Positions 1-64,000 of a DNA stretch of 64,000 nucleotides are shown piece by piece. The stretch's first letter is position 1. The number at the start of each line of letters is the position of its first letter. This DNA is from an uncultured Alphaproteobacteria bacterium (GTDB lineage: Bacteria; Pseudomonadota; Alphaproteobacteria; RF32; CAG-239). The stretch lies in NCBI GenBank assembly GCA_944391465.1, contig CALXTS010000002.1:21250-85249 (forward strand), given 5' to 3'. The notes beneath the pieces are model-generated. The model did no database searches. It was not told the origin of the DNA and worked only from the letters and a program-made list of their open reading frames with translations. The position numbers and the translations under genes were made by a program.

Positions 1-56
1 CCATTCTGCGCCTAGTTTATTAGTAACCCATTAATTATCAAAACAGGAACATAAAC

Positions 57-419
57 ATGAAAAAAATTTTTTATATTATACTCGTAATTGTTATTCTCTT
101 CGCCATTGGCCTTTTTGTAAAACAACAAGCCCCGCAACAACCGGAAGCTCAGATTGAAATTGAAGAGGTTGGCGTATCGGAAGCTATAGAAACCCCGGAA
201 GATTCTTCTGCAGAGATGCCTGAGGTTAACGTAGAAAATGCAGAAGAACTCAGCGATGGAGAATTTGTTGGTGTAGCTCCTGTGGCTGATGTTGAAGATG
301 TTGCCAATGAAGCTGTACCAGAAGTAGCTCCTGAATCAGAAAATGATGGAGCTGAAGAAGTTGAGGAAATCAATCCGGAAGAAACTTCTGATGAAGATGA
401 AACTATCGTTCAAGAGTAA
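57..419 (+). CDS. Membrane-anchored, highly acidic hypothetical protein
   Basis: 120-aa ORF. One N-terminal hydrophobic helix (IILVIVILFAIGLFV) is followed by an E/D/P-rich low-complexity tail. A hairpin terminator follows. No family recognised. Confidence 0.55.
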   Translation: MKKIFYIILVIVILFAIGLFVKQQAPQQPEAQIEIEEVGVSEAIETPEDSSAEMPEVNVENAEELSDGEFVGVAPVADVEDVANEAVPEVAPESENDGAEEVEEINPEETSDEDETIVQE

Positions 420-441
420 TATTTTGAAACAAAATTTATAT

Positions 442-470
442 AAAAAAGGCTGTTTTAAACAGCCTTTTTT
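442..470 (+). terminator. Rho-independent terminator
   Basis: A-tract, GGCTG / CAGCC stem within the palindrome AAGGCTGTTT-T-AAACAGCCTT, then a T6 tract. Confidence 0.7.
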
Positions 471-549
471 ATTGCCTTCCGCAAAAAAACAACTATATAT
501 ATGCAAGGAATATAATATAAGGAAATACAATTAACATAGGGGAATATAA

Positions 550-1497
550 ATGAAAGTAGGTATTATAGGAGCCGGATCCGTCGGAAGCGCAACCGCATTC
601 GCTTTAATCATGCGAGGAGTTGCCAGAAAAGTTGTTTTAATTGATATGAATGAAAAGAAAGCTCAAGCTGAAGCAATGGATATAGCCCATGCCGCACCTT
701 TCGCCTACGCTAACAAAATAAAAGCCGGAACTTACCAAGATCTAGAAGGTTGCGAAGTCGTAATTGTAACAGCCGGCGCCAACCAAAAACCAGGAGAAAC
801 ACGCATAGACTTATTAGGACGTAATGTTAAAATATTTGAAAGCATCATTCCTGAAATTGTCAAAGCAGCGCCTAACACAACATTGTTAATTACATCCAAC
901 CCTGCAGATATCATGACTGAAGTCGCATTAAAGCTCTCCGGTTTCCCAAGAGAGCGTGTTATCGGAAGCGGAACAGTTCTGGATACATCTCGCTTTAGAA
1001 CCTTATTGGGATACCATCTTGGAGTTTCTCCAAAATCCATTCACGCAAATGTTTTAGGAGAGCACGGCGACAGTGAAGTTTTAATCTGGTCAAACGGAGA
1101 TGCGGGAACAGTTCAAATAGAAGAACTGGCTCGCATGACAGGCAAACCATTTACTCCGGAAGTCAAAGCAAAAATTGATGACTGCGTACGCAATGCCGCA
1201 TATCAGATTATTGATGGAAAAGGCGCTACTTATTACGGAATAGCGGGAGCTCTATGCCGTATCTGCCAAGCTATTACCACCAATGAATACGCTATTTTAA
1301 CGGTATCATCTCATCATGATGATGTTGAAGGCGTAAAAGACGTATGCGTTTCTTTGCCGAGCGTCATCGGAAAAAGAGGTGTTCATAGTGTTATTTATCC
1401 CAAACTATCAGAATCAGAACACCATGATTTGAAATTAAGTGCAGAAAAAATAAAAGAATATTCGGAAGAAGCACTCAAACAAATTTCAATTAAATAA
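550..1497 (+). CDS. ldh: L-lactate dehydrogenase
   Basis: Rossmann motif GAGSVGS. AGANQKPGETRIDL has Gln at the LDH/MDH-discriminating position. GEHGDSEV is present. RBS AGGGGA lies upstream. 315 aa. Confidence 0.85.
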   Translation: MKVGIIGAGSVGSATAFALIMRGVARKVVLIDMNEKKAQAEAMDIAHAAPFAYANKIKAGTYQDLEGCEVVIVTAGANQKPGETRIDLLGRNVKIFESIIPEIVKAAPNTTLLITSNPADIMTEVALKLSGFPRERVIGSGTVLDTSRFRTLLGYHLGVSPKSIHANVLGEHGDSEVLIWSNGDAGTVQIEELARMTGKPFTPEVKAKIDDCVRNAAYQIIDGKGATYYGIAGALCRICQAITTNEYAILTVSSHHDDVEGVKDVCVSLPSVIGKRGVHSVIYPKLSESEHHDLKLSAEKIKEYSEEALKQISIK

Positions 1498-1506
1498 TCA
1501 TACCCC

Positions 1507-1541
1507 AAAAAAAAGGCTTTCTGAAAAACAGAAAGCCTTTT
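1507..1541. terminator. Bidirectional terminator between convergent genes
   Basis: 12-bp stem AAAGGCTTTCTG / CAGAAAGCCTTT with loop AAAAA, flanked by A- and T-tracts. Confidence 0.7.
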
Positions 1542-1563
1542 AATTTTTTTCTAAGTTACAGTA

Positions 1564-2340
1564 TTAGAACTGAACTTTAGCTCTGATACCGGCAGTATAA
1601 TCATAATCTATATCGTCACTACCAGTTCCGGCTAAGAAATAATCACCATAAACACCGAGGGCAATATTTTCTTTTACATAGTAGTCAGCTTCAGCTTGCA
1701 ACCACCATTCATTAGTATTTTTGCCATCAGTTTCAAAATCGTAGCGAACAGCGCCGTCAACAGCCCAATTACCAGCATATTTATGAATACCGAGAAGAGC
1801 ATACTGTTCCAATCCACGGTCAGCTGCATCAATCTTTCCATCTAAACCATAAGCTGCATAAGGTGTCAAACCATCACCCATATCATAACCGAGTTTCAAC
1901 TCACCGCTAAGATATTTTTCCCATCTATCATTGCCGTCATTAAACAATTTAGCATTGTGTTTTCCATAAAAATCTTTCGGATTCAAAGTAGAATAAGAAG
2001 CGCTAACTTGAGCCAAAATCTTATCAGATTTTATATTATAAGAAGCACCCAATTCATAACCAAAGTTATGATCATTATTATACATACCTTCGCTATCAAA
2101 CTCATTAGAAATAGCGCCGAAAACAGCCAAATTATCATTTACGCCGTAAGTAATTTCTTCAGCGGCTCTTAAACCATCCCAATTACCACCTGTTGTTTTA
2201 TCACGGTTGTATTCAATTCTGGTATCAGAAGTTACCTGACCTTTACCCGGCAAATAAAACGGATTAGTCAAGTCAGCAGCCATTGCAGAACCTGCAAACA
2301 TTACAGCGGCAGACGCCAATAAAATAGTTCTATAGTTCAT
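1564..2340 (-). CDS. Outer-membrane beta-barrel protein (porin-like)
   Basis: I placed the start at the internal ATG (MNYRTILLASAAVMFAGSAMA signal peptide), preceded by AAGGAG. The sequence shows an alternating aromatic/Gly pattern and ends in ...RAKVQF, a C-terminal Phe typical of OM barrels. Confidence 0.7.
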   Translation of the reverse strand: MNYRTILLASAAVMFAGSAMAADLTNPFYLPGKGQVTSDTRIEYNRDKTTGGNWDGLRAAEEITYGVNDNLAVFGAISNEFDSEGMYNNDHNFGYELGASYNIKSDKILAQVSASYSTLNPKDFYGKHNAKLFNDGNDRWEKYLSGELKLGYDMGDGLTPYAAYGLDGKIDAADRGLEQYALLGIHKYAGNWAVDGAVRYDFETDGKNTNEWWLQAEADYYVKENIALGVYGDYFLAGTGSDDIDYDYTAGIRAKVQF

Positions 2341-2543
2341 AACTTTCTCCTTATTTTGTTTTATGGGATAACGCCATAATGACGTTATGAGCGCATTATA
2401 TCCGAAAATAATAAAAAAACAATTAATTATATACATACTTACTTATAATCTAACAAAAATCACTCTGAGAACATATTATGGTTGCGTAGTTCAGTTTTTG
2501 CCTTTATAGTGGATAGGATTTGATTTTTTTATAAAAGATAGCC

Positions 2544-3608
2544 ATGGTAGAAGTTGTTACACTCGGTTGCCGCATAAACAGCTACGAGTCAGAAATATTA
2601 AAAGAAAAATTAGCCAATATTGATAATCTCATCATTATCAATACATGTGCTGTTACCGGAGAAGCGGAAAGACAATGCCGTCAGACCATTCGTAAACTCC
2701 GCCGAGAAAATCCAAACGCCAAAATCATTGTTACCGGCTGCGCGGCACAAATTGCGCCGCACAAATTTGCCCAAATGCCAGAAGTTGACTTAATTCTCGG
2801 AAACAAAGAAAAAGCCGAGATTGAAAAATATCTTAATACTGAAATCAATGAAAAAACCATCGTCGGAGATATTTTCAAATATGACGATTATGACCATTAC
2901 CTGATTACGGGATTTGAAGGACGCCAACGAGCCTTTGTGCAAATCCAACAAGGATGCAATCATAGGTGTTCCTACTGCATTGTTCCATACGCAAGAGGAA
3001 ACAGCCGTTCAGTTCCGATAAACAAAATTCTTATTCAAATAAGAGAATTACTAAACCAAGGTTTCCAAGAAATCTGTTTAACCGGTGTTGATATCTGTTC
3101 CTATAAAATAGATAAAGAAGCATACCGAAACTCCTTTAGTATTCTTGTTCAAACAATTCTGGAAGAAATCCCCGAACTTCCGTCTTTGCAATTTGGCTCT
3201 TTAGATCCGGCAGCCTTAGACGGCAAATTTATTGCTTTGGTCGGCAAGTGCTCGCAGATTTACCCGCATTTTCACTTATCTATTCAATCAGGAGACAATG
3301 AAATCTTGAAAAAAATGCGTCGTCGCCACACACGAGAAGACGTCATCAATCTCTGCAGAAAAATTAGAGAAGTTCGACCAAATGCAACATTCGGAGCCGA
3401 TTTCATCTGCGGATTTCCTACAGAAACGGAAGAACAGTTTAACAATACCGTTAATCTGGTAAAAGAAGCCGGCATAAATAAACTCCACGTTTTCCCCTAT
3501 TCTGAAAGAAGCGGAACCGTTGCAGCCTCCATGCCTCAACTTCCCGTAGAAATCCGAAAAGAAAGGGCTAAAAGACTACGCCTGGAAGGAGAAAGTATTG
3601 ATGAATAA
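2544..3608 (+). CDS. mtaB: Radical-SAM methylthiotransferase, MtaB/MiaB family (short form)
   Basis: N-terminal MTTase motif VVTLGCRINSYESE. Radical-SAM CNHRCSYCIVP. HVFPYSERSGT near the C-terminus. 354 aa with no obvious TRAM region. Confidence 0.7.
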   Translation: MVEVVTLGCRINSYESEILKEKLANIDNLIIINTCAVTGEAERQCRQTIRKLRRENPNAKIIVTGCAAQIAPHKFAQMPEVDLILGNKEKAEIEKYLNTEINEKTIVGDIFKYDDYDHYLITGFEGRQRAFVQIQQGCNHRCSYCIVPYARGNSRSVPINKILIQIRELLNQGFQEICLTGVDICSYKIDKEAYRNSFSILVQTILEEIPELPSLQFGSLDPAALDGKFIALVGKCSQIYPHFHLSIQSGDNEILKKMRRRHTREDVINLCRKIREVRPNATFGADFICGFPTETEEQFNNTVNLVKEAGINKLHVFPYSERSGTVAASMPQLPVEIRKERAKRLRLEGESIDE

Positions 3609-4512
3609 TTGGTTTCAAAAGTTACGATTCGGCTTAAAAAAATCATCTTCAAATTTAACTTCAGGCATCAGCGGTATTTTTACCAAACAACGTCTTGACC
3701 GTTCCACACTTGATGAACTTGAAGAGCTTTTAATTTGCGCAGATATGGGAATTAGTGCAAGTACGGAAATCATTAATAAATTTGCGAACAAACGCTTAGA
3801 TAAAGATATAACACCTGAAGATATTCGTCATGAGCTTGCTGAAAACATCAGTGAAATATTAACACCGTGTCAACAATCGCTTACAATATCAGGAGTTTCA
3901 CCTGAGGTTATTTTAATGGTAGGCGTAAACGGAGCCGGAAAAACGACAACGATTGGAAAATTGGCTGCAAAATTTATCAAGCAAGGAAAAAAAGTATCCG
4001 CCATAGCCGGAGACACTTTCAGAGCCGCTGCCGTCGAGCAACTGGAAATCTGGGGAAAGCGCAACGACATACGCGTCTTTAAAGGAGAAAACGGATGTGA
4101 TGCAGCCGGACTTTGTTATGATGGTCTTCAAGAAGCAATCAAACAAAAAGATGATATTGTATTTATTGACACAGCCGGACGTCTTCAGAATAAAACCGGA
4201 TTAATGGATGAACTCCGAAAAATAGTAAAAGTTATCAAAAAAATAATTCCGGAAGCTCCACATCATACGCTTTTATGCCTTGATGCCACAACAGGGCAAA
4301 ATGCATTGAACCAAGTAAAAACATTTAAAGAAATCGTCAATGTAAACGGACTTATCATAAACAAACTTGACGGAACGGCAAAAGGCGGAATACTTGTGGC
4401 CATCGCCAAAGAAAGCCCGACAGCAGTACATTATATTGGCATTGGAGAAGGAATTGACGATTTAGATGAATTTAATGCAAAAGATTTTGCGCTCGGCCTG
4501 CTTGATGTATGA
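3601..4512 (+). CDS. ftsY: Signal recognition particle receptor FtsY
   Basis: SRP GTPase motifs GVNGAGKTTTIGKLA, DTAGR and NKLDGTAKGG. The ATG is 9 nt after AAGGAG and overlaps the mtaB stop. Confidence 0.9.
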   Translation: MNNWFQKLRFGLKKSSSNLTSGISGIFTKQRLDRSTLDELEELLICADMGISASTEIINKFANKRLDKDITPEDIRHELAENISEILTPCQQSLTISGVSPEVILMVGVNGAGKTTTIGKLAAKFIKQGKKVSAIAGDTFRAAAVEQLEIWGKRNDIRVFKGENGCDAAGLCYDGLQEAIKQKDDIVFIDTAGRLQNKTGLMDELRKIVKVIKKIIPEAPHHTLLCLDATTGQNALNQVKTFKEIVNVNGLIINKLDGTAKGGILVAIAKESPTAVHYIGIGEGIDDLDEFNAKDFALGLLDV

Positions 4513-4586
4513 TTTTCACAGCATAAATTCCGCTCTTAACAATCCAAAATAAAACTGATAATATCTCCCCAAACAAGAACTATAAG

Positions 4587-6002
4587 ATGCAAAAAATGGA
4601 AGATTTATTTAGTTTAATACCGGCAGAAAAAACACATATTCCTGAAATTCCGGAATTTTCGGTTTCTGAAATTTCTGCAGAAATAAAAAGATTTATAGAA
4701 ACAACCTTCAATAAAGTCAGGATTCGCGGAGAAATCTTCGGAGCCAAACGCGCAGATTCCGGACATTGGTACTTATCATTAAAAGATGAAAACGCAGTAA
4801 TTTCAGCAGTTTGCTGGAAAGGTGTCGCAAACCAACTTTTAATTAAACCAGAAGACGGATTAGAAGTTATTGCAACGGGAAAAATTACCACTTTTGCAGG
4901 AAAATCATCTTACCAACTGGTCATTGAACAAATGGAAGTCGCCGGCGCCGGAGCTCTGCTTAAACTTCTGGAAGAACGCAAACAGCAATTTGCCAAAGAA
5001 GGTCTTTTTGATTCCGCCCACAAAAAAGCCCTACCCTATTTACCACAAACAATCGGTGTCGTAACATCAGCCAGCGGAGCCGTTATCAGGGACATTATCC
5101 ACCGAGTGCGAGACAGATTTCCATCCCATATTTTATTATGGCCGACACCTGTACAAGGAGAAGGCGCAGCAGAAAAAGTAGCCGCAGCTATTACAGCCTT
5201 TAATACGTTAGAAAAAAACGATTACCCTCGCCGCCCCGATGTTATTATTGTGGCCCGCGGAGGCGGAAGCCTTGAAGACTTATGGCCTTTTAACGAAGAA
5301 TGTGTTATCCGCGCTGTTTTTGCATCTGAAATACCGATTATCTCCGCTGTTGGCCATGAAACAGACACAATGCTAATTGATTATGTTGCCGATAAAAGAG
5401 CTCCCACACCAACCGGAGCCGCTGAGTTTGCCGTTCCGGTACGCAGCGAGCTTTTGGCACAAATCAACACCCTTTCAGCAAGACTTCTCAATGCCCAAGT
5501 CAGATATTTTGAACAACGTAAAACATATTTGGAAGGACTTGCTCGAGGCATCCCTAACCTTGAACAAATCTTATCAGAAGTCACTCAAAAATTTGATGAC
5601 CGCATAGAACGGTTAAACCAAGCCTTCAAAACATTACTAAGTAGCAAAAAAAATCAAATAGACTTATGCCGTTTACGCCCTTTTTATATAAAAAATATTA
5701 TTGAAAAGAAGAAAGAAAATTTAAATAATTTAATGCTACGCTTACAATCAGTATCTGTTGAATCGGTTTTAAAACGCGGTTTTGCATGGGTTAAGGATGG
5801 CGAAGGAAAAACCATATATAATACGGCTCAAGCAAACCAATCTGCAGATTTTGAGATTACATTTTATGACGGAAGTCTTAAAATTTCAAAGACCTCAAAA
5901 TCTGAAGAACCAACACCGCAAAAGAAAAATCCGCAAACAACCAAGAAAAAAACTTTACCAAAGGAAAACCATGAATACCAAATTGACTTATTTAATTCTT
6001 AG
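4587..6002 (+). CDS. xseA: Exodeoxyribonuclease VII large subunit
   Basis: N-terminal OB-fold signature (VSEISAEIKRFIE...VRIRGEI...GHWYLSLKDENA), a catalytic core and a coiled-coil C-terminus, plus a basic K-rich tail. Confidence 0.9.
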   Translation: MQKMEDLFSLIPAEKTHIPEIPEFSVSEISAEIKRFIETTFNKVRIRGEIFGAKRADSGHWYLSLKDENAVISAVCWKGVANQLLIKPEDGLEVIATGKITTFAGKSSYQLVIEQMEVAGAGALLKLLEERKQQFAKEGLFDSAHKKALPYLPQTIGVVTSASGAVIRDIIHRVRDRFPSHILLWPTPVQGEGAAEKVAAAITAFNTLEKNDYPRRPDVIIVARGGGSLEDLWPFNEECVIRAVFASEIPIISAVGHETDTMLIDYVADKRAPTPTGAAEFAVPVRSELLAQINTLSARLLNAQVRYFEQRKTYLEGLARGIPNLEQILSEVTQKFDDRIERLNQAFKTLLSSKKNQIDLCRLRPFYIKNIIEKKKENLNNLMLRLQSVSVESVLKRGFAWVKDGEGKTIYNTAQANQSADFEITFYDGSLKISKTSKSEEPTPQKKNPQTTKKKTLPKENHEYQIDLFNS

Positions 6003-6810
6003 CCTTTCGACACTCTTATCATTTGCTCCAAACGCAAATGCCGTTGAATTATGTGGAAAACTAGCACAAGGGGAAATTCTTGTAGGAAAATTTGCCGAGG
6101 GCGATGTTATTTTTAAACAAGAAAAGATTCGAACATCTGAACAAGGAGATTTTCTGATTGCTTTTGGTAGAGACGATGAAAGCTCTCAAAATATTTCCTT
6201 TTTAACAAAAGATGAAACAACAAAAGATGTAGAATTAAAAATTGAGCCAACCGCATGGGATATTCAAAATATTAATGGGGTTCCCCCACGTAAAGTAACC
6301 CCATCAAACTCAGACTTGAGAGATATTGAGACTGAACAAAAATTAGTAAAAAAAGGGCAAAAAAACAATACAACAACAGCTTTTTGGAAAAAAGGATTTA
6401 TAAAACCGGTAGAAGGTCGAACCAGTGGCAAATTCGGCGGACAAAGGATTATGAACGGCGTCAAACGTAATCCGCATTCGGGAATGGACATAGCTGCACC
6501 GGAAGGCACACCCGTCAAAGCCTCATCAGACGGTAAAGTAACTTTAGCGGCACCGGAACTTTTCTATTCAGGCAATGTCGTTATTCTGGATCACGGATAC
6601 GGATTACATACAATATATGCTCACCTTAAAGAAATCCATGTAAAAGAAGGAGACATTGTTACTCAAGGCGATATTATCGGTCTGGTCGGCAAAACCGGGA
6701 GAGCCACGGGTCCTCACTTACATTGGGGAGCATCATTAAACGGAATAAAATTTAATCCGCCATCTTTATTAAATATAAACAAAGGCGATGATTTTTGTTT
6801 TATTTTATAA
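5971..6810 (+). CDS. M23 family (LytM-type) metallopeptidase, secreted
   Basis: I placed the start at MNTKLTYLILSLSTLLSFAPNANA (signal peptide, AAGGAA upstream). M23 motifs HSGMDIAAPEGTPV and GPHLHWG. It overlaps the xseA 3' end by 32 nt. Confidence 0.85.
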   Translation: MNTKLTYLILSLSTLLSFAPNANAVELCGKLAQGEILVGKFAEGDVIFKQEKIRTSEQGDFLIAFGRDDESSQNISFLTKDETTKDVELKIEPTAWDIQNINGVPPRKVTPSNSDLRDIETEQKLVKKGQKNNTTTAFWKKGFIKPVEGRTSGKFGGQRIMNGVKRNPHSGMDIAAPEGTPVKASSDGKVTLAAPELFYSGNVVILDHGYGLHTIYAHLKEIHVKEGDIVTQGDIIGLVGKTGRATGPHLHWGASLNGIKFNPPSLLNINKGDDFCFIL

Positions 6811-6857
6811 ACAAATAATATAGAATTGGCACAAAGCAATTGCAAAGAGGTTTCGTT

Positions 6858-7283
6858 ATGATAGACGGCGTTCATAAACAAATAATTTGGGATTCGATTG
6901 TTTGCCTTATCGTTGATGATGATAAGTTTTCGCGAACCTTTACCAAAACGGCATTATACCAAATAGGCATCAAAAACACCAAAGAAGCAGGTAGCGCCAA
7001 AGAAGCCTTAGAATTACTGCAAAGTTTTAAAATTGATATAATTTTACTTGACCAACAAATGCCTGAAAAGACCGGTTTGGAATTTGCAAGTGAATTAAAA
7101 CGGGGAATAGTTGAATCGGCAAAGAACACACCGATAATTATGATTACGGTAGATACCAAAGAAAAAACCGTTTTAGATGCAAAACAACTCGGCATACAAG
7201 AATATTTGGTAAAACCCATCTCTCCGTTGGCTTTAAAAAAACGTATATGTACGGCCTTTGGACTTAAACAAGAAAGAATATAA
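6858..7283 (+). CDS. Single-domain response regulator (CheY-like receiver)
   Basis: Receiver landmarks VDDD, ILLDQQMP (phospho-Asp), IIMIT and LVKP. No output domain. Confidence 0.8.
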   Translation: MIDGVHKQIIWDSIVCLIVDDDKFSRTFTKTALYQIGIKNTKEAGSAKEALELLQSFKIDIILLDQQMPEKTGLEFASELKRGIVESAKNTPIIMITVDTKEKTVLDAKQLGIQEYLVKPISPLALKKRICTAFGLKQERI

Positions 7284-7285
7284 TC

Positions 7286-8116
7286 GTGACCAATTTTCAT
7301 TTAATCATATTATCCGTTTTACAAGGGATAACAGAGTTTCTGCCGGTCAGTTCATCCGGACATTTAATTTTAATCTCTAAGTTCACATCACTTCCAGACC
7401 AAGGATTAGCTTTGGATGTAGCTGTTCATGTCGGCTCAATCTTAGCCGTCATGATATACTTTTCTGAAGATCTATGGAAAATGTTTAAGGGATTATTGAA
7501 AACATATTTTATTCCTAATTTAAAAAACACAGCCAGCCGAACATTCTGGCTTTTAATAATTGGAACAATACCAATTGTTATTGTCGGATTTTTACTAAAA
7601 GAAAACGGCATGGAATGGTTAAGAAACCCGCAAATCATCGGTTGGACAATTTTAGGATACGGAATATTATTATTTATAGCAGACCATTTCAGTATGACCA
7701 TTCGTCAAATCAAACATCTGACAATATTTGATGCTTTGTTAATCGGATGCGCTCAATGCTTAGCATTAATCCCCGGAACAAGCCGTTCAGGTGTAACCGT
7801 TACCATGGCAAGATTTTTAAGCATGGAAAGACGAGAAGCCGCAAAATTTTCAATGCTTTTATCCATCCCTGCAATTATAGGTGCCGCGACATTAGTTGCT
7901 TATGAACTATACAGCAACAATGATTTAATTGACATCATCTACGCAATAGACGGAATCACCTATTCATTTATAGCCTCAATTGTAGCAATATATGCGGTTA
8001 TGTGGTGGTTAAAAAAGTCCACATTTCTACCGTTTGTTATATACAGAATCATTTTAGGAACGATATTAATACTTGATTCTTATAAAATTCTTGATATAAA
8101 TATCCTGAATTTTTAA
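7286..8116 (+). CDS. uppP: Undecaprenyl-diphosphate phosphatase (BacA/UppP)
   Basis: LPVSSSGHLIL and PGTSRSG motifs. Polytopic membrane protein. GTG start. Confidence 0.9.
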   Translation: MTNFHLIILSVLQGITEFLPVSSSGHLILISKFTSLPDQGLALDVAVHVGSILAVMIYFSEDLWKMFKGLLKTYFIPNLKNTASRTFWLLIIGTIPIVIVGFLLKENGMEWLRNPQIIGWTILGYGILLFIADHFSMTIRQIKHLTIFDALLIGCAQCLALIPGTSRSGVTVTMARFLSMERREAAKFSMLLSIPAIIGAATLVAYELYSNNDLIDIIYAIDGITYSFIASIVAIYAVMWWLKKSTFLPFVIYRIILGTILILDSYKILDINILNF

Positions 8117-8120
8117 TCAA

Positions 8121-8207
8121 GCCCTGATGGCGGAATTGGTAGACGCGTAAGTTTCAGGTACTTATGACTGAATAGTCGTGGAAGTTCGAGTCTTCTTCAG
8201 GGCACCA
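8121..8207 (+). tRNA. tRNA-Leu (anticodon CAG), class II with long variable arm, CCA encoded
   Basis: Cloverleaf read by hand. Acceptor GCCCTGA / TCAGGGC. Anticodon stem TAAGT / ACTTA with loop TTCAGGT. Long variable arm. T-arm GGAAG-TTCGAGT-CTTCT. 3' ACCA. Confidence 0.9.
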
Positions 8208-8243
8208 TAAAAAAACACCCTTTATGGGTGTTTTTTTATGGTG
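8203..8243. terminator. Perfect 18-bp palindrome / bidirectional terminator overlapping the tRNA 3' end
   Basis: CACCATAAAAAAACACCC, loop TTTAT, then GGGTGTTTTTTTATGGTG. The two arms are exact reverse complements. Confidence 0.7.
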
Positions 8244-8336
8244 ATTTAAATAAAGTTCTCGAACTTCCAAAAGGAAGTTTGACCGAAACGAAGTTGTTGA
8301 GCTTGTTTCAAGCGAAACCTACGAAGTAAGACCACT

Positions 8337-8364
8337 AAAAAAAGACCCGTTGGGGTCTTTTTTT
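8337..8364. terminator. Hairpin terminator (probably for the minus-strand gene 8389-8736)
   Basis: A7, GACCC / GGGTC stem, T7. Usable in both directions. Confidence 0.6.
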
Positions 8365-8388
8365 AAAGCAAATATTTCCTCAAAACAT

Positions 8389-8736
8389 CTACAAGTCGCT
8401 TATTTTTTTATCAACCTGAATCGCTTTAATAAGCAAACAAAAAAACAAAATCGGAACAAGAATTAACATCACAGACACAAAGCAACATAATGCGTCACTC
8501 TGAATTTGCTTACTTATACTAAAAAACATAAAAGCAATCAGCAAAGCAACAAAAAATCCAAAACCCAAAAAAGAATGAATTTCCACGGTTTTTCGCTCAA
8601 GTTCAACCTTAATAATAACTCTATGAGAAAGTTTCTGCGTATCTTTGACTTTTTTCTCACATTTAACTATCTCACGAAAAGCATAGATGCTTATCCAAAC
8701 ACATCCTGCAATAAAAACAAATAAAATTAACAACAT
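8389..8736 (-). CDS. Small integral membrane protein, hypothetical
   Basis: 115-aa ORF with about 3 hydrophobic helices. No family recognised. Confidence 0.5.
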   Translation of the reverse strand: MLLILFVFIAGCVWISIYAFREIVKCEKKVKDTQKLSHRVIIKVELERKTVEIHSFLGFGFFVALLIAFMFFSISKQIQSDALCCFVSVMLILVPILFFCLLIKAIQVDKKISDL

Positions 8737-8895
8737 AATTTCTAGTTTAAATTAATAATTTATTTCAATTGCACATAAAATAACACCTTTCAAATCTCTG
8801 TCAATATAAAAGCACCTCAGACTTTTTTTCAATATTGATTGTATATGAATAATAACTATAATTAACAAAACAGATTATTGGAGCAAAACTATAAA

Positions 8896-9147
8896 ATGAG
8901 TCTATCTATTCAAGAAGCTAAAGATTTAATAAATAACCTAAAAGAAAAAGAAATTGCACTCGGACGCGCTCCGGAAACATGGTACACATATGAAAACCAT
9001 GTTTATGGTGCAGCCAACGTTGCCAAAACTATTGCATCTAAAATAAAAGGAATGAATGCCAATGAAATTTACATATGCGCACTGCTTCACGATATCAGTA
9101 GAACAGAAGAAGATAGAGAACAACATTTTCATGGTATTTTAGGATAA
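8896..9147 (+). pseudogene. HD-domain phosphohydrolase fragment (N-terminal part only)
   Basis: ALLHDISRTEED carries the HD motif, and the ORF stops about 20 aa later. The usual downstream part of the domain is absent and no convincing RBS is present. Confidence 0.4.
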
Positions 9148-9249
9148 TTTTGATAAAAAGATTGGATGTAATATATATAGCCTTTTCACAAAACTGCATT
9201 CTTTAGCAAAAGAACGTTAGTCATTTCCCAAAATCACGAGCATACTCAT

Positions 9250-10269
9250 ATGTCAAAAAAAGATTTATCATCACTTCTACTCAACTGGTATAACAAAAAC
9301 GGACGCACACTCCCCTGGCGTATAAAGGGAGGCGCGCACCCAAATCCATATATTATATTGGTATCGGAATTTATGCTCCAACAAACTACCGTTAAAACCG
9401 TAATCCCCTATTTTATGCGTTTTATAGAGCGATTTCCCAATATTCAAACTTTAGCTCAAGCCAATGAAGAGGAAGTTTATGCCTATTGGCAAGGACTGGG
9501 ATATTACACCAGAGCCAAATCATTACACCAAACAGCACAAATCATCATGAATGACTTTGGTGGCATTTTTCCGCAAAAGAAAGCAGATGTTTTAAAGCTT
9601 AAAGGCATTGGTGAATATACGGCAGCAAGTTTTCTCTCTTTAGCCTTCAATCTTCCCGAACCGGTGATAGACGGCAACGTCATCCGCATCATCTGTCGAA
9701 TGTATGGTTTGCTTGAGCCGGTTGAAAAGATTATACCCGAGATTAGAAAAAAAGCTTTAGAGTTGCAAAGTTTGAAACATGCGGCGGACTATGCCTCTGC
9801 CATTATGGACTTGGGCGCCCTGATTTGCACCCCGAAAAAACCGCAATGCCTACTCTGCCCTTGGAAAAATTTCTGTATATCCCAAGGCAAAGAAAATATT
9901 GAACAAATTCCCAATAAAACCAAAATCAGCAAAAAAGAAAAGTTTGGTTCTGTTTATGTGATTAGAAACAAAAAACAAGAAATTTTCATTCGTAAACGCA
10001 TCGAAAAAGGTTTACTTTCTGGTTTATACGAATTTCCATGGTCGGAAGAGAACCTTTTTCCGCTACACCTATGCCAAGATACCAATAAAGAAATATCCCA
10101 TATCTTTACCCACATTAAATTGACTTTACACCTTTTCACTATCCACAGTGATATTAAACCAACTAACGGTATTTTTGTACAACCGGAAGAACTTGAGAAA
10201 TACCCCTTTTCAACCCTCATGAAAAAAGTTTGGCAAACTTACTTAAAAAATAAAAAACATAACCTTTAA
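9250..10269 (+). CDS. mutY: A/G-specific adenine DNA glycosylase MutY
   Basis: HhH-GPD core (LKGIGEYTAA). Fe-S loop CTPKKPQCLLCPWKNFC. C-terminal NUDIX-like domain. Confidence 0.9.
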   Translation: MSKKDLSSLLLNWYNKNGRTLPWRIKGGAHPNPYIILVSEFMLQQTTVKTVIPYFMRFIERFPNIQTLAQANEEEVYAYWQGLGYYTRAKSLHQTAQIIMNDFGGIFPQKKADVLKLKGIGEYTAASFLSLAFNLPEPVIDGNVIRIICRMYGLLEPVEKIIPEIRKKALELQSLKHAADYASAIMDLGALICTPKKPQCLLCPWKNFCISQGKENIEQIPNKTKISKKEKFGSVYVIRNKKQEIFIRKRIEKGLLSGLYEFPWSEENLFPLHLCQDTNKEISHIFTHIKLTLHLFTIHSDIKPTNGIFVQPEELEKYPFSTLMKKVWQTYLKNKKHNL

Positions 10270-10338
10270 TTTTACTGGAAATTTTCCCAGATAAGTATTA
10301 TAATGAATATGTTCTTTAATTCTAACGGAGTAACCGAT

Positions 10339-10515
10339 ATGGAACATGCTGAAACCACAATGGAGACCCTGAGGATAGAACATGCCAGACTAGATTCTGA
10401 AATTAAAGAAGAAGAAAGTTGTGTCTGGAAAAATTTAATTAAAATTGAGCAATTAAAGAAAGAAAAGCTCCGTAAAAAAGACGAGCTGCTTAGAAGAGCA
10501 TTGCAAAGCCAATAA
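10339..10515 (+). CDS. Small coiled-coil protein, DUF465/YdcH-like
   Basis: LRIEHARLDSEIKEEE pattern typical of DUF465. GGAG lies 8 nt upstream of the ATG. A terminator follows. Confidence 0.55.
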   Translation: MEHAETTMETLRIEHARLDSEIKEEESCVWKNLIKIEQLKKEKLRKKDELLRRALQSQ

Positions 10516-10533
10516 AATATCTTCTCCTCATAG

Positions 10534-10568
10534 AAAACAGCCTTCTAAAAAAGAAGGCTGTTTTTTTT
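10534..10568. terminator. Bidirectional terminator
   Basis: CAGCCTTC / GAAGGCTG stem with an A-tract before and a T8 tract after. It lies between convergent genes. Confidence 0.7.
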
Positions 10569-11868
10569 ATTTTTTTATAACAAAAATTGTCTTACGCGGT
10601 TGAGCATTCAAAAGCCTCTGAATATAACGTCCTTGATACAAGTTAATTCCTAAAGAATTACCAATTTCAATCGCCTGAGCATCATCAATTCGACACAAAA
10701 TTAACTTTGAGCGCTCTGCTTTGTTAATATAATCCATAAAATGAGTATCTTCTTGAATAATATCAATAAAACTCGGATGCCAAATAACTTTAATCAAATC
10801 ACAATCTAAATTTTTTCTATTTAAAAATTTGAGTTTATCAACCGAAACCCCATCCACACAAACTTTGTATCCTCTTGCCTGAGCAAAAGTCTTTGCCAAC
10901 ATAAATGCTTTTATATCACTCAAAATATCAACCAATTGCAACTCTAAAATAATACTGGAACGCATTGAAGCATTAATATTATCATCAAAAGCCAAAAAGT
11001 CGTCCGACAGTAAGGTTGAAACATTAATATTTATACTGAAATTTCCGGCCAAAGAACCATCATCATGACGTCCAATAGTCTCCAACACTCTTTTATCTAA
11101 AGTTTCGCTTAAAGATAGAAAAAGCCATGGATTCGAGACCAAATCAACATCAGGAAGCAACATGTCTCTTAAATCCGGAATAGAAACATAAACCTCTTCA
11201 AAAATACGTTGCGGAGGAGCCTTACCAATAACGGCACAAATAGCCTGACGTCTGATAAAACTTGAAAAATCAGCCACAGACAAAATCTTTTGCAACTTAG
11301 CTAAAATGTCTGGATTCAGTTCTTTTTTAAGTTTTTTAGCATTAACAACGCTATTGAAAACAGAAGTCTGACTAGCCGCAAGATTTTCTTTTTTTGCAGA
11401 CGTATTATCAGCAGATGTCTGAGTTTTCTCAGTGCCGGAAATATTCATAGATTCTTGTAATTTTTTTCTGAAAGAACTTGTATCCGAAGACAAACTATAA
11501 AAGCACACAAACCCCGTTTGTTCCAAATCATCGGCATCACGAATAACCGGATCATCATAAAACATAAAACGAATTTTAACCAAACAGGCCAGAATTTCAT
11601 CATCAAATTTCTTATTATAAAAAACAACAATGTCATCATTGGGAAGAGAAAAAATCCCACCTTTAGATTTTTCAACGACATTTTCAAAAGTTTCGATCAT
11701 AGCCTGTCGCTGAACATTTTTCAGATTTTTATTCTGTAATCGGCCGACATCAAAGTACAAAACTTTAAAAAAAACTATTTCTTTCTCAATTTTTTTCATA
11801 AAATCAAGAATAATGGTATCTTGCTTGACAAAAGCCGTTTCTGAATTCTTATTTAAATTAAGTTCCAT
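10567..11868 (-). CDS. Cytoplasmic protein with degenerate GGDEF-like and degenerate EAL-like domains (paralogue 1)
   Basis: GGDEF position reads PNDDI in a VLYFDV...GGIFSLPNDDIVVF context. EAL-like landmarks are IFEEVYV, ISININVS, ILELQ, VCVDGVS, IKVIW, LCRIDD and YQGRY. An S/T/K-rich linker joins the two domains. Confidence 0.6.
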   Translation of the reverse strand: MELNLNKNSETAFVKQDTIILDFMKKIEKEIVFFKVLYFDVGRLQNKNLKNVQRQAMIETFENVVEKSKGGIFSLPNDDIVVFYNKKFDDEILACLVKIRFMFYDDPVIRDADDLEQTGFVCFYSLSSDTSSFRKKLQESMNISGTEKTQTSADNTSAKKENLAASQTSVFNSVVNAKKLKKELNPDILAKLQKILSVADFSSFIRRQAICAVIGKAPPQRIFEEVYVSIPDLRDMLLPDVDLVSNPWLFLSLSETLDKRVLETIGRHDDGSLAGNFSININVSTLLSDDFLAFDDNINASMRSSIILELQLVDILSDIKAFMLAKTFAQARGYKVCVDGVSVDKLKFLNRKNLDCDLIKVIWHPSFIDIIQEDTHFMDYINKAERSKLILCRIDDAQAIEIGNSLGINLYQGRYIQRLLNAQPRKTIFVIKK

Positions 11869-11873
11869 TGTTT

Positions 11874-13154
11874 TTATCCTAAAATCTTATCTAAAAAGCT
11901 TTTATCGAAACATTTATTACGAAAATCTCCGGCAATCATACGTCTGCGTTTTAAACAATCCATAAGTTTGCATTTCTGCCCATGCGGACACATATTTTTA
12001 ATCAACGCTGTTTCAATATTATCAGCAAACGGCCCTTGAAACTTCGTTATTTTATATTTCAAAGCCCAGCTCATAGCTTTATCATCCAGACACTTAGCCA
12101 AAATAAACTTATCGCTTCCGGTCTCATGAATCAACTCTTTCAACTGAGGATTATCGGGAGCATTTTCCATCGTATGGTTCCAAAAAATCTTCATATAATC
12201 CGGATTCAAACGTTTCAAATTCAACATACAAATCATATCTGGTTCCAGAGCATCTAATAAAATTTGATGCCCTTGGCTGTTTAAAAGTTCTTTAGCCTCA
12301 AAATATTGCGGTAAATTATTAAAAACGTCCATTACTTGAACTTCTGCAATAATTTTCTGATCTGGTTTTAGAAAATTATCAACCAAATGAGCAAATTCTT
12401 TTGAAAATATGGAAGATAAATTCATATTAACACTGATTTTGGGTGTCCAATTAGTAATTTCTGCTTTTTCAAAAGAAGCAAGTGTTTTTTTATCAAGAGT
12501 TTGAGAAAGATACATAAAAAGCCATTTATTTGCCTGCAAATCTAAATTAAGATCAAAAAACATGCTCAAATCTTTAACTGCGACAAAAAACTCTTGAAAC
12601 AAGACCTCAAATTTTTTCGCTCCGCCGACTTGAATTACGCTTTGTCGTTTAACAATATCGGGAATATCAATATTATCCAAGCGGCTTAAAACATCATCAA
12701 CTTGTCCGGCTTCCAATGGTTTGCGCAAGAACTCAATATCAAAACCATCATCTTTAGATTCCATCAGTGCTTTGATTTTTCCGTACAATGCCGGAAAATC
12801 CTCGGGAAAAACAAACAACGAAGCAAAAGTAGATGCATCTTGATTATAAAGCATCGGATCATTCGGTAAGCTATGGCGTAATTTATCAACGGCTAAATCA
12901 ACAGTTTCTGGTGAAATGTTTTTACCTAAAATAGCAAAATCACTGTTTGATAAAATAAACATCATTCCATTGGTTGCACCAACCAAATCATCAAACATTT
13001 TAGCAAAGATTTTAACAAACGACGGATGTCTGTTTTTGGGCTTAAGTTTAGAAACACTAACATACAACACGGAATAGCCTTGAGGATTTCTAGCTATCCG
13101 ATTCATAGAATCAAGCAAATATTTTTCAGCAACCTGATTTCCTACTTTTGCCAT
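11874..13154 (-). CDS. Cytoplasmic protein with degenerate GGDEF-like and degenerate EAL-like domains (paralogue 2) with a Cys-containing tail
   Basis: GGDEF position reads SNSDF (MMFILSNSDFAIL). EAL-like landmarks are LFQEFFV, ISVNMNLS, IAEVQ, ILLDALE, MKIFW, LAKCLDD and FQGPF. The C-terminal tail is CPHGQKCKLMDC...C. Confidence 0.6.
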   Translation of the reverse strand: MAKVGNQVAEKYLLDSMNRIARNPQGYSVLYVSVSKLKPKNRHPSFVKIFAKMFDDLVGATNGMMFILSNSDFAILGKNISPETVDLAVDKLRHSLPNDPMLYNQDASTFASLFVFPEDFPALYGKIKALMESKDDGFDIEFLRKPLEAGQVDDVLSRLDNIDIPDIVKRQSVIQVGGAKKFEVLFQEFFVAVKDLSMFFDLNLDLQANKWLFMYLSQTLDKKTLASFEKAEITNWTPKISVNMNLSSIFSKEFAHLVDNFLKPDQKIIAEVQVMDVFNNLPQYFEAKELLNSQGHQILLDALEPDMICMLNLKRLNPDYMKIFWNHTMENAPDNPQLKELIHETGSDKFILAKCLDDKAMSWALKYKITKFQGPFADNIETALIKNMCPHGQKCKLMDCLKRRRMIAGDFRNKCFDKSFLDKILG

Positions 13155-13228
13155 TAAATAAAAAGCCCTTTCAACCTATGTTAAGCTATATTAAACACTA
13201 TTTGTTTTTATATCAAGCCCTTTACCTT

Positions 13229-14491
13229 TTAATCCAAATTTAAATTATGCAAAACAGCTTTGCAATCATTTTCCGTACATGGTTTTTGAATAAAATTGAT
13301 AAAAACGTCTTTCTTTTTGAGTTTTTTTATCTCATCGGAACAAGGATTTCCGCTCATAAAAATAATTTTTTTATCTTTCCATTGTTGTCTGATAATTTTA
13401 TAAACGGACAATCCTGAATCATTTTTTAATTGAACGTCAATCCAAATTACATCTGCCTTTTCAGCGTCTTCTAACATTTTATCTGCAGAAGAAAAAACTT
13501 TTACCTTCAAACCTAATGATTGTAAAATTTCCTTTAATACTTTCCTAAAAAATTCATCATCATCTAAAATAAAGGCTGTAGCTTTCCACCCTGCCTTAGC
13601 TATAGGCAAATATATTTTAAAACGACTTCCGTTTGACGATGTCTCTACAGCAATATTTCCTTTATAGCGTTTCAAATAATCATAAACAGAAGCCAAACCT
13701 ATTCCACTCCCCTTTCCTTTACCTTTGGTTGTAAAGAAGGGATTAAATATTTGCTTTAAATATTTTTTCTTTATGCCGCAACCTTCATCGGCAACACAAA
13801 TCTCGACATAATCTCCAACAATGACAGGAAGCCGTAGATTTTGAGAATGTTTTTTCAATTGACATTTTTGCATCCCGATTTTTATTTGACCACCTTTTTT
13901 CATGGCATCTTTTGCATTTAGAAGCAAATTAAGAAGGATACTCTGCAAAGCCTCCACTGGAAAACAAACCTGACTTTCCTTGTCTTGTCCGACATAAGAG
14001 ATTTCATATTTTTTTTCCAATCCTGCACGCGCCAAATCAACTGTTTTACCAATAACTTCATCAACACAAAAGATTGCCGTTTTACTTTCCTCTTTGTTTG
14101 AAAAACCTAAAACTTCTTTTGATAAATACTGCAACCTGACACAAGCATCTTCAATAATATTTAAATATTTTTTCAGTTCGCTTTGTTCAGCTGTCTTTTT
14201 ATCAAGAATTTCGACAGCACCGATAATTCCGCCCAAAATATTATTAAAATCATGAGCCATCCCGCTGACTAAACGCCCCAAAGTCTGCAATTTTTGCAAA
14301 TGAGAAAGGTCTTTTCTGAACTGATATTGAGACCATAATTCATAAAATATCCATAAAACGGCAATATTAACGGCAACAAACAATTCCGTTCTGAAAAATT
14401 GAGAAGGCAATTGCCAAATCTTCCATTCGGCAAAAGCTAATACCCCGAGAACGATTCCGCAAAAAAATATTTTTATTTTACTAATCGGCAT
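13229..14491 (-). CDS. Hybrid sensor histidine kinase (2 TM, HisKA, HATPase, C-terminal receiver)
   Basis: H-box SGMAHDFNNILGGI. N-box LLLNAKDAM. G-boxes DEGCGI and GSGIGLASV. Receiver landmarks ILDDDE, WIDVQL, FMSG and IQKP. Two N-terminal TM helices are joined by only a short loop. Confidence 0.85.
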   Translation of the reverse strand: MPISKIKIFFCGIVLGVLAFAEWKIWQLPSQFFRTELFVAVNIAVLWIFYELWSQYQFRKDLSHLQKLQTLGRLVSGMAHDFNNILGGIIGAVEILDKKTAEQSELKKYLNIIEDACVRLQYLSKEVLGFSNKEESKTAIFCVDEVIGKTVDLARAGLEKKYEISYVGQDKESQVCFPVEALQSILLNLLLNAKDAMKKGGQIKIGMQKCQLKKHSQNLRLPVIVGDYVEICVADEGCGIKKKYLKQIFNPFFTTKGKGKGSGIGLASVYDYLKRYKGNIAVETSSNGSRFKIYLPIAKAGWKATAFILDDDEFFRKVLKEILQSLGLKVKVFSSADKMLEDAEKADVIWIDVQLKNDSGLSVYKIIRQQWKDKKIIFMSGNPCSDEIKKLKKKDVFINFIQKPCTENDCKAVLHNLNLD

Positions 14492-14605
14492 TTTTTCTCC
14501 AAAGTGACGTTATATTATATAGTAAATACAATTAATGCTTGATTTTATAGTTAAAAATCATTTATAAACCTATTGTACAACAAAATTATAAAGAAAGAAC
14601 TAAAG

Positions 14606-16075
14606 ATGCTGACACCTAAAAACAATGCTTTTTACATGAGAACAGAAATGTTGGTCAAAGTAGCTCAAAGCTACCTTAAAGACCGCCTTGCAACAGCAAA
14701 TGAAATACCTAATGAGGTTTATCCTGACGAAAGCACGCCAATGCGCGGCAGTTTGGAAAAAGACAGAGAAATCACCAAATTCAGAGCCATGGCGGCCATG
14801 GGAATAGATGTAACCGACGAAAATAATTGGTCAAAATCCCTTAATGAATGTGGACAAGAGGCACTAGCCAGAACGCAGGCACCAAAAAATAAAATTATGG
14901 TTATCAAATCTGCATGCAATGCTTGCAAAAAATCTCAACATATTGTCAGCAATCAATGTCAAGGCTGCTTTGCTCGCCCATGTATGGTTAATTGCCCCAA
15001 AAAAGCAATCAGTTTTGTTGACGGCAAAGCATTTATTGATACAAACTTATGCATTAATTGCGGCATTTGCAAAGAGGCCTGCCCATATCATGCAATCATA
15101 AAAGTAGCTCTTCCTTGCGAAGATGCTTGCCCCGTCGGTGCAATCAGTAAAGATGAACAGGGAATTGAACACATCGATACATCAAAATGCATTTCATGCG
15201 GACAATGCCTTGCATCTTGCCCGTTTGGAGCAATTGTAGAAGAATCTCATATTATAGATGTTTTGAAAGCAATGAAAGAAGGCGACAAAAAAGTTATCGC
15301 CATGGTTGCTCCGGCCATTATCGGACAATTTCCCGGTACTGTAGGAAATTTAGTCGGTGCTTTAAAAAAACTAGGTTTTGATGAAGTTATAGAAGTTGCG
15401 GTAGGTGCTGATATTACAACACTTAAAGAATCAAATGAGTTCATTGAAAGAATGCACGAAGGCGCAGCCTTTATGACAACCTCTTGCTGCCCGGCCTATT
15501 ACCGTGCAGTAGAAAAACATTTACAAGAACTAACCCCCTATGTATCAAGCACACGTTCTCCGATGTACTACACGGCAGAATTGGTAAAACAAGAAAATCC
15601 TGATTGCATAGCCGTGTTTGTAGGTCCTTGTCTGGCCAAAAGAGAAGAGCGCCAAAGAGATGAAAATCCCTTCACTGATTATGTCTTAACCTTTGAAGAA
15701 ATCGGCGCAATGTTTACAGCCGCAGAAATTAATGTAACAGCTTGTGAAGAAGCCTCTTTCAGCAAAATATCATATGCGCAAGGGCGTATCTTCCCAATAT
15801 CCGGAGGCGTTGCCAGTGCTGTTTCCGATTTAGTCGGAACCGATGCTGAAATCCGCTTGGAAAAAATAAACGGATTAACCAAAGACAGTGTTAAAATTCT
15901 AAAACGTTACGGAACCAAAGGCGGAGAAAACAACCTTATAGAAATCATGTGTTGTGAAGGCGGATGTATTGGAGGCCCCGGATGTGTTAATAGCCCCAAA
16001 AAGACAGTCCGCTCGGTTGAAAATTATGTTAAAGAAGCCCAACAACTAAAAAGGGATTCGAAAATCGGCGGATAA
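14606..16075 (+). CDS. [FeFe]-hydrogenase catalytic subunit-like protein with N-terminal Fe-S cluster domain
   Basis: H-cluster-type motifs TSCCPAY, GPCLAKREE and EIMCCEGGCIGGPG. Two CxxCxxCxxxCP ferredoxin motifs plus an extra CxxC...CxxCxxxxCxxxCP block. The start is uncertain: TTG 14573, ATG 14606 or ATG 14636. Confidence 0.8.
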   Translation: MLTPKNNAFYMRTEMLVKVAQSYLKDRLATANEIPNEVYPDESTPMRGSLEKDREITKFRAMAAMGIDVTDENNWSKSLNECGQEALARTQAPKNKIMVIKSACNACKKSQHIVSNQCQGCFARPCMVNCPKKAISFVDGKAFIDTNLCINCGICKEACPYHAIIKVALPCEDACPVGAISKDEQGIEHIDTSKCISCGQCLASCPFGAIVEESHIIDVLKAMKEGDKKVIAMVAPAIIGQFPGTVGNLVGALKKLGFDEVIEVAVGADITTLKESNEFIERMHEGAAFMTTSCCPAYYRAVEKHLQELTPYVSSTRSPMYYTAELVKQENPDCIAVFVGPCLAKREERQRDENPFTDYVLTFEEIGAMFTAAEINVTACEEASFSKISYAQGRIFPISGGVASAVSDLVGTDAEIRLEKINGLTKDSVKILKRYGTKGGENNLIEIMCCEGGCIGGPGCVNSPKKTVRSVENYVKEAQQLKRDSKIGG

Positions 16076-16084
16076 ATAATAAAA

Positions 16085-16116
16085 TAAAAAAGCTCCGAAA
16101 TCATCGGAGCTTTTTT
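16085..16116. terminator. Bidirectional terminator
   Basis: AGCTCCGA / TCGGAGCT stem with loop AATCA, flanked by A6 and T6. Confidence 0.7.
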
Positions 16117-16129
16117 ATTAGAAATAACT

Positions 16130-17269
16130 TTAATCTTTTCCGATATTAATATTTCGATTCACATAAACCGAAAGAATAATTCCAAAAGAAGCCATAACCG
16201 AAAGCACGACGGTTCCGCCATAAGAAATCAAAGCCAACGGCACTCCGACAACCGGAATAAGCCCTAAAACCATCGCCATATTAATAAAAACATACAAAAA
16301 GAAATTCGTAGCTAATCCTATAGCCGCCAATTTTCCAAAATAACTGGAGCTTTTAAGCGCAAAAGAATAACAATAAGCGATAACTATCATATTTAAAATT
16401 AAAACAAAAACCGCTCCAATCATACCAAATTCTTCAGAAAGCATGGTAAAGATAAAATCAGTATGTTTTTCAGGCAAAAAGTTCAAATGGCTTTGAGTTC
16501 CTTTCAAAAAACCTTTACCAAAAACCCCACCCGAACCAAGCGCAATTTTTGATTGAATAATATGATATCCCGCTCCTAAAGGATCACGTTCAGGATCCAA
16601 AAACGTCAGCACTCTGTTTTTTTGATAATCATACAAAAAATGCCACCCAACGGGAATAGATAGTAAAGCTCCTATCAAAACAATCCCAAATTTCCACAAC
16701 TGAACCCCAACCACAAAAAACATCGCTCCGGCTGTAAATAAAAGCATCAACGATGTTCCCAAATCTGGCTGAACCATAACCAAAAAAGCCGGAGCAAGAA
16801 CCATTAAAGCCGGTACAATTAATCCGCGAACCGATTCTATGCTTTGTAAGGAAGAAGAATGAAAATATCGAGCCAACGCCAAAACCAAAGCAATTTTCAT
16901 TAATTCAGATGGTTGCAATTTCATAAAGCCCAAATTAATCCAACGTTGAGCCCCCATGCCGACATGCCCCATAACATCCACAATAACAAGCAATATTAAG
17001 GTTCCAAAATAAAAAACATACGCATATCGCATAAAAATACGAATATCCACTAAAGCCAAAATAATCATTGCCGTAAAACCAATTCCAAAACGCAACAATT
17101 GATTTAAGGCCCACGGATGCCAATGGCCGTTTGCCGCAGAATACAACATAACAATACCAATCCCTGCCAACATCATAATCAGCATAATATAAGAAAAACT
17201 CAAATTCTGAAATTTTTCTTTTAGTGTTGGCGTTTGATTTTTAAAACTAGTTTCATAAAATTTATACAT
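16130..17269 (-). CDS. rodA: Rod shape-determining protein RodA (SEDS family)
   Basis: FtsW/RodA/SpoVE-type polytopic protein immediately downstream of mrdA. Confidence 0.9.
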   Translation of the reverse strand: MYKFYETSFKNQTPTLKEKFQNLSFSYIMLIMMLAGIGIVMLYSAANGHWHPWALNQLLRFGIGFTAMIILALVDIRIFMRYAYVFYFGTLILLVIVDVMGHVGMGAQRWINLGFMKLQPSELMKIALVLALARYFHSSSLQSIESVRGLIVPALMVLAPAFLVMVQPDLGTSLMLLFTAGAMFFVVGVQLWKFGIVLIGALLSIPVGWHFLYDYQKNRVLTFLDPERDPLGAGYHIIQSKIALGSGGVFGKGFLKGTQSHLNFLPEKHTDFIFTMLSEEFGMIGAVFVLILNMIVIAYCYSFALKSSSYFGKLAAIGLATNFFLYVFINMAMVLGLIPVVGVPLALISYGGTVVLSVMASFGIILSVYVNRNINIGKD

Positions 17270-17272
17270 AAA

Positions 17273-19084
17273 CTACTCCACAGGCTTAGGACTGGCATCA
17301 AGTTTAAGTGTTTCGAGCAAAAGCTCACTGGCAATACCGGCAGCTCCCTTTCCGTGCTCAATCAAAACAGCAATGGCATATTTAGGATTATCATGAGGCG
17401 CATACCCAACAAACAAAGAGTGATCTCTATATTTCCACGGCAAATCCTCTTGTTTTATTACACCGGACTGTCTTTCTTTCATTGTAATTCTGCGCACCTG
17501 CGTTGTTCCTGTTTTTCCGCACATTTTCTGTCCGTTAAAATCAAACCTCGACCAATATGCCGTTCCCCCCGGAACATTAACCACATCGCACATACCTTGT
17601 TTGACCAATTCCAAATTCATCGGCTTAATATTCATTTTTTTGAAATCGCGTTTTTCACCCGGATTAATTTTATTAAATGTCGGAACAACTTCATAACCTC
17701 CGCTGGCAACACGAGCCGTCATTGTAGCTAATTGAAGAGGAGTCGTTAAAACGTACCCCTGTCCAATACCAGAAATCAAAGATTCCCCTTGTTGCCAGGA
17801 TTCTCGAAAACGCTGCCATTTCCACTCTGTATCAGGAATAAGACCGCTTTTTTCATTTTCCAAACCAACATTAACTTTTTTGCCCAAACCAAATGCTCGG
17901 GCCATTTCGGCAATTTTATTAATTCCGAGTTTTTGTGCTGTTTCATAAAAAAAGATATCACAAGAATGTTGCAAAGCCTGAACAACATTGATATATCCAT
18001 GCCCAATATTTTTCCAACAGTGAAAAGTATGATTTCCCAACATCATTTTACCGGCACAAAAGCTCCGACTTAACGTATTGATAATTCCATTTTCCAAGCC
18101 GGCAAGAGCAACAACAATTTTAAACGTTGACCCCGGAGAATATTGTCCGGAAACAGCTTTATTAACCAACAAATTAAATTCATTGCTGTTCAGCTCTTTC
18201 CACTCTTCTGTACTAATTCCTTGTGTCATTAAATTTGGATCATATGCCGGAGCCGAAACAAAAGCTAAAATTTCACCGGTATTAACACTCATTAAAATAG
18301 CCGCACCACTGTTTCCTTCAAATAAATCATAGGCTTTTTCTTGCAAGCGAGCATCAAGACTAAGTTCAATTTTTTCTCCCGGAATACCTTCAACCTTTTC
18401 AATTTCTTTCATAATGCGCCCATAGGCATTAACTTCCAGTTTGAGGTTTCCGCCTTTACCTCGAAGCCTCTTTTCATATAATTTTTCGATTCCGGCTTTA
18501 CCAATCTTAAAACCGGGAACCTCTAAAAGCGGATCATCTTTCACATCATTTTCAGAAACAGAAGATACATAACCGATAACATGAGCCGTTTTTTCACCCA
18601 AAGGATAATAACGAGACAACCCCTCATCAATAATAATTCCGGGCAAATCAGGCGCATTTAATTGGATACGAGAAACCTCTTCCCATGTTAAGTTATCTTT
18701 AATTTTAATAGGAACAAAGCTACGATTTCTTTTTAAATCTTTTTTTATACGCTCCTCTTCAGCTTCGCTCAAAGGCATAATTTTTTTAAATGCATCGAGT
18801 GTCTCTTGAATATTAATTGTTTGCTCAGCCACCATCAACGCCTGAAAATTTTGTTGATTCGTAGCAAGCATTTGCTGATGTCTGTCATAAATAACTCCGC
18901 GAGGAGGGACCAGCATTCGAGTAGAAATTCGATTCTCATCAGCGAGAGTCTTATATTTATCAGCTTGATAAACCTGAAGATAATAAAGGCGCAAAATAAT
19001 AACCAGCAACAGCACAAACTGTCCGGCCCCCAGAATAAGAGCTCGATTAATAAGTACTTTACCTTTATCACTGTCGCGGTTCAT
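17273..19084 (-). CDS. mrdA: Penicillin-binding protein 2 (elongasome transpeptidase)
   Basis: SxxK (GSTFKIV) and KTGT (GKTGTTQV). N-terminal TM anchor. Positioned within mreBCD-mrdA-rodA. Confidence 0.9.
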   Translation of the reverse strand: MNRDSDKGKVLINRALILGAGQFVLLLVIILRLYYLQVYQADKYKTLADENRISTRMLVPPRGVIYDRHQQMLATNQQNFQALMVAEQTINIQETLDAFKKIMPLSEAEEERIKKDLKRNRSFVPIKIKDNLTWEEVSRIQLNAPDLPGIIIDEGLSRYYPLGEKTAHVIGYVSSVSENDVKDDPLLEVPGFKIGKAGIEKLYEKRLRGKGGNLKLEVNAYGRIMKEIEKVEGIPGEKIELSLDARLQEKAYDLFEGNSGAAILMSVNTGEILAFVSAPAYDPNLMTQGISTEEWKELNSNEFNLLVNKAVSGQYSPGSTFKIVVALAGLENGIINTLSRSFCAGKMMLGNHTFHCWKNIGHGYINVVQALQHSCDIFFYETAQKLGINKIAEMARAFGLGKKVNVGLENEKSGLIPDTEWKWQRFRESWQQGESLISGIGQGYVLTTPLQLATMTARVASGGYEVVPTFNKINPGEKRDFKKMNIKPMNLELVKQGMCDVVNVPGGTAYWSRFDFNGQKMCGKTGTTQVRRITMKERQSGVIKQEDLPWKYRDHSLFVGYAPHDNPKYAIAVLIEHGKGAAGIASELLLETLKLDASPKPVE

Positions 19085-19603
19085 TTACTCATCTTCCTGA
19101 ATTAAATTATTTTGAATAAACGCCAAAACAAGCGAAATTAGCGGATATGCAGCCACCGATACCAAATAAGCAAACAGCAACATGGAAAGCGGCAAAAATT
19201 GGCTGTAATAAACAGAAACCAACAACCACCGAGCAAACATAGCCACAAAAGACAACAAACAAAAGCCATACCAAGTCACAATAAAAGGCTTTGCATTAAA
19301 AAATTTTGATGTGTTATTAATCAAAATATATAAAAGCAATAAAGCAAAAATATTCGACCCAAAAGGAGAGGCTGAAATAACATCATCAATCAAACCGAGA
19401 AAATAAACAGACCATAAATTAAACAAGTCCGGACGATGCAACATCCAGTAATAAACACAGACCATTCCAACCACCGGACGGATATTATTAAAAATTCCAA
19501 ACTCCAGAGGCACATAAGAAAAAAACAACAATAACAAAGAAGATAGCAACGGCAACATTCTCTGAAATATTGAAGTTATGTTTTCTTCAAATTCCTCACT
19601 CAT
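19085..19603 (-). CDS. mreD: Rod shape-determining protein MreD
   Basis: Small polytopic membrane protein after mreC. I chose the internal ATG, which overlaps the mreC stop by 8 nt. Confidence 0.75.
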   Translation of the reverse strand: MSEEFEENITSIFQRMLPLLSSLLLLFFSYVPLEFGIFNNIRPVVGMVCVYYWMLHRPDLFNLWSVYFLGLIDDVISASPFGSNIFALLLLYILINNTSKFFNAKPFIVTWYGFCLLSFVAMFARWLLVSVYYSQFLPLSMLLFAYLVSVAAYPLISLVLAFIQNNLIQEDE

Positions 19604-20465
19604 TGTTTGGCTTACCCTCTGGCTCTTCACTGATAATTCCATCCAAACCATAATTAACTAACTTAACGTAATCAAGTTGTTCCAAGTTACTAAAGGCTTT
19701 CACTCTGATTTCATTTTTATTAACACTTACAACACGCCCGATTGGCAACCCTGCGGGAAACACTCCGGCAACACCTGATGTAACGATTCTATCACCAATA
19801 TTCAAATCAGCCCCAAGAGGAATAAAAATCATTTTAGGCAACGGCGTATTATCACCGGATAAAATACCGCGAATACGAGTTTTTTCAACCATCACAGGGA
19901 TTTTTGAGTTGATATCCGTCAACAACAAAATTTTAGCATAAACATTTCCCACTCTGTCAACTCGACCGACAACGCCTTTATCAGAAATTGCCACTTGTCC
20001 TTTTTTTACCGGTTCATCTCCAATATAAGCAATAACCGAATGAGAAAAAGCATCACCCTCCTCAGCAATAACACGAGCGGTAATAAACTCCGCGCTAGGA
20101 GGCGTAACATAGTTAAGGATTTCAGACAAAAGTTTATTTTCTACTTCTAAAGCTCTTGCTCTGTCATACAGCTTACTCAACTGCATATTTTCTTCTCTTA
20201 AGCGCTGATTATCTTTATGAATTTGGCGCAAATCCTTAAAATAATCATAGACGGCAGAAATGACTTTAGCGGGAATTACTAATACATCAATCGCCGGAGA
20301 AACAATATCCGTAGCCACGGAAGAAGTCTTTTCAACTAAAACAGAATTCGTTTTATTCACCAACATAAAGACAAAAGTAGATAGAAACAAAATAACCAAC
20401 GCAAACTTCTGCGTCAGCAATCTGATATGGCTCAAATGAATAAATAAACTCCGCCGCCTTTTCAT
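19596..20465 (-). CDS. mreC: Rod shape-determining protein MreC
   Basis: N-terminal TM anchor, a coiled coil, then beta domains (GVVGRV...GDRIVTSG). Confidence 0.9.
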   Translation of the reverse strand: MKRRRSLFIHLSHIRLLTQKFALVILFLSTFVFMLVNKTNSVLVEKTSSVATDIVSPAIDVLVIPAKVISAVYDYFKDLRQIHKDNQRLREENMQLSKLYDRARALEVENKLLSEILNYVTPPSAEFITARVIAEEGDAFSHSVIAYIGDEPVKKGQVAISDKGVVGRVDRVGNVYAKILLLTDINSKIPVMVEKTRIRGILSGDNTPLPKMIFIPLGADLNIGDRIVTSGVAGVFPAGLPIGRVVSVNKNEIRVKAFSNLEQLDYVKLVNYGLDGIISEEPEGKPNNE

Positions 20466-20557
20466 ATCCTGCCTTTAGTTATCAGAAAAAAATAAAAGCC
20501 CGCAGACCATCCCAGTATAAGTATCTTCTAACTTGAAACAGTCTGCGAGCATAAAAA

Positions 20558-21601
<1,044 letters not shown>

Positions 21602-21705
21602 CTATTCTCCGCTTATTATAATAAAACATTATTGCTTGATTTTTATACCCTTATAGCTTTTAGTGCAACATCATAATTACGTTTTTCACATAAAAAAAAA
21701 CCATT

Positions 21706-22611
21706 TTAAGGATAGCAATGCTCCAAGCAAATCTGAGCCTTTAACTTGTTTTTAAACCATGTCCGTTGGCGCTTGGCATATTGTCTGGTATGTAGCTTTG
21801 CCAAAGAAACCGCTTCATCCAAAGAGCATTTACCGTCTAAATAACTACACAACTCAGGAATACCGAGCATTTTCATAGCCGGAAGATTTTTATCAAGATT
21901 GAGTTCTTTAATTTTTTTGACTTCTTCAAGTGCGCCTTCGGCAATCATTTTATCAAATCTCAAATAACAACGTTCATCTAGTTCTTGAGCTGTAGGAATA
22001 ATTTTAACCACCAAAAAATCAGCCTCGGGAATTTTTTGTAACATAGGGATTTTAAACCATTCGGACATTGTTTTTCCGGTTTCTAAATAAATTTCCCAAG
22101 CTCTGCGAACCCGCGTCGTATCATTATCACTGATTTTACTTGCTGTTTTTGCATCTATCACGGATAACAAACGATGCATTTCTTTTACACCCTTTTGCTC
22201 CATATCGGATTTTACTTGAATGCGGATTTTCCGACTAACCTCAGGAATAGGTGTTGTTCCGTTAATTAAATTATCAATATATAGCCCTGTTCCGCCCACA
22301 ACAATCGGCAACTTATTTTCGCTCCATGTTTTTTTAATCTCCACAACGGCAAGATTAAGCCACTCAACAACCGTCCCGTTATAATTTGGCGGAAATATCT
22401 CATATAAATAATGATTAACTTTTTGGCGTTCCTCAATATCCGGAACGGCAGAAATAATCGGAGTTCCCTGATAAACCTGCATAGAATCAGCATTGATAAT
22501 GACACCGTTATATTTCAAAGCAATATCCAAAGCCAAAGCTGACTTTCCCGAAGCCGTCGGCCCGGCAACAACAACAACTGAATTAGGTTTTAAATCATGA
22601 AGTTCAATCAT
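21706..22611 (-). CDS. miaA: tRNA dimethylallyltransferase MiaA
   Basis: P-loop GPTASGKSALA. I placed the start at the ATG 6 nt after GGAG, which avoids overlap with ddl. Confidence 0.9.
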   Translation of the reverse strand: MIELHDLKPNSVVVVAGPTASGKSALALDIALKYNGVIINADSMQVYQGTPIISAVPDIEERQKVNHYLYEIFPPNYNGTVVEWLNLAVVEIKKTWSENKLPIVVGGTGLYIDNLINGTTPIPEVSRKIRIQVKSDMEQKGVKEMHRLLSVIDAKTASKISDNDTTRVRRAWEIYLETGKTMSEWFKIPMLQKIPEADFLVVKIIPTAQELDERCYLRFDKMIAEGALEEVKKIKELNLDKNLPAMKMLGIPELCSYLDGKCSLDEAVSLAKLHTRQYAKRQRTWFKNKLKAQICLEHCYP

Positions 22612-22624
22612 AAAAACTCCGTTA

Positions 22625-23539
22625 TTAATTAAATTTTCTGCATTTGGCGTTTTCAACTAACTTTGCGCATAAATCCTCATAAGAAATCCCCGCATATTTA
22701 GCCTGTTCCGGCACCAAAGAAAGAGATGTCATTCCCGGATTTGTATTAATTTCAAGCAAAACAACACCATCTTTCGGATTATAGCGCAAATCAATTCTGG
22801 AAACCGTATTGCATCCCAAAGCCCGATGCAATTTTTCAGCATAAGTCTTACATTCGTCAGCAACGGAAGATGGTATTTCCGCCGGCAAAATATGCTGAGT
22901 TATCCCGTTAGTGTATTTAGCTTTATAATCATAAAAATTTTCAGAAGCCCGAAGCTCGGTAACAACATATGCTTTTCCTTCCAAACACATTACCGTCAAC
23001 TCTTGTCCCGATATAAATTTCTCAACCAAAATTTCTCTATCCAAATCATTATAATTAACTTTTTTCAAATCTTCAGAATTTTCAACAATAAAGACCCCGA
23101 CGCTTGAACCATCGCACACAGGTTTTACAACAAACGGGAACGGAATGTTCGTCCCTTTTTCAATAAAATCGCGAACAGTCATTTTCTGACTCGGCGCAAT
23201 TCGAATACCGCATTCTTGAGCAACCATTTTTGTTAAAGACTTATCCATTCCTAATGCTGAAGTTTTTAATCCCGAATGTGTATAAGGAATTTGCAATAAA
23301 TCCAATAAACCTTGTATCTCACCATCTTCTCCCCAATTACCGTACAAACCGTTGAAAACGACATCAGGTTTTTCATTTTTCAGCACATCAATAAATTTCC
23401 AAACATCTGTCAAATCATGAGCAAGAACCTCATAACCTTTCTTCTGCAAAGCACAAACAATATCATTTCCGGAACTTAAACTAACCTCTCTTTCGGCAGA
23501 AAAACCTCCGGTTAAAACCAAAACTTTTTTAAACATCAT
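22625..23539 (-). CDS. ddl: D-alanine--D-alanine ligase
   Basis: ATP-grasp protein with GGFSAEREVSLSSG at the N-terminus and LEINTNPGMT near the C-terminus. Confidence 0.9.
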   Translation of the reverse strand: MMFKKVLVLTGGFSAEREVSLSSGNDIVCALQKKGYEVLAHDLTDVWKFIDVLKNEKPDVVFNGLYGNWGEDGEIQGLLDLLQIPYTHSGLKTSALGMDKSLTKMVAQECGIRIAPSQKMTVRDFIEKGTNIPFPFVVKPVCDGSSVGVFIVENSEDLKKVNYNDLDREILVEKFISGQELTVMCLEGKAYVVTELRASENFYDYKAKYTNGITQHILPAEIPSSVADECKTYAEKLHRALGCNTVSRIDLRYNPKDGVVLLEINTNPGMTSLSLVPEQAKYAGISYEDLCAKLVENAKCRKFN

Positions 23540-23607
23540 GAAATCCCTTTAAATTATTATTTTTTCTGCTATTGTAGCCAAAAAGTTTAAAGAAAGACTA
23601 AAAGAAG

Positions 23608-24387
23608 ATGAAAAAAGCACTCCTGACCGCCATATTTGTCGGCCTCGTAATTTCTAAAGCGCAAGCCTTTAGTGTTGAACACCAATTTAAAGTCGGCATC
23701 GGAACATTTGATGCCAGCCGCACAACCTTTACCTATGCCTTGACAGATAAAGATTACAGTGTTCAATCACAAGTCAAAACCAATGGTTTTTTTGATATTT
23801 TGTACCCATTCCAAGCTCGTTATTCTACCACGGGAATAATCACAAAAAATGGATTAGAAACCAGAAGTTATCATTACGATTCGCAATCTCGGTTTAATAA
23901 AAGAAGCAAAGATTTAATCTATAACGAGCAAGGTCTTCCCATTCATCGGATTAGCAGCAAAAACGGCAAAGAAAAAAAAGTCAATATTGAACAAAGTACC
24001 GATAATAAAGACACAACAGATTTGCAAACCGTTTTTGCCGAGCTCGCAAAACAATACAATGACGTAAAATTCTGCGATTCTCGTATGCAGGTATTTGATG
24101 GCAAACGCCGCTTTGATGTTATTTTTAAGGATGAAGGACAAGAAGAACTCTCTGCCGATAAGAATCTTCCCTTTTCGGGAAAAGCCTCAAAATGTTCAAT
24201 GTATATTGACAAACTTGAATCGGAAGGAGATGATTTGCTATGGGAATTAACCTCCGACAAACCTGTCTATTTTTGGATTTTAAAGGAAGAAAAAAGTCAA
24301 AAACCGTTCATTGCTAAAATTCACATTGATGATACGCCCCTAGGAGCATTGAACGTATATACAACCAAAGTTACAATTAAGGATTAA
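23608..24387 (+). CDS. Secreted hypothetical protein (possibly DUF3108-like)
   Basis: Signal peptide MKKALLTAIFVGLVISKAQA. The family assignment is tentative and from memory of DUF3108 proteins. Confidence 0.5.
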   Translation: MKKALLTAIFVGLVISKAQAFSVEHQFKVGIGTFDASRTTFTYALTDKDYSVQSQVKTNGFFDILYPFQARYSTTGIITKNGLETRSYHYDSQSRFNKRSKDLIYNEQGLPIHRISSKNGKEKKVNIEQSTDNKDTTDLQTVFAELAKQYNDVKFCDSRMQVFDGKRRFDVIFKDEGQEELSADKNLPFSGKASKCSMYIDKLESEGDDLLWELTSDKPVYFWILKEEKSQKPFIAKIHIDDTPLGALNVYTTKVTIKD

Positions 24388-24388
24388 A

Positions 24389-25786
24389 ATGTTAGAAAAA
24401 GCTGAATTATTACTGCCGGCAGGCTCTTTAATCAAACTCAAAACGGCAATTTTATACGGTGCCGATGCTGTCTATGCCGGCACACCGGATATGTGTCTGC
24501 GAGCCCAATCAAAATTTTCAATTGATGAACTGAAAGAAGGAATAGAGTTTGTACACAAACACGGCAAAAAAATATATCTGACATTAAACCTGTTCATGCA
24601 TAATCGCGATGTTGAAAAATTGCCGCAGTTTGTAAAAACTTTACAAGAGTTGGAACCGGATGGTGTTCTGATTGCAGACCCCGGAGTTTTTATGTATGTA
24701 AAAGAACACGCGCCGAACCTAAATCTTTTCGTTTCTACTCAAGCAAACATCTGCTCATCTCAAGCCGTAAAATTCTGGCAAGCTCAAGGAGCAAAATTAT
24801 GCGTCCTCGGCAGAGAAGTTACTTTTGAAGAAATGAAAGAAATTCGCCAACAATGTCCGAATATTTTATTAGAATGTTTTATGCACGGAGCAATGTGCAT
24901 GTCATATTCCGGCCGTTGCCTGATATCTAATTATCTGGCAGATCGCAGCGCCAACCAGGGTAAGTGTGCGCACTGTTGCCGTTGGCATTATAAGTTACAC
25001 TTGCGCCTTAAAGACGGGACAATCAAAGAAATTGAGATTAATGAGCAAAACAAAGATGCTTTTGAATTTTTGTTGGAAGAAGAATTCCGCCCCGGAGAAT
25101 ACTTTGAAGTCATGGAAGATGAGCATGGTGGCTATATGCTAAATTCCAAAGACATGTGCTTAATGCCCAGACTAGATGACTTACTCAAAATAGGCATGGA
25201 TTCATTAAAAGTAGAAGGTCGCAATAAAACCGAATATTACGCCGGAATAGTCGCACGCACTTACCGACAAGCTATCGATGACTGGTATAAAAGCCCTAAA
25301 GATTGGGATTACCGCAAATACATGGATGACTTATATACTCTGCAAAACCGAGGATACTGCTTAGGTTTCCATGATGGAAAACTAACCAACATCAGCCAAA
25401 ACTATGAATATACCCGCACACTCGGAGATTGGTTATTTGCCGGATCAATCATTGAATGGCAAGGCGATGATGCCGTATTTGAAATTCGCAACTATATTAA
25501 CTCCGGAGAATTCATTGAATTTTTAATCCCCGGAACGTTAAAAAATCTTCGTTTGACGCTGACGGAATTTGAAGACGCCGATAATGGAGAAATTACAACC
25601 AAAGTTTCTGCCGGACAAAACAAAAAAATTCGCATTCGACCTACAAATTGGTCTCAGCCTGTTCAGGAAATAAAACAACTTTTACCGCAATACACCATTG
25701 CCCGCAAACCGACGTTTCTTCCTTCCGAGCAACAAAATATGCTCAACCATAAAAAAGAAGAATTTAAAATCCTTTGCGAAGAGTGA
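24389..25786 (+). CDS. Peptidase-U32 family protein (YegQ/TrhP-like O2-independent hydroxylase type)
   Basis: U32 core with a conserved Cys set (CMSYSGRC...CAHCCRW). 465 aa. Confidence 0.8.
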   Translation: MLEKAELLLPAGSLIKLKTAILYGADAVYAGTPDMCLRAQSKFSIDELKEGIEFVHKHGKKIYLTLNLFMHNRDVEKLPQFVKTLQELEPDGVLIADPGVFMYVKEHAPNLNLFVSTQANICSSQAVKFWQAQGAKLCVLGREVTFEEMKEIRQQCPNILLECFMHGAMCMSYSGRCLISNYLADRSANQGKCAHCCRWHYKLHLRLKDGTIKEIEINEQNKDAFEFLLEEEFRPGEYFEVMEDEHGGYMLNSKDMCLMPRLDDLLKIGMDSLKVEGRNKTEYYAGIVARTYRQAIDDWYKSPKDWDYRKYMDDLYTLQNRGYCLGFHDGKLTNISQNYEYTRTLGDWLFAGSIIEWQGDDAVFEIRNYINSGEFIEFLIPGTLKNLRLTLTEFEDADNGEITTKVSAGQNKKIRIRPTNWSQPVQEIKQLLPQYTIARKPTFLPSEQQNMLNHKKEEFKILCEE

Positions 25787-25796
25787 TATATTTTCC

Positions 25797-25824
25797 TTGA
25801 CGTTTTGTTTGTTTTGTCTATCAT
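25797..25824 (+). promoter_or_regulatory. Sigma70-like promoter
   Basis: TTGACG, 16-nt spacer, TATCAT, about 49 nt upstream of the 25873 ATG. Confidence 0.35.
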
Positions 25825-25872
25825 GAGCGATATCAAAAAATATAATTAATCAATAATTTAAAACAAAACATC

Positions 25873-26616
25873 ATGGAAAAAATTATCTATCAAAACGGAA
25901 ACGAGCATTACATCGTTTTTGAAAACAAGTTGTTTCCCGTACAAAGAAAAACAATGACCAAGATTGGTAATAACGCCATCATCTTGGATGAAAAATTGTA
26001 CCACCTTACTGAGGATAATTCATTAACCTATATTTGCCCGTGCAAAGAAGGAGTTATTGAAATAAACGACACTGTATATGGCCGTCTGCTTCTGATAAAT
26101 GAAAAGCTTTATCAACAAAAAGATGACACCATTAATCTTTTGCCCTCGAAAGAGTACTGTATCGGTAAAACCGCCTTAATGATTCAAAACCGCATTTACT
26201 GCGGCTCTACAGGCTGGTATGCACCTAAATTGTTAAAAATATTTTCTAAAAATGATTTTTACACATTGGTCGGAGCAGTTAACGACCGCGAGTGCAATCT
26301 TTTTATAAAATATAAAAACAAAAACTATTACCACTTTGTCGGAAACAATTGTTCGGTAAAAGGAAAAGTTATAAGTATCCCTCGCTCTCCGCTGACGGAA
26401 GTATGGCTGATGAGTTTTCAAAAACTCAAAAAAATTGGAATTGCCAATGCCGTTAGAGTTGAAAACTCCGGAAAAATAATTTCTTTCCGACATGACCATT
26501 TTTGCACAAGCGAAACAGGTCAAAGAATGAAATATTTTTATGAAACGTTTGAGCTTTCCCCAAAGGAAACCTATGAGTTGAAAGAAGAGAAAAACTCTTT
26601 TGAAAAACTCTTCTAA
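25873..26616 (+). CDS. Hypothetical protein
   Basis: 247-aa ORF with its own promoter-like element and terminator. No motif recognised. Confidence 0.5.
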   Translation: MEKIIYQNGNEHYIVFENKLFPVQRKTMTKIGNNAIILDEKLYHLTEDNSLTYICPCKEGVIEINDTVYGRLLLINEKLYQQKDDTINLLPSKEYCIGKTALMIQNRIYCGSTGWYAPKLLKIFSKNDFYTLVGAVNDRECNLFIKYKNKNYYHFVGNNCSVKGKVISIPRSPLTEVWLMSFQKLKKIGIANAVRVENSGKIISFRHDHFCTSETGQRMKYFYETFELSPKETYELKEEKNSFEKLF

Positions 26617-26627
26617 AAAATATCGTT

Positions 26628-26670
26628 AAAAGGTCTGCTTCTTCTTATTTAAAGAAACAGACCTTTATTT
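26628..26670. terminator. Bidirectional terminator
   Basis: AAAGGTCTG / CAGACCTTT stem extended by TTCTT / AAGAA. Confidence 0.6.
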
Positions 26671-26673
26671 TTA

Positions 26674-27246
26674 TCAATTTTCTTTAAGTTTTTCTGCAAC
26701 TTCAAGAGTTTTAGCATGTAAAGCCTGAATTCTTTTTAAATTTTTATCATCACGATTAATTTTATATAAAGCCATTAAACTCTGGCATAAAGCCAGAACA
26801 TTATCACACCTTTCTTTGAGGGGTAATTCTTCTTTTTCCAAACCTCTCATAACTTCCTCCCCGATATTTATTATTTTATCCCCATCCGCCAACATTTTAG
26901 CCGAAACCAAAACCGTTGATAGTCTTTGCAATACGGAGATTTTTTCCTTAAGATTAGTCGCTTTATTCAACGCTTTATAAAAATATAATTTTGCTTCGGA
27001 AAAATTTTTTTCTTGAAAATAAGTATCCCCGATATTTTTATAGGCCCACAATAATAAAGTACGCGTTTTCAAACTGTTATCTAAAGAACACGACACTCTA
27101 TGAGAGCAAAAATCAATAACCTTATCATATGCACGAATTGTTTCTTTAGAATTTTTAGCGCTTTCTGCAGTTTTATTTGCTATTCTAAAGGCCTGCATAA
27201 TTGTCTGCGGCTCATGTTTATTCAAATCATTCAAATTCATAGCCAC
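26674..27246 (-). CDS. TPR-like helical repeat protein, hypothetical
   Basis: TPR-type segment WAYKNIGDTYFQEKNFSEAKLYFYKALN. 190 aa. Confidence 0.5.
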   Translation of the reverse strand: MAMNLNDLNKHEPQTIMQAFRIANKTAESAKNSKETIRAYDKVIDFCSHRVSCSLDNSLKTRTLLLWAYKNIGDTYFQEKNFSEAKLYFYKALNKATNLKEKISVLQRLSTVLVSAKMLADGDKIINIGEEVMRGLEKEELPLKERCDNVLALCQSLMALYKINRDDKNLKRIQALHAKTLEVAEKLKEN

Positions 27247-27281
27247 ACCTTCATAAAAATTATTAAAACCCCAAAAATAAC

Positions 27282-27617
27282 TTAATAGGCTTTTGCTTCT
27301 CCTTCTTCCTCATCAGCATAGCCCTCCCAACATTGATGAGAAAGCTGCCCGCCTGTTTTCATACAATACTCCTCTCGATGAAGATCATATTCATGATAAA
27401 TCGGACAAGTTTCACAAAGACATCCCTTATCTTCAGAAATGCAATGGCTTTTACCAAAAGCGCAAAACATTTTTTCATAGTGTTCCACATCGTCTAAATC
27501 TTTAGCCAACTTTAGCACATTTTCCGGAAAATTTTTAATCTTGCACCCTAACGAATATGACGGGCACTCCATGCAAACACATTTTTTCAGATTTTCTTTA
27601 TTTTTAGCTACAAGCAT
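27282..27617 (-). CDS. Small cysteine-rich protein (DUF2769-like)
   Basis: I placed the start at the ATG preceded by AAGGAG. Repeated CxCxxCP motifs (CVCMECPSY, CLCETCPIY) plus FCAFGKSHC. Confidence 0.5.
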   Translation of the reverse strand: MLVAKNKENLKKCVCMECPSYSLGCKIKNFPENVLKLAKDLDDVEHYEKMFCAFGKSHCISEDKGCLCETCPIYHEYDLHREEYCMKTGGQLSHQCWEGYADEEEGEAKAY

Positions 27618-27705
27618 CACAAAACTCCTTAAAAATTTATTTTTACTTTTCAAGAAGTATGAATAATTTTGCAAAAAACAACTAGTAAATTAGATTTAGA
27701 AAAGA

Positions 27706-27996
27706 TTAAACTCGTTTAAAAACACCATCTTCAATTGGCGGAAGAAAAGAGCTAACTCGACCGACAACAAACTCAACTTTATCAACTCTGGATAATAAAG
27801 GACCTTTATGACAAGCTAAAATCATATCGTCCAATTGCTTTTCCGGCCCGCGCATCATAATTTCGACACTACCGTCTGCCGCATTCGTTACCCAACCAGA
27901 GATGTTTCCGATTTCCTCAGCTTTTTTAATTGCCCAATACCGAAAACCAATCCCTTGTACACGACCTTTTATTCTCAAATAAACTTCTTTCGTCAT
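27706..27996 (-). CDS. acyP: Acylphosphatase
   Basis: GRVQGIGFRYWA...GWVTNAADGSVE signature. 96 aa. Confidence 0.85.
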   Translation of the reverse strand: MTKEVYLRIKGRVQGIGFRYWAIKKAEEIGNISGWVTNAADGSVEIMMRGPEKQLDDMILACHKGPLLSRVDKVEFVVGRVSSFLPPIEDGVFKRV

Positions 27997-28490
27997 CCTC
28001 TTAAAAACTTCTCAATTTCTTGCAACTCTTTTTTAAGAGACTGTCTTCTTTTTTCAGCCTCTTCCTCAACACCCCAATTTTCAGCCTGCCAAATTTCTTC
28101 CAAAAAAGCGGCATGAAAGGCTTCTTCAGCATTAATTTTCCCTTTAACTAAAGCAAACGCCAAAAGAACCGAACGCATATTCAGAGCCGCCGCATAAAAA
28201 GCAACCAATTCCTTATCAGAAAATCCTTCTAAAATTTTCCGCAAACGCCATCCGGCCTCCTCATTTTCTTTGGGAACATCTAAACTTTGCGTTGTTTTTA
28301 ATTTAACATTCAATTCTTGACCAGCCCATTGCAGTAACGGCGCCCATTCTTGTTCTTGCAACAAAATCAAATCTTTATTTTGCCCCCAAAACAAGAGCAT
28401 ATCCGTTAAAGAAAATTGCACTAATTTGTTAATAATGACCTGTCGTTGTTTTCCAACTTCATCTGCCATTTTATTCAAATCATCAAGCAT
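27993..28490 (-). CDS. ATP12-family (F1-ATPase assembly chaperone) homologue, N-terminally short
   Basis: C-terminal ATP12-like pattern (SVLLAFALVKGKINAEEAFHAAFLEEIWQAENWGVEEEAEKRR). Only 165 aa. Confidence 0.6.
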   Translation of the reverse strand: MLDDLNKMADEVGKQRQVIINKLVQFSLTDMLLFWGQNKDLILLQEQEWAPLLQWAGQELNVKLKTTQSLDVPKENEEAGWRLRKILEGFSDKELVAFYAAALNMRSVLLAFALVKGKINAEEAFHAAFLEEIWQAENWGVEEEAEKRRQSLKKELQEIEKFLRG

Positions 28491-28494
28491 AGTA

Positions 28495-30624
28495 TCACCT
28501 ATTTATTTTAATAGTTTTCTTTAAAGTTCCCAACAAATCTTTTGCTGTATCTTTAATGTCATTTAAACCATCTTGCACTGTTTGGCTTGCATCTTGGTAA
28601 ACATTTTGTGTTTCGGCCCGAATACCCGACGGCTTAGGAAAACGTGAGGCATATGATGTCCCTTCCAAAGCGGTATAACAAGGAGAACTATTCGTATCTA
28701 ACAATAATTTTGAACCCAGATATGCTGTTCCTCCTGTTGTAGCAACACCAACCAATGCACTTAACGCCTCTTTATCATTAATAACAATCTTAGGCTCCTG
28801 AATCGTACCACTGATTTTAACAAAAGACGCAAGAGCTTGAGCCACATTTAAATCAATCAATTTTCCGGTAAACGGCTTTATTGAAAAATCAATCGCATCA
28901 TTAAGCAAGTTAATATTACCATCGGCAACTAAAGTAAGCTGATCAGCATTAAAGGCTATTCCTTTCGGGAAAATAGCTTTTCCGTTTGCAAAATTAGACC
29001 GAACAACCGCACATGTAAGATCCATCGTCTGCTTTTTAGAAGTATCAATCTTTAAAACATTCAACAATTGAGTAATAAAATTTCCTCTTAAGAACTGTAA
29101 TTTTCCGGTCTGCATCTTTGACTTTCCAACAATACCAACAACCAAACCATTAAGATTTTGTACAAGTTGCCGATAAGTTGCACCCTTTCCGGTCAAATTA
29201 ATATCCATATCTAAATTTCCACCGGATACAAAACCAAAATCATCATCCGAAGTAACAGCAAACTCTTGATACAAATTTTGCAGCTGCATATTTTTACTTA
29301 TAGCTTTTACCGCAAGAGATTGACTATCAGCATTTACATCAATTGAAGCATCTAACTCACCACCGCCAAAATTAAACTTTAACGGATTAATTTTCAACAA
29401 ACCATTTTTAAGGTCAGCCGCCAATATAATATTATTAGCTTCCATTCCGGGAGCAAAAATCAATTTTCCAACAGCAAGATTCATTTTTGCATCAAACTGC
29501 TTCAAAACACTATATGGTATTGTCGTATCAGGAACCATTGTGGAAGCGTAAGCAGAAGAAATCATCAACGGAGAAAGTAATGCAAAATTGCTTTCAGAAC
29601 TAAAGTTTTGCAAATTAATCAAATCACTTTTCAAATCAGCATTTATAAATGGAATATTTGTATTCCACTGAGCAGAAACTTTTCCGGTAATTAAATTATT
29701 AACAATATTCAAAATTTCAATCTGAACCGTAGCTTGATTAATGTCGCCATCAACACGAGCCTTTAAGGTTGTTTCCGGAGCATTCAAATTTCCGGCCGGA
29801 TTATAGATATTTGCTTCCAAAGCATATCTTGGACTTTGCAGAACATCCTCAACACTGCCGTTAACCGTCAAATTAAGTCCTAAAGCCTCCGCAGTCAACT
29901 CAAACGGATAAGGCTCTTTTGCCTCAATAAAGCTATTTAAAGAACCCAGTTCTAAAGAACCTTTAACCACATCCTGATTATAAACAACATCAAAATCCGC
30001 ACTCATCTGCTCATTAGGTGAAGGTGCTTTCATTGTAATATTGTTAATTTGTAAAACTGTCTCCTTTTTCGTTTTAGCATCATAATACTGTAGCAAACCA
30101 TTTTCAATTGTAACATTTTTGGCAGCAAAACCGGCAAGCAACGCAATAGCCGGATTCGTTTTTACTTTTTCCGCCACCTGCGGCTGACTAACATTTTGAG
30201 ATGATGATGTCACCTCTTTAGGAGTCCCGTTTGAAAAATCCCAACTAGCCTGACCGGAAGATGATACTTCCAAATAAATCTCGGGTTGCACAAGATTAAT
30301 ATTATCAATAACAATCTGTTTTTTTAATAAGGGTAAAATAGCAAACTTAACTTCTAACTTTTTAACAACCAATAAATCTTTAAACTGAGACCACTCAGGA
30401 GAAGAAAGAGCCACATCATTAATAATTATAGTCGGAACCAAAGAAATTCCCAAACTAGCATCACCATTAATTTCAAGTTTTCGTCCCAGTTCACGCTCAA
30501 CAATTTCGGTTGCATAAGATTTATATTTATTCAAATCAAAATTTCTGACTGCAACATATCCGGTAATAGCTAAAATTATGATTAAACTAAAAACAACAGA
30601 TGCCAGTTTTTTTACCCAACCCAT
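28495..30624 (-). CDS. AsmA family outer-membrane biogenesis protein
   Basis: N-terminal anchor plus the AsmA N-domain pattern (VAVRNFDLNKYKSYATEIVERELGRKLEINGD), then a long beta-rich body. 709 aa. Confidence 0.8.
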   Translation of the reverse strand: MGWVKKLASVVFSLIIILAITGYVAVRNFDLNKYKSYATEIVERELGRKLEINGDASLGISLVPTIIINDVALSSPEWSQFKDLLVVKKLEVKFAILPLLKKQIVIDNINLVQPEIYLEVSSSGQASWDFSNGTPKEVTSSSQNVSQPQVAEKVKTNPAIALLAGFAAKNVTIENGLLQYYDAKTKKETVLQINNITMKAPSPNEQMSADFDVVYNQDVVKGSLELGSLNSFIEAKEPYPFELTAEALGLNLTVNGSVEDVLQSPRYALEANIYNPAGNLNAPETTLKARVDGDINQATVQIEILNIVNNLITGKVSAQWNTNIPFINADLKSDLINLQNFSSESNFALLSPLMISSAYASTMVPDTTIPYSVLKQFDAKMNLAVGKLIFAPGMEANNIILAADLKNGLLKINPLKFNFGGGELDASIDVNADSQSLAVKAISKNMQLQNLYQEFAVTSDDDFGFVSGGNLDMDINLTGKGATYRQLVQNLNGLVVGIVGKSKMQTGKLQFLRGNFITQLLNVLKIDTSKKQTMDLTCAVVRSNFANGKAIFPKGIAFNADQLTLVADGNINLLNDAIDFSIKPFTGKLIDLNVAQALASFVKISGTIQEPKIVINDKEALSALVGVATTGGTAYLGSKLLLDTNSSPCYTALEGTSYASRFPKPSGIRAETQNVYQDASQTVQDGLNDIKDTAKDLLGTLKKTIKINR

Positions 30625-30627
30625 TTT

Positions 30628-31566
30628 TTACTCCTTAAATTCAATACCCAGATTTTTAAATGCTTCATTAAAATACTCAGGAAGCGGCGCCGAAATAATC
30701 AGCTTTTTATTATATATCTCTGACAAATCAATTTTGTATGCATGAAGATAAAGTTTATCCTTCAAATTAGCAAATCTCTCTCTTTTTTCTCCAAAATATT
30801 TAGAATCTCCGACAATCGGACACCCGATATGTTCAAGATGTGCTCTTATCTGATGCGTTCTTCCCGTCAAAGGAGAAGCCTCAACTAAAGAAAATTTAGT
30901 TCCAACCTTATCCCAAACACGATATTTAGTAACGGCCGGCTTTCCGTTAGAAATAACAACCATTTTTTCACCTTCTTTTTCCAACGGGGCTTTTATTTCA
31001 CCAACCTCTTTAGACGGACATCCGCGAACCAAAGCCAAATACGTTTTGTGTAAATTTTTTTCTTTAAATGCTCTGGTTAAAAGCTCTGCGCTCTGACGAC
31101 TGCGTGCCAAAATTAATACCCCGCTGGTATCTTTATCAATCCGATGAACCAGCTTGGGTTTATCATTTTTTTCAAACTTTAGAGCCTCCAACATGCCGTC
31201 AATATGTCTGTCGGTATTTGTTCCTCCTTGCACCGCCAAACCGGAAGGTTTATTTAGTGCAATAATTTCATTGTCTTTATAAATAACCAAAGACAAAATA
31301 AAATTTTCATCTAAATGAGAAACTTTTTCTTTTTTTAAATTATCGGCTGATGCTTTTTCATTATCCAGCGGAGGAAGCCTCAGTTCCTGCCCTGCCGTCA
31401 ATTTAGTTGAAGTTTCCGCACGCTGACCATCCAATTTAATCTGTTTGGTCCGCAACAATTTTTGCAAACGCCCCAAACTAAGACCAGGATATTCTCTTAA
31501 AAACCAACGATTCAAGCGCATACCATCATCTTCAGGTCTAATTTTTATAATTTTCACGCCAGCCAT
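30628..31566 (-). CDS. RluA-family 23S rRNA pseudouridine synthase (RluC/RluD type)
   Basis: N-terminal S4 domain. Catalytic HRIDKDTSGVLILA. GRTHQIRAH motif. Confidence 0.85.
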   Translation of the reverse strand: MAGVKIIKIRPEDDGMRLNRWFLREYPGLSLGRLQKLLRTKQIKLDGQRAETSTKLTAGQELRLPPLDNEKASADNLKKEKVSHLDENFILSLVIYKDNEIIALNKPSGLAVQGGTNTDRHIDGMLEALKFEKNDKPKLVHRIDKDTSGVLILARSRQSAELLTRAFKEKNLHKTYLALVRGCPSKEVGEIKAPLEKEGEKMVVISNGKPAVTKYRVWDKVGTKFSLVEASPLTGRTHQIRAHLEHIGCPIVGDSKYFGEKRERFANLKDKLYLHAYKIDLSEIYNKKLIISAPLPEYFNEAFKNLGIEFKE

Positions 31567-31653
31567 CAGAAATCCTCATAAAAAAAACACTTACATATTA
31601 GTTTACCAAAAACTAATTTACAATAATTAAATAAAAAGGATTAAAAATCAAAC

Positions 31654-32013
31654 CTACCAACACAAACGCCCAATTTTCATTCCGATAAACAAGAAGATAA
31701 TTCCCAAACCGAGAGAACCTAAAAGATAAAAAAGAGCCTCTGCGATTTTTTGATTATTTAACAAATTTCCAAAATCCAACATATAAGTTGAGAAAGTAGT
31801 AAAACCGCCTAAAATTCCCGTAATTACAAAAGCTCTGATTTCCGGACGTAAATAATCTCGACTTATAAAGAACTGAAAAGCGATTCCAATCAGCAATGCC
31901 CCGATAATATTCACAGACATAACCGCCCAATGTCCGCCGATTTTAACACAAAGCAAATGGCGTAATAACGCTCCGATTCCACCACCCAAAAAAACACTAA
32001 CCAAATTAATCAT
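31654..32013 (-). CDS. crcB: Fluoride ion channel CrcB/FluC
   Basis: 119-aa 4-TM protein with GGGIGALLRH and GGFTTFST motifs. Confidence 0.9.
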   Translation of the reverse strand: MINLVSVFLGGGIGALLRHLLCVKIGGHWAVMSVNIIGALLIGIAFQFFISRDYLRPEIRAFVITGILGGFTTFSTYMLDFGNLLNNQKIAEALFYLLGSLGLGIIFLFIGMKIGRLCW

Positions 32014-33340
32014 CTATATTTTCCTTTAAACCGGCAGATTTCTGTTTTTGTTTTTCTACCCGTAATTTATCAAAATAATCCACTCTTTTTTTAATCTCGC
32101 GTTCAAAACCTCTATCAACCGGAAAATACAATTTAACTCTCCGCATTCCATCCGGAAAATAATTAGCTCCGGAAAAACCGTCTTCACATTCGGGATCATA
32201 TTCATAACCATCACTATAACCAAGCTGTTTCATTAACTTTGTCGGAGCATTAAGAATATTCTTTGGCGGCATTAAAGAACCGGTTCTGCGAGCCAAATCA
32301 CGCGCCGCGTACATTGCTTTATACACGCCTATAGATTTAGGAGCCGTAGCCAAATAAGCCGCCAATTGCATTATAGCCAAATCCCCTTCCGGAGATCCCA
32401 ATCTTTCATAAGTATCCCAACAAGCAATTGCCTGAACAACAGCATTAGGTTCCGCCAAAGAAACATCTTCAACGGCAAATCTTGTCAAACGACGCAATAT
32501 ATATTTAGGATCTTCTCCAGCTTCCAACATTCTTGCCACCCAATACAAAGCAGCATCAACATCAGATCCTCGCAAAGATTTATGAACCGCCGATATCAAA
32601 TTATAATGCCCGTCACGCCCTTTATCATAAATCGGCGCCCGAGAACGAATAATTTGAACAATACTGTCTTTATCAAAAATCTCGTCATTTTGAGCATAAT
32701 TCCAAACGCTTTCCGCCAAATTAAGGATGTAGCGTCCGTCTCCGTCTGCCGTACTTTTCATAAACTCGCGAGCTTCTTTATCAACGGGAAGTTTTTTTCC
32801 GACTTCTTTTTCGGCCCGACATAACAATTCCTCAAAATCATCAGAATTTAACCGATTCAAAACAAAAACCTGACAACGAGACAAAAGCGCGGCATTTAGT
32901 TCAAAAGAAGGATTCTCCGTTGTCGCTCCAACCAAAATAACCGTTCCGTCTTCAACATACGGCAAAAAACCATCTTGTTGAGATTTATTAAACCGATGAA
33001 TTTCATCAACAAACAGTAATGTTCCTTTTCCTTGATTAGCACGGCGTTCTTGCGCATATTGGAAAACTCTTTTCAAATCGGCAACACCGGAAAATACTGC
33101 TGAAATTTGCTCAAAATAAAGATTTGTATTTTCTGCAATCAATCTGGCGATTGTTGTTTTTCCGCACCCCGGAGGTCCCCATAAAATAAACGATGTTATT
33201 TTTTTAGACTTAATCATTCTCCCCAAAGGAGCATTTTCACCGACAATATGATCCTGTCCGACAACTTCAGCCAAAGTCTGCGGACGTAATCTGTCAGCTA
33301 ACGGTCTTTTAATTTGTGTTGAAAATAAAGTCTCTTCCAT
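32006..33340 (-). CDS. rarA: Replication-associated recombination protein A (MgsA/RarA)
   Basis: AAA+ motifs GPPGCGKTT and LFVDEIHRFNK, plus the MgsA C-terminal domain. Confidence 0.9.
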   Translation of the reverse strand: MEETLFSTQIKRPLADRLRPQTLAEVVGQDHIVGENAPLGRMIKSKKITSFILWGPPGCGKTTIARLIAENTNLYFEQISAVFSGVADLKRVFQYAQERRANQGKGTLLFVDEIHRFNKSQQDGFLPYVEDGTVILVGATTENPSFELNAALLSRCQVFVLNRLNSDDFEELLCRAEKEVGKKLPVDKEAREFMKSTADGDGRYILNLAESVWNYAQNDEIFDKDSIVQIIRSRAPIYDKGRDGHYNLISAVHKSLRGSDVDAALYWVARMLEAGEDPKYILRRLTRFAVEDVSLAEPNAVVQAIACWDTYERLGSPEGDLAIMQLAAYLATAPKSIGVYKAMYAARDLARRTGSLMPPKNILNAPTKLMKQLGYSDGYEYDPECEDGFSGANYFPDGMRRVKLYFPVDRGFEREIKKRVDYFDKLRVEKQKQKSAGLKENIDD

Positions 33341-33397
33341 TTTCCTGCCGATTCTTTCTATATCACCGAAGTATAATAGACAATTAAAGACTTTTTA

Positions 33398-35770
33398 TCA
33401 ATTTTTCTTTTCAAAAGGATTATCCAGAGTTGCAACAGGCTCATCAAATGCTTCCTCAGACATCCACCAATCATCACTATTGTTAAAACCTCCATCAGAA
33501 ACATTTTTAACTTGATTTCGCCCGGATTTTTTCCATTTATTGGAAATATCCTCGACTAAGACAGTCGTTTTATCAGTCGCATCCTGAACTTTATCAATAG
33601 CTTCATCATAAGCAATATTCATATATTGACTTAATTCTGTTTCATCGTCAGCACCGGTATTAACATCATAAAAGACATCATCCAACGCCGGAACAACTTC
33701 ATCTTGGGGATTCCGCATCATAACCAAATCTTCATCTAAGAAATAGTTGGCATTAATTAAAGATTTTTCTCTAAATTCCGCATCTTTCAAATAATGTACA
33801 TTTTTAGCTAGTATCGGACGATTATAATACCCTTCGACCAAAACGACTTGATATCCCTTAGTTTCTATTTTTAAATTACGACTTGATTGCAAATCTTGCG
33901 CTAACCGATGATAATAAACAGAATTTGTATAAACCTTGTTTGATTTAAGCAATTGCATCTGCTGATGAACGGGAATTTGCACTGATTTTGTTCCAAAAAC
34001 CGCCAACTTATTAAGCTGCTTACTGAGTTTTTGATTGTTTTCCGCCATCACAATCTTATAGTTTGTAGATGCCACCAAATCTTCCAACATTTCTTTTCCA
34101 TAAACATTCTCAAAATTATAAAGACTGTTGCACAATAAAAGAAAAGACATATTTTTTGACTTAGTTTTAGACAGACTGGATATCAGGCTTCTGATTTTCA
34201 GCATTTGTCCGACATCATCCATAACCACCAACAACGGACAGCCATTTTTCCCTTTTCCGACACTCGGACATTGGCGCAATGCAATTTCAACAAACATCCG
34301 ACTGACAAATTTAGTACTTTTCGTATTAGCTGTCGAATAAACCGTTACCGGCTCTGTTTTTTTAGTCTCGGGATTTCGAATACCTCTAAGCATTGACATA
34401 TTAAAATCCCGCCCGCTTGTTCTTTCTCGAATAACCGCATTTCTAAAAATCATCAATGGTTTCAACAACATCGGAAAAACAATATCTCGTTGTTTAGCAG
34501 ATAAATAAACCAATTGCTGCAAACCGCTGACAACCTCCGCTCCATAATTAAAAAGTTTAGCTTCAAGCATCAAACCTTCAAGCCATTCTCGGCAATCTCC
34601 CTTCCCATTCGGAGCATTTTTATAGGTAAGATAGTTTTTAATAACCCAATCAGAAACCATACTGAGACACAAATCTTTTCCTTGCCACGGCGAAGGAATT
34701 CCTTCCCATGTTCCGATAGGTAAATAATCATCAATCGTTAGCTTTTCTTTTGCAATATCGGCAATAGCCTTTTCTGAATATTGCTGAGGCATCAAGACAT
34801 AATAACTTAACAAGATATCTTTATCATCCTTGCTCATTCGTCCTTTTTCAACAACCGTATTTAAAAAATAATCATTGGCCATTGCTTGAGAAGTTTTACA
34901 AACCATAAATTGTAAAAAACAATTAATAGCTCGATAAGTTAACCACTCCCAATAGTTATCTCGCTCCAAACTTTGCTCATAAGAAGCCAAATAACTGGCA
35001 ATAAAAGCCAAATAACTATCGCGCACCTCTCCTTTGGGCGGTAAATCGCTAATAGACAAAGGATTCCAACGCGGATAAAAATTCCTTTTTTCCGGATTAT
35101 CACACATATCCCAATTAAAATAAAAAACCCGTCCGTTCAGAGAACGATAACCGCTTGTATATTTCGCCAAAACGGCATCATTATCAACCGCCAAAACACT
35201 GGCTTTATCAGATTGCAAAATTGACGGGATTGCCACACTTGAGGTCTTGCCGCTGCCGGCCTCTCCGAAACAAAGGACGGAATCCGGAGCTTTAATACCT
35301 AAAATATGGCTACCGAAACGCCCGATAGCCATCATTCCTGTATTAAGCAAATCCATTTCCGCAACATCTTTTTCTTTGGCAAAATGATGATTTAATATAT
35401 ACCACAAGACAAAAGAATAAGAGCTTTTAATATAAGCAACACCTAAAATCACCAGAGAGACCAGCGGAGCCAATAATGGAATATATAGGCTCGGAATAAA
35501 TCTATGCTTTTCCAAAGCTACCCAAAATATATCCCACCATTTACCATAAGAAGAAAACAAAAAGCCGGGATTTTCCCATATTCTTAAATAAAAAGTTTCT
35601 AATAACAGAAATGTTTTATTGTTAAACCCTTGCTGAACTAATAATGACAAAGACAAAGACAAAAGAGCCGCCACCACAAAACAAACAAGCGACAAAATCA
35701 AAACGCCGACAAACTTTAATATAGCCGTCTTGACACTTTCTTCAGTTTCAATGCTTAATTTAACACCCAT
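33398..35770 (-). CDS. Type IV coupling protein-like ATPase (VirD4/TraG family)
   Basis: N-terminal TM helices. Walker A GEAGSGKTS in the context ...VLCFGEAGSGKTSSVAIPSIL...SVLAVDND...RVFYFNW...RWNPLS. Walker-B-like LLVVMDDVGQM. LLLCNSLYNFENVYG block. Acidic C-terminal tail. Confidence 0.8.
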   Translation of the reverse strand: MGVKLSIETEESVKTAILKFVGVLILSLVCFVVAALLSLSLSLLVQQGFNNKTFLLLETFYLRIWENPGFLFSSYGKWWDIFWVALEKHRFIPSLYIPLLAPLVSLVILGVAYIKSSYSFVLWYILNHHFAKEKDVAEMDLLNTGMMAIGRFGSHILGIKAPDSVLCFGEAGSGKTSSVAIPSILQSDKASVLAVDNDAVLAKYTSGYRSLNGRVFYFNWDMCDNPEKRNFYPRWNPLSISDLPPKGEVRDSYLAFIASYLASYEQSLERDNYWEWLTYRAINCFLQFMVCKTSQAMANDYFLNTVVEKGRMSKDDKDILLSYYVLMPQQYSEKAIADIAKEKLTIDDYLPIGTWEGIPSPWQGKDLCLSMVSDWVIKNYLTYKNAPNGKGDCREWLEGLMLEAKLFNYGAEVVSGLQQLVYLSAKQRDIVFPMLLKPLMIFRNAVIRERTSGRDFNMSMLRGIRNPETKKTEPVTVYSTANTKSTKFVSRMFVEIALRQCPSVGKGKNGCPLLVVMDDVGQMLKIRSLISSLSKTKSKNMSFLLLCNSLYNFENVYGKEMLEDLVASTNYKIVMAENNQKLSKQLNKLAVFGTKSVQIPVHQQMQLLKSNKVYTNSVYYHRLAQDLQSSRNLKIETKGYQVVLVEGYYNRPILAKNVHYLKDAEFREKSLINANYFLDEDLVMMRNPQDEVVPALDDVFYDVNTGADDETELSQYMNIAYDEAIDKVQDATDKTTVLVEDISNKWKKSGRNQVKNVSDGGFNNSDDWWMSEEAFDEPVATLDNPFEKKN

Positions 35771-35781
35771 AGTCCTTGTTT

Positions 35782-36939
35782 TTAATCCCGTCCTCTACTC
35801 TGTTCCCTGATAGCCATTATCATATCTCGAGAAGGCTTTTCTTGCTGAGGCTCTTCTCTTTGAACCTCATTTTGCTGAGTTTCATTTTGAAGTTCTTTTT
35901 TCTTTTCGGCAAACTCTTCTCTTTTTCTTTCCTTAAAGGCCTCGATTGTTTTTCGCAATTCTTGATTATGGTTTTTAACTTCAAGTTCATGTTCCGATTT
36001 TATATTTTTCAAAGCCTCTTCATCTTTAACGGGTGGACGCTCGGCATGGCGAAATACTTTTTTTCCAACCTTAAGCAATGTTTCCACACTGATTTCGCCA
36101 CCATTGATTAAATCCAAAACACCAAATTCCCGTCCATCATCCAAAAAGATTTTTGAAAGATCCAGAGCCTGACGTTTCCCTTTATCTTTTTTCTTAGGAG
36201 CTAAAATTTTAGCCAACTCATCTTTTCCGGGCACTCTTCCCAAAGCCTGAGCAATTTGCTCGGGAGTAATAATACACTCGCTTAAATCCAACTCCATAAT
36301 ATTTACACCGGTAAAATTACATCCGGTAAAATCAACTCCGCGTAAACTAACCTTAGATAAATCAATTTTTGTTAAATCCAAAAGAGTTAGATTCAATTTA
36401 GTTAAATTAAGTTTATGCGGATAATATTTTGCCAAATATTCAATTAAAGACTGAAGTTCCTCTAAAGCAATATCATCAATATCAATTCCGAGAAGGATTG
36501 CATCTTCCAAATCAGCATCGGTAAACCGCACGCCGCGCATTTTTGCTCCGGTAAAATTAGTACGAAGCAAAACAGAACCGGATAAAACCGCACCGGTCAA
36601 ATCTGCACCTTCCAAATTCGCATCTGTCAAATTAGCACCGGAAAAATCCACACCTTTAAGATTTGCTCCGGAAAAATCAACCCCCGTCAAATTAGCGACC
36701 GAAAAATTTGCTCCTTCTAAATTTTCTTGCGCAAATTTGCCGTTTTCCAGATTTTTACCGATAAAATCAAAATCAGAACGAACCACATCATTTTCAGCTG
36801 CAGTAATTTTTGAAACCGCATTCCAAGAATAACTGCCTTCTTCGGGAAAAGAAGGAGTTTCTCGATTAGTATATTGCTTCAGCTTGGATTTCCATGCATT
36901 TACAGATTTATCTTTTGTATCATTAACGCCCATTCCCAA
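35782..36939 (-). CDS. Pentapeptide-repeat protein with charged K/E/R-rich C-terminal extension
   Basis: Two blocks of A(D/N)LxG-type pentapeptides (ANFSVANLTGVDFSGANLKGVDFSGANLTDANLEGADLTGA...). The stop lies 11 nt upstream of the T4CP start. Confidence 0.85.
   Translation of the reverse strand: MGMGVNDTKDKSVNAWKSKLKQYTNRETPSFPEEGSYSWNAVSKITAAENDVVRSDFDFIGKNLENGKFAQENLEGANFSVANLTGVDFSGANLKGVDFSGANLTDANLEGADLTGAVLSGSVLLRTNFTGAKMRGVRFTDADLEDAILLGIDIDDIALEELQSLIEYLAKYYPHKLNLTKLNLTLLDLTKIDLSKVSLRGVDFTGCNFTGVNIMELDLSECIITPEQIAQALGRVPGKDELAKILAPKKKDKGKRQALDLSKIFLDDGREFGVLDLINGGEISVETLLKVGKKVFRHAERPPVKDEEALKNIKSEHELEVKNHNQELRKTIEAFKERKREEFAEKKKELQNETQQNEVQREEPQQEKPSRDMIMAIREQSRGRD
36274..36768 (-). 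repeat. In-frame degenerate 15-nt periodic repeats encoding the pentapeptide blocks
   Basis: Repeated ...GCNCCGGNAAAATC... units are visible on the + strand. They correspond to about residues 58-150 and 176-222. Confidence 0.6.
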
Positions 36940-36965
36940 AATCCGATAAAATTCCAGTTTCTGCC

Positions 36966-36994
36966 ATTATGACATTTTTTAAATATTTTTACAA
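36966..36994 (-). promoter_or_regulatory. Sigma70-like promoter for the pentapeptide/T4CP pair
   Basis: On the minus strand: TTGTAA, 17-nt spacer, CATAAT, about 27 nt upstream of the ATG at 36939. Confidence 0.35.
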
Positions 36995-37005
36995 ACAATT
37001 TATCA

Positions 37006-38796
37006 CTAACGTAATAAGCATTCTGTTTTAGCAGCTCTTAATTCATTACAGATATTTCTGAAACCGCCGTTTACGGAACTAACCAACAAGCGATACCAAA
37101 TTTTACCATCAACATGAGAGCGCTCAATTTGAGGCATATAGCTTTTAAGTCCTGAAAAACGAGAAGTCAAATCTTGCCATGTTTCTGTTGCATTTTGTTT
37201 TTTCTCAAAAGAACCGAGCTGCATAATTTTATATTTATCAGCTTCCGGAGCATAGGGTTCAAACATACTTTCGGTTTTATTTAAATTAACGGCAGGTACG
37301 GCTTTTTTTGAAGAAGATTTTCCGTCAATAAGTCTTTCCAGCCAATTTTCACCTTTTGCCCAATAATTTTTTTCATTATCAATCGGCTTACTTTGTTTTA
37401 ATTTCTGTTCAGCTGCAGCCAACATCCGAACAACATCCTCATTAAAACCAACCTTCAAAACCTGTTCAATATCTTTTAACGGAGCTTTCAACAATCTTTT
37501 TGTATAAGGAGAAAATCCGGCTTCAAAATACAACGTCCGTAAAGCAACAGCTCTTTCAGCCTTAATTTGAGACAACGTATATTCTTCTTGCATCAAGGCG
37601 ATTCGCAAGTTCAATAACTCTATTTTCTTCTCACTATTCAAACGAGATTTTCTTTCAAGCTCATTAATTTTTTTCTTAAGCGTTTTAATTTTATCTGAAG
37701 TCAATTTATAATCAATATCCGCCAACCGAACCAATTTATAGTTAACTTTAATTTGCGCTAAAATAGCATTTCCTAAAACATCAAAGGCCTGTTCTTGTAA
37801 TTTATTTTTCTGTTGGACATCATTTTCATTATTATAAGCACTAACGGCATCGATTAAATCATTGGCATTTTGCAAAGCTCTTTCTTGCAGTTGGGTACTA
37901 TACAAACGATGATCAATATCCAAACCGTTAATATCCAAACGTTCAACGTCTTCATACATCAGATTTGTACTTTGCTTAACCTCATCAAAAGAATATGTTT
38001 TGACCAACTCTTTGGCAACCGCAAACTCCGTTCGATTATTCACGGCAGATTCTTGAAAAATTTCTACGCTGTAATTTTTATCAAAATCTTCAAGTTCATA
38101 AAAATGGCGTCCGGCGAAATCGACTTTACTTGTTAACATATTTGTCAATTCGCCGTATTCAGCTAAATTCATTGCTAATTTTTGCTGCAGTTCATTTAAA
38201 TTTAGCAATGCAACTTCCAAACCCTTTTTATATTCCAAATCATCACGAGTCAATTTACCGGTTCTTTCCAGTTTAGCGTTTATCTCCGCAAGTTTCTTTT
38301 GTTCTTGCTTTGCTAGACGATTAATTTCTTTAATTTTCCTACTGGCATACCAAGCATCTTGATGAGTTCTTATTGCGGCAAGAGTCAAATGTTGTGCCGC
38401 TCTCGTATAAAACAAGTTGTCAACAAAGCCTTTTTTGTTATTAAGATTTGCCGTTGCATACAAGGTTGCATACTCCAGAGCATTTGAAACTTCATACAAA
38501 GGTGTCGTATTATCAAATTTTATATTCATAATATTCTGAAGAACGTTGCGCGGTTTTTGATTAGGGTCAAAAATTTTTTTATTTAGATTCGCACTTGCGT
38601 TATCAACATTATATTTAGCCGCTCTTGCCATAGAAGTATAAACATCTACTTTACCCTTAACAGCTTCCGGCTCTGCACGAAAAACCAACTCATCTTCTTT
38701 AACCGCAGGAGTTTTATCAGCATCATCGAGCGCACAGCCGCATAAGAACAAACAGGTCAAAAACAGTGCATTTCCGGAAAATTTCACATACTTCAT
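37006..38796 (-). CDS. Lipoprotein with TolC/OMF-like helical body and C-terminal SPOR domain
   Basis: Lipobox LFLCGC after MKYVKFSGNALFLT. OMF-like start (VDVYTSMARAAKYNVDNASANL) and long heptad-rich segments. C-terminal SPOR pattern YKIMQLGSF...A...W..L...GKIWYRLLV...CNELRAAKTECLL. Confidence 0.6.
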   Translation of the reverse strand: MKYVKFSGNALFLTCLFLCGCALDDADKTPAVKEDELVFRAEPEAVKGKVDVYTSMARAAKYNVDNASANLNKKIFDPNQKPRNVLQNIMNIKFDNTTPLYEVSNALEYATLYATANLNNKKGFVDNLFYTRAAQHLTLAAIRTHQDAWYASRKIKEINRLAKQEQKKLAEINAKLERTGKLTRDDLEYKKGLEVALLNLNELQQKLAMNLAEYGELTNMLTSKVDFAGRHFYELEDFDKNYSVEIFQESAVNNRTEFAVAKELVKTYSFDEVKQSTNLMYEDVERLDINGLDIDHRLYSTQLQERALQNANDLIDAVSAYNNENDVQQKNKLQEQAFDVLGNAILAQIKVNYKLVRLADIDYKLTSDKIKTLKKKINELERKSRLNSEKKIELLNLRIALMQEEYTLSQIKAERAVALRTLYFEAGFSPYTKRLLKAPLKDIEQVLKVGFNEDVVRMLAAAEQKLKQSKPIDNEKNYWAKGENWLERLIDGKSSSKKAVPAVNLNKTESMFEPYAPEADKYKIMQLGSFEKKQNATETWQDLTSRFSGLKSYMPQIERSHVDGKIWYRLLVSSVNGGFRNICNELRAAKTECLLR

Positions 38797-38810
38797 GGGC
38801 AACTCTTCCA

Positions 38811-38865
38811 ATGTAACAATATGTAACAAGAATTTAAAAGCTTTTTACCAAATTTCTTGTTATAT
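38811..38865. promoter_or_regulatory. Tandem plus inverted 10-mer repeats (operator-like) upstream of the lipoprotein gene
   Basis: ATGTAACAAT-ATGTAACAAG in tandem (38811-38830). The inverted copy CTTGTTATAT (38856-38865) matches 9 of 10 positions. Confidence 0.3.
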
Positions 38866-38907
38866 GTAAACTAATAAATTTATGAACTTTATATAAAGGT
38901 AAAACTC

Positions 38908-39927
38908 ATGAACGAAACGATTAAGGTTGCCGTTATCGGCGCCGGCATGATGGGAAAGAACCATCTGAAAACCTATAAAACATTAAACGGCGTTGAGCTT
39001 GTCGGTGTTTACGACATTTTTCCCGAAAGCTGTCAAAAAGCCGCCGAAATGTTTGGGATTAAAGCATTTTCATCTATGGAAGAAGTAGCCGCCAACGTTG
39101 ATGCCGTCAGTGTTGTAACAACGTCAATCACGCATTGTGAAGTTGGCGAATTTTTCTTAAATAAAGGCATCCACTGCTTAATGGAAAAACCCTTAGCAAC
39201 CACGGAAGCCGAATGCCAAAGACTCATAAGCGCTGCAAAACGCAATAATGTAACCTTACTCGTTGGGCATATTGAGCAATTCAATCCGGCCGTAGAACAA
39301 ATGCACAAGATTCTTTCAGACACATCTAAAATTTGTTCTTTAACGGCTCAACGTATGTCTGCCGCAAGCGGCCGCATTACGGACGTTGATGTTTCTATGG
39401 ACTTGATGATTCACGATATTGAAGTTATCCAATCTTTGGTAAAATCAAAAGTATCTAATATTCAGGCAGCTGCAGTCAAAACTCCTCTCAGCCCGAATGG
39501 TAAAGATTATATTACAGCGGTATTGGAATTTGAAAATGGCGTAACTGCCAACATTACAGCTAGCCGCATAACCCAAGCCCGTGTCAGAACCTTATCAGTC
39601 ACGACGGATACCAACTATATTGATATGGACTTTATCAACCAAAGCATCAATGTTCACACTCAAGGACGCATGCCTTACGTCAATCAAGAAGAAATTCCGG
39701 AATGGATGCACTATGGCTTGAAAGGAAGTGTCGAACAGTTGTTTATCCCGACAAATCAACCCTTGCAGGCAGAACTGACACACTTTATCAACTGCGTTAA
39801 AGGCAAAGAAACACCTCGCATTACCGGAGAAAACGCTCTTGACGCATTGCGTGTTATTTGGAAAATACAAGAAAAACTTGGTTTTTTTGCCCAAGACAAT
39901 AATGCACTCAAAATTGCCGCGGAATAA
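38908..39927 (+). CDS. Gfo/Idh/MocA family NAD(P)-dependent oxidoreductase
   Basis: Rossmann motif VAVIGAGMMGKNH. EKP motif (LMEKPLA). 339 aa. Confidence 0.85.
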   Translation: MNETIKVAVIGAGMMGKNHLKTYKTLNGVELVGVYDIFPESCQKAAEMFGIKAFSSMEEVAANVDAVSVVTTSITHCEVGEFFLNKGIHCLMEKPLATTEAECQRLISAAKRNNVTLLVGHIEQFNPAVEQMHKILSDTSKICSLTAQRMSAASGRITDVDVSMDLMIHDIEVIQSLVKSKVSNIQAAAVKTPLSPNGKDYITAVLEFENGVTANITASRITQARVRTLSVTTDTNYIDMDFINQSINVHTQGRMPYVNQEEIPEWMHYGLKGSVEQLFIPTNQPLQAELTHFINCVKGKETPRITGENALDALRVIWKIQEKLGFFAQDNNALKIAAE

Positions 39928-39949
39928 AAAACTTGCCAAAACCGTTTTT

Positions 39950-39980
39950 AAGGAGCATAAAAACTTATGCTCCTTTTTTT
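39950..39980 (+). terminator. Rho-independent terminator
   Basis: 11-bp stem AAGGAGCATAA / TTATGCTCCTT with loop AAAC, followed by a T-tract. Confidence 0.7.
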
Positions 39981-39997
39981 GATAGAAAGTTTTTTCA

Positions 39998-40804
39998 ATG
40001 CGTTATAAAGCGACTTTAGAATATGACGGAACAGATACATTAGGCTGGCAAAGACAACTTGACGGCCCCAGCTTGCAAGAATATCTTGAAACGGCAATTT
40101 CCTGTTTTCTGGGATACACAAGAATAAGCGCCGATGAATGCGGAAACGTTGACAATCCGTTTTTAAAATACGGTAAGGAGCCTCCCATTGAAGTTTTTTG
40201 TGCTGGCAGAACCGATGCCGGTGTTCATGCACTAGCCCAGGTTGTTCATTTTGATATAGATACACAAATACCGGAATGGAAACTCCGTGAAGCCTTAAAT
40301 GCGCATTTAAGAATAGCTGAAGCTCCAATGAGTATTCTGCAAATAGAAAAAGCATCGCCGGAATTTCATGCACGTTTTTCAGCCAAAGGTCGAGGTTATA
40401 TCTATAGGATTCTAAACCGGAGAGCTTTTCCTGTTTTAGAAAAAAACCGTGTTTGGTGGGTAGGTGTCCCTTTAGATGTAGAAAAAATGCAACAAGCGGC
40501 TCAGTACCTTTTGGGGCATCATGATTTCAGTTCTTTCAGAGCGGCCGCATGTCAGGCAAAATCTCCGATAAAAACTCTGGATAAACTAGATATCATAGCC
40601 AATGGTGATGAAATTCGTTTTATTGTAGAAGCACGTTCTTTTTTGCACCACCAAGTTCGCAACATGGTCGGAACACTTAAAATGGTAGGAGACGGACATC
40701 TCCGACCGGAAGATGTCAAAAGGATTCTTGAAGCAAAAGACAGAAAACAAGCCGGAGCAACAGCCCCTGCCTGCGGTTTATATTTGAGCAAAGTTGTTTA
40801 TTGA
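39998..40804 (+). CDS. truA: tRNA pseudouridine(38-40) synthase TruA
   Basis: YDGT...GWQRQ at the N-terminus. Catalytic GRTDAGVHA. Confidence 0.9.
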   Translation: MRYKATLEYDGTDTLGWQRQLDGPSLQEYLETAISCFLGYTRISADECGNVDNPFLKYGKEPPIEVFCAGRTDAGVHALAQVVHFDIDTQIPEWKLREALNAHLRIAEAPMSILQIEKASPEFHARFSAKGRGYIYRILNRRAFPVLEKNRVWWVGVPLDVEKMQQAAQYLLGHHDFSSFRAAACQAKSPIKTLDKLDIIANGDEIRFIVEARSFLHHQVRNMVGTLKMVGDGHLRPEDVKRILEAKDRKQAGATAPACGLYLSKVVY

Positions 40805-41346
40805 TTATTTTCAAATTCTAAAACTTTAACAACAACATCATAATCAAAGCCGGCGCGCACCAAAATAGCCATATCCTTGCTTCTACGCTCTTTCCGAACC
40901 TCTTCACTAATACTATAAGGACCGATATGCTTTTTGCGCGCTAACTTTAAAGCCGCATCAAACGGATTATACTCTTCTAAATCCATTAATCGCTCAGCGG
41001 TTTCTTCAGCAACACCTTTCTCTCGTAATTTATTTATAATATAACGAGGCGATTTTCCGGCTGCGATATAATTCTTAATTTTAATTTCGCTATAGCGCTC
41101 ATCATTAAGATAATTTTTATCTTCAAAATCATGCAAAATTTCTTCAATCCACTGATAAGCCTGTGCTTTATCAAAATTTTTCTCTTGTTTTGCATAATCA
41201 TTAACACGCCTCTGCAAAACCGAGCGCAGATTCGCGACAGAACTTTCAAACCTTTTCAAATAATAAAGAGCAATATTTCTAAGGCGTTGTTGCGTAATTT
41301 TACGTACGACCTTAGTTTTTTTCTGAACTTTATCCTCTTCAAACAC
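40798..41346 (-). CDS. recX: RecA regulator RecX
   Basis: Three-repeat helical RecX pattern (ALYYLKRFESSVANLRSVLQRR...). 182 aa. Confidence 0.8.
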   Translation of the reverse strand: MFEEDKVQKKTKVVRKITQQRLRNIALYYLKRFESSVANLRSVLQRRVNDYAKQEKNFDKAQAYQWIEEILHDFEDKNYLNDERYSEIKIKNYIAAGKSPRYIINKLREKGVAEETAERLMDLEEYNPFDAALKLARKKHIGPYSISEEVRKERRSKDMAILVRAGFDYDVVVKVLEFENNQ

Positions 41347-41414
41347 TTGAAAAAACTCCCGTCTTAGATTATACCCATACTAAATCATAATCATTATACA
41401 GAGGAATTTTCATA

Positions 41415-42344
41415 ATGCCTACACAAAACATTCAAAATTTTGATAGCTGTGTGTCTTTTTTTATCAAAAACGGAACCTATCAAGGACGATTAATCCGTTT
41501 AAATAAAGTATTAGATGAAATTTTAACAAGACATGCCTACCCTCTCCCCGTTTCTGCCGTTTTAGCAGAAAATACGGTTTTGGCCACAATGCTTGCCAGC
41601 ACAATAAAATATGAAGGTCTCTTCACACTGCAAACCCAAAGTAACGGACCTGTATCAATGATTGTCGTTGACGTTACCTCTGAAGGCAAAATCAGAGGCT
41701 ATGCACGCTATGATGAAAACCATTTAAATAAAAACCAAGAACTTCGGAAAACCCGCGGACAAATAGAACCATCCCCTCACTTAATGGGAAACGGCTACCT
41801 TGCTTTTACGGTTGACCAAGGCTCTAAAACAGATCTATACCAAGGCATTGTTGATTTACAAGGAAAAACTCTAAGTGAATGCGCTTTGAGATATTTCAAA
41901 CAATCAGAACAAATAGACACGGATATTAAATTATTTTTACAAGCACCTACAGGAGAATCAAAACACTGGCTCGGAGCCGGAATCATGCTCCAAAAAATGC
42001 CTCTTAAAGGCGGAAATAACTCTATTGAAGAAGACGATGCCAAAGAAGCATGGGAAGAAGCAAAAATTTTCATGGAAAGTCTAAATGCAGATGAAGTATT
42101 CAATTCTGCCCTAAACGCACAAGACATCTTGCATCGTCTGTTCCACGCACATGATCTGCAAATTTTCAACTCACGTAATTATGAATTCAAATGCCGTTGC
42201 AACCGAGAAAAATTACTAAATACATTAAGCAGTTTTTCGGAAGAAGAAATAAATTCAATGATTGAAAATAATAAAATTTCGGCAACCTGCCAATTTTGCT
42301 CGGAGCAATACACCTTTGAACGAGGAGAAATCATAAAACAATAG
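41415..42344 (+). CDS. hslO: Redox-regulated chaperone Hsp33
   Basis: C-terminal zinc centre CRC...CQFC. Hsp33 N-domain pattern. Confidence 0.9.
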   Translation: MPTQNIQNFDSCVSFFIKNGTYQGRLIRLNKVLDEILTRHAYPLPVSAVLAENTVLATMLASTIKYEGLFTLQTQSNGPVSMIVVDVTSEGKIRGYARYDENHLNKNQELRKTRGQIEPSPHLMGNGYLAFTVDQGSKTDLYQGIVDLQGKTLSECALRYFKQSEQIDTDIKLFLQAPTGESKHWLGAGIMLQKMPLKGGNNSIEEDDAKEAWEEAKIFMESLNADEVFNSALNAQDILHRLFHAHDLQIFNSRNYEFKCRCNREKLLNTLSSFSEEEINSMIENNKISATCQFCSEQYTFERGEIIKQ

Positions 42345-42377
42345 TTTAACCAGTTTTTAATTAATCCCAATTATTAT

Positions 42378-42408
42378 AAAAGAGTTCCCGAGGGGACTCT
42401 TTTGTTTT
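42378..42408 (+). terminator. Hairpin terminator after hslO
   Basis: AGAGT-CCC / GGG-ACTCT stem followed by TTTTGTTTT. Confidence 0.55.
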
Positions 42409-42431
42409 ATACAGAAAATGGAAATAAGAAG

Positions 42432-43055
42432 ATGAATACGCTAAAAAGAATTTTACCTGCCTTTGTTCTGACGCTTGCTCTGTGCGGCTGTGCAACAATA
42501 TTCGGCACCAGTGATGAAGAAGTCAAAAAATACGATGAACCCCGTTTTACAACGGAAGAGCCAATAAAACTCAAAGTTAATAAAATTGACGTAAAATCAG
42601 AGTTTACCCCATCTTTCACACGACCGAATGTTGAGCATCTTTTCCCGATTTCAATAGAAAAAACAGCCGAAAATTGGGGTCACGACCGTCTGGAAGCTGC
42701 TGATTTTTCCAGCGACAAGATTGCCGAAGTCATCATCAGAGATGCCAGCGTAACTGAAAAAAATGAAAAGAATGCAGATTTCTTCAACAAAGACCGCGTA
42801 AAATATCGAGCAACCTTAAACGTCGTTGTAAAAGTTATTGATCCGACCAACCTTTCAAGAGCAGAAACAGAGGTAGAAGCATGGAGAGAACTTATTATTC
42901 CGGCAGATACCAGCATTTCTGAAAAAGAGCAGTACTGGAACGGAATGGTAACCAAATTGTTTAATGACTTCAACGCCAAAATGACAGCAAATATCTACCA
43001 ATACTTAAACATGCATGTCGTTGACGGAGAATCAAAACCGACATATCTTAATTAA
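42432..43055 (+). CDS. Lipoprotein, hypothetical
   Basis: MNTLKRILPAFVLTLALCGCA lipobox. An alternative TTG start at 42402 is possible. Confidence 0.6.
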   Translation: MNTLKRILPAFVLTLALCGCATIFGTSDEEVKKYDEPRFTTEEPIKLKVNKIDVKSEFTPSFTRPNVEHLFPISIEKTAENWGHDRLEAADFSSDKIAEVIIRDASVTEKNEKNADFFNKDRVKYRATLNVVVKVIDPTNLSRAETEVEAWRELIIPADTSISEKEQYWNGMVTKLFNDFNAKMTANIYQYLNMHVVDGESKPTYLN

Positions 43056-43464
43056 GTACTCTTGAATAGGCTTGTTTACGAACAGATAAATTAAAAGTAG
43101 GGATTCGAATATCCTTAGCGCAATTCTGTCCCTCCGCCAAAACTTTACAACTTCCGTAAAAAACGGCGTTAGCGGACTTAAGAGGAGCCTCGGAAGTAAA
43201 TTCAAAACACTCTCCCGGCTCCAATTCAGGAAGTTCGCCTTTGAAACCGGCAGAAGTATCAGAATAGCGATTTCCCAAATCATCGGTAATGTTCCAATCT
43301 TTACCGATGATTTGTATTTTATGGTCAGAGTTATTCTCAATACACAGATAATAACCCCACATAAAATCTTGATTAACATTTTTCTGAGATTCCATCAAAA
43401 CCGGACAAGCCGAAACAATAATTCCATCTGTCTGGCTGACTGAAAAGTCCTCATTGTCAATCAT
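43048..43464 (-). CDS. apaG: ApaG (DUF525) protein
   Basis: ApaG pattern ...WNITDDLGN...GELPELEPGECFEFTS.... Confidence 0.8.
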   Translation of the reverse strand: MIDNEDFSVSQTDGIIVSACPVLMESQKNVNQDFMWGYYLCIENNSDHKIQIIGKDWNITDDLGNRYSDTSAGFKGELPELEPGECFEFTSEAPLKSANAVFYGSCKVLAEGQNCAKDIRIPTFNLSVRKQAYSRVLN

Positions 43465-43621
43465 TTTCCAACTCCGCTTATTCTTTAACTATATATTAAG
43501 GAATAATTAACCTTTTTTTGATTCGCAAGCGAGAGTCAGATTTACACACAAACTTATCCCCAATAATCTTTTAATATAAAATTTATCTTGATATTCAAAA
43601 TATTAGCATTTTAGGAGTCGC

Positions 43622-43656
43622 AAAAAAAGAGCCTCTGACAAAATGGCAGAGGCTCA
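43622..43656 (-). terminator. Rho-independent terminator after carD
   Basis: GAGCCTCTG / CAGAGGCTC stem with a T7 tract on the minus strand. Confidence 0.65.
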
Positions 43657-43673
43657 ACCTAAAAAAACAAAAC

Positions 43674-44183
43674 TTACTGCTTAGATAAAACGTCCAACAA
43701 TTTTTTTGTTGCCGCATCTGAAGTTATATTTTCACAAACCGCATATTCATTAGCAAGACGATCCAAAGCCTGCTCATAAATCTGCCGTTCGCTATAAGAT
43801 TGCTCAGCTAAATTTTCGCTACGATACAAATCTCTGATAACCTCAGCAATAGCAACCGGACTACCGGAATTAATTTTATTTTCGTATTCTTGAGCACGTC
43901 TAGACCACATAACTTTTTTAGTTTTTGCTTTACCTTTAAGAGTATTTAAAGCATCGGCCATTGTGCCGGCCTCTGAAATTTTTCTGAGACCAGAAGTCTC
44001 CGCCTTCGCTACGGGGATTCTCAAAGTCATTTTATCTTTATCAAAATTAACAACAATTAACTCCAACTCCGAACCCGCCACAGTCTGTTTTGTAACATCA
44101 GCCACGCGACCAACACCATGAGCGGGATAAACAACATACTCACCGGAGCAATATGGATTTTTTACTGAAATTTTTTTATTCAT
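43674..44183 (-). CDS. carD: CarD/CdnL family RNA-polymerase-binding regulator
   Basis: YVVYPAHGVGRV Tudor-like N-domain. I placed the start at the ATG preceded by GGAGAA. Confidence 0.85.
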   Translation of the reverse strand: MNKKISVKNPYCSGEYVVYPAHGVGRVADVTKQTVAGSELELIVVNFDKDKMTLRIPVAKAETSGLRKISEAGTMADALNTLKGKAKTKKVMWSRRAQEYENKINSGSPVAIAEVIRDLYRSENLAEQSYSERQIYEQALDRLANEYAVCENITSDAATKKLLDVLSKQ

Positions 44184-44349
44184 GATTCTCCACCGATTAA
44201 TTTTTTCAATTGCACAACTAAGTCTTTTTGCTAGAAACACCGATAACATACCACAAAAAAAGCATTAAATCTAGTCAAAAAATAAATTTTGTCAAAAAAA
44301 TTATTAACCAATAATTAAATAAGCAATAATAAAATCAAAGGAGTTCAAC

Positions 44350-46113
44350 TTGATAGGGCATAAAAAGATGAAAAAGAACATACAAAGTCTCATATTGTTA
44401 CTCCTTATTTTTTTGACAAATACTGCTTTTGCTGCAGTTGTTCCGGATTATGCCCAAAACAAATACCAAAACAAAGAATTGAGTCGCGCAGAAAAAAAAT
44501 GCATTGAAGAGGGTTACAATGTTACCTACGCGAGCTGCGGAAAAATGACTGCACCGACAGAACGTTGCCCGCATCACGACAACTACTATAAAAGTTGTTC
44601 TCAAGAACAATGGTGCAAAAATAATAACTATCGCTTTACAGAAGCCGAATGCACACGACCGCTTTATCCGATAAAAATGTGTGATAACGGATACCACCTA
44701 TACCGCCAATGCAAAGAAAATATTATAAAGGCCTGTGAAGAAGAAGGTTTCACATCCGAAGAAAAGTGCAAACTTACTGAAAAAAGATGCCCTTATTCAA
44801 AAAATTATGGAATATGTTGCGATTCTTGTCCGCAATTTTCACATGAATTAAACAATATTCCCGTAGGATACATTGCATTCGGAGACACCTGCACAACCTG
44901 CGATGATATCGTTAAAACCAATGTCATTCCGGCGCCTTGCGAAGGTTACATCAGTTGCCCTTATGGTCCTGAAAATCCTAATACCCCCTCTTGCCAACAA
45001 GCAGAAAAAATACTTTATAATGCCTGCAAAACTTCCAACACATACTGTATAGAAAACGGATATGCTTCAGATATTTGTAAAGATGTTGAAGACTTTGAAG
45101 TTTGCCCAGAAAATGATGGCTATCTGCGTTGTAAAACAAATTGCTTAAAAGTTGCAAAAAAAGCCTTTCCCAAAGCAGATATCTTTTCCAAAGATATAAC
45201 CAATCCTGAAATCAATTTACAAAATGACGAGATTCGGAGTCTGATTGGCTTAAAACATACAGACTGCCGAATTGAAAATCGTCCGACAATTACATTAAAT
45301 ATTAATAGCAAGAGCTATGAGATATATCAGTCGATTTTCAAACGTAAAATCAGCAACATTAACTTCAAAATCAATTTTGAAGAACCATTACAACTTCCTG
45401 CCGACGGAATATTTGAAAATGTTAAAATTGACTTCAGCGGCAATCTGCCGGAGTGTCCGTTAAGCTCAAAAATTACCGAGATTAAAGGAACTGTCAGCAT
45501 GAATAATGCTCCTCAACTTTGTCTCGGATTAAAAATTACCAATGAAGCCAAGTTTATCTCAGACGGAGGAATAACTGGAAACATTGAACTGGGAGATGAC
45601 GCAACACTAGGGCTTAAAGGAGACTTAAACGGCTCTTTGCAAACCGGAAACTATTCTCAAGTCCTGATAAAAGGCAGTCTAACATTTAAAGATGAATTTA
45701 ATAGTCAAGCAGATGACATGAGTATTGTTTTTGGATGCAACAGCAAAAACAAAATAGAAAAAGGTATCATTGCCGACACATCATCAATTTACCTCAAATC
45801 CTGGGCAAATCTTGATACACCAAGCATCAGTCTGCATTCAACCAGCGACAATCCCAACTTGCCGAATAGTTTAGCATCAATTCACATGTACAAATGGAGT
45901 AAAATTTTTACAAGCTACGGAAGTGGTGACAATGCCGTAATCTATCCGATTAACGAAAATGACAATGCTACCGGATGTGATGATAAATATTACCAACATC
46001 TTGGTTCGGCTGTCCAACAAAACGAACAAACCATGGTTATAGAACCGGCCAATTTGATTGAAGACAAATGGCAATGCCGTGAAAGAACCAATAAACAACT
46101 ATCGTGCAATTAA
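44350..46113 (+). CDS. Secreted cysteine-rich modular protein, hypothetical
   Basis: The TTG start lies 6 nt after AAAGGAG (alternative ATG at 44368). Signal peptide ...LILLLLIFLTNTAFA. About 25 Cys occur between residues 51 and 265. The C-terminal half is beta-rich. Confidence 0.6.
   Translation: MIGHKKMKKNIQSLILLLLIFLTNTAFAAVVPDYAQNKYQNKELSRAEKKCIEEGYNVTYASCGKMTAPTERCPHHDNYYKSCSQEQWCKNNNYRFTEAECTRPLYPIKMCDNGYHLYRQCKENIIKACEEEGFTSEEKCKLTEKRCPYSKNYGICCDSCPQFSHELNNIPVGYIAFGDTCTTCDDIVKTNVIPAPCEGYISCPYGPENPNTPSCQQAEKILYNACKTSNTYCIENGYASDICKDVEDFEVCPENDGYLRCKTNCLKVAKKAFPKADIFSKDITNPEINLQNDEIRSLIGLKHTDCRIENRPTITLNINSKSYEIYQSIFKRKISNINFKINFEEPLQLPADGIFENVKIDFSGNLPECPLSSKITEIKGTVSMNNAPQLCLGLKITNEAKFISDGGITGNIELGDDATLGLKGDLNGSLQTGNYSQVLIKGSLTFKDEFNSQADDMSIVFGCNSKNKIEKGIIADTSSIYLKSWANLDTPSISLHSTSDNPNLPNSLASIHMYKWSKIFTSYGSGDNAVIYPINENDNATGCDDKYYQHLGSAVQQNEQTMVIEPANLIEDKWQCRERTNKQLSCN
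44500..45144 (+). repeat. Protein-level repeats: 4-5 copies of a ~33-aa four-Cys module
   Basis: Cys at 51/63/73/83 and at 89/101/111/121 have identical 12/10/10 spacing. Related sets occur at 129/140/147/156 and 233/243/252/261. Recurring C-x-[EN]-x-G-[YF] and C-P...Y..C. Confidence 0.5.
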
Positions 46114-46634
46114 GGATTAACGTTAGGAGAATAGATTGTTTGAGGGTTTGCAGGATTACTCATCACATTAATATCCTGCTCTGGATAAGCCTGAATATCA
46201 TAAATCATTCCGTTTCCTTCAACCAAAGTATTTTGAAAATCCTTTCCCAGAGCTTGTGCCGCCTGAGGAGAATTGGGTAACACCCCCTGTCCTACAGGAA
46301 TTCCCTGAGGCCCTGAACCCAAATTATTAATAGAAGAAGGTGCAGGAGAAGATGTCGAAACCGAAGCAGCATGATTTTGAGCAGGAGGAATAATTTCCGG
46401 AGGTTGATCTGAAGTTATAGGATTACCCAAAGGATTTTCAGCATTTTCAGGCTGTTCCAACAAAACTGAATCTATTGTTCCGTCAGCCTTTTTAGCTGCC
46501 CCGTAAACCATTGTCGGTGCAGAAGGATTACTCTCTTCTTCAATAATTGTATTTTCGCTTTGAGCATATGAATTAGAATTCATAGCACACAAAACCCACA
46601 GCAAAACCGCAAATGTTCGCATTCCATCTCCCAT
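46110..46634 (-). CDS. Secreted Pro/Gln/Asn-rich hypothetical protein
   Basis: AAGGAG lies 7 nt upstream. Signal peptide ...FAVLLWVLCAMNSNSYAQ. Low-complexity P-rich body. Confidence 0.55.
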   Translation of the reverse strand: MGDGMRTFAVLLWVLCAMNSNSYAQSENTIIEEESNPSAPTMVYGAAKKADGTIDSVLLEQPENAENPLGNPITSDQPPEIIPPAQNHAASVSTSSPAPSSINNLGSGPQGIPVGQGVLPNSPQAAQALGKDFQNTLVEGNGMIYDIQAYPEQDINVMSNPANPQTIYSPNVNP

Positions 46635-46742
46635 ATTACTTCTCCTTTTTTATAATTAAGCAAATACTTAATCATCTTTTTTGAAGATACAAGATAAGTG
46701 AGCAAATCAGAGAAAAAAATTAATGAACTTTTAAACCAGATA

Positions 46743-46751
46743 TGCTATACT
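46743..46751 (+). promoter_or_regulatory. Extended -10 element (TGcTATACT)
   Basis: Lies 29 nt upstream of the 46780 ATG. No clear -35 element. Confidence 0.3.
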
Positions 46752-46779
46752 AAAAAATAGTAAAATAAAGGAGGTCATT

Positions 46780-46956
46780 ATGTCAGCAGAATTAGGCGCA
46801 CTAAGTTCCTATGCATTGTCTGTTCAGCAAATGCAATTGAATCTCATCAAAACCAATATGGAAATGCAGGAGGCGGTTATTGATATTTTAACAGATGCAG
46901 CTCGCTCTGTTCCCGTATCAGAAACCTTAGGGCAAAATCTGGATATCTCCGTTTGA
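46780..46956 (+). CDS. 58-aa small protein resembling the YjfB 'putative motility protein' family (absent from the supplied ORF track)
   Basis: My own translation is MSAELGALSSYALSVQQMQLNLIKTNMEMQEAVIDILTDAARSVPVSETLGQNLDISV. AAGGAGG lies 6-7 nt upstream. The stop is 6 nt before the next gene's ATG. Confidence 0.65.
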   Translation: MSAELGALSSYALSVQQMQLNLIKTNMEMQEAVIDILTDAARSVPVSETLGQNLDISV

Positions 46957-46962
46957 TCGGCT

Positions 46963-47826
46963 ATGGAAAATCAAATTTTATTATTACAAGAAAGTTGTCT
47001 TCAAATATATAATGAAACTATTGCTCCAGAACTTTCTGAAAAAGATAAAAAAGTTCTTGCCGAAATTTTTATGGAAAATCCCCATAACTTATATCAATAT
47101 CATCAACCCATCCCTATTGCAACTTGGCAAGAAGAAGGAGCCGATGTCGAACGCCTGAAATATCTGACCCTAAAATTGTGCAATGGCACGAATAACGTCA
47201 ACAAAGAAATAAAAAACTTTTTGTTGCAAAATAATTATATAAAAGAAAATAACGGAAAATTGGAACTAACCGACAAACTAACTTTTCAAACGCCAGATAA
47301 TAACAGTATTGGCGGATGCACCAAACAAGATACAAGCGGCAATATACTTATCATAATCAACGGTGAATTTATGAAACGCTCAAATAGCTCATTGGCTATA
47401 GCCCTTGGACACGAAATCTGCCATTGTATGATAAACAAAAAACTGGGAAAATGCGGAACTTCTAGTGAAGTTGAGGCTCTATGTGACATAATTGGCCTCA
47501 GCGCAGCCAAAGGAGCCGGTTATGATATCAGCCACATACCCACACAAAACAATATCGACTATAACAAACAAAAACAAATGGAACAACTCCAGCCATACAA
47601 AAAATATCTGGAATCTCAAGGTATTAATATTGAAAAAAAGGTTCAAGAAACTCTAGACTTTTATCAACCTCAAAAACTAAATAGAATTGCTGAAATCATC
47701 AATCAAAAAATTCCGCTTTCTGAAAATAAAATTGAAAGAAAACTTGATCAGTTAAAACAAAAGATTTCAAAACCACAAAAACAAAATTTAACTAATTTAT
47801 TTAAAGCAAGACAACATGAAATCTAA
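46963..47826 (+). CDS. Hypothetical protein with HExxH metalloprotease-like motif
   Basis: LAIALGHEICHCM...SSEVEALCD gives HExxH plus a downstream Glu. No signal peptide. K/Q-rich C-terminus. Confidence 0.55.
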   Translation: MENQILLLQESCLQIYNETIAPELSEKDKKVLAEIFMENPHNLYQYHQPIPIATWQEEGADVERLKYLTLKLCNGTNNVNKEIKNFLLQNNYIKENNGKLELTDKLTFQTPDNNSIGGCTKQDTSGNILIIINGEFMKRSNSSLAIALGHEICHCMINKKLGKCGTSSEVEALCDIIGLSAAKGAGYDISHIPTQNNIDYNKQKQMEQLQPYKKYLESQGINIEKKVQETLDFYQPQKLNRIAEIINQKIPLSENKIERKLDQLKQKISKPQKQNLTNLFKARQHEI

Positions 47827-47835
47827 AAACAAAGA

Positions 47836-48150
47836 TTAGAAACTTATTAAAACAATAAAAGACATCGTCAAAATAGATGCAAAGACAAACTTGACCACAC
47901 CCAACAAAGCCTCTCCTAAAACAGCCATATAATCAAGCGTTTGGTCATCTTTATAAATACGTTTAAAAGAAAAATGAAATACCAAAGAAAATAACAATAC
48001 CGCCAAATATAAATAAGAATTATGGAACAACGCATTAATGGCTTCGCTTTCCATATGTGTCATGCAATAAATCCCCAAAATAACCCCACATAACACCATC
48101 GGATTAAAAATCAGTCCAGAAGTAAATAAAGAAAGCAAACCTTTTATCAT
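47836..48150 (-). CDS. Small integral membrane protein, hypothetical
   Basis: About 3 hydrophobic helices. The ATG lies 5 nt after the stop of the upstream small ORF. Confidence 0.5.
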   Translation of the reverse strand: MIKGLLSLFTSGLIFNPMVLCGVILGIYCMTHMESEAINALFHNSYLYLAVLLFSLVFHFSFKRIYKDDQTLDYMAVLGEALLGVVKFVFASILTMSFIVLISF

Positions 48151-48155
48151 AGGAT

Positions 48156-48365
48156 TTAGCGTCCCCAAACTCTGCGGCTTAGATATTTGGAATCAGAACT
48201 TCCGAAACGATCCGGCCATAAACACCGCGTCCCTTCCATACTTTGTTTGGGATTATTAAGATTAAGCGCCGGAAGCACCAAAGCCATATTTCCGCGTTTT
48301 TTAACCTCAAAAGTTTTATTTCTGTGCCAATCAAAATTACTTTGGCTTGCCATTTTTATCATCAA
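48156..48365 (-). CDS. Small hypothetical protein (69 aa)
   Basis: AAGGAGAG lies 5 nt upstream of the ATG. Tightly coupled to the downstream membrane-protein ORF. No family recognised. Confidence 0.4.
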   Translation of the reverse strand: MMIKMASQSNFDWHRNKTFEVKKRGNMALVLPALNLNNPKQSMEGTRCLWPDRFGSSDSKYLSRRVWGR

Positions 48366-48448
48366 AACTCTCCTTCGCTACCACTTTCATATAAGTTTAG
48401 CCTCAATTAGTAAATAAAAGTTTAAGCTATTTTTTCAACGGGTAGCTA

Positions 48449-49816
48449 CTATAAAACATCTTTTTGTGCAACAAAACCCGAAAACTCTGATAAAACATCG
48501 GATACACGAGCATTAACTTTTTCAACCAAAGTTTTATCGTCTCCCCAAACCCAAACTTGAATTTTAGGTTCTGTTCCTGATTTTCGAACTAAAAGTTTAC
48601 CTTTTCCTGAAATTTCATTTTCTCCAGCTTTTATAGCAGCCTGAAACGCTGGATTTTCAAAAGCCGACAACATATTTTCTCGACCATCAAAACGGCTATC
48701 CACACGTTTTTTCAACATTGGAGAAAATAGCGGAAACAACTCACTCATTTTTTTACCGCTTTCTTTCAAACCTTTTGCCACAACCAAAGCCGTAACCAAA
48801 GCATCTCCGGTTTTTGAATAATCACTGACAACCATATGTCCGGATTCTTCTCCGCCGACATTAGAGCCGCAATTTTTCATTTCAACAATAACATTTCTCT
48901 CGCCAACCGCTGCTCTGATGCATTTAACACCAATTTTTTTCAAAAAGCGATCAAGAGCCGGATTAGAAAGAATTGTAGCCACAACCGTATCAGATTTTAA
49001 AACACCTCTGTTTTTATAATACTGACCTAAAAAAGCAATAATCTGATCCCCGTCTAAGCGCATACCGTTTTCATCACAAATAATGATTCTATCACCATCG
49101 CCATCACAGGCAATCCCGATATCAGCACCATTTTGTTTAACTTTTGCCGACATATTTTCAATATGCTGAGAGCCGCAATCTTTATTAATATTATAACCAT
49201 CCGGTTGATTTGATAAAACAACAACCTCCGCACCGGTATTTTTGAAAACAGACGGCATAATTTTTGAGAAACATCCGTTTGCGCAATCAAGAACAATTTT
49301 TAATCCTTTTAATGAATCTTTTTCCGCAATTTTTGAAACCATATCATTATAAAGATTTATGACATCAAAATCGTCCACGACTTTTCCGATTCTATCTTTA
49401 TCCAAAGAAAACTCTCCGACTTCAACTGATGCTTCTATCGCAGCAGTAATTTCATCAGAGAATTTATCCCCGTTAGCGGCAATCAGTTTAATTCCGTTAT
49501 CATGATAAGGATTATGAGATGCCGTAATCATAACAGCCATATCAACATCAAGCTGAGGAGTTAACAAGGTTAAAGCGGGTGTAGGAATAACGCCGAGACG
49601 CAAAACATCAACACCTTTAGAAGTAAACCCCGCAATCAATGCTGCTTCAAGCATATCACCTGATATTCTTGTATCTTTAGCAATTGCAACTTTTTTCTTT
49701 GATGTCGCAACCAAATCAGCACAAGCCATAGCCAAGTTCAAAGCAAATTGTGTTGTCATCGGATAAACATTTGCCACTCCGCGAACACCATCGGTTCCAA
49801 ATAATTTAGCTCCCAT
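48449..49816 (-). CDS. glmM: Phosphoglucosamine mutase
   Basis: FGTDGVRG at the N-terminus. Phosphoserine loop TASHNPYHDNGIK. ATG with GGAAGG 7 nt upstream. Confidence 0.9.
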   Translation of the reverse strand: MGAKLFGTDGVRGVANVYPMTTQFALNLAMACADLVATSKKKVAIAKDTRISGDMLEAALIAGFTSKGVDVLRLGVIPTPALTLLTPQLDVDMAVMITASHNPYHDNGIKLIAANGDKFSDEITAAIEASVEVGEFSLDKDRIGKVVDDFDVINLYNDMVSKIAEKDSLKGLKIVLDCANGCFSKIMPSVFKNTGAEVVVLSNQPDGYNINKDCGSQHIENMSAKVKQNGADIGIACDGDGDRIIICDENGMRLDGDQIIAFLGQYYKNRGVLKSDTVVATILSNPALDRFLKKIGVKCIRAAVGERNVIVEMKNCGSNVGGEESGHMVVSDYSKTGDALVTALVVAKGLKESGKKMSELFPLFSPMLKKRVDSRFDGRENMLSAFENPAFQAAIKAGENEISGKGKLLVRKSGTEPKIQVWVWGDDKTLVEKVNARVSDVLSEFSGFVAQKDVL

Positions 49817-49931
49817 ATTAAAACCTTCCGTCAAACTAAAAAAAATTCAATAAACCGATTCTATTCAGAGTTCCGCGAAAAGGCAACTCCAAAATATTTT
49901 ATCCCTGTAAACTGTTGTTAAAAAATATTAC

Positions 49932-49958
49932 AAAAAAGCCGCTTAAAGCGGCTTTTTT
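49932..49958 (-). terminator. Rho-independent terminator after ftsH
   Basis: AGCCGC / GCGGCT stem flanked by A6 and T6. Confidence 0.7.
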
Positions 49959-49965
49959 ATTTTAA

Positions 49966-51831
49966 TTATACTTCAGGAACAGAACTATGCGTTCGTTTAT
50001 CCTCTCCAACCGGTGCTTCTGTTGATTTATCAATTTTCTCACCTTTAATAACCAAATCAATTTCTTCCCCGGTTAAAGTCTCATATTCAATTAGAGCCTG
50101 AGCCAATTTTTCCCATTCTTCGTTTTTCTCTTTCAAAATACGCGTAGCTTCTGCATAAGCATTCAATACCAAGGATTTAATCTCTGCATCAACTAACCGA
50201 GCTGTATCTTCACTCATATTTTTATTCTGAGTAACAGATTTTCCCAAGAAAACCTCGCCGGAATTTTCAGCATACAGAACCGGACCGAGTTTATCACTCA
50301 TTCCCCATTCCGTAACCATTGAACGAGCCAAATTTGTTGCCATCTGAATATCTCCGGAAGCACCTGAAGTAACCGCTTTATGCCCAAACTTCAATTCTTC
50401 GGCAACTCTTCCGCCCATCGCGACGATTAATCGGGAAAGCATTTGCTGACGTGTGATTGAATAGCGGTCTTTTTCAGGTAATTGTTGAACCATACCCAAA
50501 GCGCGCCCTCTCGGAATAATTGTTGCTTTGTGAATAGGATCGGAACCTTCGGTAAACAAACTGCAAATAGCATGCCCAGCTTCATGGTATGCGGTATTAA
50601 TTTTCTCTTTTTCATCCATAGCCATCGAGCGACGTTCACTTCCCATCAAGACTTTATCTTTAGCATCATCAAAATCTTTAGAAGTAACTTTTCGCTTATT
50701 TTTACGAGCAGCCAACAATGCAGCTTCATTAACCAAGTTAGCCAAATCCGCACCGGAGAACCCTGGTGTTCCGCGAGCAACAACAGACAAATTAACGTCC
50801 TTTGCCAACGGAACCTTGCGAGCATGAACTTTCAAAATCTCTTCACGACCTTTTTTATCAGGATTCGTTACGGTAACTTGTCGGTCAAAACGTCCGGGAC
50901 GTAACAAAGCCGGATCCAACACATCTGGACGGTTAGTAGCCGCAATCAAAATAACATTTTCATTAGCTTCAAAACCATCCATTTCAACCAACAGCTGATT
51001 GAGCGTTTGCTCACGTTCATCATTTCCACCGCCCAAACCGGCACCACGATGACGTCCAACAGCATCAATTTCATCAATAAACAACAAACACGGAGCATTC
51101 TTTTTTGCCTGCGCAAACATGTCGCGAACACGGCTCGCCCCCACTCCGACAAACATCTCCACAAAGTCAGAACCTGAAATTGAAAAGAACGGAACATCAG
51201 CCTCGCCGGCAACAGCTTTGGCCAACAAAGTTTTACCGGTTCCCGGAGGGCCGACCATCAAAACACCCTTAGGAATTTTACCACCCAAACGTTGAAATTT
51301 TTCAGGATCTTTCAAGAAATCAATAATTTCTTCCAACTCCTGTTTTGCTTCATCGGCACCGGCCACATCGGCAAAAGTAACTTTTTTGGTATTTTCAATC
51401 AATCTTGCCCGAGATTTACCAAAACTCATGGCTTTATTATTTCCGGAATTTGCCTGCCTCATAAAGAAAACCCATACACCGATAAGCAAAATCATCGGAA
51501 ACCAAGAAATTAACATTCCCATAAGAGTATTAGAAGTATTATCCTCAGGTTTAGCAATTACTCTGACATCATTTTCACGAAGTTTCTCAACCATCGACGG
51601 ATCAAAAGGAGCATAGGTTACAAATTTTTTTCCATCGACGTAACTTCCTGTAATACTTGCACCTTCAATTGTAACTTCTGCAATTTTTTTATTTTCAACA
51701 TGCTGCATAAAATCCGAAAACGCTAAATTTTCAGCGCCTACCGTTGATGAGTTTCCGGCAAACATATTCATTGCACCGGACAACAAAATCAAAGCCAACA
51801 GCCAGACAATAATATTTCTTCCTGTTTTCAT
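49966..51831 (-). CDS. ftsH: ATP-dependent zinc metalloprotease FtsH
   Basis: Walker [17 protein letters not shown] region. HEAGHA zinc site. I placed the start at [12 protein letters not shown] (GAAGGG upstream). Confidence 0.95.
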
Positions 51832-51922
51832 TCTCATCCCTTCACTAATTATATCTTTTTTATATATAAGGTGAATATCCCCAAAACTCAAGTCCGAAAA
51901 CTTTTACCCTCAGAATATTACA

Positions 51923-51952
51923 CAAAAAAAAGCGACCGCTTTGCGGCCGCTC
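51923..51952 (-). terminator. Hairpin terminator after the DsbA-like gene
   Basis: AGCGACCGC / GCGGCCGCT stem with one mismatch, and a T8 tract on the minus strand. Confidence 0.6.
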
Positions 51953-51973
51953 TATTCTCAACATCAGCTAAAA

Positions 51974-52696
51974 CTATTTAGCAGCATCGATCTCTTGCTG
52001 AATAACAGCCTCGTCCAAAGTCTGAACAATTTTTCCGTTCATAACTAAAGTCGGAACACCGCTGATTTGAAGTTTGCCAGCCAATTCAGACATTTCTCTC
52101 AAAGTCTTCTGAACCTTTTCAGATTCCATATCAGCTTTAAGTTTTTCAACATCAACACCTGTAGCAGCAATAGCTTCAATAACTTTTTCTTCAGTCAAAC
52201 GACCTTTGAATTCAAACAAAGCTGTATAAGCCTCAGCATATTTTCCTTGTTCCTTAGCAGCCAAAGCAGCTTTTGCGGCATATTTAGAAATCGGAGATAC
52301 AAAAGTTAAAGTTTTAGCAACAACTTTCAAATCCGGATTCTTAGCAATAACGCCTTTGATAGCCGGATACAATCTATGGCAATAACCGCAAGAGAAGTCA
52401 AAGAACTCAACTAAAACAATCTTGCCGTTCGGGTTACCGAGAACACCGTCATTCGGATTATTGTTCAAAGCCTCAGTTTCCGAAGCAATCAATTCACGAA
52501 CTTTTCTCTGAGCCTCTTCTCTGGCCTGAGCTTCATAATCCTGCAAAGCCTGAGCAACCAAGCCCGGATTATTTTTCAAAACTTCTTCAACTGAAGCGGA
52601 TTTTTTGTCATTGCAACAAATGATGCACATAACAAGAGCAACAATGGCAACAACCAAAGCAACTAAAGCAACATAAAGAGCATTAAGTTTTTTCAT
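51974..52696 (-). CDS. DsbA-family thiol:disulfide oxidoreductase, membrane-anchored
   Basis: N-terminal TM anchor. Thioredoxin-fold active site FSCGYCH. Confidence 0.8.
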   Translation of the reverse strand: MKKLNALYVALVALVVAIVALVMCIICCNDKKSASVEEVLKNNPGLVAQALQDYEAQAREEAQRKVRELIASETEALNNNPNDGVLGNPNGKIVLVEFFDFSCGYCHRLYPAIKGVIAKNPDLKVVAKTLTFVSPISKYAAKAALAAKEQGKYAEAYTALFEFKGRLTEEKVIEAIAATGVDVEKLKADMESEKVQKTLREMSELAGKLQISGVPTLVMNGKIVQTLDEAVIQQEIDAAK

Positions 52697-52869
52697 AATT
52701 AAAAATCCCTCAAATTGTAATTTGTAATAAACAGAGAATAATTTAACTAATATATTTGGGTTTTACAAGCCTAAAATATTTTTTTTATCTGAGTTTTACA
52801 CAAACAAATAAAGCATTTCTTCATAAATAAGGGTTATAGTAAAAAATAAAAACCAGAAAGGAATAAAAT

Positions 52870-53529
52870 ATGTTTCACATTTCGGTTTCACTTTTTGCGC
52901 AAACACGAACCTTAGAAAATAAGATAGATTTGTTCCATGACAAGTTATTGGACATATCCATGACCTTTAAAAAAGTAATACAAATCTACCTTAGTGAAGG
53001 CAGAAGCAACGACTTCCGCAAAACCTCAAAACAAATCAAACAGATTGAACACGATGCAGACAATCTTCGAAGAGAGATAGAAAATCGATTATATACCCAA
53101 AATCTCATTCCCGATCTTCGGGCAGATGTCTTGCACCTTGTAGAAAACTTGGATAAAGTCATAAATAAATTTGATGAAGTAACATACAAATTTTTCATAG
53201 AACGCCCGGAAATTCCGCAAGAATATCATTCCCGTATTTTTGAGCTTTGCGACTTAACGGCAAGTTGCGCCGAAAACATGGCAAAAGCCTCTCGAGCTTT
53301 TTTCAGAGATTTAAGTTCCGTAAGAGATTATTCGCAAAAAGTTTATTTTATTGAACATGAATCAGACCTCTCCAGCGGACGCCTGCGTGAAAATATTTTT
53401 GATTCCGATTTGCCTCTGGCAAACAAAATCCAAATAAGCAACTTTATTAATGAAATTGCGGATATTGCGGACATTGCCGAAGATTTTATAGACGAATTAC
53501 TCATTTTTACAATAAAAAGAGATATTTAA
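52870..53529 (+). CDS. DUF47 (PhoU-like) phosphate-transport accessory protein
   Basis: Helical DUF47-type protein immediately upstream of, and overlapping, a PiT transporter gene. This is the canonical pairing. Confidence 0.75.
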   Translation: MFHISVSLFAQTRTLENKIDLFHDKLLDISMTFKKVIQIYLSEGRSNDFRKTSKQIKQIEHDADNLRREIENRLYTQNLIPDLRADVLHLVENLDKVINKFDEVTYKFFIERPEIPQEYHSRIFELCDLTASCAENMAKASRAFFRDLSSVRDYSQKVYFIEHESDLSSGRLRENIFDSDLPLANKIQISNFINEIADIADIAEDFIDELLIFTIKRDI

Positions 53530-54584
53530 TGGATTTAAGTTTCTTTATATATTTAAGTTCTGGCTTATTCCTCGGTTGGTCTTTAGGAGCAAATGATGCC
53601 GCCAACATTTTCGGTACAGCCGTCGGGACAAAGATGGTTCGTTTTAAAACAGCTGCCGTTATATCCTCCATTTTTGTAATACTCGGTGCGGTTTATGCCG
53701 GTTCCGGAGCTTCTCAAACACTTGGAGAGCTTGGAAGTATCAATACGATAGCCGGCGCCTTCATGTCTGCTTTAGCCGCTGCCGTAACAATCTATTGGAT
53801 GGTTCATCTCGCTATTCCCATATCAACCTCACAAGCTATTGTCGGCGCCATAATCGGCTGGAACTTTTATGCGGGAAAACCGACAGATTATGCAATTTTG
53901 AGCCAAATTGTTAGCACTTGGGTTATTTGTCCTGCGCTCTCCGGACTTTTAGCGGTTACCCTTTATGCTACAATAAAATTCATACTTCGCAAATCACACA
54001 TTCATATCTTAAGACAAGATTGCTATACTCGCATAGGCTTAATTCTTGCCGGAGCCTTCGGAGCTTATGCCTTAGGCGCCAATAACATAGCCAACGTCAT
54101 GGGTGTTTTTATAGATTCAAGCCCAATCAAAGGCTTTGAATTACCAAATGGTTTTGGACTTAATGCCGCCCAAGTTCTTTTCTTAATAGGCGGAATATCC
54201 ATCAGTTTAGGTATATTTACCTACTCCGGAAAAGTCATTAATACGATTGGGAACAACTTAATGAAAATGTCTCCGATGATTGCATGGATTGTTGTTGTAT
54301 CTCAGGCTCTGGTTTTGTTTCTCTTTGCATCTCAAGGATTAAAAAATCTGCTACAAGAACACGGATTACCATCTTTACCGTTAGTTCCTGTTTCTAGTTC
54401 TCAAGCCGTGATCGGAGCCATTCTGGGAATTGGACTGGCCAAAGGTGGAAAAAATGTTCATTGGGGAATTATCGGGAAAATAGCCATCGGTTGGATAACC
54501 ACGCCGATTATAGCCGCACTGTTTTGTTATATATCGCTATTTTTCTTACAAAATGTATTTAATCAAGTTGTCTATCTTCCTTAG
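53529..54584 (+). CDS. Inorganic phosphate transporter, PiT family
   Basis: GANDAANIFGTAVG signature, repeated as GANNIANVMG. Polytopic. Confidence 0.9.
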   Translation: MDLSFFIYLSSGLFLGWSLGANDAANIFGTAVGTKMVRFKTAAVISSIFVILGAVYAGSGASQTLGELGSINTIAGAFMSALAAAVTIYWMVHLAIPISTSQAIVGAIIGWNFYAGKPTDYAILSQIVSTWVICPALSGLLAVTLYATIKFILRKSHIHILRQDCYTRIGLILAGAFGAYALGANNIANVMGVFIDSSPIKGFELPNGFGLNAAQVLFLIGGISISLGIFTYSGKVINTIGNNLMKMSPMIAWIVVVSQALVLFLFASQGLKNLLQEHGLPSLPLVPVSSSQAVIGAILGIGLAKGGKNVHWGIIGKIAIGWITTPIIAALFCYISLFFLQNVFNQVVYLP

Positions 54585-54592
54585 GAAAAAAC

Positions 54593-55033
54593 ATGAAAGC
54601 CTATATTATAGCCATCGGCAAATGCAAAAAAAACTCTCCCGAAGCACAGATAATTACTGAATATATAAAACGCTCCGGCTGGGAAATCATCATCAAAGAA
54701 AAAGACAATTCCACCCAACAAGATGAAGCCGTTTTTTTGCAAAATAGCATTCCCAACGGAGCCAAAATCATTGTATTGGATGAACGCGGAGAAAATATCA
54801 AATCAACAGAACTTGCGCATAAAATAGAACAATGGATGCTTTCTGGTTGTTCTGAAATATGCTTTCTTATCGGAGGTGCAGACGGACACCTGCAATCCAC
54901 CAGAGATAAAGCCGATTTATTACTTTCATTCGGAAAACTTACCCTACCGCATATGTTGATGCGAGCCGTTCTGACCGAACAAATTTACCGCATTCAAACA
55001 ATCATCTCCGGACACCCCTACCATCGGGAATAA
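54593..55033 (+). CDS. rlmH: 23S rRNA (pseudouridine1915-N3)-methyltransferase RlmH
   Basis: SPOUT protein of 146 aa with LDERGE...FLIGGADG...LTLPHML pattern. Confidence 0.85.
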   Translation: MKAYIIAIGKCKKNSPEAQIITEYIKRSGWEIIIKEKDNSTQQDEAVFLQNSIPNGAKIIVLDERGENIKSTELAHKIEQWMLSGCSEICFLIGGADGHLQSTRDKADLLLSFGKLTLPHMLMRAVLTEQIYRIQTIISGHPYHRE

Positions 55034-55102
55034 CTCACAAAATTCAGATACAAAAAAGGCGGTCGCCAAATACAAACCGCCTAAATAAATGACAATCAAA
55101 AA

Positions 55103-55483
55103 TTATTCTGCACTGATACGACGAATTTCAGCGACCGAACTCCACATTTTTTCAATATTATAAAAATCACGAACTTCAGGTTTAAAAATATGTATAATAA
55201 CATCATACGCATCAATCAAAACCCAATCAGCCTTTTCCTCACCTTCCATTGATGACTTAAAACCGGCTTCTTTTAATTTTTTATAAAGATTGTCGGCTAA
55301 TGCCGCGACATGACGTTGAGATGTACCACTCGCAACAACCATATAGGCAGCAATAGATGTTTTTCCTTGCAAATCAAGAACAACCAAATTTTCAGCCTTA
55401 CCATCATCAAGACTTTTAACGGCAATATCTAAAATTTGCTCACTTTCATTTTTATTAATTTCTTTTTTAACTGTTTTTTTCAA
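55103..55483 (-). CDS. rsfS: Ribosome silencing factor RsfS (Iojap)
   Basis: Iojap pattern DDGKAENLVVLDL...DWVLIDAYDVIIHIF. Confidence 0.85.
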   Translation of the reverse strand: MKKTVKKEINKNESEQILDIAVKSLDDGKAENLVVLDLQGKTSIAAYMVVASGTSQRHVAALADNLYKKLKEAGFKSSMEGEEKADWVLIDAYDVIIHIFKPEVRDFYNIEKMWSSVAEIRRISAE

Positions 55484-55495
55484 AAGTCCAAACTC

Positions 55496-56605
<1,110 letters not shown>

Positions 56606-56665
56606 TTATGAAAAGTAAAGGGGATGTTTTAAAGCACCCCCTTATCTTTCAAATTTATCTGAAAA

Positions 56666-56920
56666 TTAGTCGGTAACAACAGAAACAACAGTCTTATTAC
56701 CAGCCTTTTTAGAAAATTCAACTTTACCTTCGGCAACAGCAAAAATGGTATGATCTTTACCCATTCCAACATTTGCCCCCGGATGATATTGAGTACCACG
56801 TTGACGAACAATGATATTTCCCGGAATAACACTTTGACCTCCGGACTTTTTCAAACCCAAACGGCGTCCGATTGAGTCGCGTCCGTTGCTGGAACTACCA
56901 CCTGATTTCTTATGAGCCAT
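56666..56920 (-). CDS. rpmA: 50S ribosomal protein L27
   Basis: [10 protein letters not shown]...[10 protein letters not shown] signature. Confidence 0.95.
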
Positions 56921-56942
56921 AATTCAATCTCCTCAAAAACTC

Positions 56943-57245
56943 TTACTTACCACAAACATCAGTAATTTTTACCAATGTAATATTTTGTCTGTGGCCATTT
57001 TTACGACGATAGTTTTGTCTTCTTTTCTTTTTGAAAACAATAACTTTAGCATCTTTAGCCTGTTTAATAACCGTAGCCTTAACACTGGCACCGGCTACCA
57101 ACGGAGTTCCGATAGTATCGCCGAGAGCTAAAACTTCATTAAAAACAACTTCTTGACCAGCCTCTCCAGCAATTTTTTCAATTTTAAGAACATCACCGGA
57201 TGTAACTCTGTATTGCTTTCCGCCGGTTTTAATTACTGCATACAT
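56943..57245 (-). CDS. rplU: 50S ribosomal protein L21
   Basis: MYAVIKTGGKQYRV signature. ATG 6 nt after AAGGTG. Confidence 0.95.
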   Translation of the reverse strand: MYAVIKTGGKQYRVTSGDVLKIEKIAGEAGQEVVFNEVLALGDTIGTPLVAGASVKATVIKQAKDAKVIVFKKKRRQNYRRKNGHRQNITLVKITDVCGK

Positions 57246-57286
57246 TTTTTTCACCTTTATATTTTAAACATAAAACGTTGCTTTGC

Positions 57287-57314
57287 AATATACATAACTT
57301 TTTGCCGCTGTCAA
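57287..57314 (-). promoter_or_regulatory. Near-consensus sigma70 promoter of rplU-rpmA-obg
   Basis: Minus strand: TTGACA, 16-nt spacer, TATATT. Confidence 0.45.
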
Positions 57315-57367
57315 CAAGAATCTAAAGAAAAAATTAAATTTTCCAAAAAAAATACTTAAAAGAAATT

Positions 57368-57844
57368 TTATTTTGTCAAACGACGAAAGAACTCTGGTCT
57401 CATAAACTTTCCCTGCCAAATTCCTCTTTTTTCGGAGCGAGCTTTTTTTTCATCTTCAAAATAATCATCTCCATATGCCGTATAAGCCACAGCCCAGCCA
57501 TTTCTAACCATCATACGATTAATATCTTTCTGTCCCGCATAACAAACTGCGACACTACGCTTATAACGATCTTTATTCTTAATAGCACACTCAACTTCAC
57601 CATTAAGCAACTTTTTCAAAAACTTTTCGGCTTCTGCACCGCACTGATATTTTTTTCCGTTTTTCCGATAGCAATATTGTTTATACTCAGGAGCATCTAT
57701 TCCGTGAAGACGCATTTCCACGCCATCAACAATCAGGCTGTCCCCGTCAATAACCTGAGCATTAGAGCCTTGTGCGACATTAGCTCCGCCCAATAAAGCA
57801 AACAAAGCAACCAAACATTTTATGTGTTTTTTCTCACTCATCAT
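57368..57844 (-). CDS. Secreted thermonuclease (SNase) family nuclease
   Basis: Signal peptide. DGDSLIVDG...MRLHGIDAPE motif. Confidence 0.8.
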   Translation of the reverse strand: MMSEKKHIKCLVALFALLGGANVAQGSNAQVIDGDSLIVDGVEMRLHGIDAPEYKQYCYRKNGKKYQCGAEAEKFLKKLLNGEVECAIKNKDRYKRSVAVCYAGQKDINRMMVRNGWAVAYTAYGDDYFEDEKKARSEKRGIWQGKFMRPEFFRRLTK

Positions 57845-57982
57845 ACGGCAATTTAATACTCAAATCCTAAAAGTTTCAAGGACTCCTGTAAAATACATTG
57901 AATAACCTGAAAAAAAGTTTTGTTGTTTGCTAAAGTTTATCTTATTATGTCTTCAAAATATATATTTAATTAAGGTCTCATA

Positions 57983-58864
57983 ATGATATCTGCAAAATTA
58001 CAAAAAAAAATAATCTGTTTAAGTACCGTGCTTGCGCTCTGTGGTTGTGAATACTTAAAAACGCACACGGTAAAAGATTTTATGATTAATCCGATGGAGG
58101 CTTTTAACTACAAACCCACGGAAGAACAATTAGCGATTAACACCCCAGAATTGAGGGCGCCGAGGTCTATTGTAGTTTGCCGTTCGCATCAATGCGCTCC
58201 GTCAAAACTTTCAATGTCTAAAGAATATATTTACAACAGCTTACTTCAGCTTTTTGAAAACAACAATTATCAAAAAGCCTTAATTTGTCAGGCAGATTCT
58301 AATACACACACCTGCCTTGAAAACTATATAACAATGGGTATTACTGCAGGTATAACCCCAACCAATGCGTATATTGACCATGTAAAAATAACCGATGTCA
58401 TTGTCGGAAAAAACATCAGTACAATTAATCTTATTCTCAACTACAATGTAACCTTTGGTGGCCAAACTGCAGAATGCACACCGGCTCAAAGCATTGTCTT
58501 TGCACGCAACGTCAACCATGTCTTATTAGAAGATAGCGGATATGTTTGTAAAATGACGGCAATCGGACAAACAAATATCAAAACCGTTTTTGCAATTGAC
58601 TATATTGACTTAGATTATGGTTATATCGGCGGCTACTTTTCTGTAGGTTTTTCTGGACCGGCATACGGCGGAGGTAGTGGTTACATGCTTTTACGCCTCC
58701 CCAAAAACGCCTATCCGCTTTCACCTAAATTGAAAGCACCCAAGATTAACAAACAAAACCGACAGAACCAAAACCGAAGCTACACTGCACCCAGTATTCT
58801 GGACAGCTCTGCCGAAGAAGGTTCAGCCTCGAGTGCTGTACAGGTTTTCCCATTACAAAAATAA
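57983..58864 (+). CDS. Lipoprotein, hypothetical
   Basis: Lipobox LSTVLALCGC. 293 aa. No family recognised. Confidence 0.55.
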   Translation: MISAKLQKKIICLSTVLALCGCEYLKTHTVKDFMINPMEAFNYKPTEEQLAINTPELRAPRSIVVCRSHQCAPSKLSMSKEYIYNSLLQLFENNNYQKALICQADSNTHTCLENYITMGITAGITPTNAYIDHVKITDVIVGKNISTINLILNYNVTFGGQTAECTPAQSIVFARNVNHVLLEDSGYVCKMTAIGQTNIKTVFAIDYIDLDYGYIGGYFSVGFSGPAYGGGSGYMLLRLPKNAYPLSPKLKAPKINKQNRQNQNRSYTAPSILDSSAEEGSASSAVQVFPLQK

Positions 58865-58881
58865 TAAATGGAAACAGTAGC

Positions 58882-58910
58882 AAATCCCCCGATAAGTCGG
58901 GGGATTTAAA
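58882..58910 (+). terminator. Hairpin after the lipoprotein gene
   Basis: AAATCCCCCG / CGGGGGATTT 10-bp stem with only a weak T-tract. Confidence 0.5.
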
Positions 58911-58954
58911 TTATACGGAACTTTTTTACACAAAAATAAACTTAGCTTACAACG

Positions 58955-58986
58955 CAAAAAAATCCGGCAAAACCGGATTTTTTTTA
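58955..58986. terminator. Bidirectional terminator
   Basis: A7, TCCGG / CCGGA stem, T8. Confidence 0.65.
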
Positions 58987-60573
58987 TAAACCATAACTAA
59001 AATACTGCACACTTTCATAAACAGTAATTTTATCGATTCCATTAAAAGGAAATGTTAAATCCCCATAACAAATTTTTCCTGAGGTATCGGGAAGATATCC
59101 TTTTCGCAATTGAAACTCTTTTATATCCCCCAAATTCATAACTCTTCCGTTATTAAACTGAACAATCCACCCGTATGTGCTATAGCCCACATTCACGTGA
59201 ATACAATGACATTCATCAGTCCCCTCAATAACCACAGACTGAGAATCTTTTGAAACTGAAAAACTTTGAGTTTCATCACTATACCATTTAATAAACGGGC
59301 TAACCGTATCATTCCAATAACCGGTATTTTGAGGAGTTTCAACTTCATGTTGAATAACCGGCTCCTGATAAACACCATAACGTTCATCTGCTTGAGGAGA
59401 AACCGATGTTACTGAAGCATCTGCCATGGGAATATCGGCATCTACAGTATCAGCCTCTATGGCATCCGCTTGCATTTCAAAATTTTCAGATTGCTCTAAT
59501 AACTCAGGCTGCTCTGATGGTTCTAACGGTTCTGATTGTTCGGATGAATCTAATAATACCTCCTCATTTTGTTCTCTCGTTTCAACATCAGAGAAATCAG
59601 CAGCAAAATCAGTCTCCGCTTCAGGAAGTGCATCGACACTTTCATTATTCGAATTTTGAGTTGGAATATCAGAAAATACTTCTTCGTTTCTCCCCTCCCT
59701 GTCAATATTATCAACATCTGCAGAGGCAACAGTTTCATTTTCCACAAAAATTTCAGAATTCTGCTGATTAAAAATATTATCTGAAGTGTCTTCCGTTCCC
59801 AAAGAAATTTCAGCATTTTCATTCTGATTTATCTCTGAGGATGAATTAAACTCTAAAGAATTTTCGACTGTATCGTCATCTAAGGTTTCACCATCAAAAA
59901 TCAGAGAATTTTCAGTCTCCTCAGAAACTGGCTCAGATTGTTCTAATACTGGCAACACCGACTCTTCATCAATTTGTTGCAACTCATCAGCCAAACCATC
60001 ATTAAAAGAATTTACGCCGCCAATATCCGGCACAGAAGAATTTTGTTCAAAACTCACTCCATCGTACTCATCTGTTTTTTCATCTGGAGCATCTAAAATT
60101 TCATTAATATTTTCCGTTTCGGGATTCTGAAACTCAGGAGCCCCTTTTTGAGAAACTTGCATCTCTTCAGACACCGAAACATTAGGCTCAGTATCCAAGC
60201 TTTCTTTCGGAAGCGTCAAATCAAAATGAAATTCATCAAAAACACTATCATCAGTTTTCATCTCTGACGGAGCCTCGGGTTCCACCTCCGGCTCCAGCTT
60301 AACCTCTATATTTTCCTCTTCGTTTCCCACATCTGAAACAGGAACATCAAAAGAAGGCTCTTCTTGAACTTTCTGTTGCTCAGAATAATCCATATTAAAT
60401 ATATTTGCTGTTTCTTCCATCCCTCCGGCCAACGGAACTTCAGGTTCTTTTTTTTCAATTTCAACATTCTGTTTTTTTCCAAAAAAACCTGTCAACTTAT
60501 TCACCGAAGGAATTTTATCTTTCAGAGCATCAATATTACTATCAATTTCTTTATTAAAAATCTTAAAAGCCAT
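58984..60573 (-). CDS. Very acidic low-complexity protein with a globular C-terminal domain, hypothetical
   Basis: 529-aa ORF. About 380 aa are E/D/S/N/Q-rich (e.g. SEQSEPLEPSEQPELLEQSE). The last ~130 aa are ordinary in composition (YGVYQEP...VQYFSYGL). Confidence 0.55.
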   Translation of the reverse strand: MAFKIFNKEIDSNIDALKDKIPSVNKLTGFFGKKQNVEIEKKEPEVPLAGGMEETANIFNMDYSEQQKVQEEPSFDVPVSDVGNEEENIEVKLEPEVEPEAPSEMKTDDSVFDEFHFDLTLPKESLDTEPNVSVSEEMQVSQKGAPEFQNPETENINEILDAPDEKTDEYDGVSFEQNSSVPDIGGVNSFNDGLADELQQIDEESVLPVLEQSEPVSEETENSLIFDGETLDDDTVENSLEFNSSSEINQNENAEISLGTEDTSDNIFNQQNSEIFVENETVASADVDNIDREGRNEEVFSDIPTQNSNNESVDALPEAETDFAADFSDVETREQNEEVLLDSSEQSEPLEPSEQPELLEQSENFEMQADAIEADTVDADIPMADASVTSVSPQADERYGVYQEPVIQHEVETPQNTGYWNDTVSPFIKWYSDETQSFSVSKDSQSVVIEGTDECHCIHVNVGYSTYGWIVQFNNGRVMNLGDIKEFQLRKGYLPDTSGKICYGDLTFPFNGIDKITVYESVQYFSYGL

Positions 60574-60587
60574 TTAAAACATCCTCA

Positions 60588-61946
60588 CTACAAAGGGATA
60601 GCAATAGAAACTTTCAAACCACCCAAAGAACTATCACCCAATTCAATCGTCCCACCATGAGAAGTAATAACATCTTTCGCGATAGAAAGCCCTAATCCGA
60701 CACCTCCGGTTTCTTTATTGCGAGAACTTTCTAAACGATAAAACGCCTTGAAAACATCTTCACGCTTATCTTCAGGAATTCCGGGTCCATCATCTTCAAT
60801 ATTAATCATCAGCTTTTTATCGTTGCTTTCAAGTTTAACGGCAATAGTTTTCCCATAACGAAAAGCATTTGAAATAACATTTGTCAAAGCTCTTTTCAAA
60901 GACTGTTCACGCCCCTGAATAGCACTGACTTGATCATTTGTTGAATAACGAATAAGAGCATTTTTATTACGGAATTTATTAATGATACTTAAAATCATTT
61001 CATTAACATCAACAAAAGTTGATTTTTCACCACCTTCTCCGCTAACAAAAGACAAATACCCGTCAAGCATTTTTTCCATTTCTTCAATATCCGCCAAGAA
61101 ATCTTTTTTATCTTCCCCTTCTTGCATCATAGACGCTTGCAGTTTCATTCTGGTCAAAGGGGTTCTCAAATCATGAGAAACACCGGCTAACATTTGCGTT
61201 CTTTCCGAAATCTGACGCTGAATACGCTCTTTCATCTTAATAAAAGCAATTGCAGCTTTCCGAACCTCTGAAGACCCATAAGGTTTAAAGTCTTTGTTAT
61301 CGATTCCTTTACCAAAATCTTCAGCCACCTGAGCCAACTCAGCAATAGAACGTACCTGAATTCTTAAAAATAAAACCGCCACCAAGAACAACAAAATAGA
61401 AGTTCCTGCCATCCATGCAACGAACATAAAGATAGAACTGCTGAATATTTTTTTACGAGAAGTTTCAAATTCAAACAAACCTTTATCCGTATCAATAAAG
61501 ACGATCAAATCTCTGTCTTCTTTTCCCAAATAAATATCCGTAACATCATTCGGAAAAGCCTTACGCAGAGCTTCATCCAAATAACCTATAATCATACGGC
61601 TACCCTTACTGGCTTTTTTCATTACCTGATATTTAGTCTGATTGGGATGGAAGTTAAACTTTATATCCAACTTAGTTTCTGATAATTTTTGAATATTTGA
61701 AAGCTGCTTAGGATTTTTGTTTACCAATTCCATCACAACTTCCATATCTGAAACCAGATTATCCGAAAGGCGACGTCCCATCCGCTTCCAACTTCCGTCA
61801 AAAAACATGACAACAGAAACAACCTGAACCACAATTAACGGAATAAAAATCAATAACATTGTTCTAAAAAACAAAGTTCTCGGCAACAGTTTCAAGCGCC
61901 AATATTTCAAAGTTTCTTCAGCTTTTTCCGATAATGTGATATGCAT
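60588..61946 (-). CDS. envZ: EnvZ-type osmosensor histidine kinase
   Basis: Two TM helices plus HAMP. H-box LAGVSHDLRTPLTRMKL. DDGPGI and GGVGLGLSI boxes. Confidence 0.85.
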   Translation of the reverse strand: MHITLSEKAEETLKYWRLKLLPRTLFFRTMLLIFIPLIVVQVVSVVMFFDGSWKRMGRRLSDNLVSDMEVVMELVNKNPKQLSNIQKLSETKLDIKFNFHPNQTKYQVMKKASKGSRMIIGYLDEALRKAFPNDVTDIYLGKEDRDLIVFIDTDKGLFEFETSRKKIFSSSIFMFVAWMAGTSILLFLVAVLFLRIQVRSIAELAQVAEDFGKGIDNKDFKPYGSSEVRKAAIAFIKMKERIQRQISERTQMLAGVSHDLRTPLTRMKLQASMMQEGEDKKDFLADIEEMEKMLDGYLSFVSGEGGEKSTFVDVNEMILSIINKFRNKNALIRYSTNDQVSAIQGREQSLKRALTNVISNAFRYGKTIAVKLESNDKKLMINIEDDGPGIPEDKREDVFKAFYRLESSRNKETGGVGLGLSIAKDVITSHGGTIELGDSSLGGLKVSIAIPL

Positions 61947-61975
61947 TTCAAACTCCTATCTAATCAATTCAAACC

Positions 61976-62674
61976 TTAATCTGCCAAAAGCATATAACCT
62001 TTTCCGCGAACAGTTTGCAAATAACGAGGATTCCTCGAATCCTGTTCAATTTTCTTTCTCAAACGCGTAATCTGAACATCAATTGACCGAGGGCTCTGTC
62101 CGGCGCCTAAAATCTCTGCTAAATCCTCACGAGTAAACACCTGTCCTAATTTTCCACCCAAAACATTCAGAAGAGACTGCTCTACCGGTGTGATATGAAC
62201 AATTTCCCCTTGTTTTGTATAAAGCTCTTTGGTTTGCACATGATAAACACATAACCCCAAAGTCAACTTTTCGGGAATTTCATCTTTTTCAACCGGCGAA
62301 CGTTTTAAAATGTTTTTAATTCTCAAAACCAGTTCTTTAGGCTCAAAAGGTTTCGACAAATAATCGTCAGCACCAACTTCAAGACCATTAATCCGATCTT
62401 GAGTTTCCCCCATAGCCGTAAGCAAAATTACCGGAATATTATTTTTTTCTCTTAGTTTTGCCAGAAACTCCAAGCCTGACTCGTTTGGCATCATAATATC
62501 CACAATTAAAATATCAAAACGATAATTAAGCAACATTCCCCGTGCACTTTCGGCATCTTTTGCGCTCGAAACATAGAAACCATTTTCGCGCAAAAACCGT
62601 TGCAACAGGGAACGTAATCTGGTGTCGTCATCAACGACTAAAATATGTTTCTTCTCCAGATTCATATTTTCCAA
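61976..62674 (-). CDS. ompR: OmpR-family response regulator
   Basis: ILVVDDDTRLRSLLQRFL...GADDYLSKPFEPKEL closely parallels E. coli OmpR. Winged-helix C-domain. Confidence 0.9.
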   Translation of the reverse strand: MENMNLEKKHILVVDDDTRLRSLLQRFLRENGFYVSSAKDAESARGMLLNYRFDILIVDIMMPNESGLEFLAKLREKNNIPVILLTAMGETQDRINGLEVGADDYLSKPFEPKELVLRIKNILKRSPVEKDEIPEKLTLGLCVYHVQTKELYTKQGEIVHITPVEQSLLNVLGGKLGQVFTREDLAEILGAGQSPRSIDVQITRLRKKIEQDSRNPRYLQTVRGKGYMLLAD

Positions 62675-62677
62675 TCG

Positions 62678-63388
62678 TTACTTTCCTTTTTTCAAAGCAG
62701 AGCTTTTTCCTTTTTTCGCAGGAGCTTTCTTTACATTTTTCTTTTTAACAGCAGCTGTTTTAGGTTTTGAAGTAGTTTTAATCGGTAAATCAGCAGCAGT
62801 TTTTACCACATCTGATGCTTTTGATATTTTAGCTTGCTTATCCTGCTCATGAATATAATCCAAACTTTTCTGGAAATACTGATATCCGGTAACAAAAGTC
62901 AGCACACCGGCAATCCATAACAAGACTTCACCGATACCGCCCCAATACCACACACCTTTCAAAAGCATCATAGACAAAGCAGTCATCTGAAACCCTGTTT
63001 TCCATTTTGCCAAACGAGTTACCGGCAAACCGACATTAACTTCTCTTAAAAACTCACGCAATCCGGAAACCAAAATTTCCCGACACAAAATCACGATTAC
63101 AGGAATGAAGCTGAGTTGCGTCCAAACCATATCCGGCTTAGCCAAAATAACAATTAACGCTGAAGCAACCAACAACTTGTCAGCTATTGGATCCAACAAA
63201 CGACCAAATGCAGAAGTCTGATTCCGAGCTCTTGCCAAATAACCATCTAAATAGTCTGTAATGGATGCAACGATAAATAATATTGCCGCAAAAACAGACC
63301 AAACTTCAGCTCTAATGTAGATAGATAAAAAGATTACCGGAATCACCACGATTCTGGAAATAGTCAAAATATTAGGTAAATTATACAC
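62678..63388 (-). CDS. pgsA: CDP-diacylglycerol--glycerol-3-phosphate 3-phosphatidyltransferase with a Lys-rich C-terminal tail
   Basis: CDP-alcohol motif DYLDGYLARARNQTSAFGRLLDPIADK. A 56-aa K/A/P-rich tail follows residue ~180. Confidence 0.9.
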   Translation of the reverse strand: MYNLPNILTISRIVVIPVIFLSIYIRAEVWSVFAAILFIVASITDYLDGYLARARNQTSAFGRLLDPIADKLLVASALIVILAKPDMVWTQLSFIPVIVILCREILVSGLREFLREVNVGLPVTRLAKWKTGFQMTALSMMLLKGVWYWGGIGEVLLWIAGVLTFVTGYQYFQKSLDYIHEQDKQAKISKASDVVKTAADLPIKTTSKPKTAAVKKKNVKKAPAKKGKSSALKKGK

Positions 63389-63438
63389 GACATGCCTCTC
63401 ATATAAGAAATAATTTTCCTCATAGTAAAATATAAAAA

Positions 63439-64000
63439 CTAATTATGAAAGTAATTAAAGATTTTTTCCGCTGTTTTTTTACTTATACCACCCACTTTTT
63501 GCAAATCTTTAACACTGGCATTAGCAACTTCCTCAGCAGAGCCAAAATAATTAAGCAAATCGTGTTTTCTCTTCTGCCCGATTCCTTCAATTTCATCTAT
63601 TCTGGATTTATAAATTGATTTTGCTCTTTTTTTCCGATGTGTTCCGATAGCAAAGCGATGAGCTTCATCTCGAATATTCTGCAAATAAAATGCTATTGCT
63701 GAACGATAAGGCAACTCAAAACTTTCTCGCCCTTTAATATGATAAAATTCCTTTCCGGCGTTTCTATCCGGACCTTTAGAAATTGCAATAATTGTAATAC
63801 CGTTTAAATCAAAATCGGCCAACGCTTCATGTACGGCATTTAACTGTCCTTTTCCTCCGTCCAAAAGAATAACATCAGGACGATTATCCGGCGTCATTCG
63901 CGACAATCTTCGAGTTAAAACCTCTTGCATCATTGCAAAATCATCATTTGTAATTGCAGAATTTTTTATATTAAAAGTTCGATAACTTTTTTTATCAAAT
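63439..64000 (-). CDS. uvrC: Excinuclease ABC subunit C (C-terminal part; the gene continues beyond the window)
   Basis: The frame stays open to the window edge (checked by hand: ...YRTFNIKNSAITNDDFAMMQEVLTRR). Endonuclease-V-like region and C-terminal (HhH)2 (IEGIGQKRKHDLL). Confidence 0.9.
   Translation of the reverse strand, partial: FDKKSYRTFNIKNSAITNDDFAMMQEVLTRRLSRMTPDNRPDVILLDGGKGQLNAVHEALADFDLNGITIIAISKGPDRNAGKEFYHIKGRESFELPYRSAIAFYLQNIRDEAHRFAIGTHRKKRAKSIYKSRIDEIEGIGQKRKHDLLNYFGSAEEVANASVKDLQKVGGISKKTAEKIFNYFHN

What the first reader, a model, noticed from the sequence alone, without database searches (positions are those of the whole stretch)
10567..16075. Sensor-less hybrid kinase plus two degenerate GGDEF-EAL proteins, transcribed divergently from an [FeFe]-hydrogenase gene
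On the minus strand, the hybrid HK (13229-14491) is followed after 74 nt by the two paralogues, which looks like an operon. The kinase has only two TM helices with a minimal loop and no PAS, GAF or other input domain, so its signal probably comes from a partner. About 114 nt upstream and divergent lies a hydrogenase-like protein. Sensory [FeFe] hydrogenases are known to sit next to signalling genes. This suggests an H2- or redox-responsive signalling unit that outputs through c-di-GMP-type effectors. The HK-paralogue spacer also carries a direct repeat, AAGCCCTTT (13163 and 13215).
Basis: inference. Interest (0 to 1): 0.62.

Follow-up and report, generated by a model that had tools for sequence, protein, structure and literature searches.

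The report
Eroded hydrogenase–kinase–GGDEF/EAL gene neighbourhood
A working hydrogen-producing enzyme gene sits back-to-back with a kinase that has lost its sensor domain and two inactive c-di-GMP-type proteins; this layout is conserved in related gut bacteria, but the real hydrogen sensor that relatives carry at this spot is missing here.

Summary
All the genes described are present at the stated coordinates. The hydrogenase (14606-16075) is a catalytic group B [FeFe] enzyme, not a sensory one. It scores above the TIGR04105 cut-off, keeps the TSCCP proton-relay Cys and has no PAS domain. The genome has PFOR and HydE/F/G but no HydS, PP2C or HydABC.

In 80 related loci from gut Alphaproteobacteria, a hydrogenase gene lies divergently next to (HK)-P2-P1 in 71. 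That junction changed only once on the tree. The inferred ancestral layout is HydB<-PP2C<-HydS (hfs-type H2-sensor cassette) | HK->P2->P1.

The kinase is vertically inherited from a roughly 690-aa hybrid kinase with a periplasmic SBP_bac_3 sensor. The window copy lost that domain but keeps the TM hairpin and all catalytic motifs, with dN/dS about 0.11. Other lineages truncated or lost the kinase (present in 41 of 80).

P1 and P2 fold like GGDEF-EAL proteins (LapD, MorA, FimX) but lack the GGDEF motif and several EAL catalytic residues. P2 alone has an invariant, unclassified Cys4 tail (77 of 77 orthologues).

H2 or redox input through the hydrogenase is not supported. The link between the kinase and P2-P1 is plausible but untested.

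The parts
10567..11868 (-). P1: 433-aa stand-alone degenerate GGDEF-EAL protein. 'PNDDI' replaces GGDEF. EAL-site residues E225, N280/N282, E309, D339, K360, D396 and Q412 are kept. The R of EALxR, the second E of ExxE and the second D of DD are lost.
   Evidence: Pfam EAL 30.4 bits, below the cut-off. AF2 model pLDDT 74.7. Foldseek probability 1.0 to MorA 4rnf, PA0861 5xgb, LapD 6pwj and FimX. Invariant columns in alignment A5. Alignment to EAL chain 8pps.
11874..13154 (-). P2: 426-aa paralogue of P1 ('SNSDF' in place of GGDEF). It lies 5 nt upstream of P1.
   Evidence: BLASTP against P1: 23% identity, E 3e-35. Pfam EAL 26.5 bits. The P2-P1 tandem is conserved in 36 same-genus genomes and in four other families.
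11910..11990 (-). P2-specific C-terminal Cys4 motif C389-x5-C395-x4-C400-x14-C415 (CPHGQKCKLMDCLKRRRMIAGDFRNKC). Presumed metal site, Zn or Fe-S.
   Evidence: The exact pattern occurs in 77 of 77 P2 orthologues and 0 of 77 P1. It is also present in outgroup families G037, G039 and G055, with a variant in G060. No Pfam hit. No homology to the HydS PF04060 motif. No PDB fold match.
13155..13228 (-). 74-nt HK-P2 spacer with a promoter-like TTGATA-17-TAATAT (13216-13188) and the P2 ribosome-binding site. No terminator. Holds the two AAGCCCTTT copies.
   Evidence: The spacer is 91% identical across four lineages whose HK proteins are only 48-52% identical.
13229..14491 (-). Hybrid histidine kinase, 420 aa. 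TM hairpin (aa ~3-55; nt ~14330-14485), HisKA (aa 71-135; H80), HATPase_c (aa 180-298), receiver (aa 307-412; D310/D311, D352, S380, K403). No sensor domain.
   Evidence: Pfam, motif conservation, dN/dS 0.10-0.12, orthologues with an SBP_bac_3 sensor, vertical placement in the tree.
14492..14605 (.). 114-nt divergent intergenic region. The HydB-proximal ~90 nt are nearly invariant in sister lineages. Contains a 7-bp inverted repeat TGATTTT/AAAATCA (14540-14560) and an imperfect 32-nt palindrome (14561-14592).
14606..16075 (+). HydB: monomeric group B [FeFe] hydrogenase, 489 aa. N-terminal Cys-rich and ferredoxin-like clusters, plus an H-domain with TSCCP, GPCLAKREE and MCCEGGCIGGPG.
   Evidence: TIGR04105 525 bits, above the 450 cut-off. 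Pfam Fe_hyd_lg_C 218 bits. Motifs. PDB homologues are catalytic hydrogenases.
10532..10566 (.). Strong hairpin terminator downstream of P1, shared with the convergent DUF465 gene. It bounds the putative HK-P2-P1 transcription unit.
16083..16119 (.). Hairpin terminator between HydB and the convergent rodA gene.

Best explanation
The locus is an eroded copy of a neighbourhood that is conserved across a genus-level clade of gut Alphaproteobacteria. The inferred ancestral form is an hfs-type hydrogenase cassette (sensory HydS, PP2C phosphatase, group B HydB) lying back-to-back with HK->P2->P1.

In this genome only HydB remains of the cassette. HydB is an ordinary catalytic, ferredoxin-reoxidising, H2-evolving enzyme. 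It is fed by PFOR and matured by HydE/F/G, all encoded elsewhere.

The kinase descends vertically from a hybrid kinase whose input was a periplasmic SBP_bac_3 solute-binding domain. An internal deletion removed that domain and left a TM hairpin. The kinase and receiver cores stay intact under purifying selection.

P2 and P1 are catalytically dead GGDEF-EAL proteins. They probably work as a pair through ligand binding (c-di-GMP and/or a metal at the P2 Cys4 tail) and protein contacts.

Inferred: HK-P2-P1 is one transcription unit, and the kinase is an accessory, dispensable modulator of the P2-P1 core. The hydrogenase is a neighbour, not the sensor.
For: HydB is group B: TIGR04105 525 bits against a 450 cut-off, TSCCP kept, no PAS domain. 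Group B enzymes are active ferredoxin-dependent H2 producers (PMC12578642). The genome has PFOR (1789 bits), HydF (499 bits) and HydE/HydG-like genes.

No HydS, PP2C or HydABC is found in a genome estimated 100% complete. Relatives carry HydS (STACP, PF04060, PAS-like tail), PP2C and HydB at this position.

Census of 80 loci: a hydrogenase gene is adjacent in 71, and the kinase is present in 41 (15 long with SBP_bac_3, 26 short). On the tree, hydrogenase adjacency changes once, whereas the gene on the far side of P1 changes family at least 36 times.

The HK tree places the window clade beside L030, L042 and P0005, the same position as in the P2-P1 tree, which indicates vertical descent. The alignment shows the SBP domain missing between TM1 and TM2. 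All kinase and receiver motifs are intact. dN/dS is 0.11 for the kinase, against 0.03-0.05 for its neighbours.

The P1 model matches GGDEF-EAL structures. No terminator is predicted between HK and P1.
Against: Co-transcription and any physical or phospho-link between the kinase and P2/P1 are untested. The spacer has its own conserved promoter-like element, and P2-P1 persist without the kinase in half of the species.

No Hpt domain and no co-distributed response regulator were found, so the kinase output is unknown.

The very stable hydrogenase|P2-P1 junction (one break) hints at a functional link that this explanation treats as mere linkage.

Within the 33-row clade that holds the window, every other row lacks the kinase. 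Vertical descent therefore requires several independent losses there.

The 80 loci are the best 80 of 183 found, so the census is biased towards close relatives.
Confidence: 0.6

Rival explanations
1. The locus is an H2- or redox-responsive signalling unit. The neighbouring hydrogenase, or the redox state it sets, supplies the input to the sensor-less kinase, which outputs through P2/P1.
For: Hydrogenase|(HK)-P2-P1 adjacency is kept in 71 of 80 loci with one break, while the outer flanks vary. The kinase stays under purifying selection after losing its sensor, so some other input is needed. P2 carries an invariant Cys4 motif that could be a redox-active metal site. In 14 loci a true sensory HydS is the divergent neighbour of the kinase.
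Against: The hydrogenase here is catalytic group B with the proton-relay Cys and no PAS domain. This genome has no HydS or PP2C. The ancestral kinase input is a periplasmic solute-binding domain. All combinations of kinase state and HydS presence occur, with no association, although the test is underpowered. P-family proteins occur in genomes without [FeFe] hydrogenases, and P2-P1 and the hydrogenase are unlinked in other families.
Confidence: 0.12
2. Pure linkage with a decaying kinase. The three units (HydB, HK, P2-P1) are functionally unrelated, and the truncated kinase is a remnant on its way to loss.
For: The kinase is absent in 39 of 80 loci, with at least 5 changes of presence and 4 changes between long and short forms. 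Nine short forms lack a recognisable H-box. The window kinase sits on a long branch and is only 48-52% identical to sister copies whose neighbours are 81-90% identical. No Hpt or partner regulator was found.
Against: dN/dS is about 0.11 in the sensor-less clade, and the H, N, G1, G2 and receiver Asp/Lys motifs are all intact in four lineages. When present, the kinase always lies directly upstream of P2 in the same orientation, 41 of 41.
Confidence: 0.18
3. P2-P1 act without c-di-GMP, like CsrD, YdiV or BluF. They would be protein- or RNA-binding adaptors whose EAL-like pocket is only structural.
For: Pfam EAL is below threshold. The GGDEF motif, the EALxR arginine and several catalytic residues are lost. 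The only NCBIfam hit is a weak one to CsrD.
Against: E225, N280/282, E309, D339, K360, D396 and Q412 are invariant in both paralogues, with spacing like the metal and nucleotide site of active EAL domains. The genome encodes GGDEF proteins, one with a 166-bit match.
Confidence: 0.3

Closest known systems
Group B [FeFe] hydrogenases (TIGR04105; Bacteroides and Firmicutes gut enzymes, PMC12578642)
   Same: Full-length match above the curated cut-off. Monomeric architecture with N-terminal ferredoxin-like clusters. Canonical H-cluster motifs. PFOR and HydE/F/G are in the genome.
   Different: The host is a gut alphaproteobacterium with a 1.58-Mb genome. Here it is the only [FeFe] hydrogenase and has lost the HydS-PP2C regulators that relatives keep upstream.
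hfsABCD / hydS-hydA2 sensory-hydrogenase cassettes (Thermoanaerobacterium saccharolyticum, Ruminococcus albus; PMC5707799)
   Same: Relatives of this genome carry HydS (PAS-like tail, extra 4-Cys cluster, Ala in place of the proton-relay Cys), a PP2C phosphatase and a catalytic hydrogenase in one orientation at the homologous position.
   Different: The window has only the catalytic gene. It has no HydS, no PP2C and no Ser/Thr kinase, so it is not a member of this system.
Hybrid histidine kinases with periplasmic SBP_bac_3 (Venus-flytrap type) sensor domains
   Same: The orthologues are TM1-SBP_bac_3-TM2-HisKA-HATPase-REC. The window kinase shares the TM2-to-REC part and the conserved motifs.
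   Different: The sensor domain is deleted, leaving a TM hairpin with a loop of about 10 aa. The protein has evolved quickly since then.
Degenerate GGDEF-EAL receptors and adaptors (LapD, FimX; CsrD as a c-di-GMP-independent case)
   Same: Dual-domain fold (Foldseek probability 1.0), loss of the GGDEF motif and of EAL catalytic residues, and retention of part of the EAL pocket.
   Different: No TM, HAMP, PAS or REC domains. About 10-14% sequence identity. They occur as a conserved tandem pair, and one member has a unique Cys4 tail. The ligand is unknown.
ShkA of Caulobacter (sensor-less hybrid kinase activated by c-di-GMP). Recalled from memory, not tested here.
   Same: A hybrid kinase without a classical input domain, in an alphaproteobacterium with c-di-GMP signalling.
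   Different: ShkA binds c-di-GMP through its own pseudo-receiver. Here any c-di-GMP input would have to come through the separate P2/P1 proteins.

Membership tests
Group B [FeFe] hydrogenase | Full-length match to the TIGR04105 (FeFe_hydrog_B1) model above its curated cut-off | tested here: met
   525.4 bits against a 450 cut-off, profile positions 3-461 of 462.
Group B [FeFe] hydrogenase | Intact H-cluster motifs including the proton-relay Cys (TSCCP, PCxxK, CxxGCxxG) | tested here: met
   TTSCCPAY, GPCLAKREE and MCCEGGCIGGPG.
Group B [FeFe] hydrogenase | H-cluster maturases HydE, HydF and HydG in the genome | tested here: met
   HydF 499 bits, above the 325 cut-off. The HydE-like and HydG genes on C18 were identified from their N-terminal 60 aa only.
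Group C sensory [FeFe] hydrogenase (HydS) | C-terminal PAS domain and extra 4-Cys cluster (PF04060) | tested here: not met
   The window protein ends right after the H-domain. The relatives' HydS has both features.
Group C sensory [FeFe] hydrogenase (HydS) | Substituted proton-relay Cys (often Ala; PMC10055695) | tested here: not met
   The window has TSCCP. The relatives' HydS has STACP (literature).
hfs-type H2-sensor cassette | HydS and PP2C phosphatase genes next to the catalytic hydrogenase | tested here: not met
   tblastn of the whole genome with the relatives' HydS and PP2C finds only HydB. The cassette is present in 30 of 80 related loci.
Hybrid histidine kinase (HisKA type) | HisKA, HATPase_c and receiver domains with the H, N, G1, G2 boxes and the acceptor Asp | tested here: met
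   Pfam 41.5, 67.2 and 57.0 bits, all above cut-offs. H80, the N box, DEGCGI, GSGIGL, D352 and K403 are conserved.
Hybrid histidine kinase (HisKA type) | Autophosphorylation and phosphorelay to Hpt or a response regulator | not testable with these tools
   No Pfam Hpt in the genome at E <= 0.01. No response regulator is co-distributed with the kinase.
SBP_bac_3-sensor hybrid kinase | Periplasmic PF00497 domain between two TM helices | tested here: not met
   Absent in the window. Present in 15 orthologues of 668-728 aa.
GGDEF-EAL dual-domain proteins | Both folds present in tandem | tested here: met
   Foldseek alignments of about 445-469 columns to MorA, PA0861, LapD and PA0575, E 1e-11 to 1e-9. 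The model has a moderate pLDDT of 74.7.
GGDEF-EAL dual-domain proteins | Pfam GGDEF and EAL matches at gathering threshold; GG[DE]EF and the full EAL catalytic set | tested here: not met
   No GGDEF hit. EAL 30.4 and 26.5 bits against 31.3. PNDDI and SNSDF replace GGDEF. L312, G340 and I362 replace catalytic E, D and D.
c-di-GMP receptors of the LapD/FimX type | Binding of c-di-GMP at the degenerate EAL site | not testable with these tools
   A partial site is invariant (E225, N280/282, E309, D339, K360, D396, Q412). The genome encodes GGDEF proteins.
HK-P2-P1 operon | Co-transcription | tested here: inconclusive
   Same strand, gaps of 74 and 5 nt, no predicted terminator, but a conserved promoter-like site in the spacer. 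No RNA data.

The most novel reading that the evidence does not exclude
The P2-P1 pair is a previously undescribed signalling device made of two dead GGDEF-EAL proteins, one with an invariant Cys4 metal site. In this genus it would be functionally tied to the hfs-type hydrogenase cassette. It could be the missing partner or target of the HydS-PP2C H2 sensor, or it could feed a redox or c-di-GMP signal into the hybrid kinase. The second option would explain why the kinase survives repeated loss of its own sensor domain.
Probability: 0.12. Interest if true: 0.7.

Novelty: new variant of a known kind. Interest (0 to 1): 0.4.

Why it matters
How putative H2-sensing [FeFe] hydrogenases pass on their signal is unsolved, and the target of their PP2C partner is unknown. 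This clade offers a natural comparison set. Species differ in having or lacking HydS-PP2C, in having a full, truncated or absent kinase, and in whether the P2-P1 pair is still linked to the hydrogenase.

The P-family is large and unnamed: about 1,600 clusters at 50% identity, nearly all around 420 aa. The invariant Cys4 tail of P2 is a concrete biochemical handle that can be tested for Fe-S against Zn.

For this genome alone the practical result is modest. Its single hydrogenase is a fermentative H2 producer without the usual sensor.

Tried and rejected
1. My first reading was that the kinase is a recent insertion unique to this genome, because none of 36 same-genus genomes has an orthologue. 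I rejected this after finding orthologues in Logan contigs and in 38 of the 80 named loci, and after obtaining congruent trees.

2. Aligning the intergenic regions with kinase-less relatives to find insertion borders showed no detectable homology.

3. RNA evidence for co-transcription: the only metatranscriptomes found held nothing from the locus.

4. A cognate regulator: no Pfam Hpt. The apparently extra OmpR-type regulator on C22 has orthologues in kinase-less genomes.

5. An association between the kinase and HydS on the tree: too few independent contrasts.

6. The P2 Cys4 tail as a PF04060-type Fe-S motif: hhalign probability 0.3%, no Pfam hit, no PDB fold match.

7. The 9-mer direct repeat: at chance level and not conserved.

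8. A profile search of P1/P2 against PDB sequences gave only an insignificant EAL hit. The fold comparison was needed.

Full report
**What is in the window.**
- P1, 10567-11868(-)
- P2, 11874-13154(-)
- a hybrid histidine kinase, 13229-14491(-)
- a divergent [FeFe] hydrogenase whose real start is ATG 14606 (alignment with orthologues)

The gaps are 5 nt (P2-P1), 74 nt (HK-P2) and 114 nt (HK|hydrogenase). The kinase has HisKA, HATPase_c and Response_reg above Pfam cut-offs and nothing else. Its N-terminus has two hydrophobic segments separated by about 10 residues. P1 and P2 are distant paralogues (23% identity, E 3e-35) with only sub-threshold Pfam EAL matches. Hairpin terminators lie after P1 and after the hydrogenase, and none lies between HK and P1. 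The AAGCCCTTT repeat exists but is at chance level and is not conserved as a repeat in sister lineages.

**The hydrogenase is catalytic, not sensory.** It matches NCBIfam TIGR04105 ("monomeric [FeFe] hydrogenase", group B1) over its full length at 525 bits against a 450 cut-off. It keeps TSCCP, PCxxK and the C-terminal Cys motif and ends just after the H-domain, with no PAS domain. Group B enzymes have been shown to be active, ferredoxin-dependent H2 producers coupled to PFOR (PMC12578642). The window's own genome is 1.58 Mb and estimated 100% complete. It encodes PFOR (1789 bits), HydF (499 bits) and HydE/HydG-like genes. tblastn with the relatives' HydS, PP2C and HydABC proteins finds nothing but this one hydrogenase.

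**What relatives carry at this position.** In many same-genus genomes the P2-P1 pair is divergent from a three-gene unit.
- The first gene is a roughly 590-aa hydrogenase-like protein. It has Fer4, Fe_hyd_lg_C, the PF04060 4-Cys cluster and a PAS-like tail, and it has STACP instead of TSCCP. These are the signature of sensory HydS proteins, where Ala is the commonest residue at that position (PMC10055695).
- The second gene is a SpoIIE/PP2C phosphatase.
- The third gene is the group B hydrogenase.

This is the hfs/hydS-type cassette described in Thermoanaerobacterium and Ruminococcus (PMC5707799). Earlier notes of this scan on related genomes reached the same reading.

**The kinase is not unique to this genome.** None of 36 sampled same-genus genomes has an orthologue. 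At first this suggested a private insertion. A protein search then found 48-52% identical 420-aa orthologues, each in the identical context HydB<-|->HK-P2-P1. The neighbouring proteins there are 81-90% identical.

A scan of species-representative genomes with the P1 profile returned 80 named loci. They come from gut Alphaproteobacteria MAGs of human, chicken ("Candidatus Scatocola"), deer and rabbit. I classified those with complete genes, together with the window and two Logan contigs, 80 rows in all:

| Kinase | Upstream neighbour | Rows |
|---|---|---|
| none | HydS | 16 |
| none | HydB | 14 |
| none | RodA | 9 |
| long | HydS | 5 |
| long | HydB | 10 |
| short | HydS | 9 |
| short | HydB | 17 |

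A hydrogenase gene is therefore the divergent neighbour in 71 of 80 rows, and the kinase is present in 41 of 80. When present, the kinase always lies directly upstream of P2 on the same strand.

**Origin of the "sensor-less" state.** The 15 long kinases (668-728 aa) have a periplasmic SBP_bac_3 domain between two TM helices, followed by HisKA-HATPase-REC. The alignment shows that the window kinase lacks exactly this domain but keeps both TM segments. Other short forms begin at TM2.

On a P2+P1 tree rooted with two other families, the basal lineages have a long kinase next to HydS. Minimum numbers of changes on the tree are as follows:
- Kinase presence: 5 changes
- Long versus short kinase: 4 changes
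- HydS versus HydB as the neighbour: 7 changes
- Hydrogenase adjacency: 1 change
- Gene family on the far side of P1: at least 36 changes among 71 rows

The last count is noisy because it depends on ORF calling.

The genus kinases are monophyletic. The window clade sits beside L030, L042 and P0005, the same place as in the P2-P1 tree, so the gene is inherited vertically, on a long branch. Within the 33-row clade that holds the window, all other rows lack the kinase. Vertical descent therefore implies several independent losses there.

The kinase is still functional by sequence criteria. H80, the N, G1 and G2 boxes, D310/D311, D352 and K403 are all conserved. In the least saturated pair, dN/dS is 0.11, against 0.03-0.05 for P2, P1 and HydB. 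Nine other short forms have lost a recognisable H-box, so decay is under way elsewhere.

**P1 and P2.** An AlphaFold model of P1 (pLDDT 74.7) matches GGDEF-EAL dual-domain structures over both domains at 10-14% identity. The matches include MorA, PA0861, LapD, PA0575 and FimX.

- **GGDEF motif:** it is PNDDI in P1 and SNSDF in P2.
- **EAL-site residues kept:** E225, N280/282, E309, D339, K360, D396 and Q412 are invariant in both paralogues, with spacing like active EAL domains.
- **EAL-site residues lost:** the Arg of EALxR, the second Glu of ExxE and the second Asp of DD.

Hydrolysis is therefore unlikely, and ligand binding is possible. The genome has GGDEF proteins.

The family is large, with 1,604 clusters at 50% identity at E <= 0.001, almost all around 420 aa. 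It is unnamed in Pfam and NCBIfam. The P2-P1 tandem also occurs in four other families, where it is not next to hydrogenases. Single homologues occur in genomes without [FeFe] hydrogenases.

**A new feature of P2.** P2, but not P1, ends in the motif C-x5-C-x4-C-x14-C. The motif is present in 77 of 77 P2 orthologues and 0 of 77 P1, and it is also found in the outgroup families. It has no Pfam match. It shows no profile similarity to the HydS PF04060 cluster motif. It has no fold match in the PDB, although the model is confident at pLDDT 84. Four invariant cysteines in a cytoplasmic protein of an anaerobe suggest a metal site. Whether it binds Zn or Fe-S cannot be decided here.

**Interpretation.**
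- **Shown:** the gene identities, the group B class of the hydrogenase, the absence of HydS and PP2C from this genome, the conserved neighbourhood, the secondary loss of the kinase sensor domain, purifying selection on the kinase, and the degenerate GGDEF-EAL fold.
- **Inferred:** HK-P2-P1 act together, and the kinase is an optional modulator of a P2-P1 core. This rests on orientation, spacing and the 41 of 41 positional association.
- **Not supported:** that the hydrogenase is the sensor. The kinase and HydS are gained and lost independently, although the formal test is underpowered.
- **Unexplained:** the unusually stable hydrogenase|P2-P1 junction and the P2 Cys4 tail. These leave room, at about 12%, for a real link between the hydrogenase cassette and P2-P1.

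**What could not be done.** No RNA data cover the locus. No Hpt domain or co-distributed regulator was found. Structural models of complexes were not available.

Noticed in passing
window 11910-11990 (-), P2 residues 389-415: Invariant Cys4 motif C-x5-C-x4-C-x14-C at the C-terminus of P2 only. It is conserved across several alphaproteobacterial families and has no Pfam, PF04060 or PDB-fold match. Possible Zn or Fe-S site.
   Followed up: yes
L004:4512-9229 and 30 of the 80 loci L020-L099: Relatives carry an hfs-type cassette at the position of the window's kinase-hydrogenase gap: HydS (STACP, PF04060, PAS-like tail), a 391-aa PP2C phosphatase and group B HydB. The window genome lacks HydS, PP2C and also the group A3 HydABC that most relatives have.
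   Followed up: yes
L032, L036, L045, L048, L050, L052, L054, L072, L098 (kinase ORFs upstream of P2): Short kinase forms of 327-394 aa without a recognisable H-box. Several also have no Pfam HisKA hit. They look like intermediate stages of kinase decay.
   Followed up: partly
window 14540-14592: A 7-bp inverted repeat TGATTTT/AAAATCA and an imperfect 32-nt palindrome lie just upstream of the HydB start. They sit in a stretch that is nearly invariant in sister lineages (L016-L018) and may be an operator.
   Followed up: partly
L007 (G004:C1) and L084-L097: In one derived clade P2-P1 follow pbp2-rodA directly on the same strand, with a gap of about 90-110 nt, and the hydrogenase cassette lies elsewhere. 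In the window rodA-pbp2 (16130-19084) flank HydB. The cassette therefore seems to sit inside an older rodA/P2-P1 neighbourhood.
   Followed up: partly
window 6906-7247 (+) (G000:C2:28155-28496): A single-domain receiver protein of about 154 aa lies 3.3 kb from P1, upstream of bacA. It is conserved in relatives that lack the kinase, so it is probably not the kinase's dedicated partner.
   Followed up: no
G000:C1:84504-84950 (outside the window): A 269-aa membrane-anchored GGDEF protein (100 bits) has no counterpart reported among four compared same-genus genomes. It is a possible lineage-specific diguanylate cyclase.
   Followed up: no
L004:6298-7473 (PP2C of relatives): The PP2C domain covers only residues 34-228 of 391. 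The C-terminal 160 aa or so have no Pfam family.
   Followed up: no

Follow-up and report, generated by a model that had tools for sequence, protein, structure and literature searches.

Genes and sequence features of the locus

Three minus-strand ORFs, encoding a coupling ATPase (T4CP), a pentapeptide-repeat protein (PRP) and a lipoprotein (LIPO), were found as a sequence-only reading had described them in the window, that is, the whole 64-kb stretch of DNA that was analysed. The features of the locus are as follows.

32006..33340, minus strand: rarA/mgsA, directly downstream of T4CP (Pfam identification by proxy)
33398..35770, minus strand: T4CP, a divergent VirD4/TraG/TrwB-type coupling ATPase of 790 aa (Pfam, AF2, Foldseek, hydropathy)
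33413..33472, minus strand: short conserved motif of the T4CP C-terminus, DWW..E.aF....NPF (aa 767-786), closing the acidic tail (orthologue alignment)
34214..34234, minus strand: Walker B of T4CP, LLVVMDD, aa 513-519 (orthologue alignment)
35243..35266, minus strand: Walker A of T4CP, GEAGSGKT, aa 169-176 (alignment of 25 diverse orthologues)
35782..36933, minus strand (ORF to 36939): PRP, pentapeptide-repeat protein (PF00805, E 1.8e-35)
36966..36994, minus strand: TTGTAA-17-CATAAT, a TG-extended sigma70-like promoter for the PRP-T4CP operon (consensus scan and orthologue comparison)
37006..38796, minus strand (ORF to 38829): LIPO, a lipoprotein of OMF(TolC) origin that carries a SPOR domain C-terminally (AF2, Foldseek, Pfam, hhalign)
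38812..38872, minus strand: conserved non-coding block upstream of LIPO, with a promoter-like TTTACA-N17-TGGTAAAAA followed by an operator-like tandem repeat, TTGTTACA-TA-TTGTTACA
38908..39927, plus strand: Gfo/Idh/MocA oxidoreductase (GFO), the divergent upstream flank

First, the ORF at 33398-35770 (-) is a genuine, intact and very divergent T4CP of the VirD4/TraG/TrwB fold. Three Pfam T4CP models, T4SS-DNA_transf (PF02534; 51 bits, E 1.4e-13, cut-off 20.1), TraG-D_C (PF12696; 30 bits) and TrwB_AAD_bind (PF10412; 26.5 bits), were matched above their cut-offs, and more than 120 full-length homologues were obtained. The T4CP layout claimed earlier for the 790-aa ORF was borne out by these matches together with the TM segments, motifs and acidic tail. 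Two hydrophobic segments (aa 11-49 and 90-122 by hydropathy) constitute the N-terminal TM pair, and P68, Y75 and W78 are conserved in the loop joining them; the nucleotide-binding domain carries an all-alpha insertion of approximately 200 aa (aa ~248-450), and the tail has a net charge of -18 across aa 661-790. The motifs quoted in the sequence-only reading are all present, including PRWNPL (aa 233-238), LLVVMDDVG (aa 513-521) and NSLYNFENVYG (aa 548-558). Among 25 diverse orthologues, G169, G172, G174 and K175 of Walker A are invariant and T176 is conserved in at least 90%, while V516 and D519 of Walker B are invariant and D518 is conserved in at least 90%. In the gut clade the acidic pair of Walker B reads [DE]D, as against the canonical DE of remoter relatives. 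The AF2 model (pLDDT 79.7) gave Cagbeta (8dol, E 3e-15), TrwB (1e9r, 2e-7) and DotL (6sz9, 1e-5) as the best Foldseek matches. No PDB sequence was matched in a profile search, and the NCBIfam TraG/VirD4 equivalog models scored only 18-57 bits against cut-offs of 586-681; together with the change of the Walker B pair from DE to [DE]D, this divergence is consistent with a new function. At the extreme C-terminus, W768, W769, F775, N784, P785 and F786 are invariant in the 25 diverse orthologues, and the DWW...NPF motif is present in 111 of the 116 close T4CP members and in some distant ones, e.g. P0258 and P0269. The pLDDT of this region is low, as expected of a disordered linear motif, and the motif is a candidate for a partner docking site.

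Second, the ATG at 36933, which is also the choice of public gene callers, is probably the real start of PRP, giving a protein of 383 aa. The repeats form one block at aa ~56-150 and another at aa ~175-225, with a net charge of -13 over the repeat region; a conserved helix, IEELQxLIEYLAKYYPHKLNL, joins the two. They are followed by a non-repeat domain, also conserved, and by a coiled tail of mixed charge with a terminal RGRD. The C-terminal domain of approximately 160 aa is restricted to the PRP family, and an alignment of 28 sequences contains 48 invariant columns, non-repeat regions included. No hydrophobic segment was detected in PRP by hydropathy. These data show that PRP is cytoplasmic and acidic, a beta-helix protein whose non-repeat domains are specific to its family. 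Sequence matches to DNA-mimic PRPs were observed, and the scores of all Qnr/MfpA equivalog models were far under their cut-offs; PipB and PipB2 were also among the matches.

Third, the ATG at 38796 is probably the real start of LIPO (596 aa), and the description of this protein as a TolC-like/SPOR lipoprotein is supported in the sense of a weak TolC-like fold with a SPOR domain. The AF2 model (pLDDT 83.5) contains long TolC-like helical hairpins, and Foldseek matched it to TolC, CusC, OprM and MtrE (E 9e-5 to 1e-1) and to the SPOR domain of RlpA; a Pfam SPOR match was found in 20 of 29 orthologues. The lipobox Cys21 is invariant among orthologues, and C583 and C593 of the SPOR part are invariant in set A2 and conserved in at least 90% of set A3. 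No Pfam OEP match was obtained for the window LIPO; nevertheless, hhalign showed it to be homologous from end to end (probability 99.85%, E 6e-31) to an OEP-positive OMF-SPOR protein encoded at L092, the locus of an environmental relative. In the gut-clade LIPO, the region of the first beta-hairpin has been shortened by approximately 35 aa, and no barrel strands are predicted.

The spacings between these genes also agree with the earlier description. The PRP stop lies 11 nt ahead of the T4CP ATG in the window, and LIPO ends 66 nt upstream of PRP, or 72 nt by the probable PRP start. Downstream, the 57-nt spacer between T4CP and rarA has its own extended -10-like element, with a promoter-like site at 33401-33373. 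Upstream of LIPO, near-identical copies of the non-coding block were found in 66 of 69 orthologous GFO-LIPO spacers, although the flanking proteins are only 35-60% identical; its operator-like 18-mer is matched exactly at 38812-38829 and, in another lineage, recurs in the ftsZ-lpxC interval.

Conservation and inheritance of the PRP-T4CP operon

A relative is encoded in 160 genome stretches, whose labels all name uncultured Alphaproteobacteria or Proteobacteria from gut, rumen or faeces, apart from two mislabelled as Lactobacillus. Across the 80 species loci retained from these 160 matches, all from uncultured gut Alphaproteobacteria, the order GFO<- | LIPO-PRP-T4CP-RarA is syntenic; in presence counts made on 84 loci, T4CP was found in 84, PRP in 82, RarA in 80, LIPO in 77 and GFO in 75. 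The neighbours are co-conserved across related loci, and the earlier interpretation is partly supported, with the refinement that the conserved functional unit is PRP-T4CP and not the triplet. The pair is regarded as the true unit because of its own conserved promoter, a median spacer of 5 nt among orthologous loci (in which overlapping genes are common), and its recurrence without LIPO in other lineages. The promoter-like element attributed to PRP was not significant alone, the consensus scan being at chance level, but an equivalent, TTGT(C/A)A-N17-TAT(G/T)AT, has been kept in nearly all orthologous LIPO-PRP spacers. PRP is present in each close locus for which upstream DNA was at hand. LIPO adjoins the pair in 77 of approximately 81 close loci, is missing in four (L025, L057, L082 and L084), and lies beside the pair in only one distant lineage (L092). 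Thus, LIPO is a frequent, non-obligate neighbour, and a weaker partner than PRP for T4CP.

Beyond the gut clade, at least six further housekeeping contexts in remoter lineages contain the PRP-T4CP pair, including Obg|L32, LspA|AddAB, FTHFS, PepN and UvrA; its neighbourhoods number at least seven, unrelated to one another, and none has T4SS channel or relaxase genes within 10 kb. Remoter T4CP relatives are also orphans, such as a protein labelled 'Rickettsiales bacterium' near RuvB and another beside UvrD. T4CP relatives without a recognisable PRP were observed at L095, L098, L111, L151 and L089, and the partnership is non-universal in the wider T4CP clade. At L092, GFO is followed on the opposite strand by co-directional genes with short spacers encoding OMF-SPOR, HlyD, HlyD, M50/HlyD, PRP and T4CP; L092 and L093 are the only places, among the window and the compared loci, in which an HlyD or M50 homologue was found. 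GFO is a synteny marker common to the gut-clade loci and this distant locus.

The flanks named in the sequence-only reading, RarA-CrcB on one side and the oxidoreductase on the other, were confirmed. All ORFs of at least 150 aa in the 64-kb window, except those overlapping longer ORFs, were scanned against Pfam or NCBIfam; eight were without a family, and the gene content of the window is housekeeping only. No T4SS component (including VirB, Trb and Dot-Icm genes), relaxase, integrase or transposase was found among the scanned ORFs, as had been claimed, and the claim that nothing marks a mobile island holds in the window, since flanking repeats are absent from it as well. No composition shift was detected at the locus, and PADLOC gave no matches. 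Likewise, T4SS genes, relaxases, integrases and flanking repeats were absent within +/-10 kb of the related loci with Pfam-annotated genes, which represent approximately 12 independent genomic contexts. Together, the labels of the relatives, the synteny counts, the lack of a composition shift or repeats, and the housekeeping character of the window show that PRP->T4CP is a vertically inherited core-chromosome operon.

The evolutionary rates of these proteins were also compared. After removal of the housekeeping background, the partial correlations of pairwise distances were 0.46 for T4CP-LIPO and 0.32 for T4CP-PRP, against -0.42 to 0.21 for the controls. The raw correlation was highest for T4CP-LIPO (r 0.88) and reached 0.83 for T4CP-AsmA; this mirror-tree signal is modest, and proteins that evolve fast show higher correlations for trivial reasons. 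PRP is better conserved than T4CP, with a mean p-distance of 0.39 compared with 0.59.

Proposed role of T4CP and PRP

Herein, with somewhat less than even confidence, we propose that T4CP works as a motor, inherited vertically and gated by PRP as its dedicated partner, and that it was probably co-opted from conjugative T4CPs to a lineage-wide housekeeping role independent of a canonical co-encoded T4SS. In the contexts examined, T4CP is never beside secretion-channel genes, and it may therefore serve outside classical type IV secretion. T4CP would form a hexameric NTPase motor in the inner membrane. PRP would be its dedicated partner, a physical binding that we infer from gene order alone, and might dock on the all-alpha domain and/or the acidic-aromatic C-terminal tail (DWW...NPF), thereby gating substrate access or ATPase activity; the DNA-like surface of PRP could fill the nucleic-acid/substrate path of the motor. 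LIPO might be a leftover of an ancestral neighbouring cassette, OMF-HlyD-HlyD-M50/HlyD, still present in L092, and may act with PRP-T4CP at the envelope or septum, as suggested by synteny and correlated evolutionary rates. Against this proposal, we know of no outer-membrane route in Gram-negative bacteria for a T4CP-only translocase. No description of a PRP-T4CP pairing was found in the literature searched.

The proposed gating would parallel that of CagZ on Cagbeta in H. pylori, TraM on TraD in the F plasmid, and the adaptors of DotL (DotM/N/IcmSW/LvgA) in Legionella, in which a small partner on the all-alpha domain or C-tail controls the activity or substrate choice of the T4CP. The genes for CagZ, TraM and DotM/DotN are adjacent to, or clustered with, those for their T4CPs, and Cagbeta-CagZ (8dol), the best structural match of the present T4CP, offers a precedent for an adjacently encoded regulator. 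A further precedent comes from Rickettsia, where the listed interactors of the T4CP RvhD4 include a pentapeptide-repeat protein, cREM-4 (PMC11077975). However, these complexes are encoded inside T4SS gene clusters, unlike PRP-T4CP, and the partner here is an unrelated 383-aa pentapeptide-repeat beta-helix, whose interaction with T4CP is presumptive. With VirD4/TraG/TrwB T4CPs in general, the present protein shares the domain order (a pair of TM helices at the N-terminus, then a RecA-like NBD that bears Walker A/B, the all-alpha insertion and an acidic C-tail), scores above the cut-offs for PF02534, PF10412 and PF12696, and structural matches to TrwB, Cagbeta and DotL. It differs in its core-chromosomal position, its vertical inheritance and the absence of T4SS and relaxase genes from its neighbourhood, and in its all-alpha domain of approximately twice the usual size, the [DE]D of Walker B, the conserved DWW...NPF and the PRP partner.

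It is possible, although on the unlikely side, that T4CP instead serves as the usual receptor for substrates of a chromosomal T4SS scattered elsewhere in the genome, as with rvh of Rickettsiales, delivering them to a VirB-like channel encoded remotely, and that PRP is an adaptor/chaperone or an effector recognised via its charged tail (...RGRD). The rvhD4 gene adjoins rvhB8-B11, and the gene for the pentapeptide-repeat protein cREM-4 is not known to be adjacent to it. PRPs are known T3SS effectors, such as PipB/PipB2, which are among the matches of the window PRP. The complete architecture and intact motifs of T4CP agree with this reading, as does the conserved P68/Y75/W78 loop between the TM helices, which is expected if it touches a channel component, and a related orphan T4CP was found in a MAG labelled Rickettsiales. 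RvhD4 is likewise an alphaproteobacterial, chromosomal, vertically inherited T4CP of a scattered system, and cREM-4 is among its listed interactors in Rickettsia (PMC11077975); however, cREM-4 is approximately 950 aa long and its internal repeat is small. Moreover, T4SS genes are absent within 10 kb in approximately 12 contexts while the PRP link is kept save in some relatives, the better conservation of PRP than of T4CP is unusual for an effector, and the canonical VirD4/TraG models match T4CP very weakly.

The gene row of L092, the full-length homology of LIPO to its OMF, the top T4CP-LIPO distance correlation and the adjacency of LIPO in most loci might point to a reduced tripartite T1SS-like envelope-spanning exporter, which would be energised at the inner membrane by T4CP, with the OMF-SPOR LIPO as its outer-membrane/peptidoglycan part and PRP as cargo or plug, the HlyD and M50/HlyD adaptor genes having been lost or moved. 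This reading is improbable, because the OMF-HlyD-M50 context is seen in one lineage only, the gut-clade LIPO has a shortened first hairpin region and no predicted barrel strands, other distant PRP-T4CP loci are without OMF or HlyD nearby, HlyD/M50 homologues are absent from the window and from the compared loci except L092/L093, and PRP-T4CP is under its own promoter. LIPO resembles TolC/OprM/CusC (PF02321) in its helical hairpins and RlpA/FtsN/DamX (PF05036) in its C-terminal SPOR fold, but it differs from the former in lacking a Pfam OEP match and predicted barrel strands and in the partial deletion of its first barrel hairpin. To our knowledge, no T4CP operates with a TolC-type duct, and no OMF-SPOR fusion has been characterised.

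Very improbable is an FtsK-like function, in which T4CP would be a membrane/septal DNA translocase tied to replication/recombination through RarA, with PRP as a DNA-mimic regulator and the SPOR lipoprotein for septal targeting. DNA mimicry occurs among PRPs, as in MfpA and Qnr, and SPOR domains attach to septal peptidoglycan; in E. coli, ftsK is located directly upstream of lolA-rarA. PRP resembles MfpA, Qnr and AlbG/McbG in its right-handed quadrilateral beta-helix repeats and net negative charge, although a conserved helix divides its repeats into two blocks and it carries the additional C-terminal domain. The gene rarA follows T4CP in 80 of 84 loci, merely 0-25 nt past its stop in some species, DNA repair genes (UvrD, AddAB, RuvB, UvrA, UvrC, MutL, RecX) lie near T4CP in 7 of approximately 12 contexts, and the operator-like 18-mer found ahead of LIPO is shared with an ftsZ-lpxC interval of another lineage. 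However, neither an FtsK_SpoIIIE match nor a gamma-domain was found in T4CP by the Pfam scan, the rarA adjacency is limited to the gut clade, and the repair-gene enrichment is statistically unconvincing (estimated at approximately 0.36 expected by chance versus 0.58 observed in 12 contexts).

Finally, chromosomal orphan T4CPs are usually ICE/IME relics. Integrase, repeats, composition anomaly and PADLOC matches are all absent here, however, and the species loci examined have full-length intact orthologues with invariant catalytic motifs at one and the same core position. A decaying remnant of a conjugative or mobilisable element that had integrated, or an ATPase of anti-phage defence, is effectively refuted by these conservation data.

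A conserved gene pair without a local secretion system

In the present study, a pentapeptide-repeat protein (PRP) and a membrane-anchored VirD4/TraG/TrwB-type coupling ATPase (T4CP) were shown to be encoded in a conserved, vertically inherited operon with no local type IV secretion system (T4SS). The pair and its surroundings in the window are arranged as follows.

Features of the region
31654-32013, minus strand: crcB, flank
32006-33340, minus strand: rarA, same flank as crcB
33398-35770, minus strand: T4CP, 790 aa, one of three co-directional genes
35782-36933, minus strand: PRP, 383 aa
37006-38796, minus strand: lipoprotein, 596 aa
38812-38872, minus strand: conserved non-coding block of about 60 nt between the lipoprotein and oxidoreductase genes, near-invariant in 66 of 69 species
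38908-39927, plus strand: Gfo/Idh/MocA oxidoreductase, divergent flank of the three-gene region

The gene at 33398-35770 encodes a real and intact but strongly divergent T4CP, and several lines of evidence lead to this assignment. First, three Pfam families were matched above their cut-offs (PF02534, 51 bits against 20.1; TraG-D_C, PF12696, 30 against 22; TrwB, PF10412, 26.5 against 20.5), whereas the NCBIfam scores were far under the cut-off (VirD4, 21.7 against 681; IncP TraG, 56.6 against 674; TraG, 18.1 against 586). Second, the N-terminal anchor comprises two hydrophobic segments by hydropathy (aa 11-49 and 90-122) with a short loop between them, corresponding to helices 13-47 and 97-129 in an AlphaFold2 model based on 25 orthologues (pLDDT 79.7). 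Third, the Walker A motif GxxGxGK(T/S) (aa 169-176) is invariant among the 25 orthologues, an acidic pair is retained at Walker B (the gut clade has hhhh[DE]D, with D519 invariant, and distant relatives the canonical DE), and an invariant DWW..E.aF....NPF closes the acidic tail. Fourth, the model shows a RecA-like nucleotide-binding domain with an inserted all-alpha domain in a TrwB-like fold, and Foldseek placed Cagbeta (8dol, E 3e-15) ahead of TrwB (2e-7) and DotL (1e-5), with HerA and VirB4 behind. The full coupling-protein layout described in the sequence-only reading was thus borne out. The T4CP differs from FtsK/SpoIIIE proteins, as no FtsK_SpoIIIE motor or gamma-domain match was obtained with Pfam at E<=0.01, and membership of that family was rejected. 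No PDB sequence matched the T4CP family profile and a PDB profile search with the lipoprotein family was likewise unhelpful; relatives of both proteins in the PDB were recognised by fold comparison only.

The PRP matches PF00805 with an E-value of 1.8e-35 (120.5 bits, cut-off 20.2) over four stretches of tandem A(D/N)LXX repeats, and PRPs of the PDB are among its sequence matches. In the repeat search, its gene showed an internal periodicity of 30 nt. The protein has no hydrophobic segment, and its acidic repeat region is arranged as two blocks separated by a conserved helix and followed by a family-specific C-terminal half, for which a search for outside relatives returned fragments of the same family only. 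The scores against the equivalogs of gyrase-protecting PRPs are all far below the cut-off (for example Qnr, 46 against 240; MfpA, 47 against 360), setting the protein apart from them. In two species (L071 8017-12358 and L072 4054-8241), both proteins are enlarged, with 572-613 aa for the PRP and 819-842 aa for the T4CP, and additional genes lie between T4CP and rarA at both loci.

Inheritance and genomic contexts

More than 120 full-length T4CP homologues of approximately 780 aa were found. Among GTDB species-representative genomes, a relative is encoded in 160 stretches, of which the best 80 loci were retained; their sources are uncultured Alphaproteobacteria of gut, rumen or faeces, with labels including "Proteobacteria bacterium CAG:495", "Azospirillum sp." UMGS bins and Candidatus Scatocola. 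All members of the lineage carrying the pair are uncultured, and a 1.95-Mb contig is known for it. Over 84 loci, one gene order is kept, in which Hsp33-RecX-TruA and the divergent oxidoreductase precede a row of lipoprotein-PRP-T4CP-RarA-(CrcB)-RluC-AsmA; T4CP is present in 84, PRP in 82 (the other two being contigs that end at T4CP), RarA in 80, the lipoprotein in 77 and the oxidoreductase in 75. Two metagenome-assembled genomes with this alphaproteobacterial block are titled "Lactobacillus sp." and "Lactobacillaceae bacterium" (L080, L082), probably through a binning or labelling error.

The conserved unit is the PRP-T4CP pair. The spacer within the pair has a median of 5 nt, with frequent overlap, compared with a median of 69 nt between the lipoprotein and PRP genes; the pair has a separate promoter-like element; the lipoprotein gene is not beside the pair in four close loci (L025, L057, L082 and L084); and the pair recurs in other contexts. 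Consequently, of the three-gene grouping proposed earlier, the pair stands as a core module, but the lipoprotein does not stand as an equal partner.

The recurrence was established by searching 1.84 billion representative proteins exhaustively with a profile, which gave 159 proteins at E<1e-30, with full-length relatives extending down to approximately 400 bits, and by a metagenome scan with a profile of 11 sequences.

Other contexts of the pair
P0266 (relative from the profile search): Obg, divergent from PRP-T4CP, which is followed by L32
P0272: LspA, divergent from PRP-T4CP, with AddAB next
P0260 and P0264 (about 1000 aa): FTHFS, divergent from PRP-T4CP
Many gut-metagenome loci: PRP-T4CP in additional contexts

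More distant orphan T4CPs include a "Rickettsiales bacterium" protein near RuvB and another adjoining UvrD, and one sub-clade has multi-pass membrane proteins in place of the PRP. At the loci of a sister sub-clade of orphan T4CPs without a PRP (L095 7833-9955; L098 563-2548; L111 8793-9959 and 12231-13297; L151 8827-9942 and 12134-13237), one or two membrane-like proteins of 173-509 aa with hydrophobic N-termini and a conserved W-rich "NWHFDI..EHW" are encoded upstream, none of the scanned neighbours matched a Pfam family, and L111 and L151 also carry two small conserved ORFs downstream.

Within 10 kb on either side of the T4CP relatives, no T4SS or relaxase gene was found in approximately 12 independent contexts, and among the window ORFs of at least 150 aa (leaving out those overlapping longer ORFs), no T4SS, relaxase or integrase family was matched, each ORF being housekeeping or of no recognised family. 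These results agree with the earlier claims that no other T4SS gene lies nearby and that nothing marks the region as a mobile island. A remnant of an integrative element (ICE or IME) was rejected, since there is no integrase or relaxase in the window scan, no flanking repeat in the region (the repeat search otherwise gave chance matches only), no patchy distribution and a base composition that is flat along the window. An anti-phage defence island was rejected because PADLOC gave no match for the T4CP, the PRP or the lipoprotein.

The lipoprotein and the conserved spacers

The lipoprotein carries an invariant lipobox cysteine in the orthologue alignment. Its AlphaFold2 model (pLDDT 83.5) consists of long helical hairpins, with no strands predicted in aa 50-480 of the monomer, and has weak Foldseek matches to TolC, CusC, OprM and MtrE (E 9e-5 to 1e-1, TM 0.3-0.46). 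The outer-membrane-factor family PF02321 was not matched by the window protein and was weakly matched by one of 29 orthologues. A distant orthologue in the environmental locus L092 reaches 88 bits for this family (cut-off 22), and hhalign aligned it with the lipoprotein family from end to end (probability 99.85%, E 6e-31, 557 columns), approximately 35 aa of the first barrel-hairpin region being absent from the lipoprotein. The TolC-like character noticed in the sequence is therefore supported by remote homology and weak structural matches. The putative C-terminal SPOR domain (PF05036) scores 15.6 bits in the window protein against a cut-off of 21, is matched in 20 of 29 orthologues (best 1.3e-5), and its fold resembles the RlpA SPOR domain 6i09 (TMt 0.60).

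In L092 (GCA_002410125.1, DHQH01000110.1, 2307-13069), six co-directional genes encode the OMF-SPOR protein, two HlyD proteins, an M50/HlyD protein, a PRP and a T4CP of 1022 aa, adjoined by the divergent oxidoreductase gene. One HlyD has an N-terminal cytoplasmic domain, and the M50/HlyD protein is a Peptidase_M50 fused to an HlyD-like region. The TolC, HlyD and M50/HlyD cassette appears uncharacterised, and a literature search on such cassettes returned no description of the module. No HlyD or M50 homologue of L092 was found in the window or the other loci examined; together with the end-to-end homology, this suggests that the lipoprotein is what survives of an ancestral tripartite-type cassette next to the pair. 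The evolutionary distances of T4CP and lipoprotein are correlated (r 0.88, partial r 0.46; partial r for T4CP and PRP, 0.32; control pairs, -0.42 to 0.21), and this correlated divergence, together with the synteny, is suggestive, but not proof, of a functional tie between the lipoprotein and the pair.

Scanning the region for consensus promoters and terminators gave 28 sites against 24.4 expected, which is chance level, and single promoter-like sites are credible only through conservation across species. The promoter-like element earlier assigned to the PRP gene has such conservation: a sigma70-like TTGT(C/A)A-N17-TAT(G/T)AT (36994-36966 in the window) is kept in the lipoprotein-PRP spacer of nearly every species. 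The block between the oxidoreductase and the lipoprotein (GGTTTACATATA..TTTGGTAAAAAGCTTTTAAATTCTTGTTACATATTGTTACA) is conserved although the flanking proteins are merely 35-60% identical (spacers of loci L001-L084), and an "MLHIVT" N-terminal extension of the lipoprotein is a spurious ORF-finder translation of part of it. Its sequence suggests that the block comprises a promoter, TTTACA-N17-TGGTAAAAA, and then a tandem operator, TTGTTACA-N2-TTGTTACA (N2 = TA). A CtrA-like TTAA-N7-TTAC lies inside it, and this and a LexA-like direct repeat were considered as indications of the candidate binder. A more distant lineage, which likewise carries the pair, has the 18-mer TTGTTACATATTGTTACA of the block between ftsZ and lpxC (L114 ~12831, L116 ~6211, L140 ~14581); this suggests a common regulator and possibly a connection with the cell cycle or division.

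Two elements are conserved in the T4CP-rarA spacer, an extended -10-like element and, just upstream of the rarA start codon, a CGAATCG motif; in several species the spacer is shortened to 0-25 nt. RarA/MgsA (32006-33340, minus strand, and orthologues) is unusually conserved, with 82-95% identity (mostly 85-92%, mean p-distance 0.12), compared with approximately 65% for RluC, 65% for TruA and 50% for AsmA in the same species.

Proposed role and other genes of the window

By definition, a coupling protein serves a channel for secretion or conjugation. Herein, we tentatively favour, at somewhat less than even confidence, the co-option of the T4CP away from canonical type IV secretion, for three reasons: the link to the PRP is kept through rearrangements while a link to a T4SS was never seen within 10 kb, the T4CP is very distant from canonical models, and in the gut clade the Walker B motif has changed from DE to [DE]D. 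A more far-reaching form, about which we are rather doubtful, is that the whole clade, in gut Alphaproteobacteria and their relatives, lies outside type IV secretion as a housekeeping inner-membrane motor paired with and gated by a DNA-mimic-like PRP, in genomes with no T4SS, and that the substrate of the motor, whether DNA or protein, is handled at the envelope or septum; the linkage to RarA, the SPOR lipoprotein and the operator common to the ftsZ-lpxC region hint at this location. In the main alternative, the T4CP would be the receptor of a scattered, remotely encoded T4SS, and the PRP would serve it as an adaptor or be an effector. The listed interactors of the Rickettsia T4CP RvhD4 include a pentapeptide-repeat protein (PMC11077975), but the lack of T4SS genes within 10 kb in about 12 contexts makes this reading less likely. 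A reduced TolC-linked exporter is improbable; still more so is a DNA role of the FtsK type with ties to RarA and SPOR, given that the T4CP has no FtsK_SpoIIIE Pfam match. The earlier interpretation as a stand-alone, remote-channel or co-opted coupling protein was thus supported in part and narrowed to the PRP-T4CP core module.

Under co-option, the T4CP would be a putative hexameric inner-membrane NTPase, and the PRP may bind its enlarged all-alpha domain, its acidic-aromatic C-tail or both. By analogy with CagZ, which gates Cagbeta, the top structural match of the window T4CP, the PRP might gate substrate access or ATPase activity; TraM acts on TraD, and adaptors on DotL, in a like manner. 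Since PRPs of the MfpA/Qnr type are DNA mimics, the acidic beta-helix of the PRP could conceivably fill the nucleic-acid path of the T4CP.

A literature search (RF32 with T4SS, orphan T4CPs, PRP with T4CP) found no description of the PRP-T4CP module, and the literature joining T4CP and PRP concerned DotG only. If a T4CP clade is a fixed part of the core genome throughout a gut-associated order, this would imply either a scattered T4SS or a recruited motor. In the first case, abundant gut commensals that are so far uncultured would have a T4SS that is conserved but scattered, along with a new class of adaptor or effector. In the second, a T4CP motor would have been taken over for a housekeeping task outside secretion; we know of no description of such a case, and it would be a new functional class if the genomes prove to be without a T4SS. 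Most pentapeptide-repeat proteins have no known function, and with either outcome they would gain a defined molecular partner, while the pair offers a simple two-gene system for studies of T4CP-motor gating.

Elsewhere in the window, an [FeFe]-hydrogenase large subunit with ferredoxin-like domains (14573-16075, plus strand) is consistent with an anaerobic, fermentative gut alphaproteobacterium. Two tandem paralogues and an adjacent hybrid histidine kinase/response regulator (10567-11868, 11874-13154 and 13229-14491, all minus strand) may form a degenerate c-di-GMP module; the paralogues match the EAL domain only weakly, at 26-30 bits where the cut-off is 31, and the genes lie in the part of the window with the lowest GC (0.33). 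Eight window ORFs of 174-587 aa match no Pfam or NCBIfam family, the largest products having 587 and 529 aa.

Window ORFs of no family
1564-2436, minus strand
25873-26616, plus strand
42402-43055, plus strand; product lipoprotein-like (LALCGC)
44350-46113, plus strand
46110-46634, minus strand
46963-47826, plus strand
57983-58864, plus strand
58984-60573, minus strand
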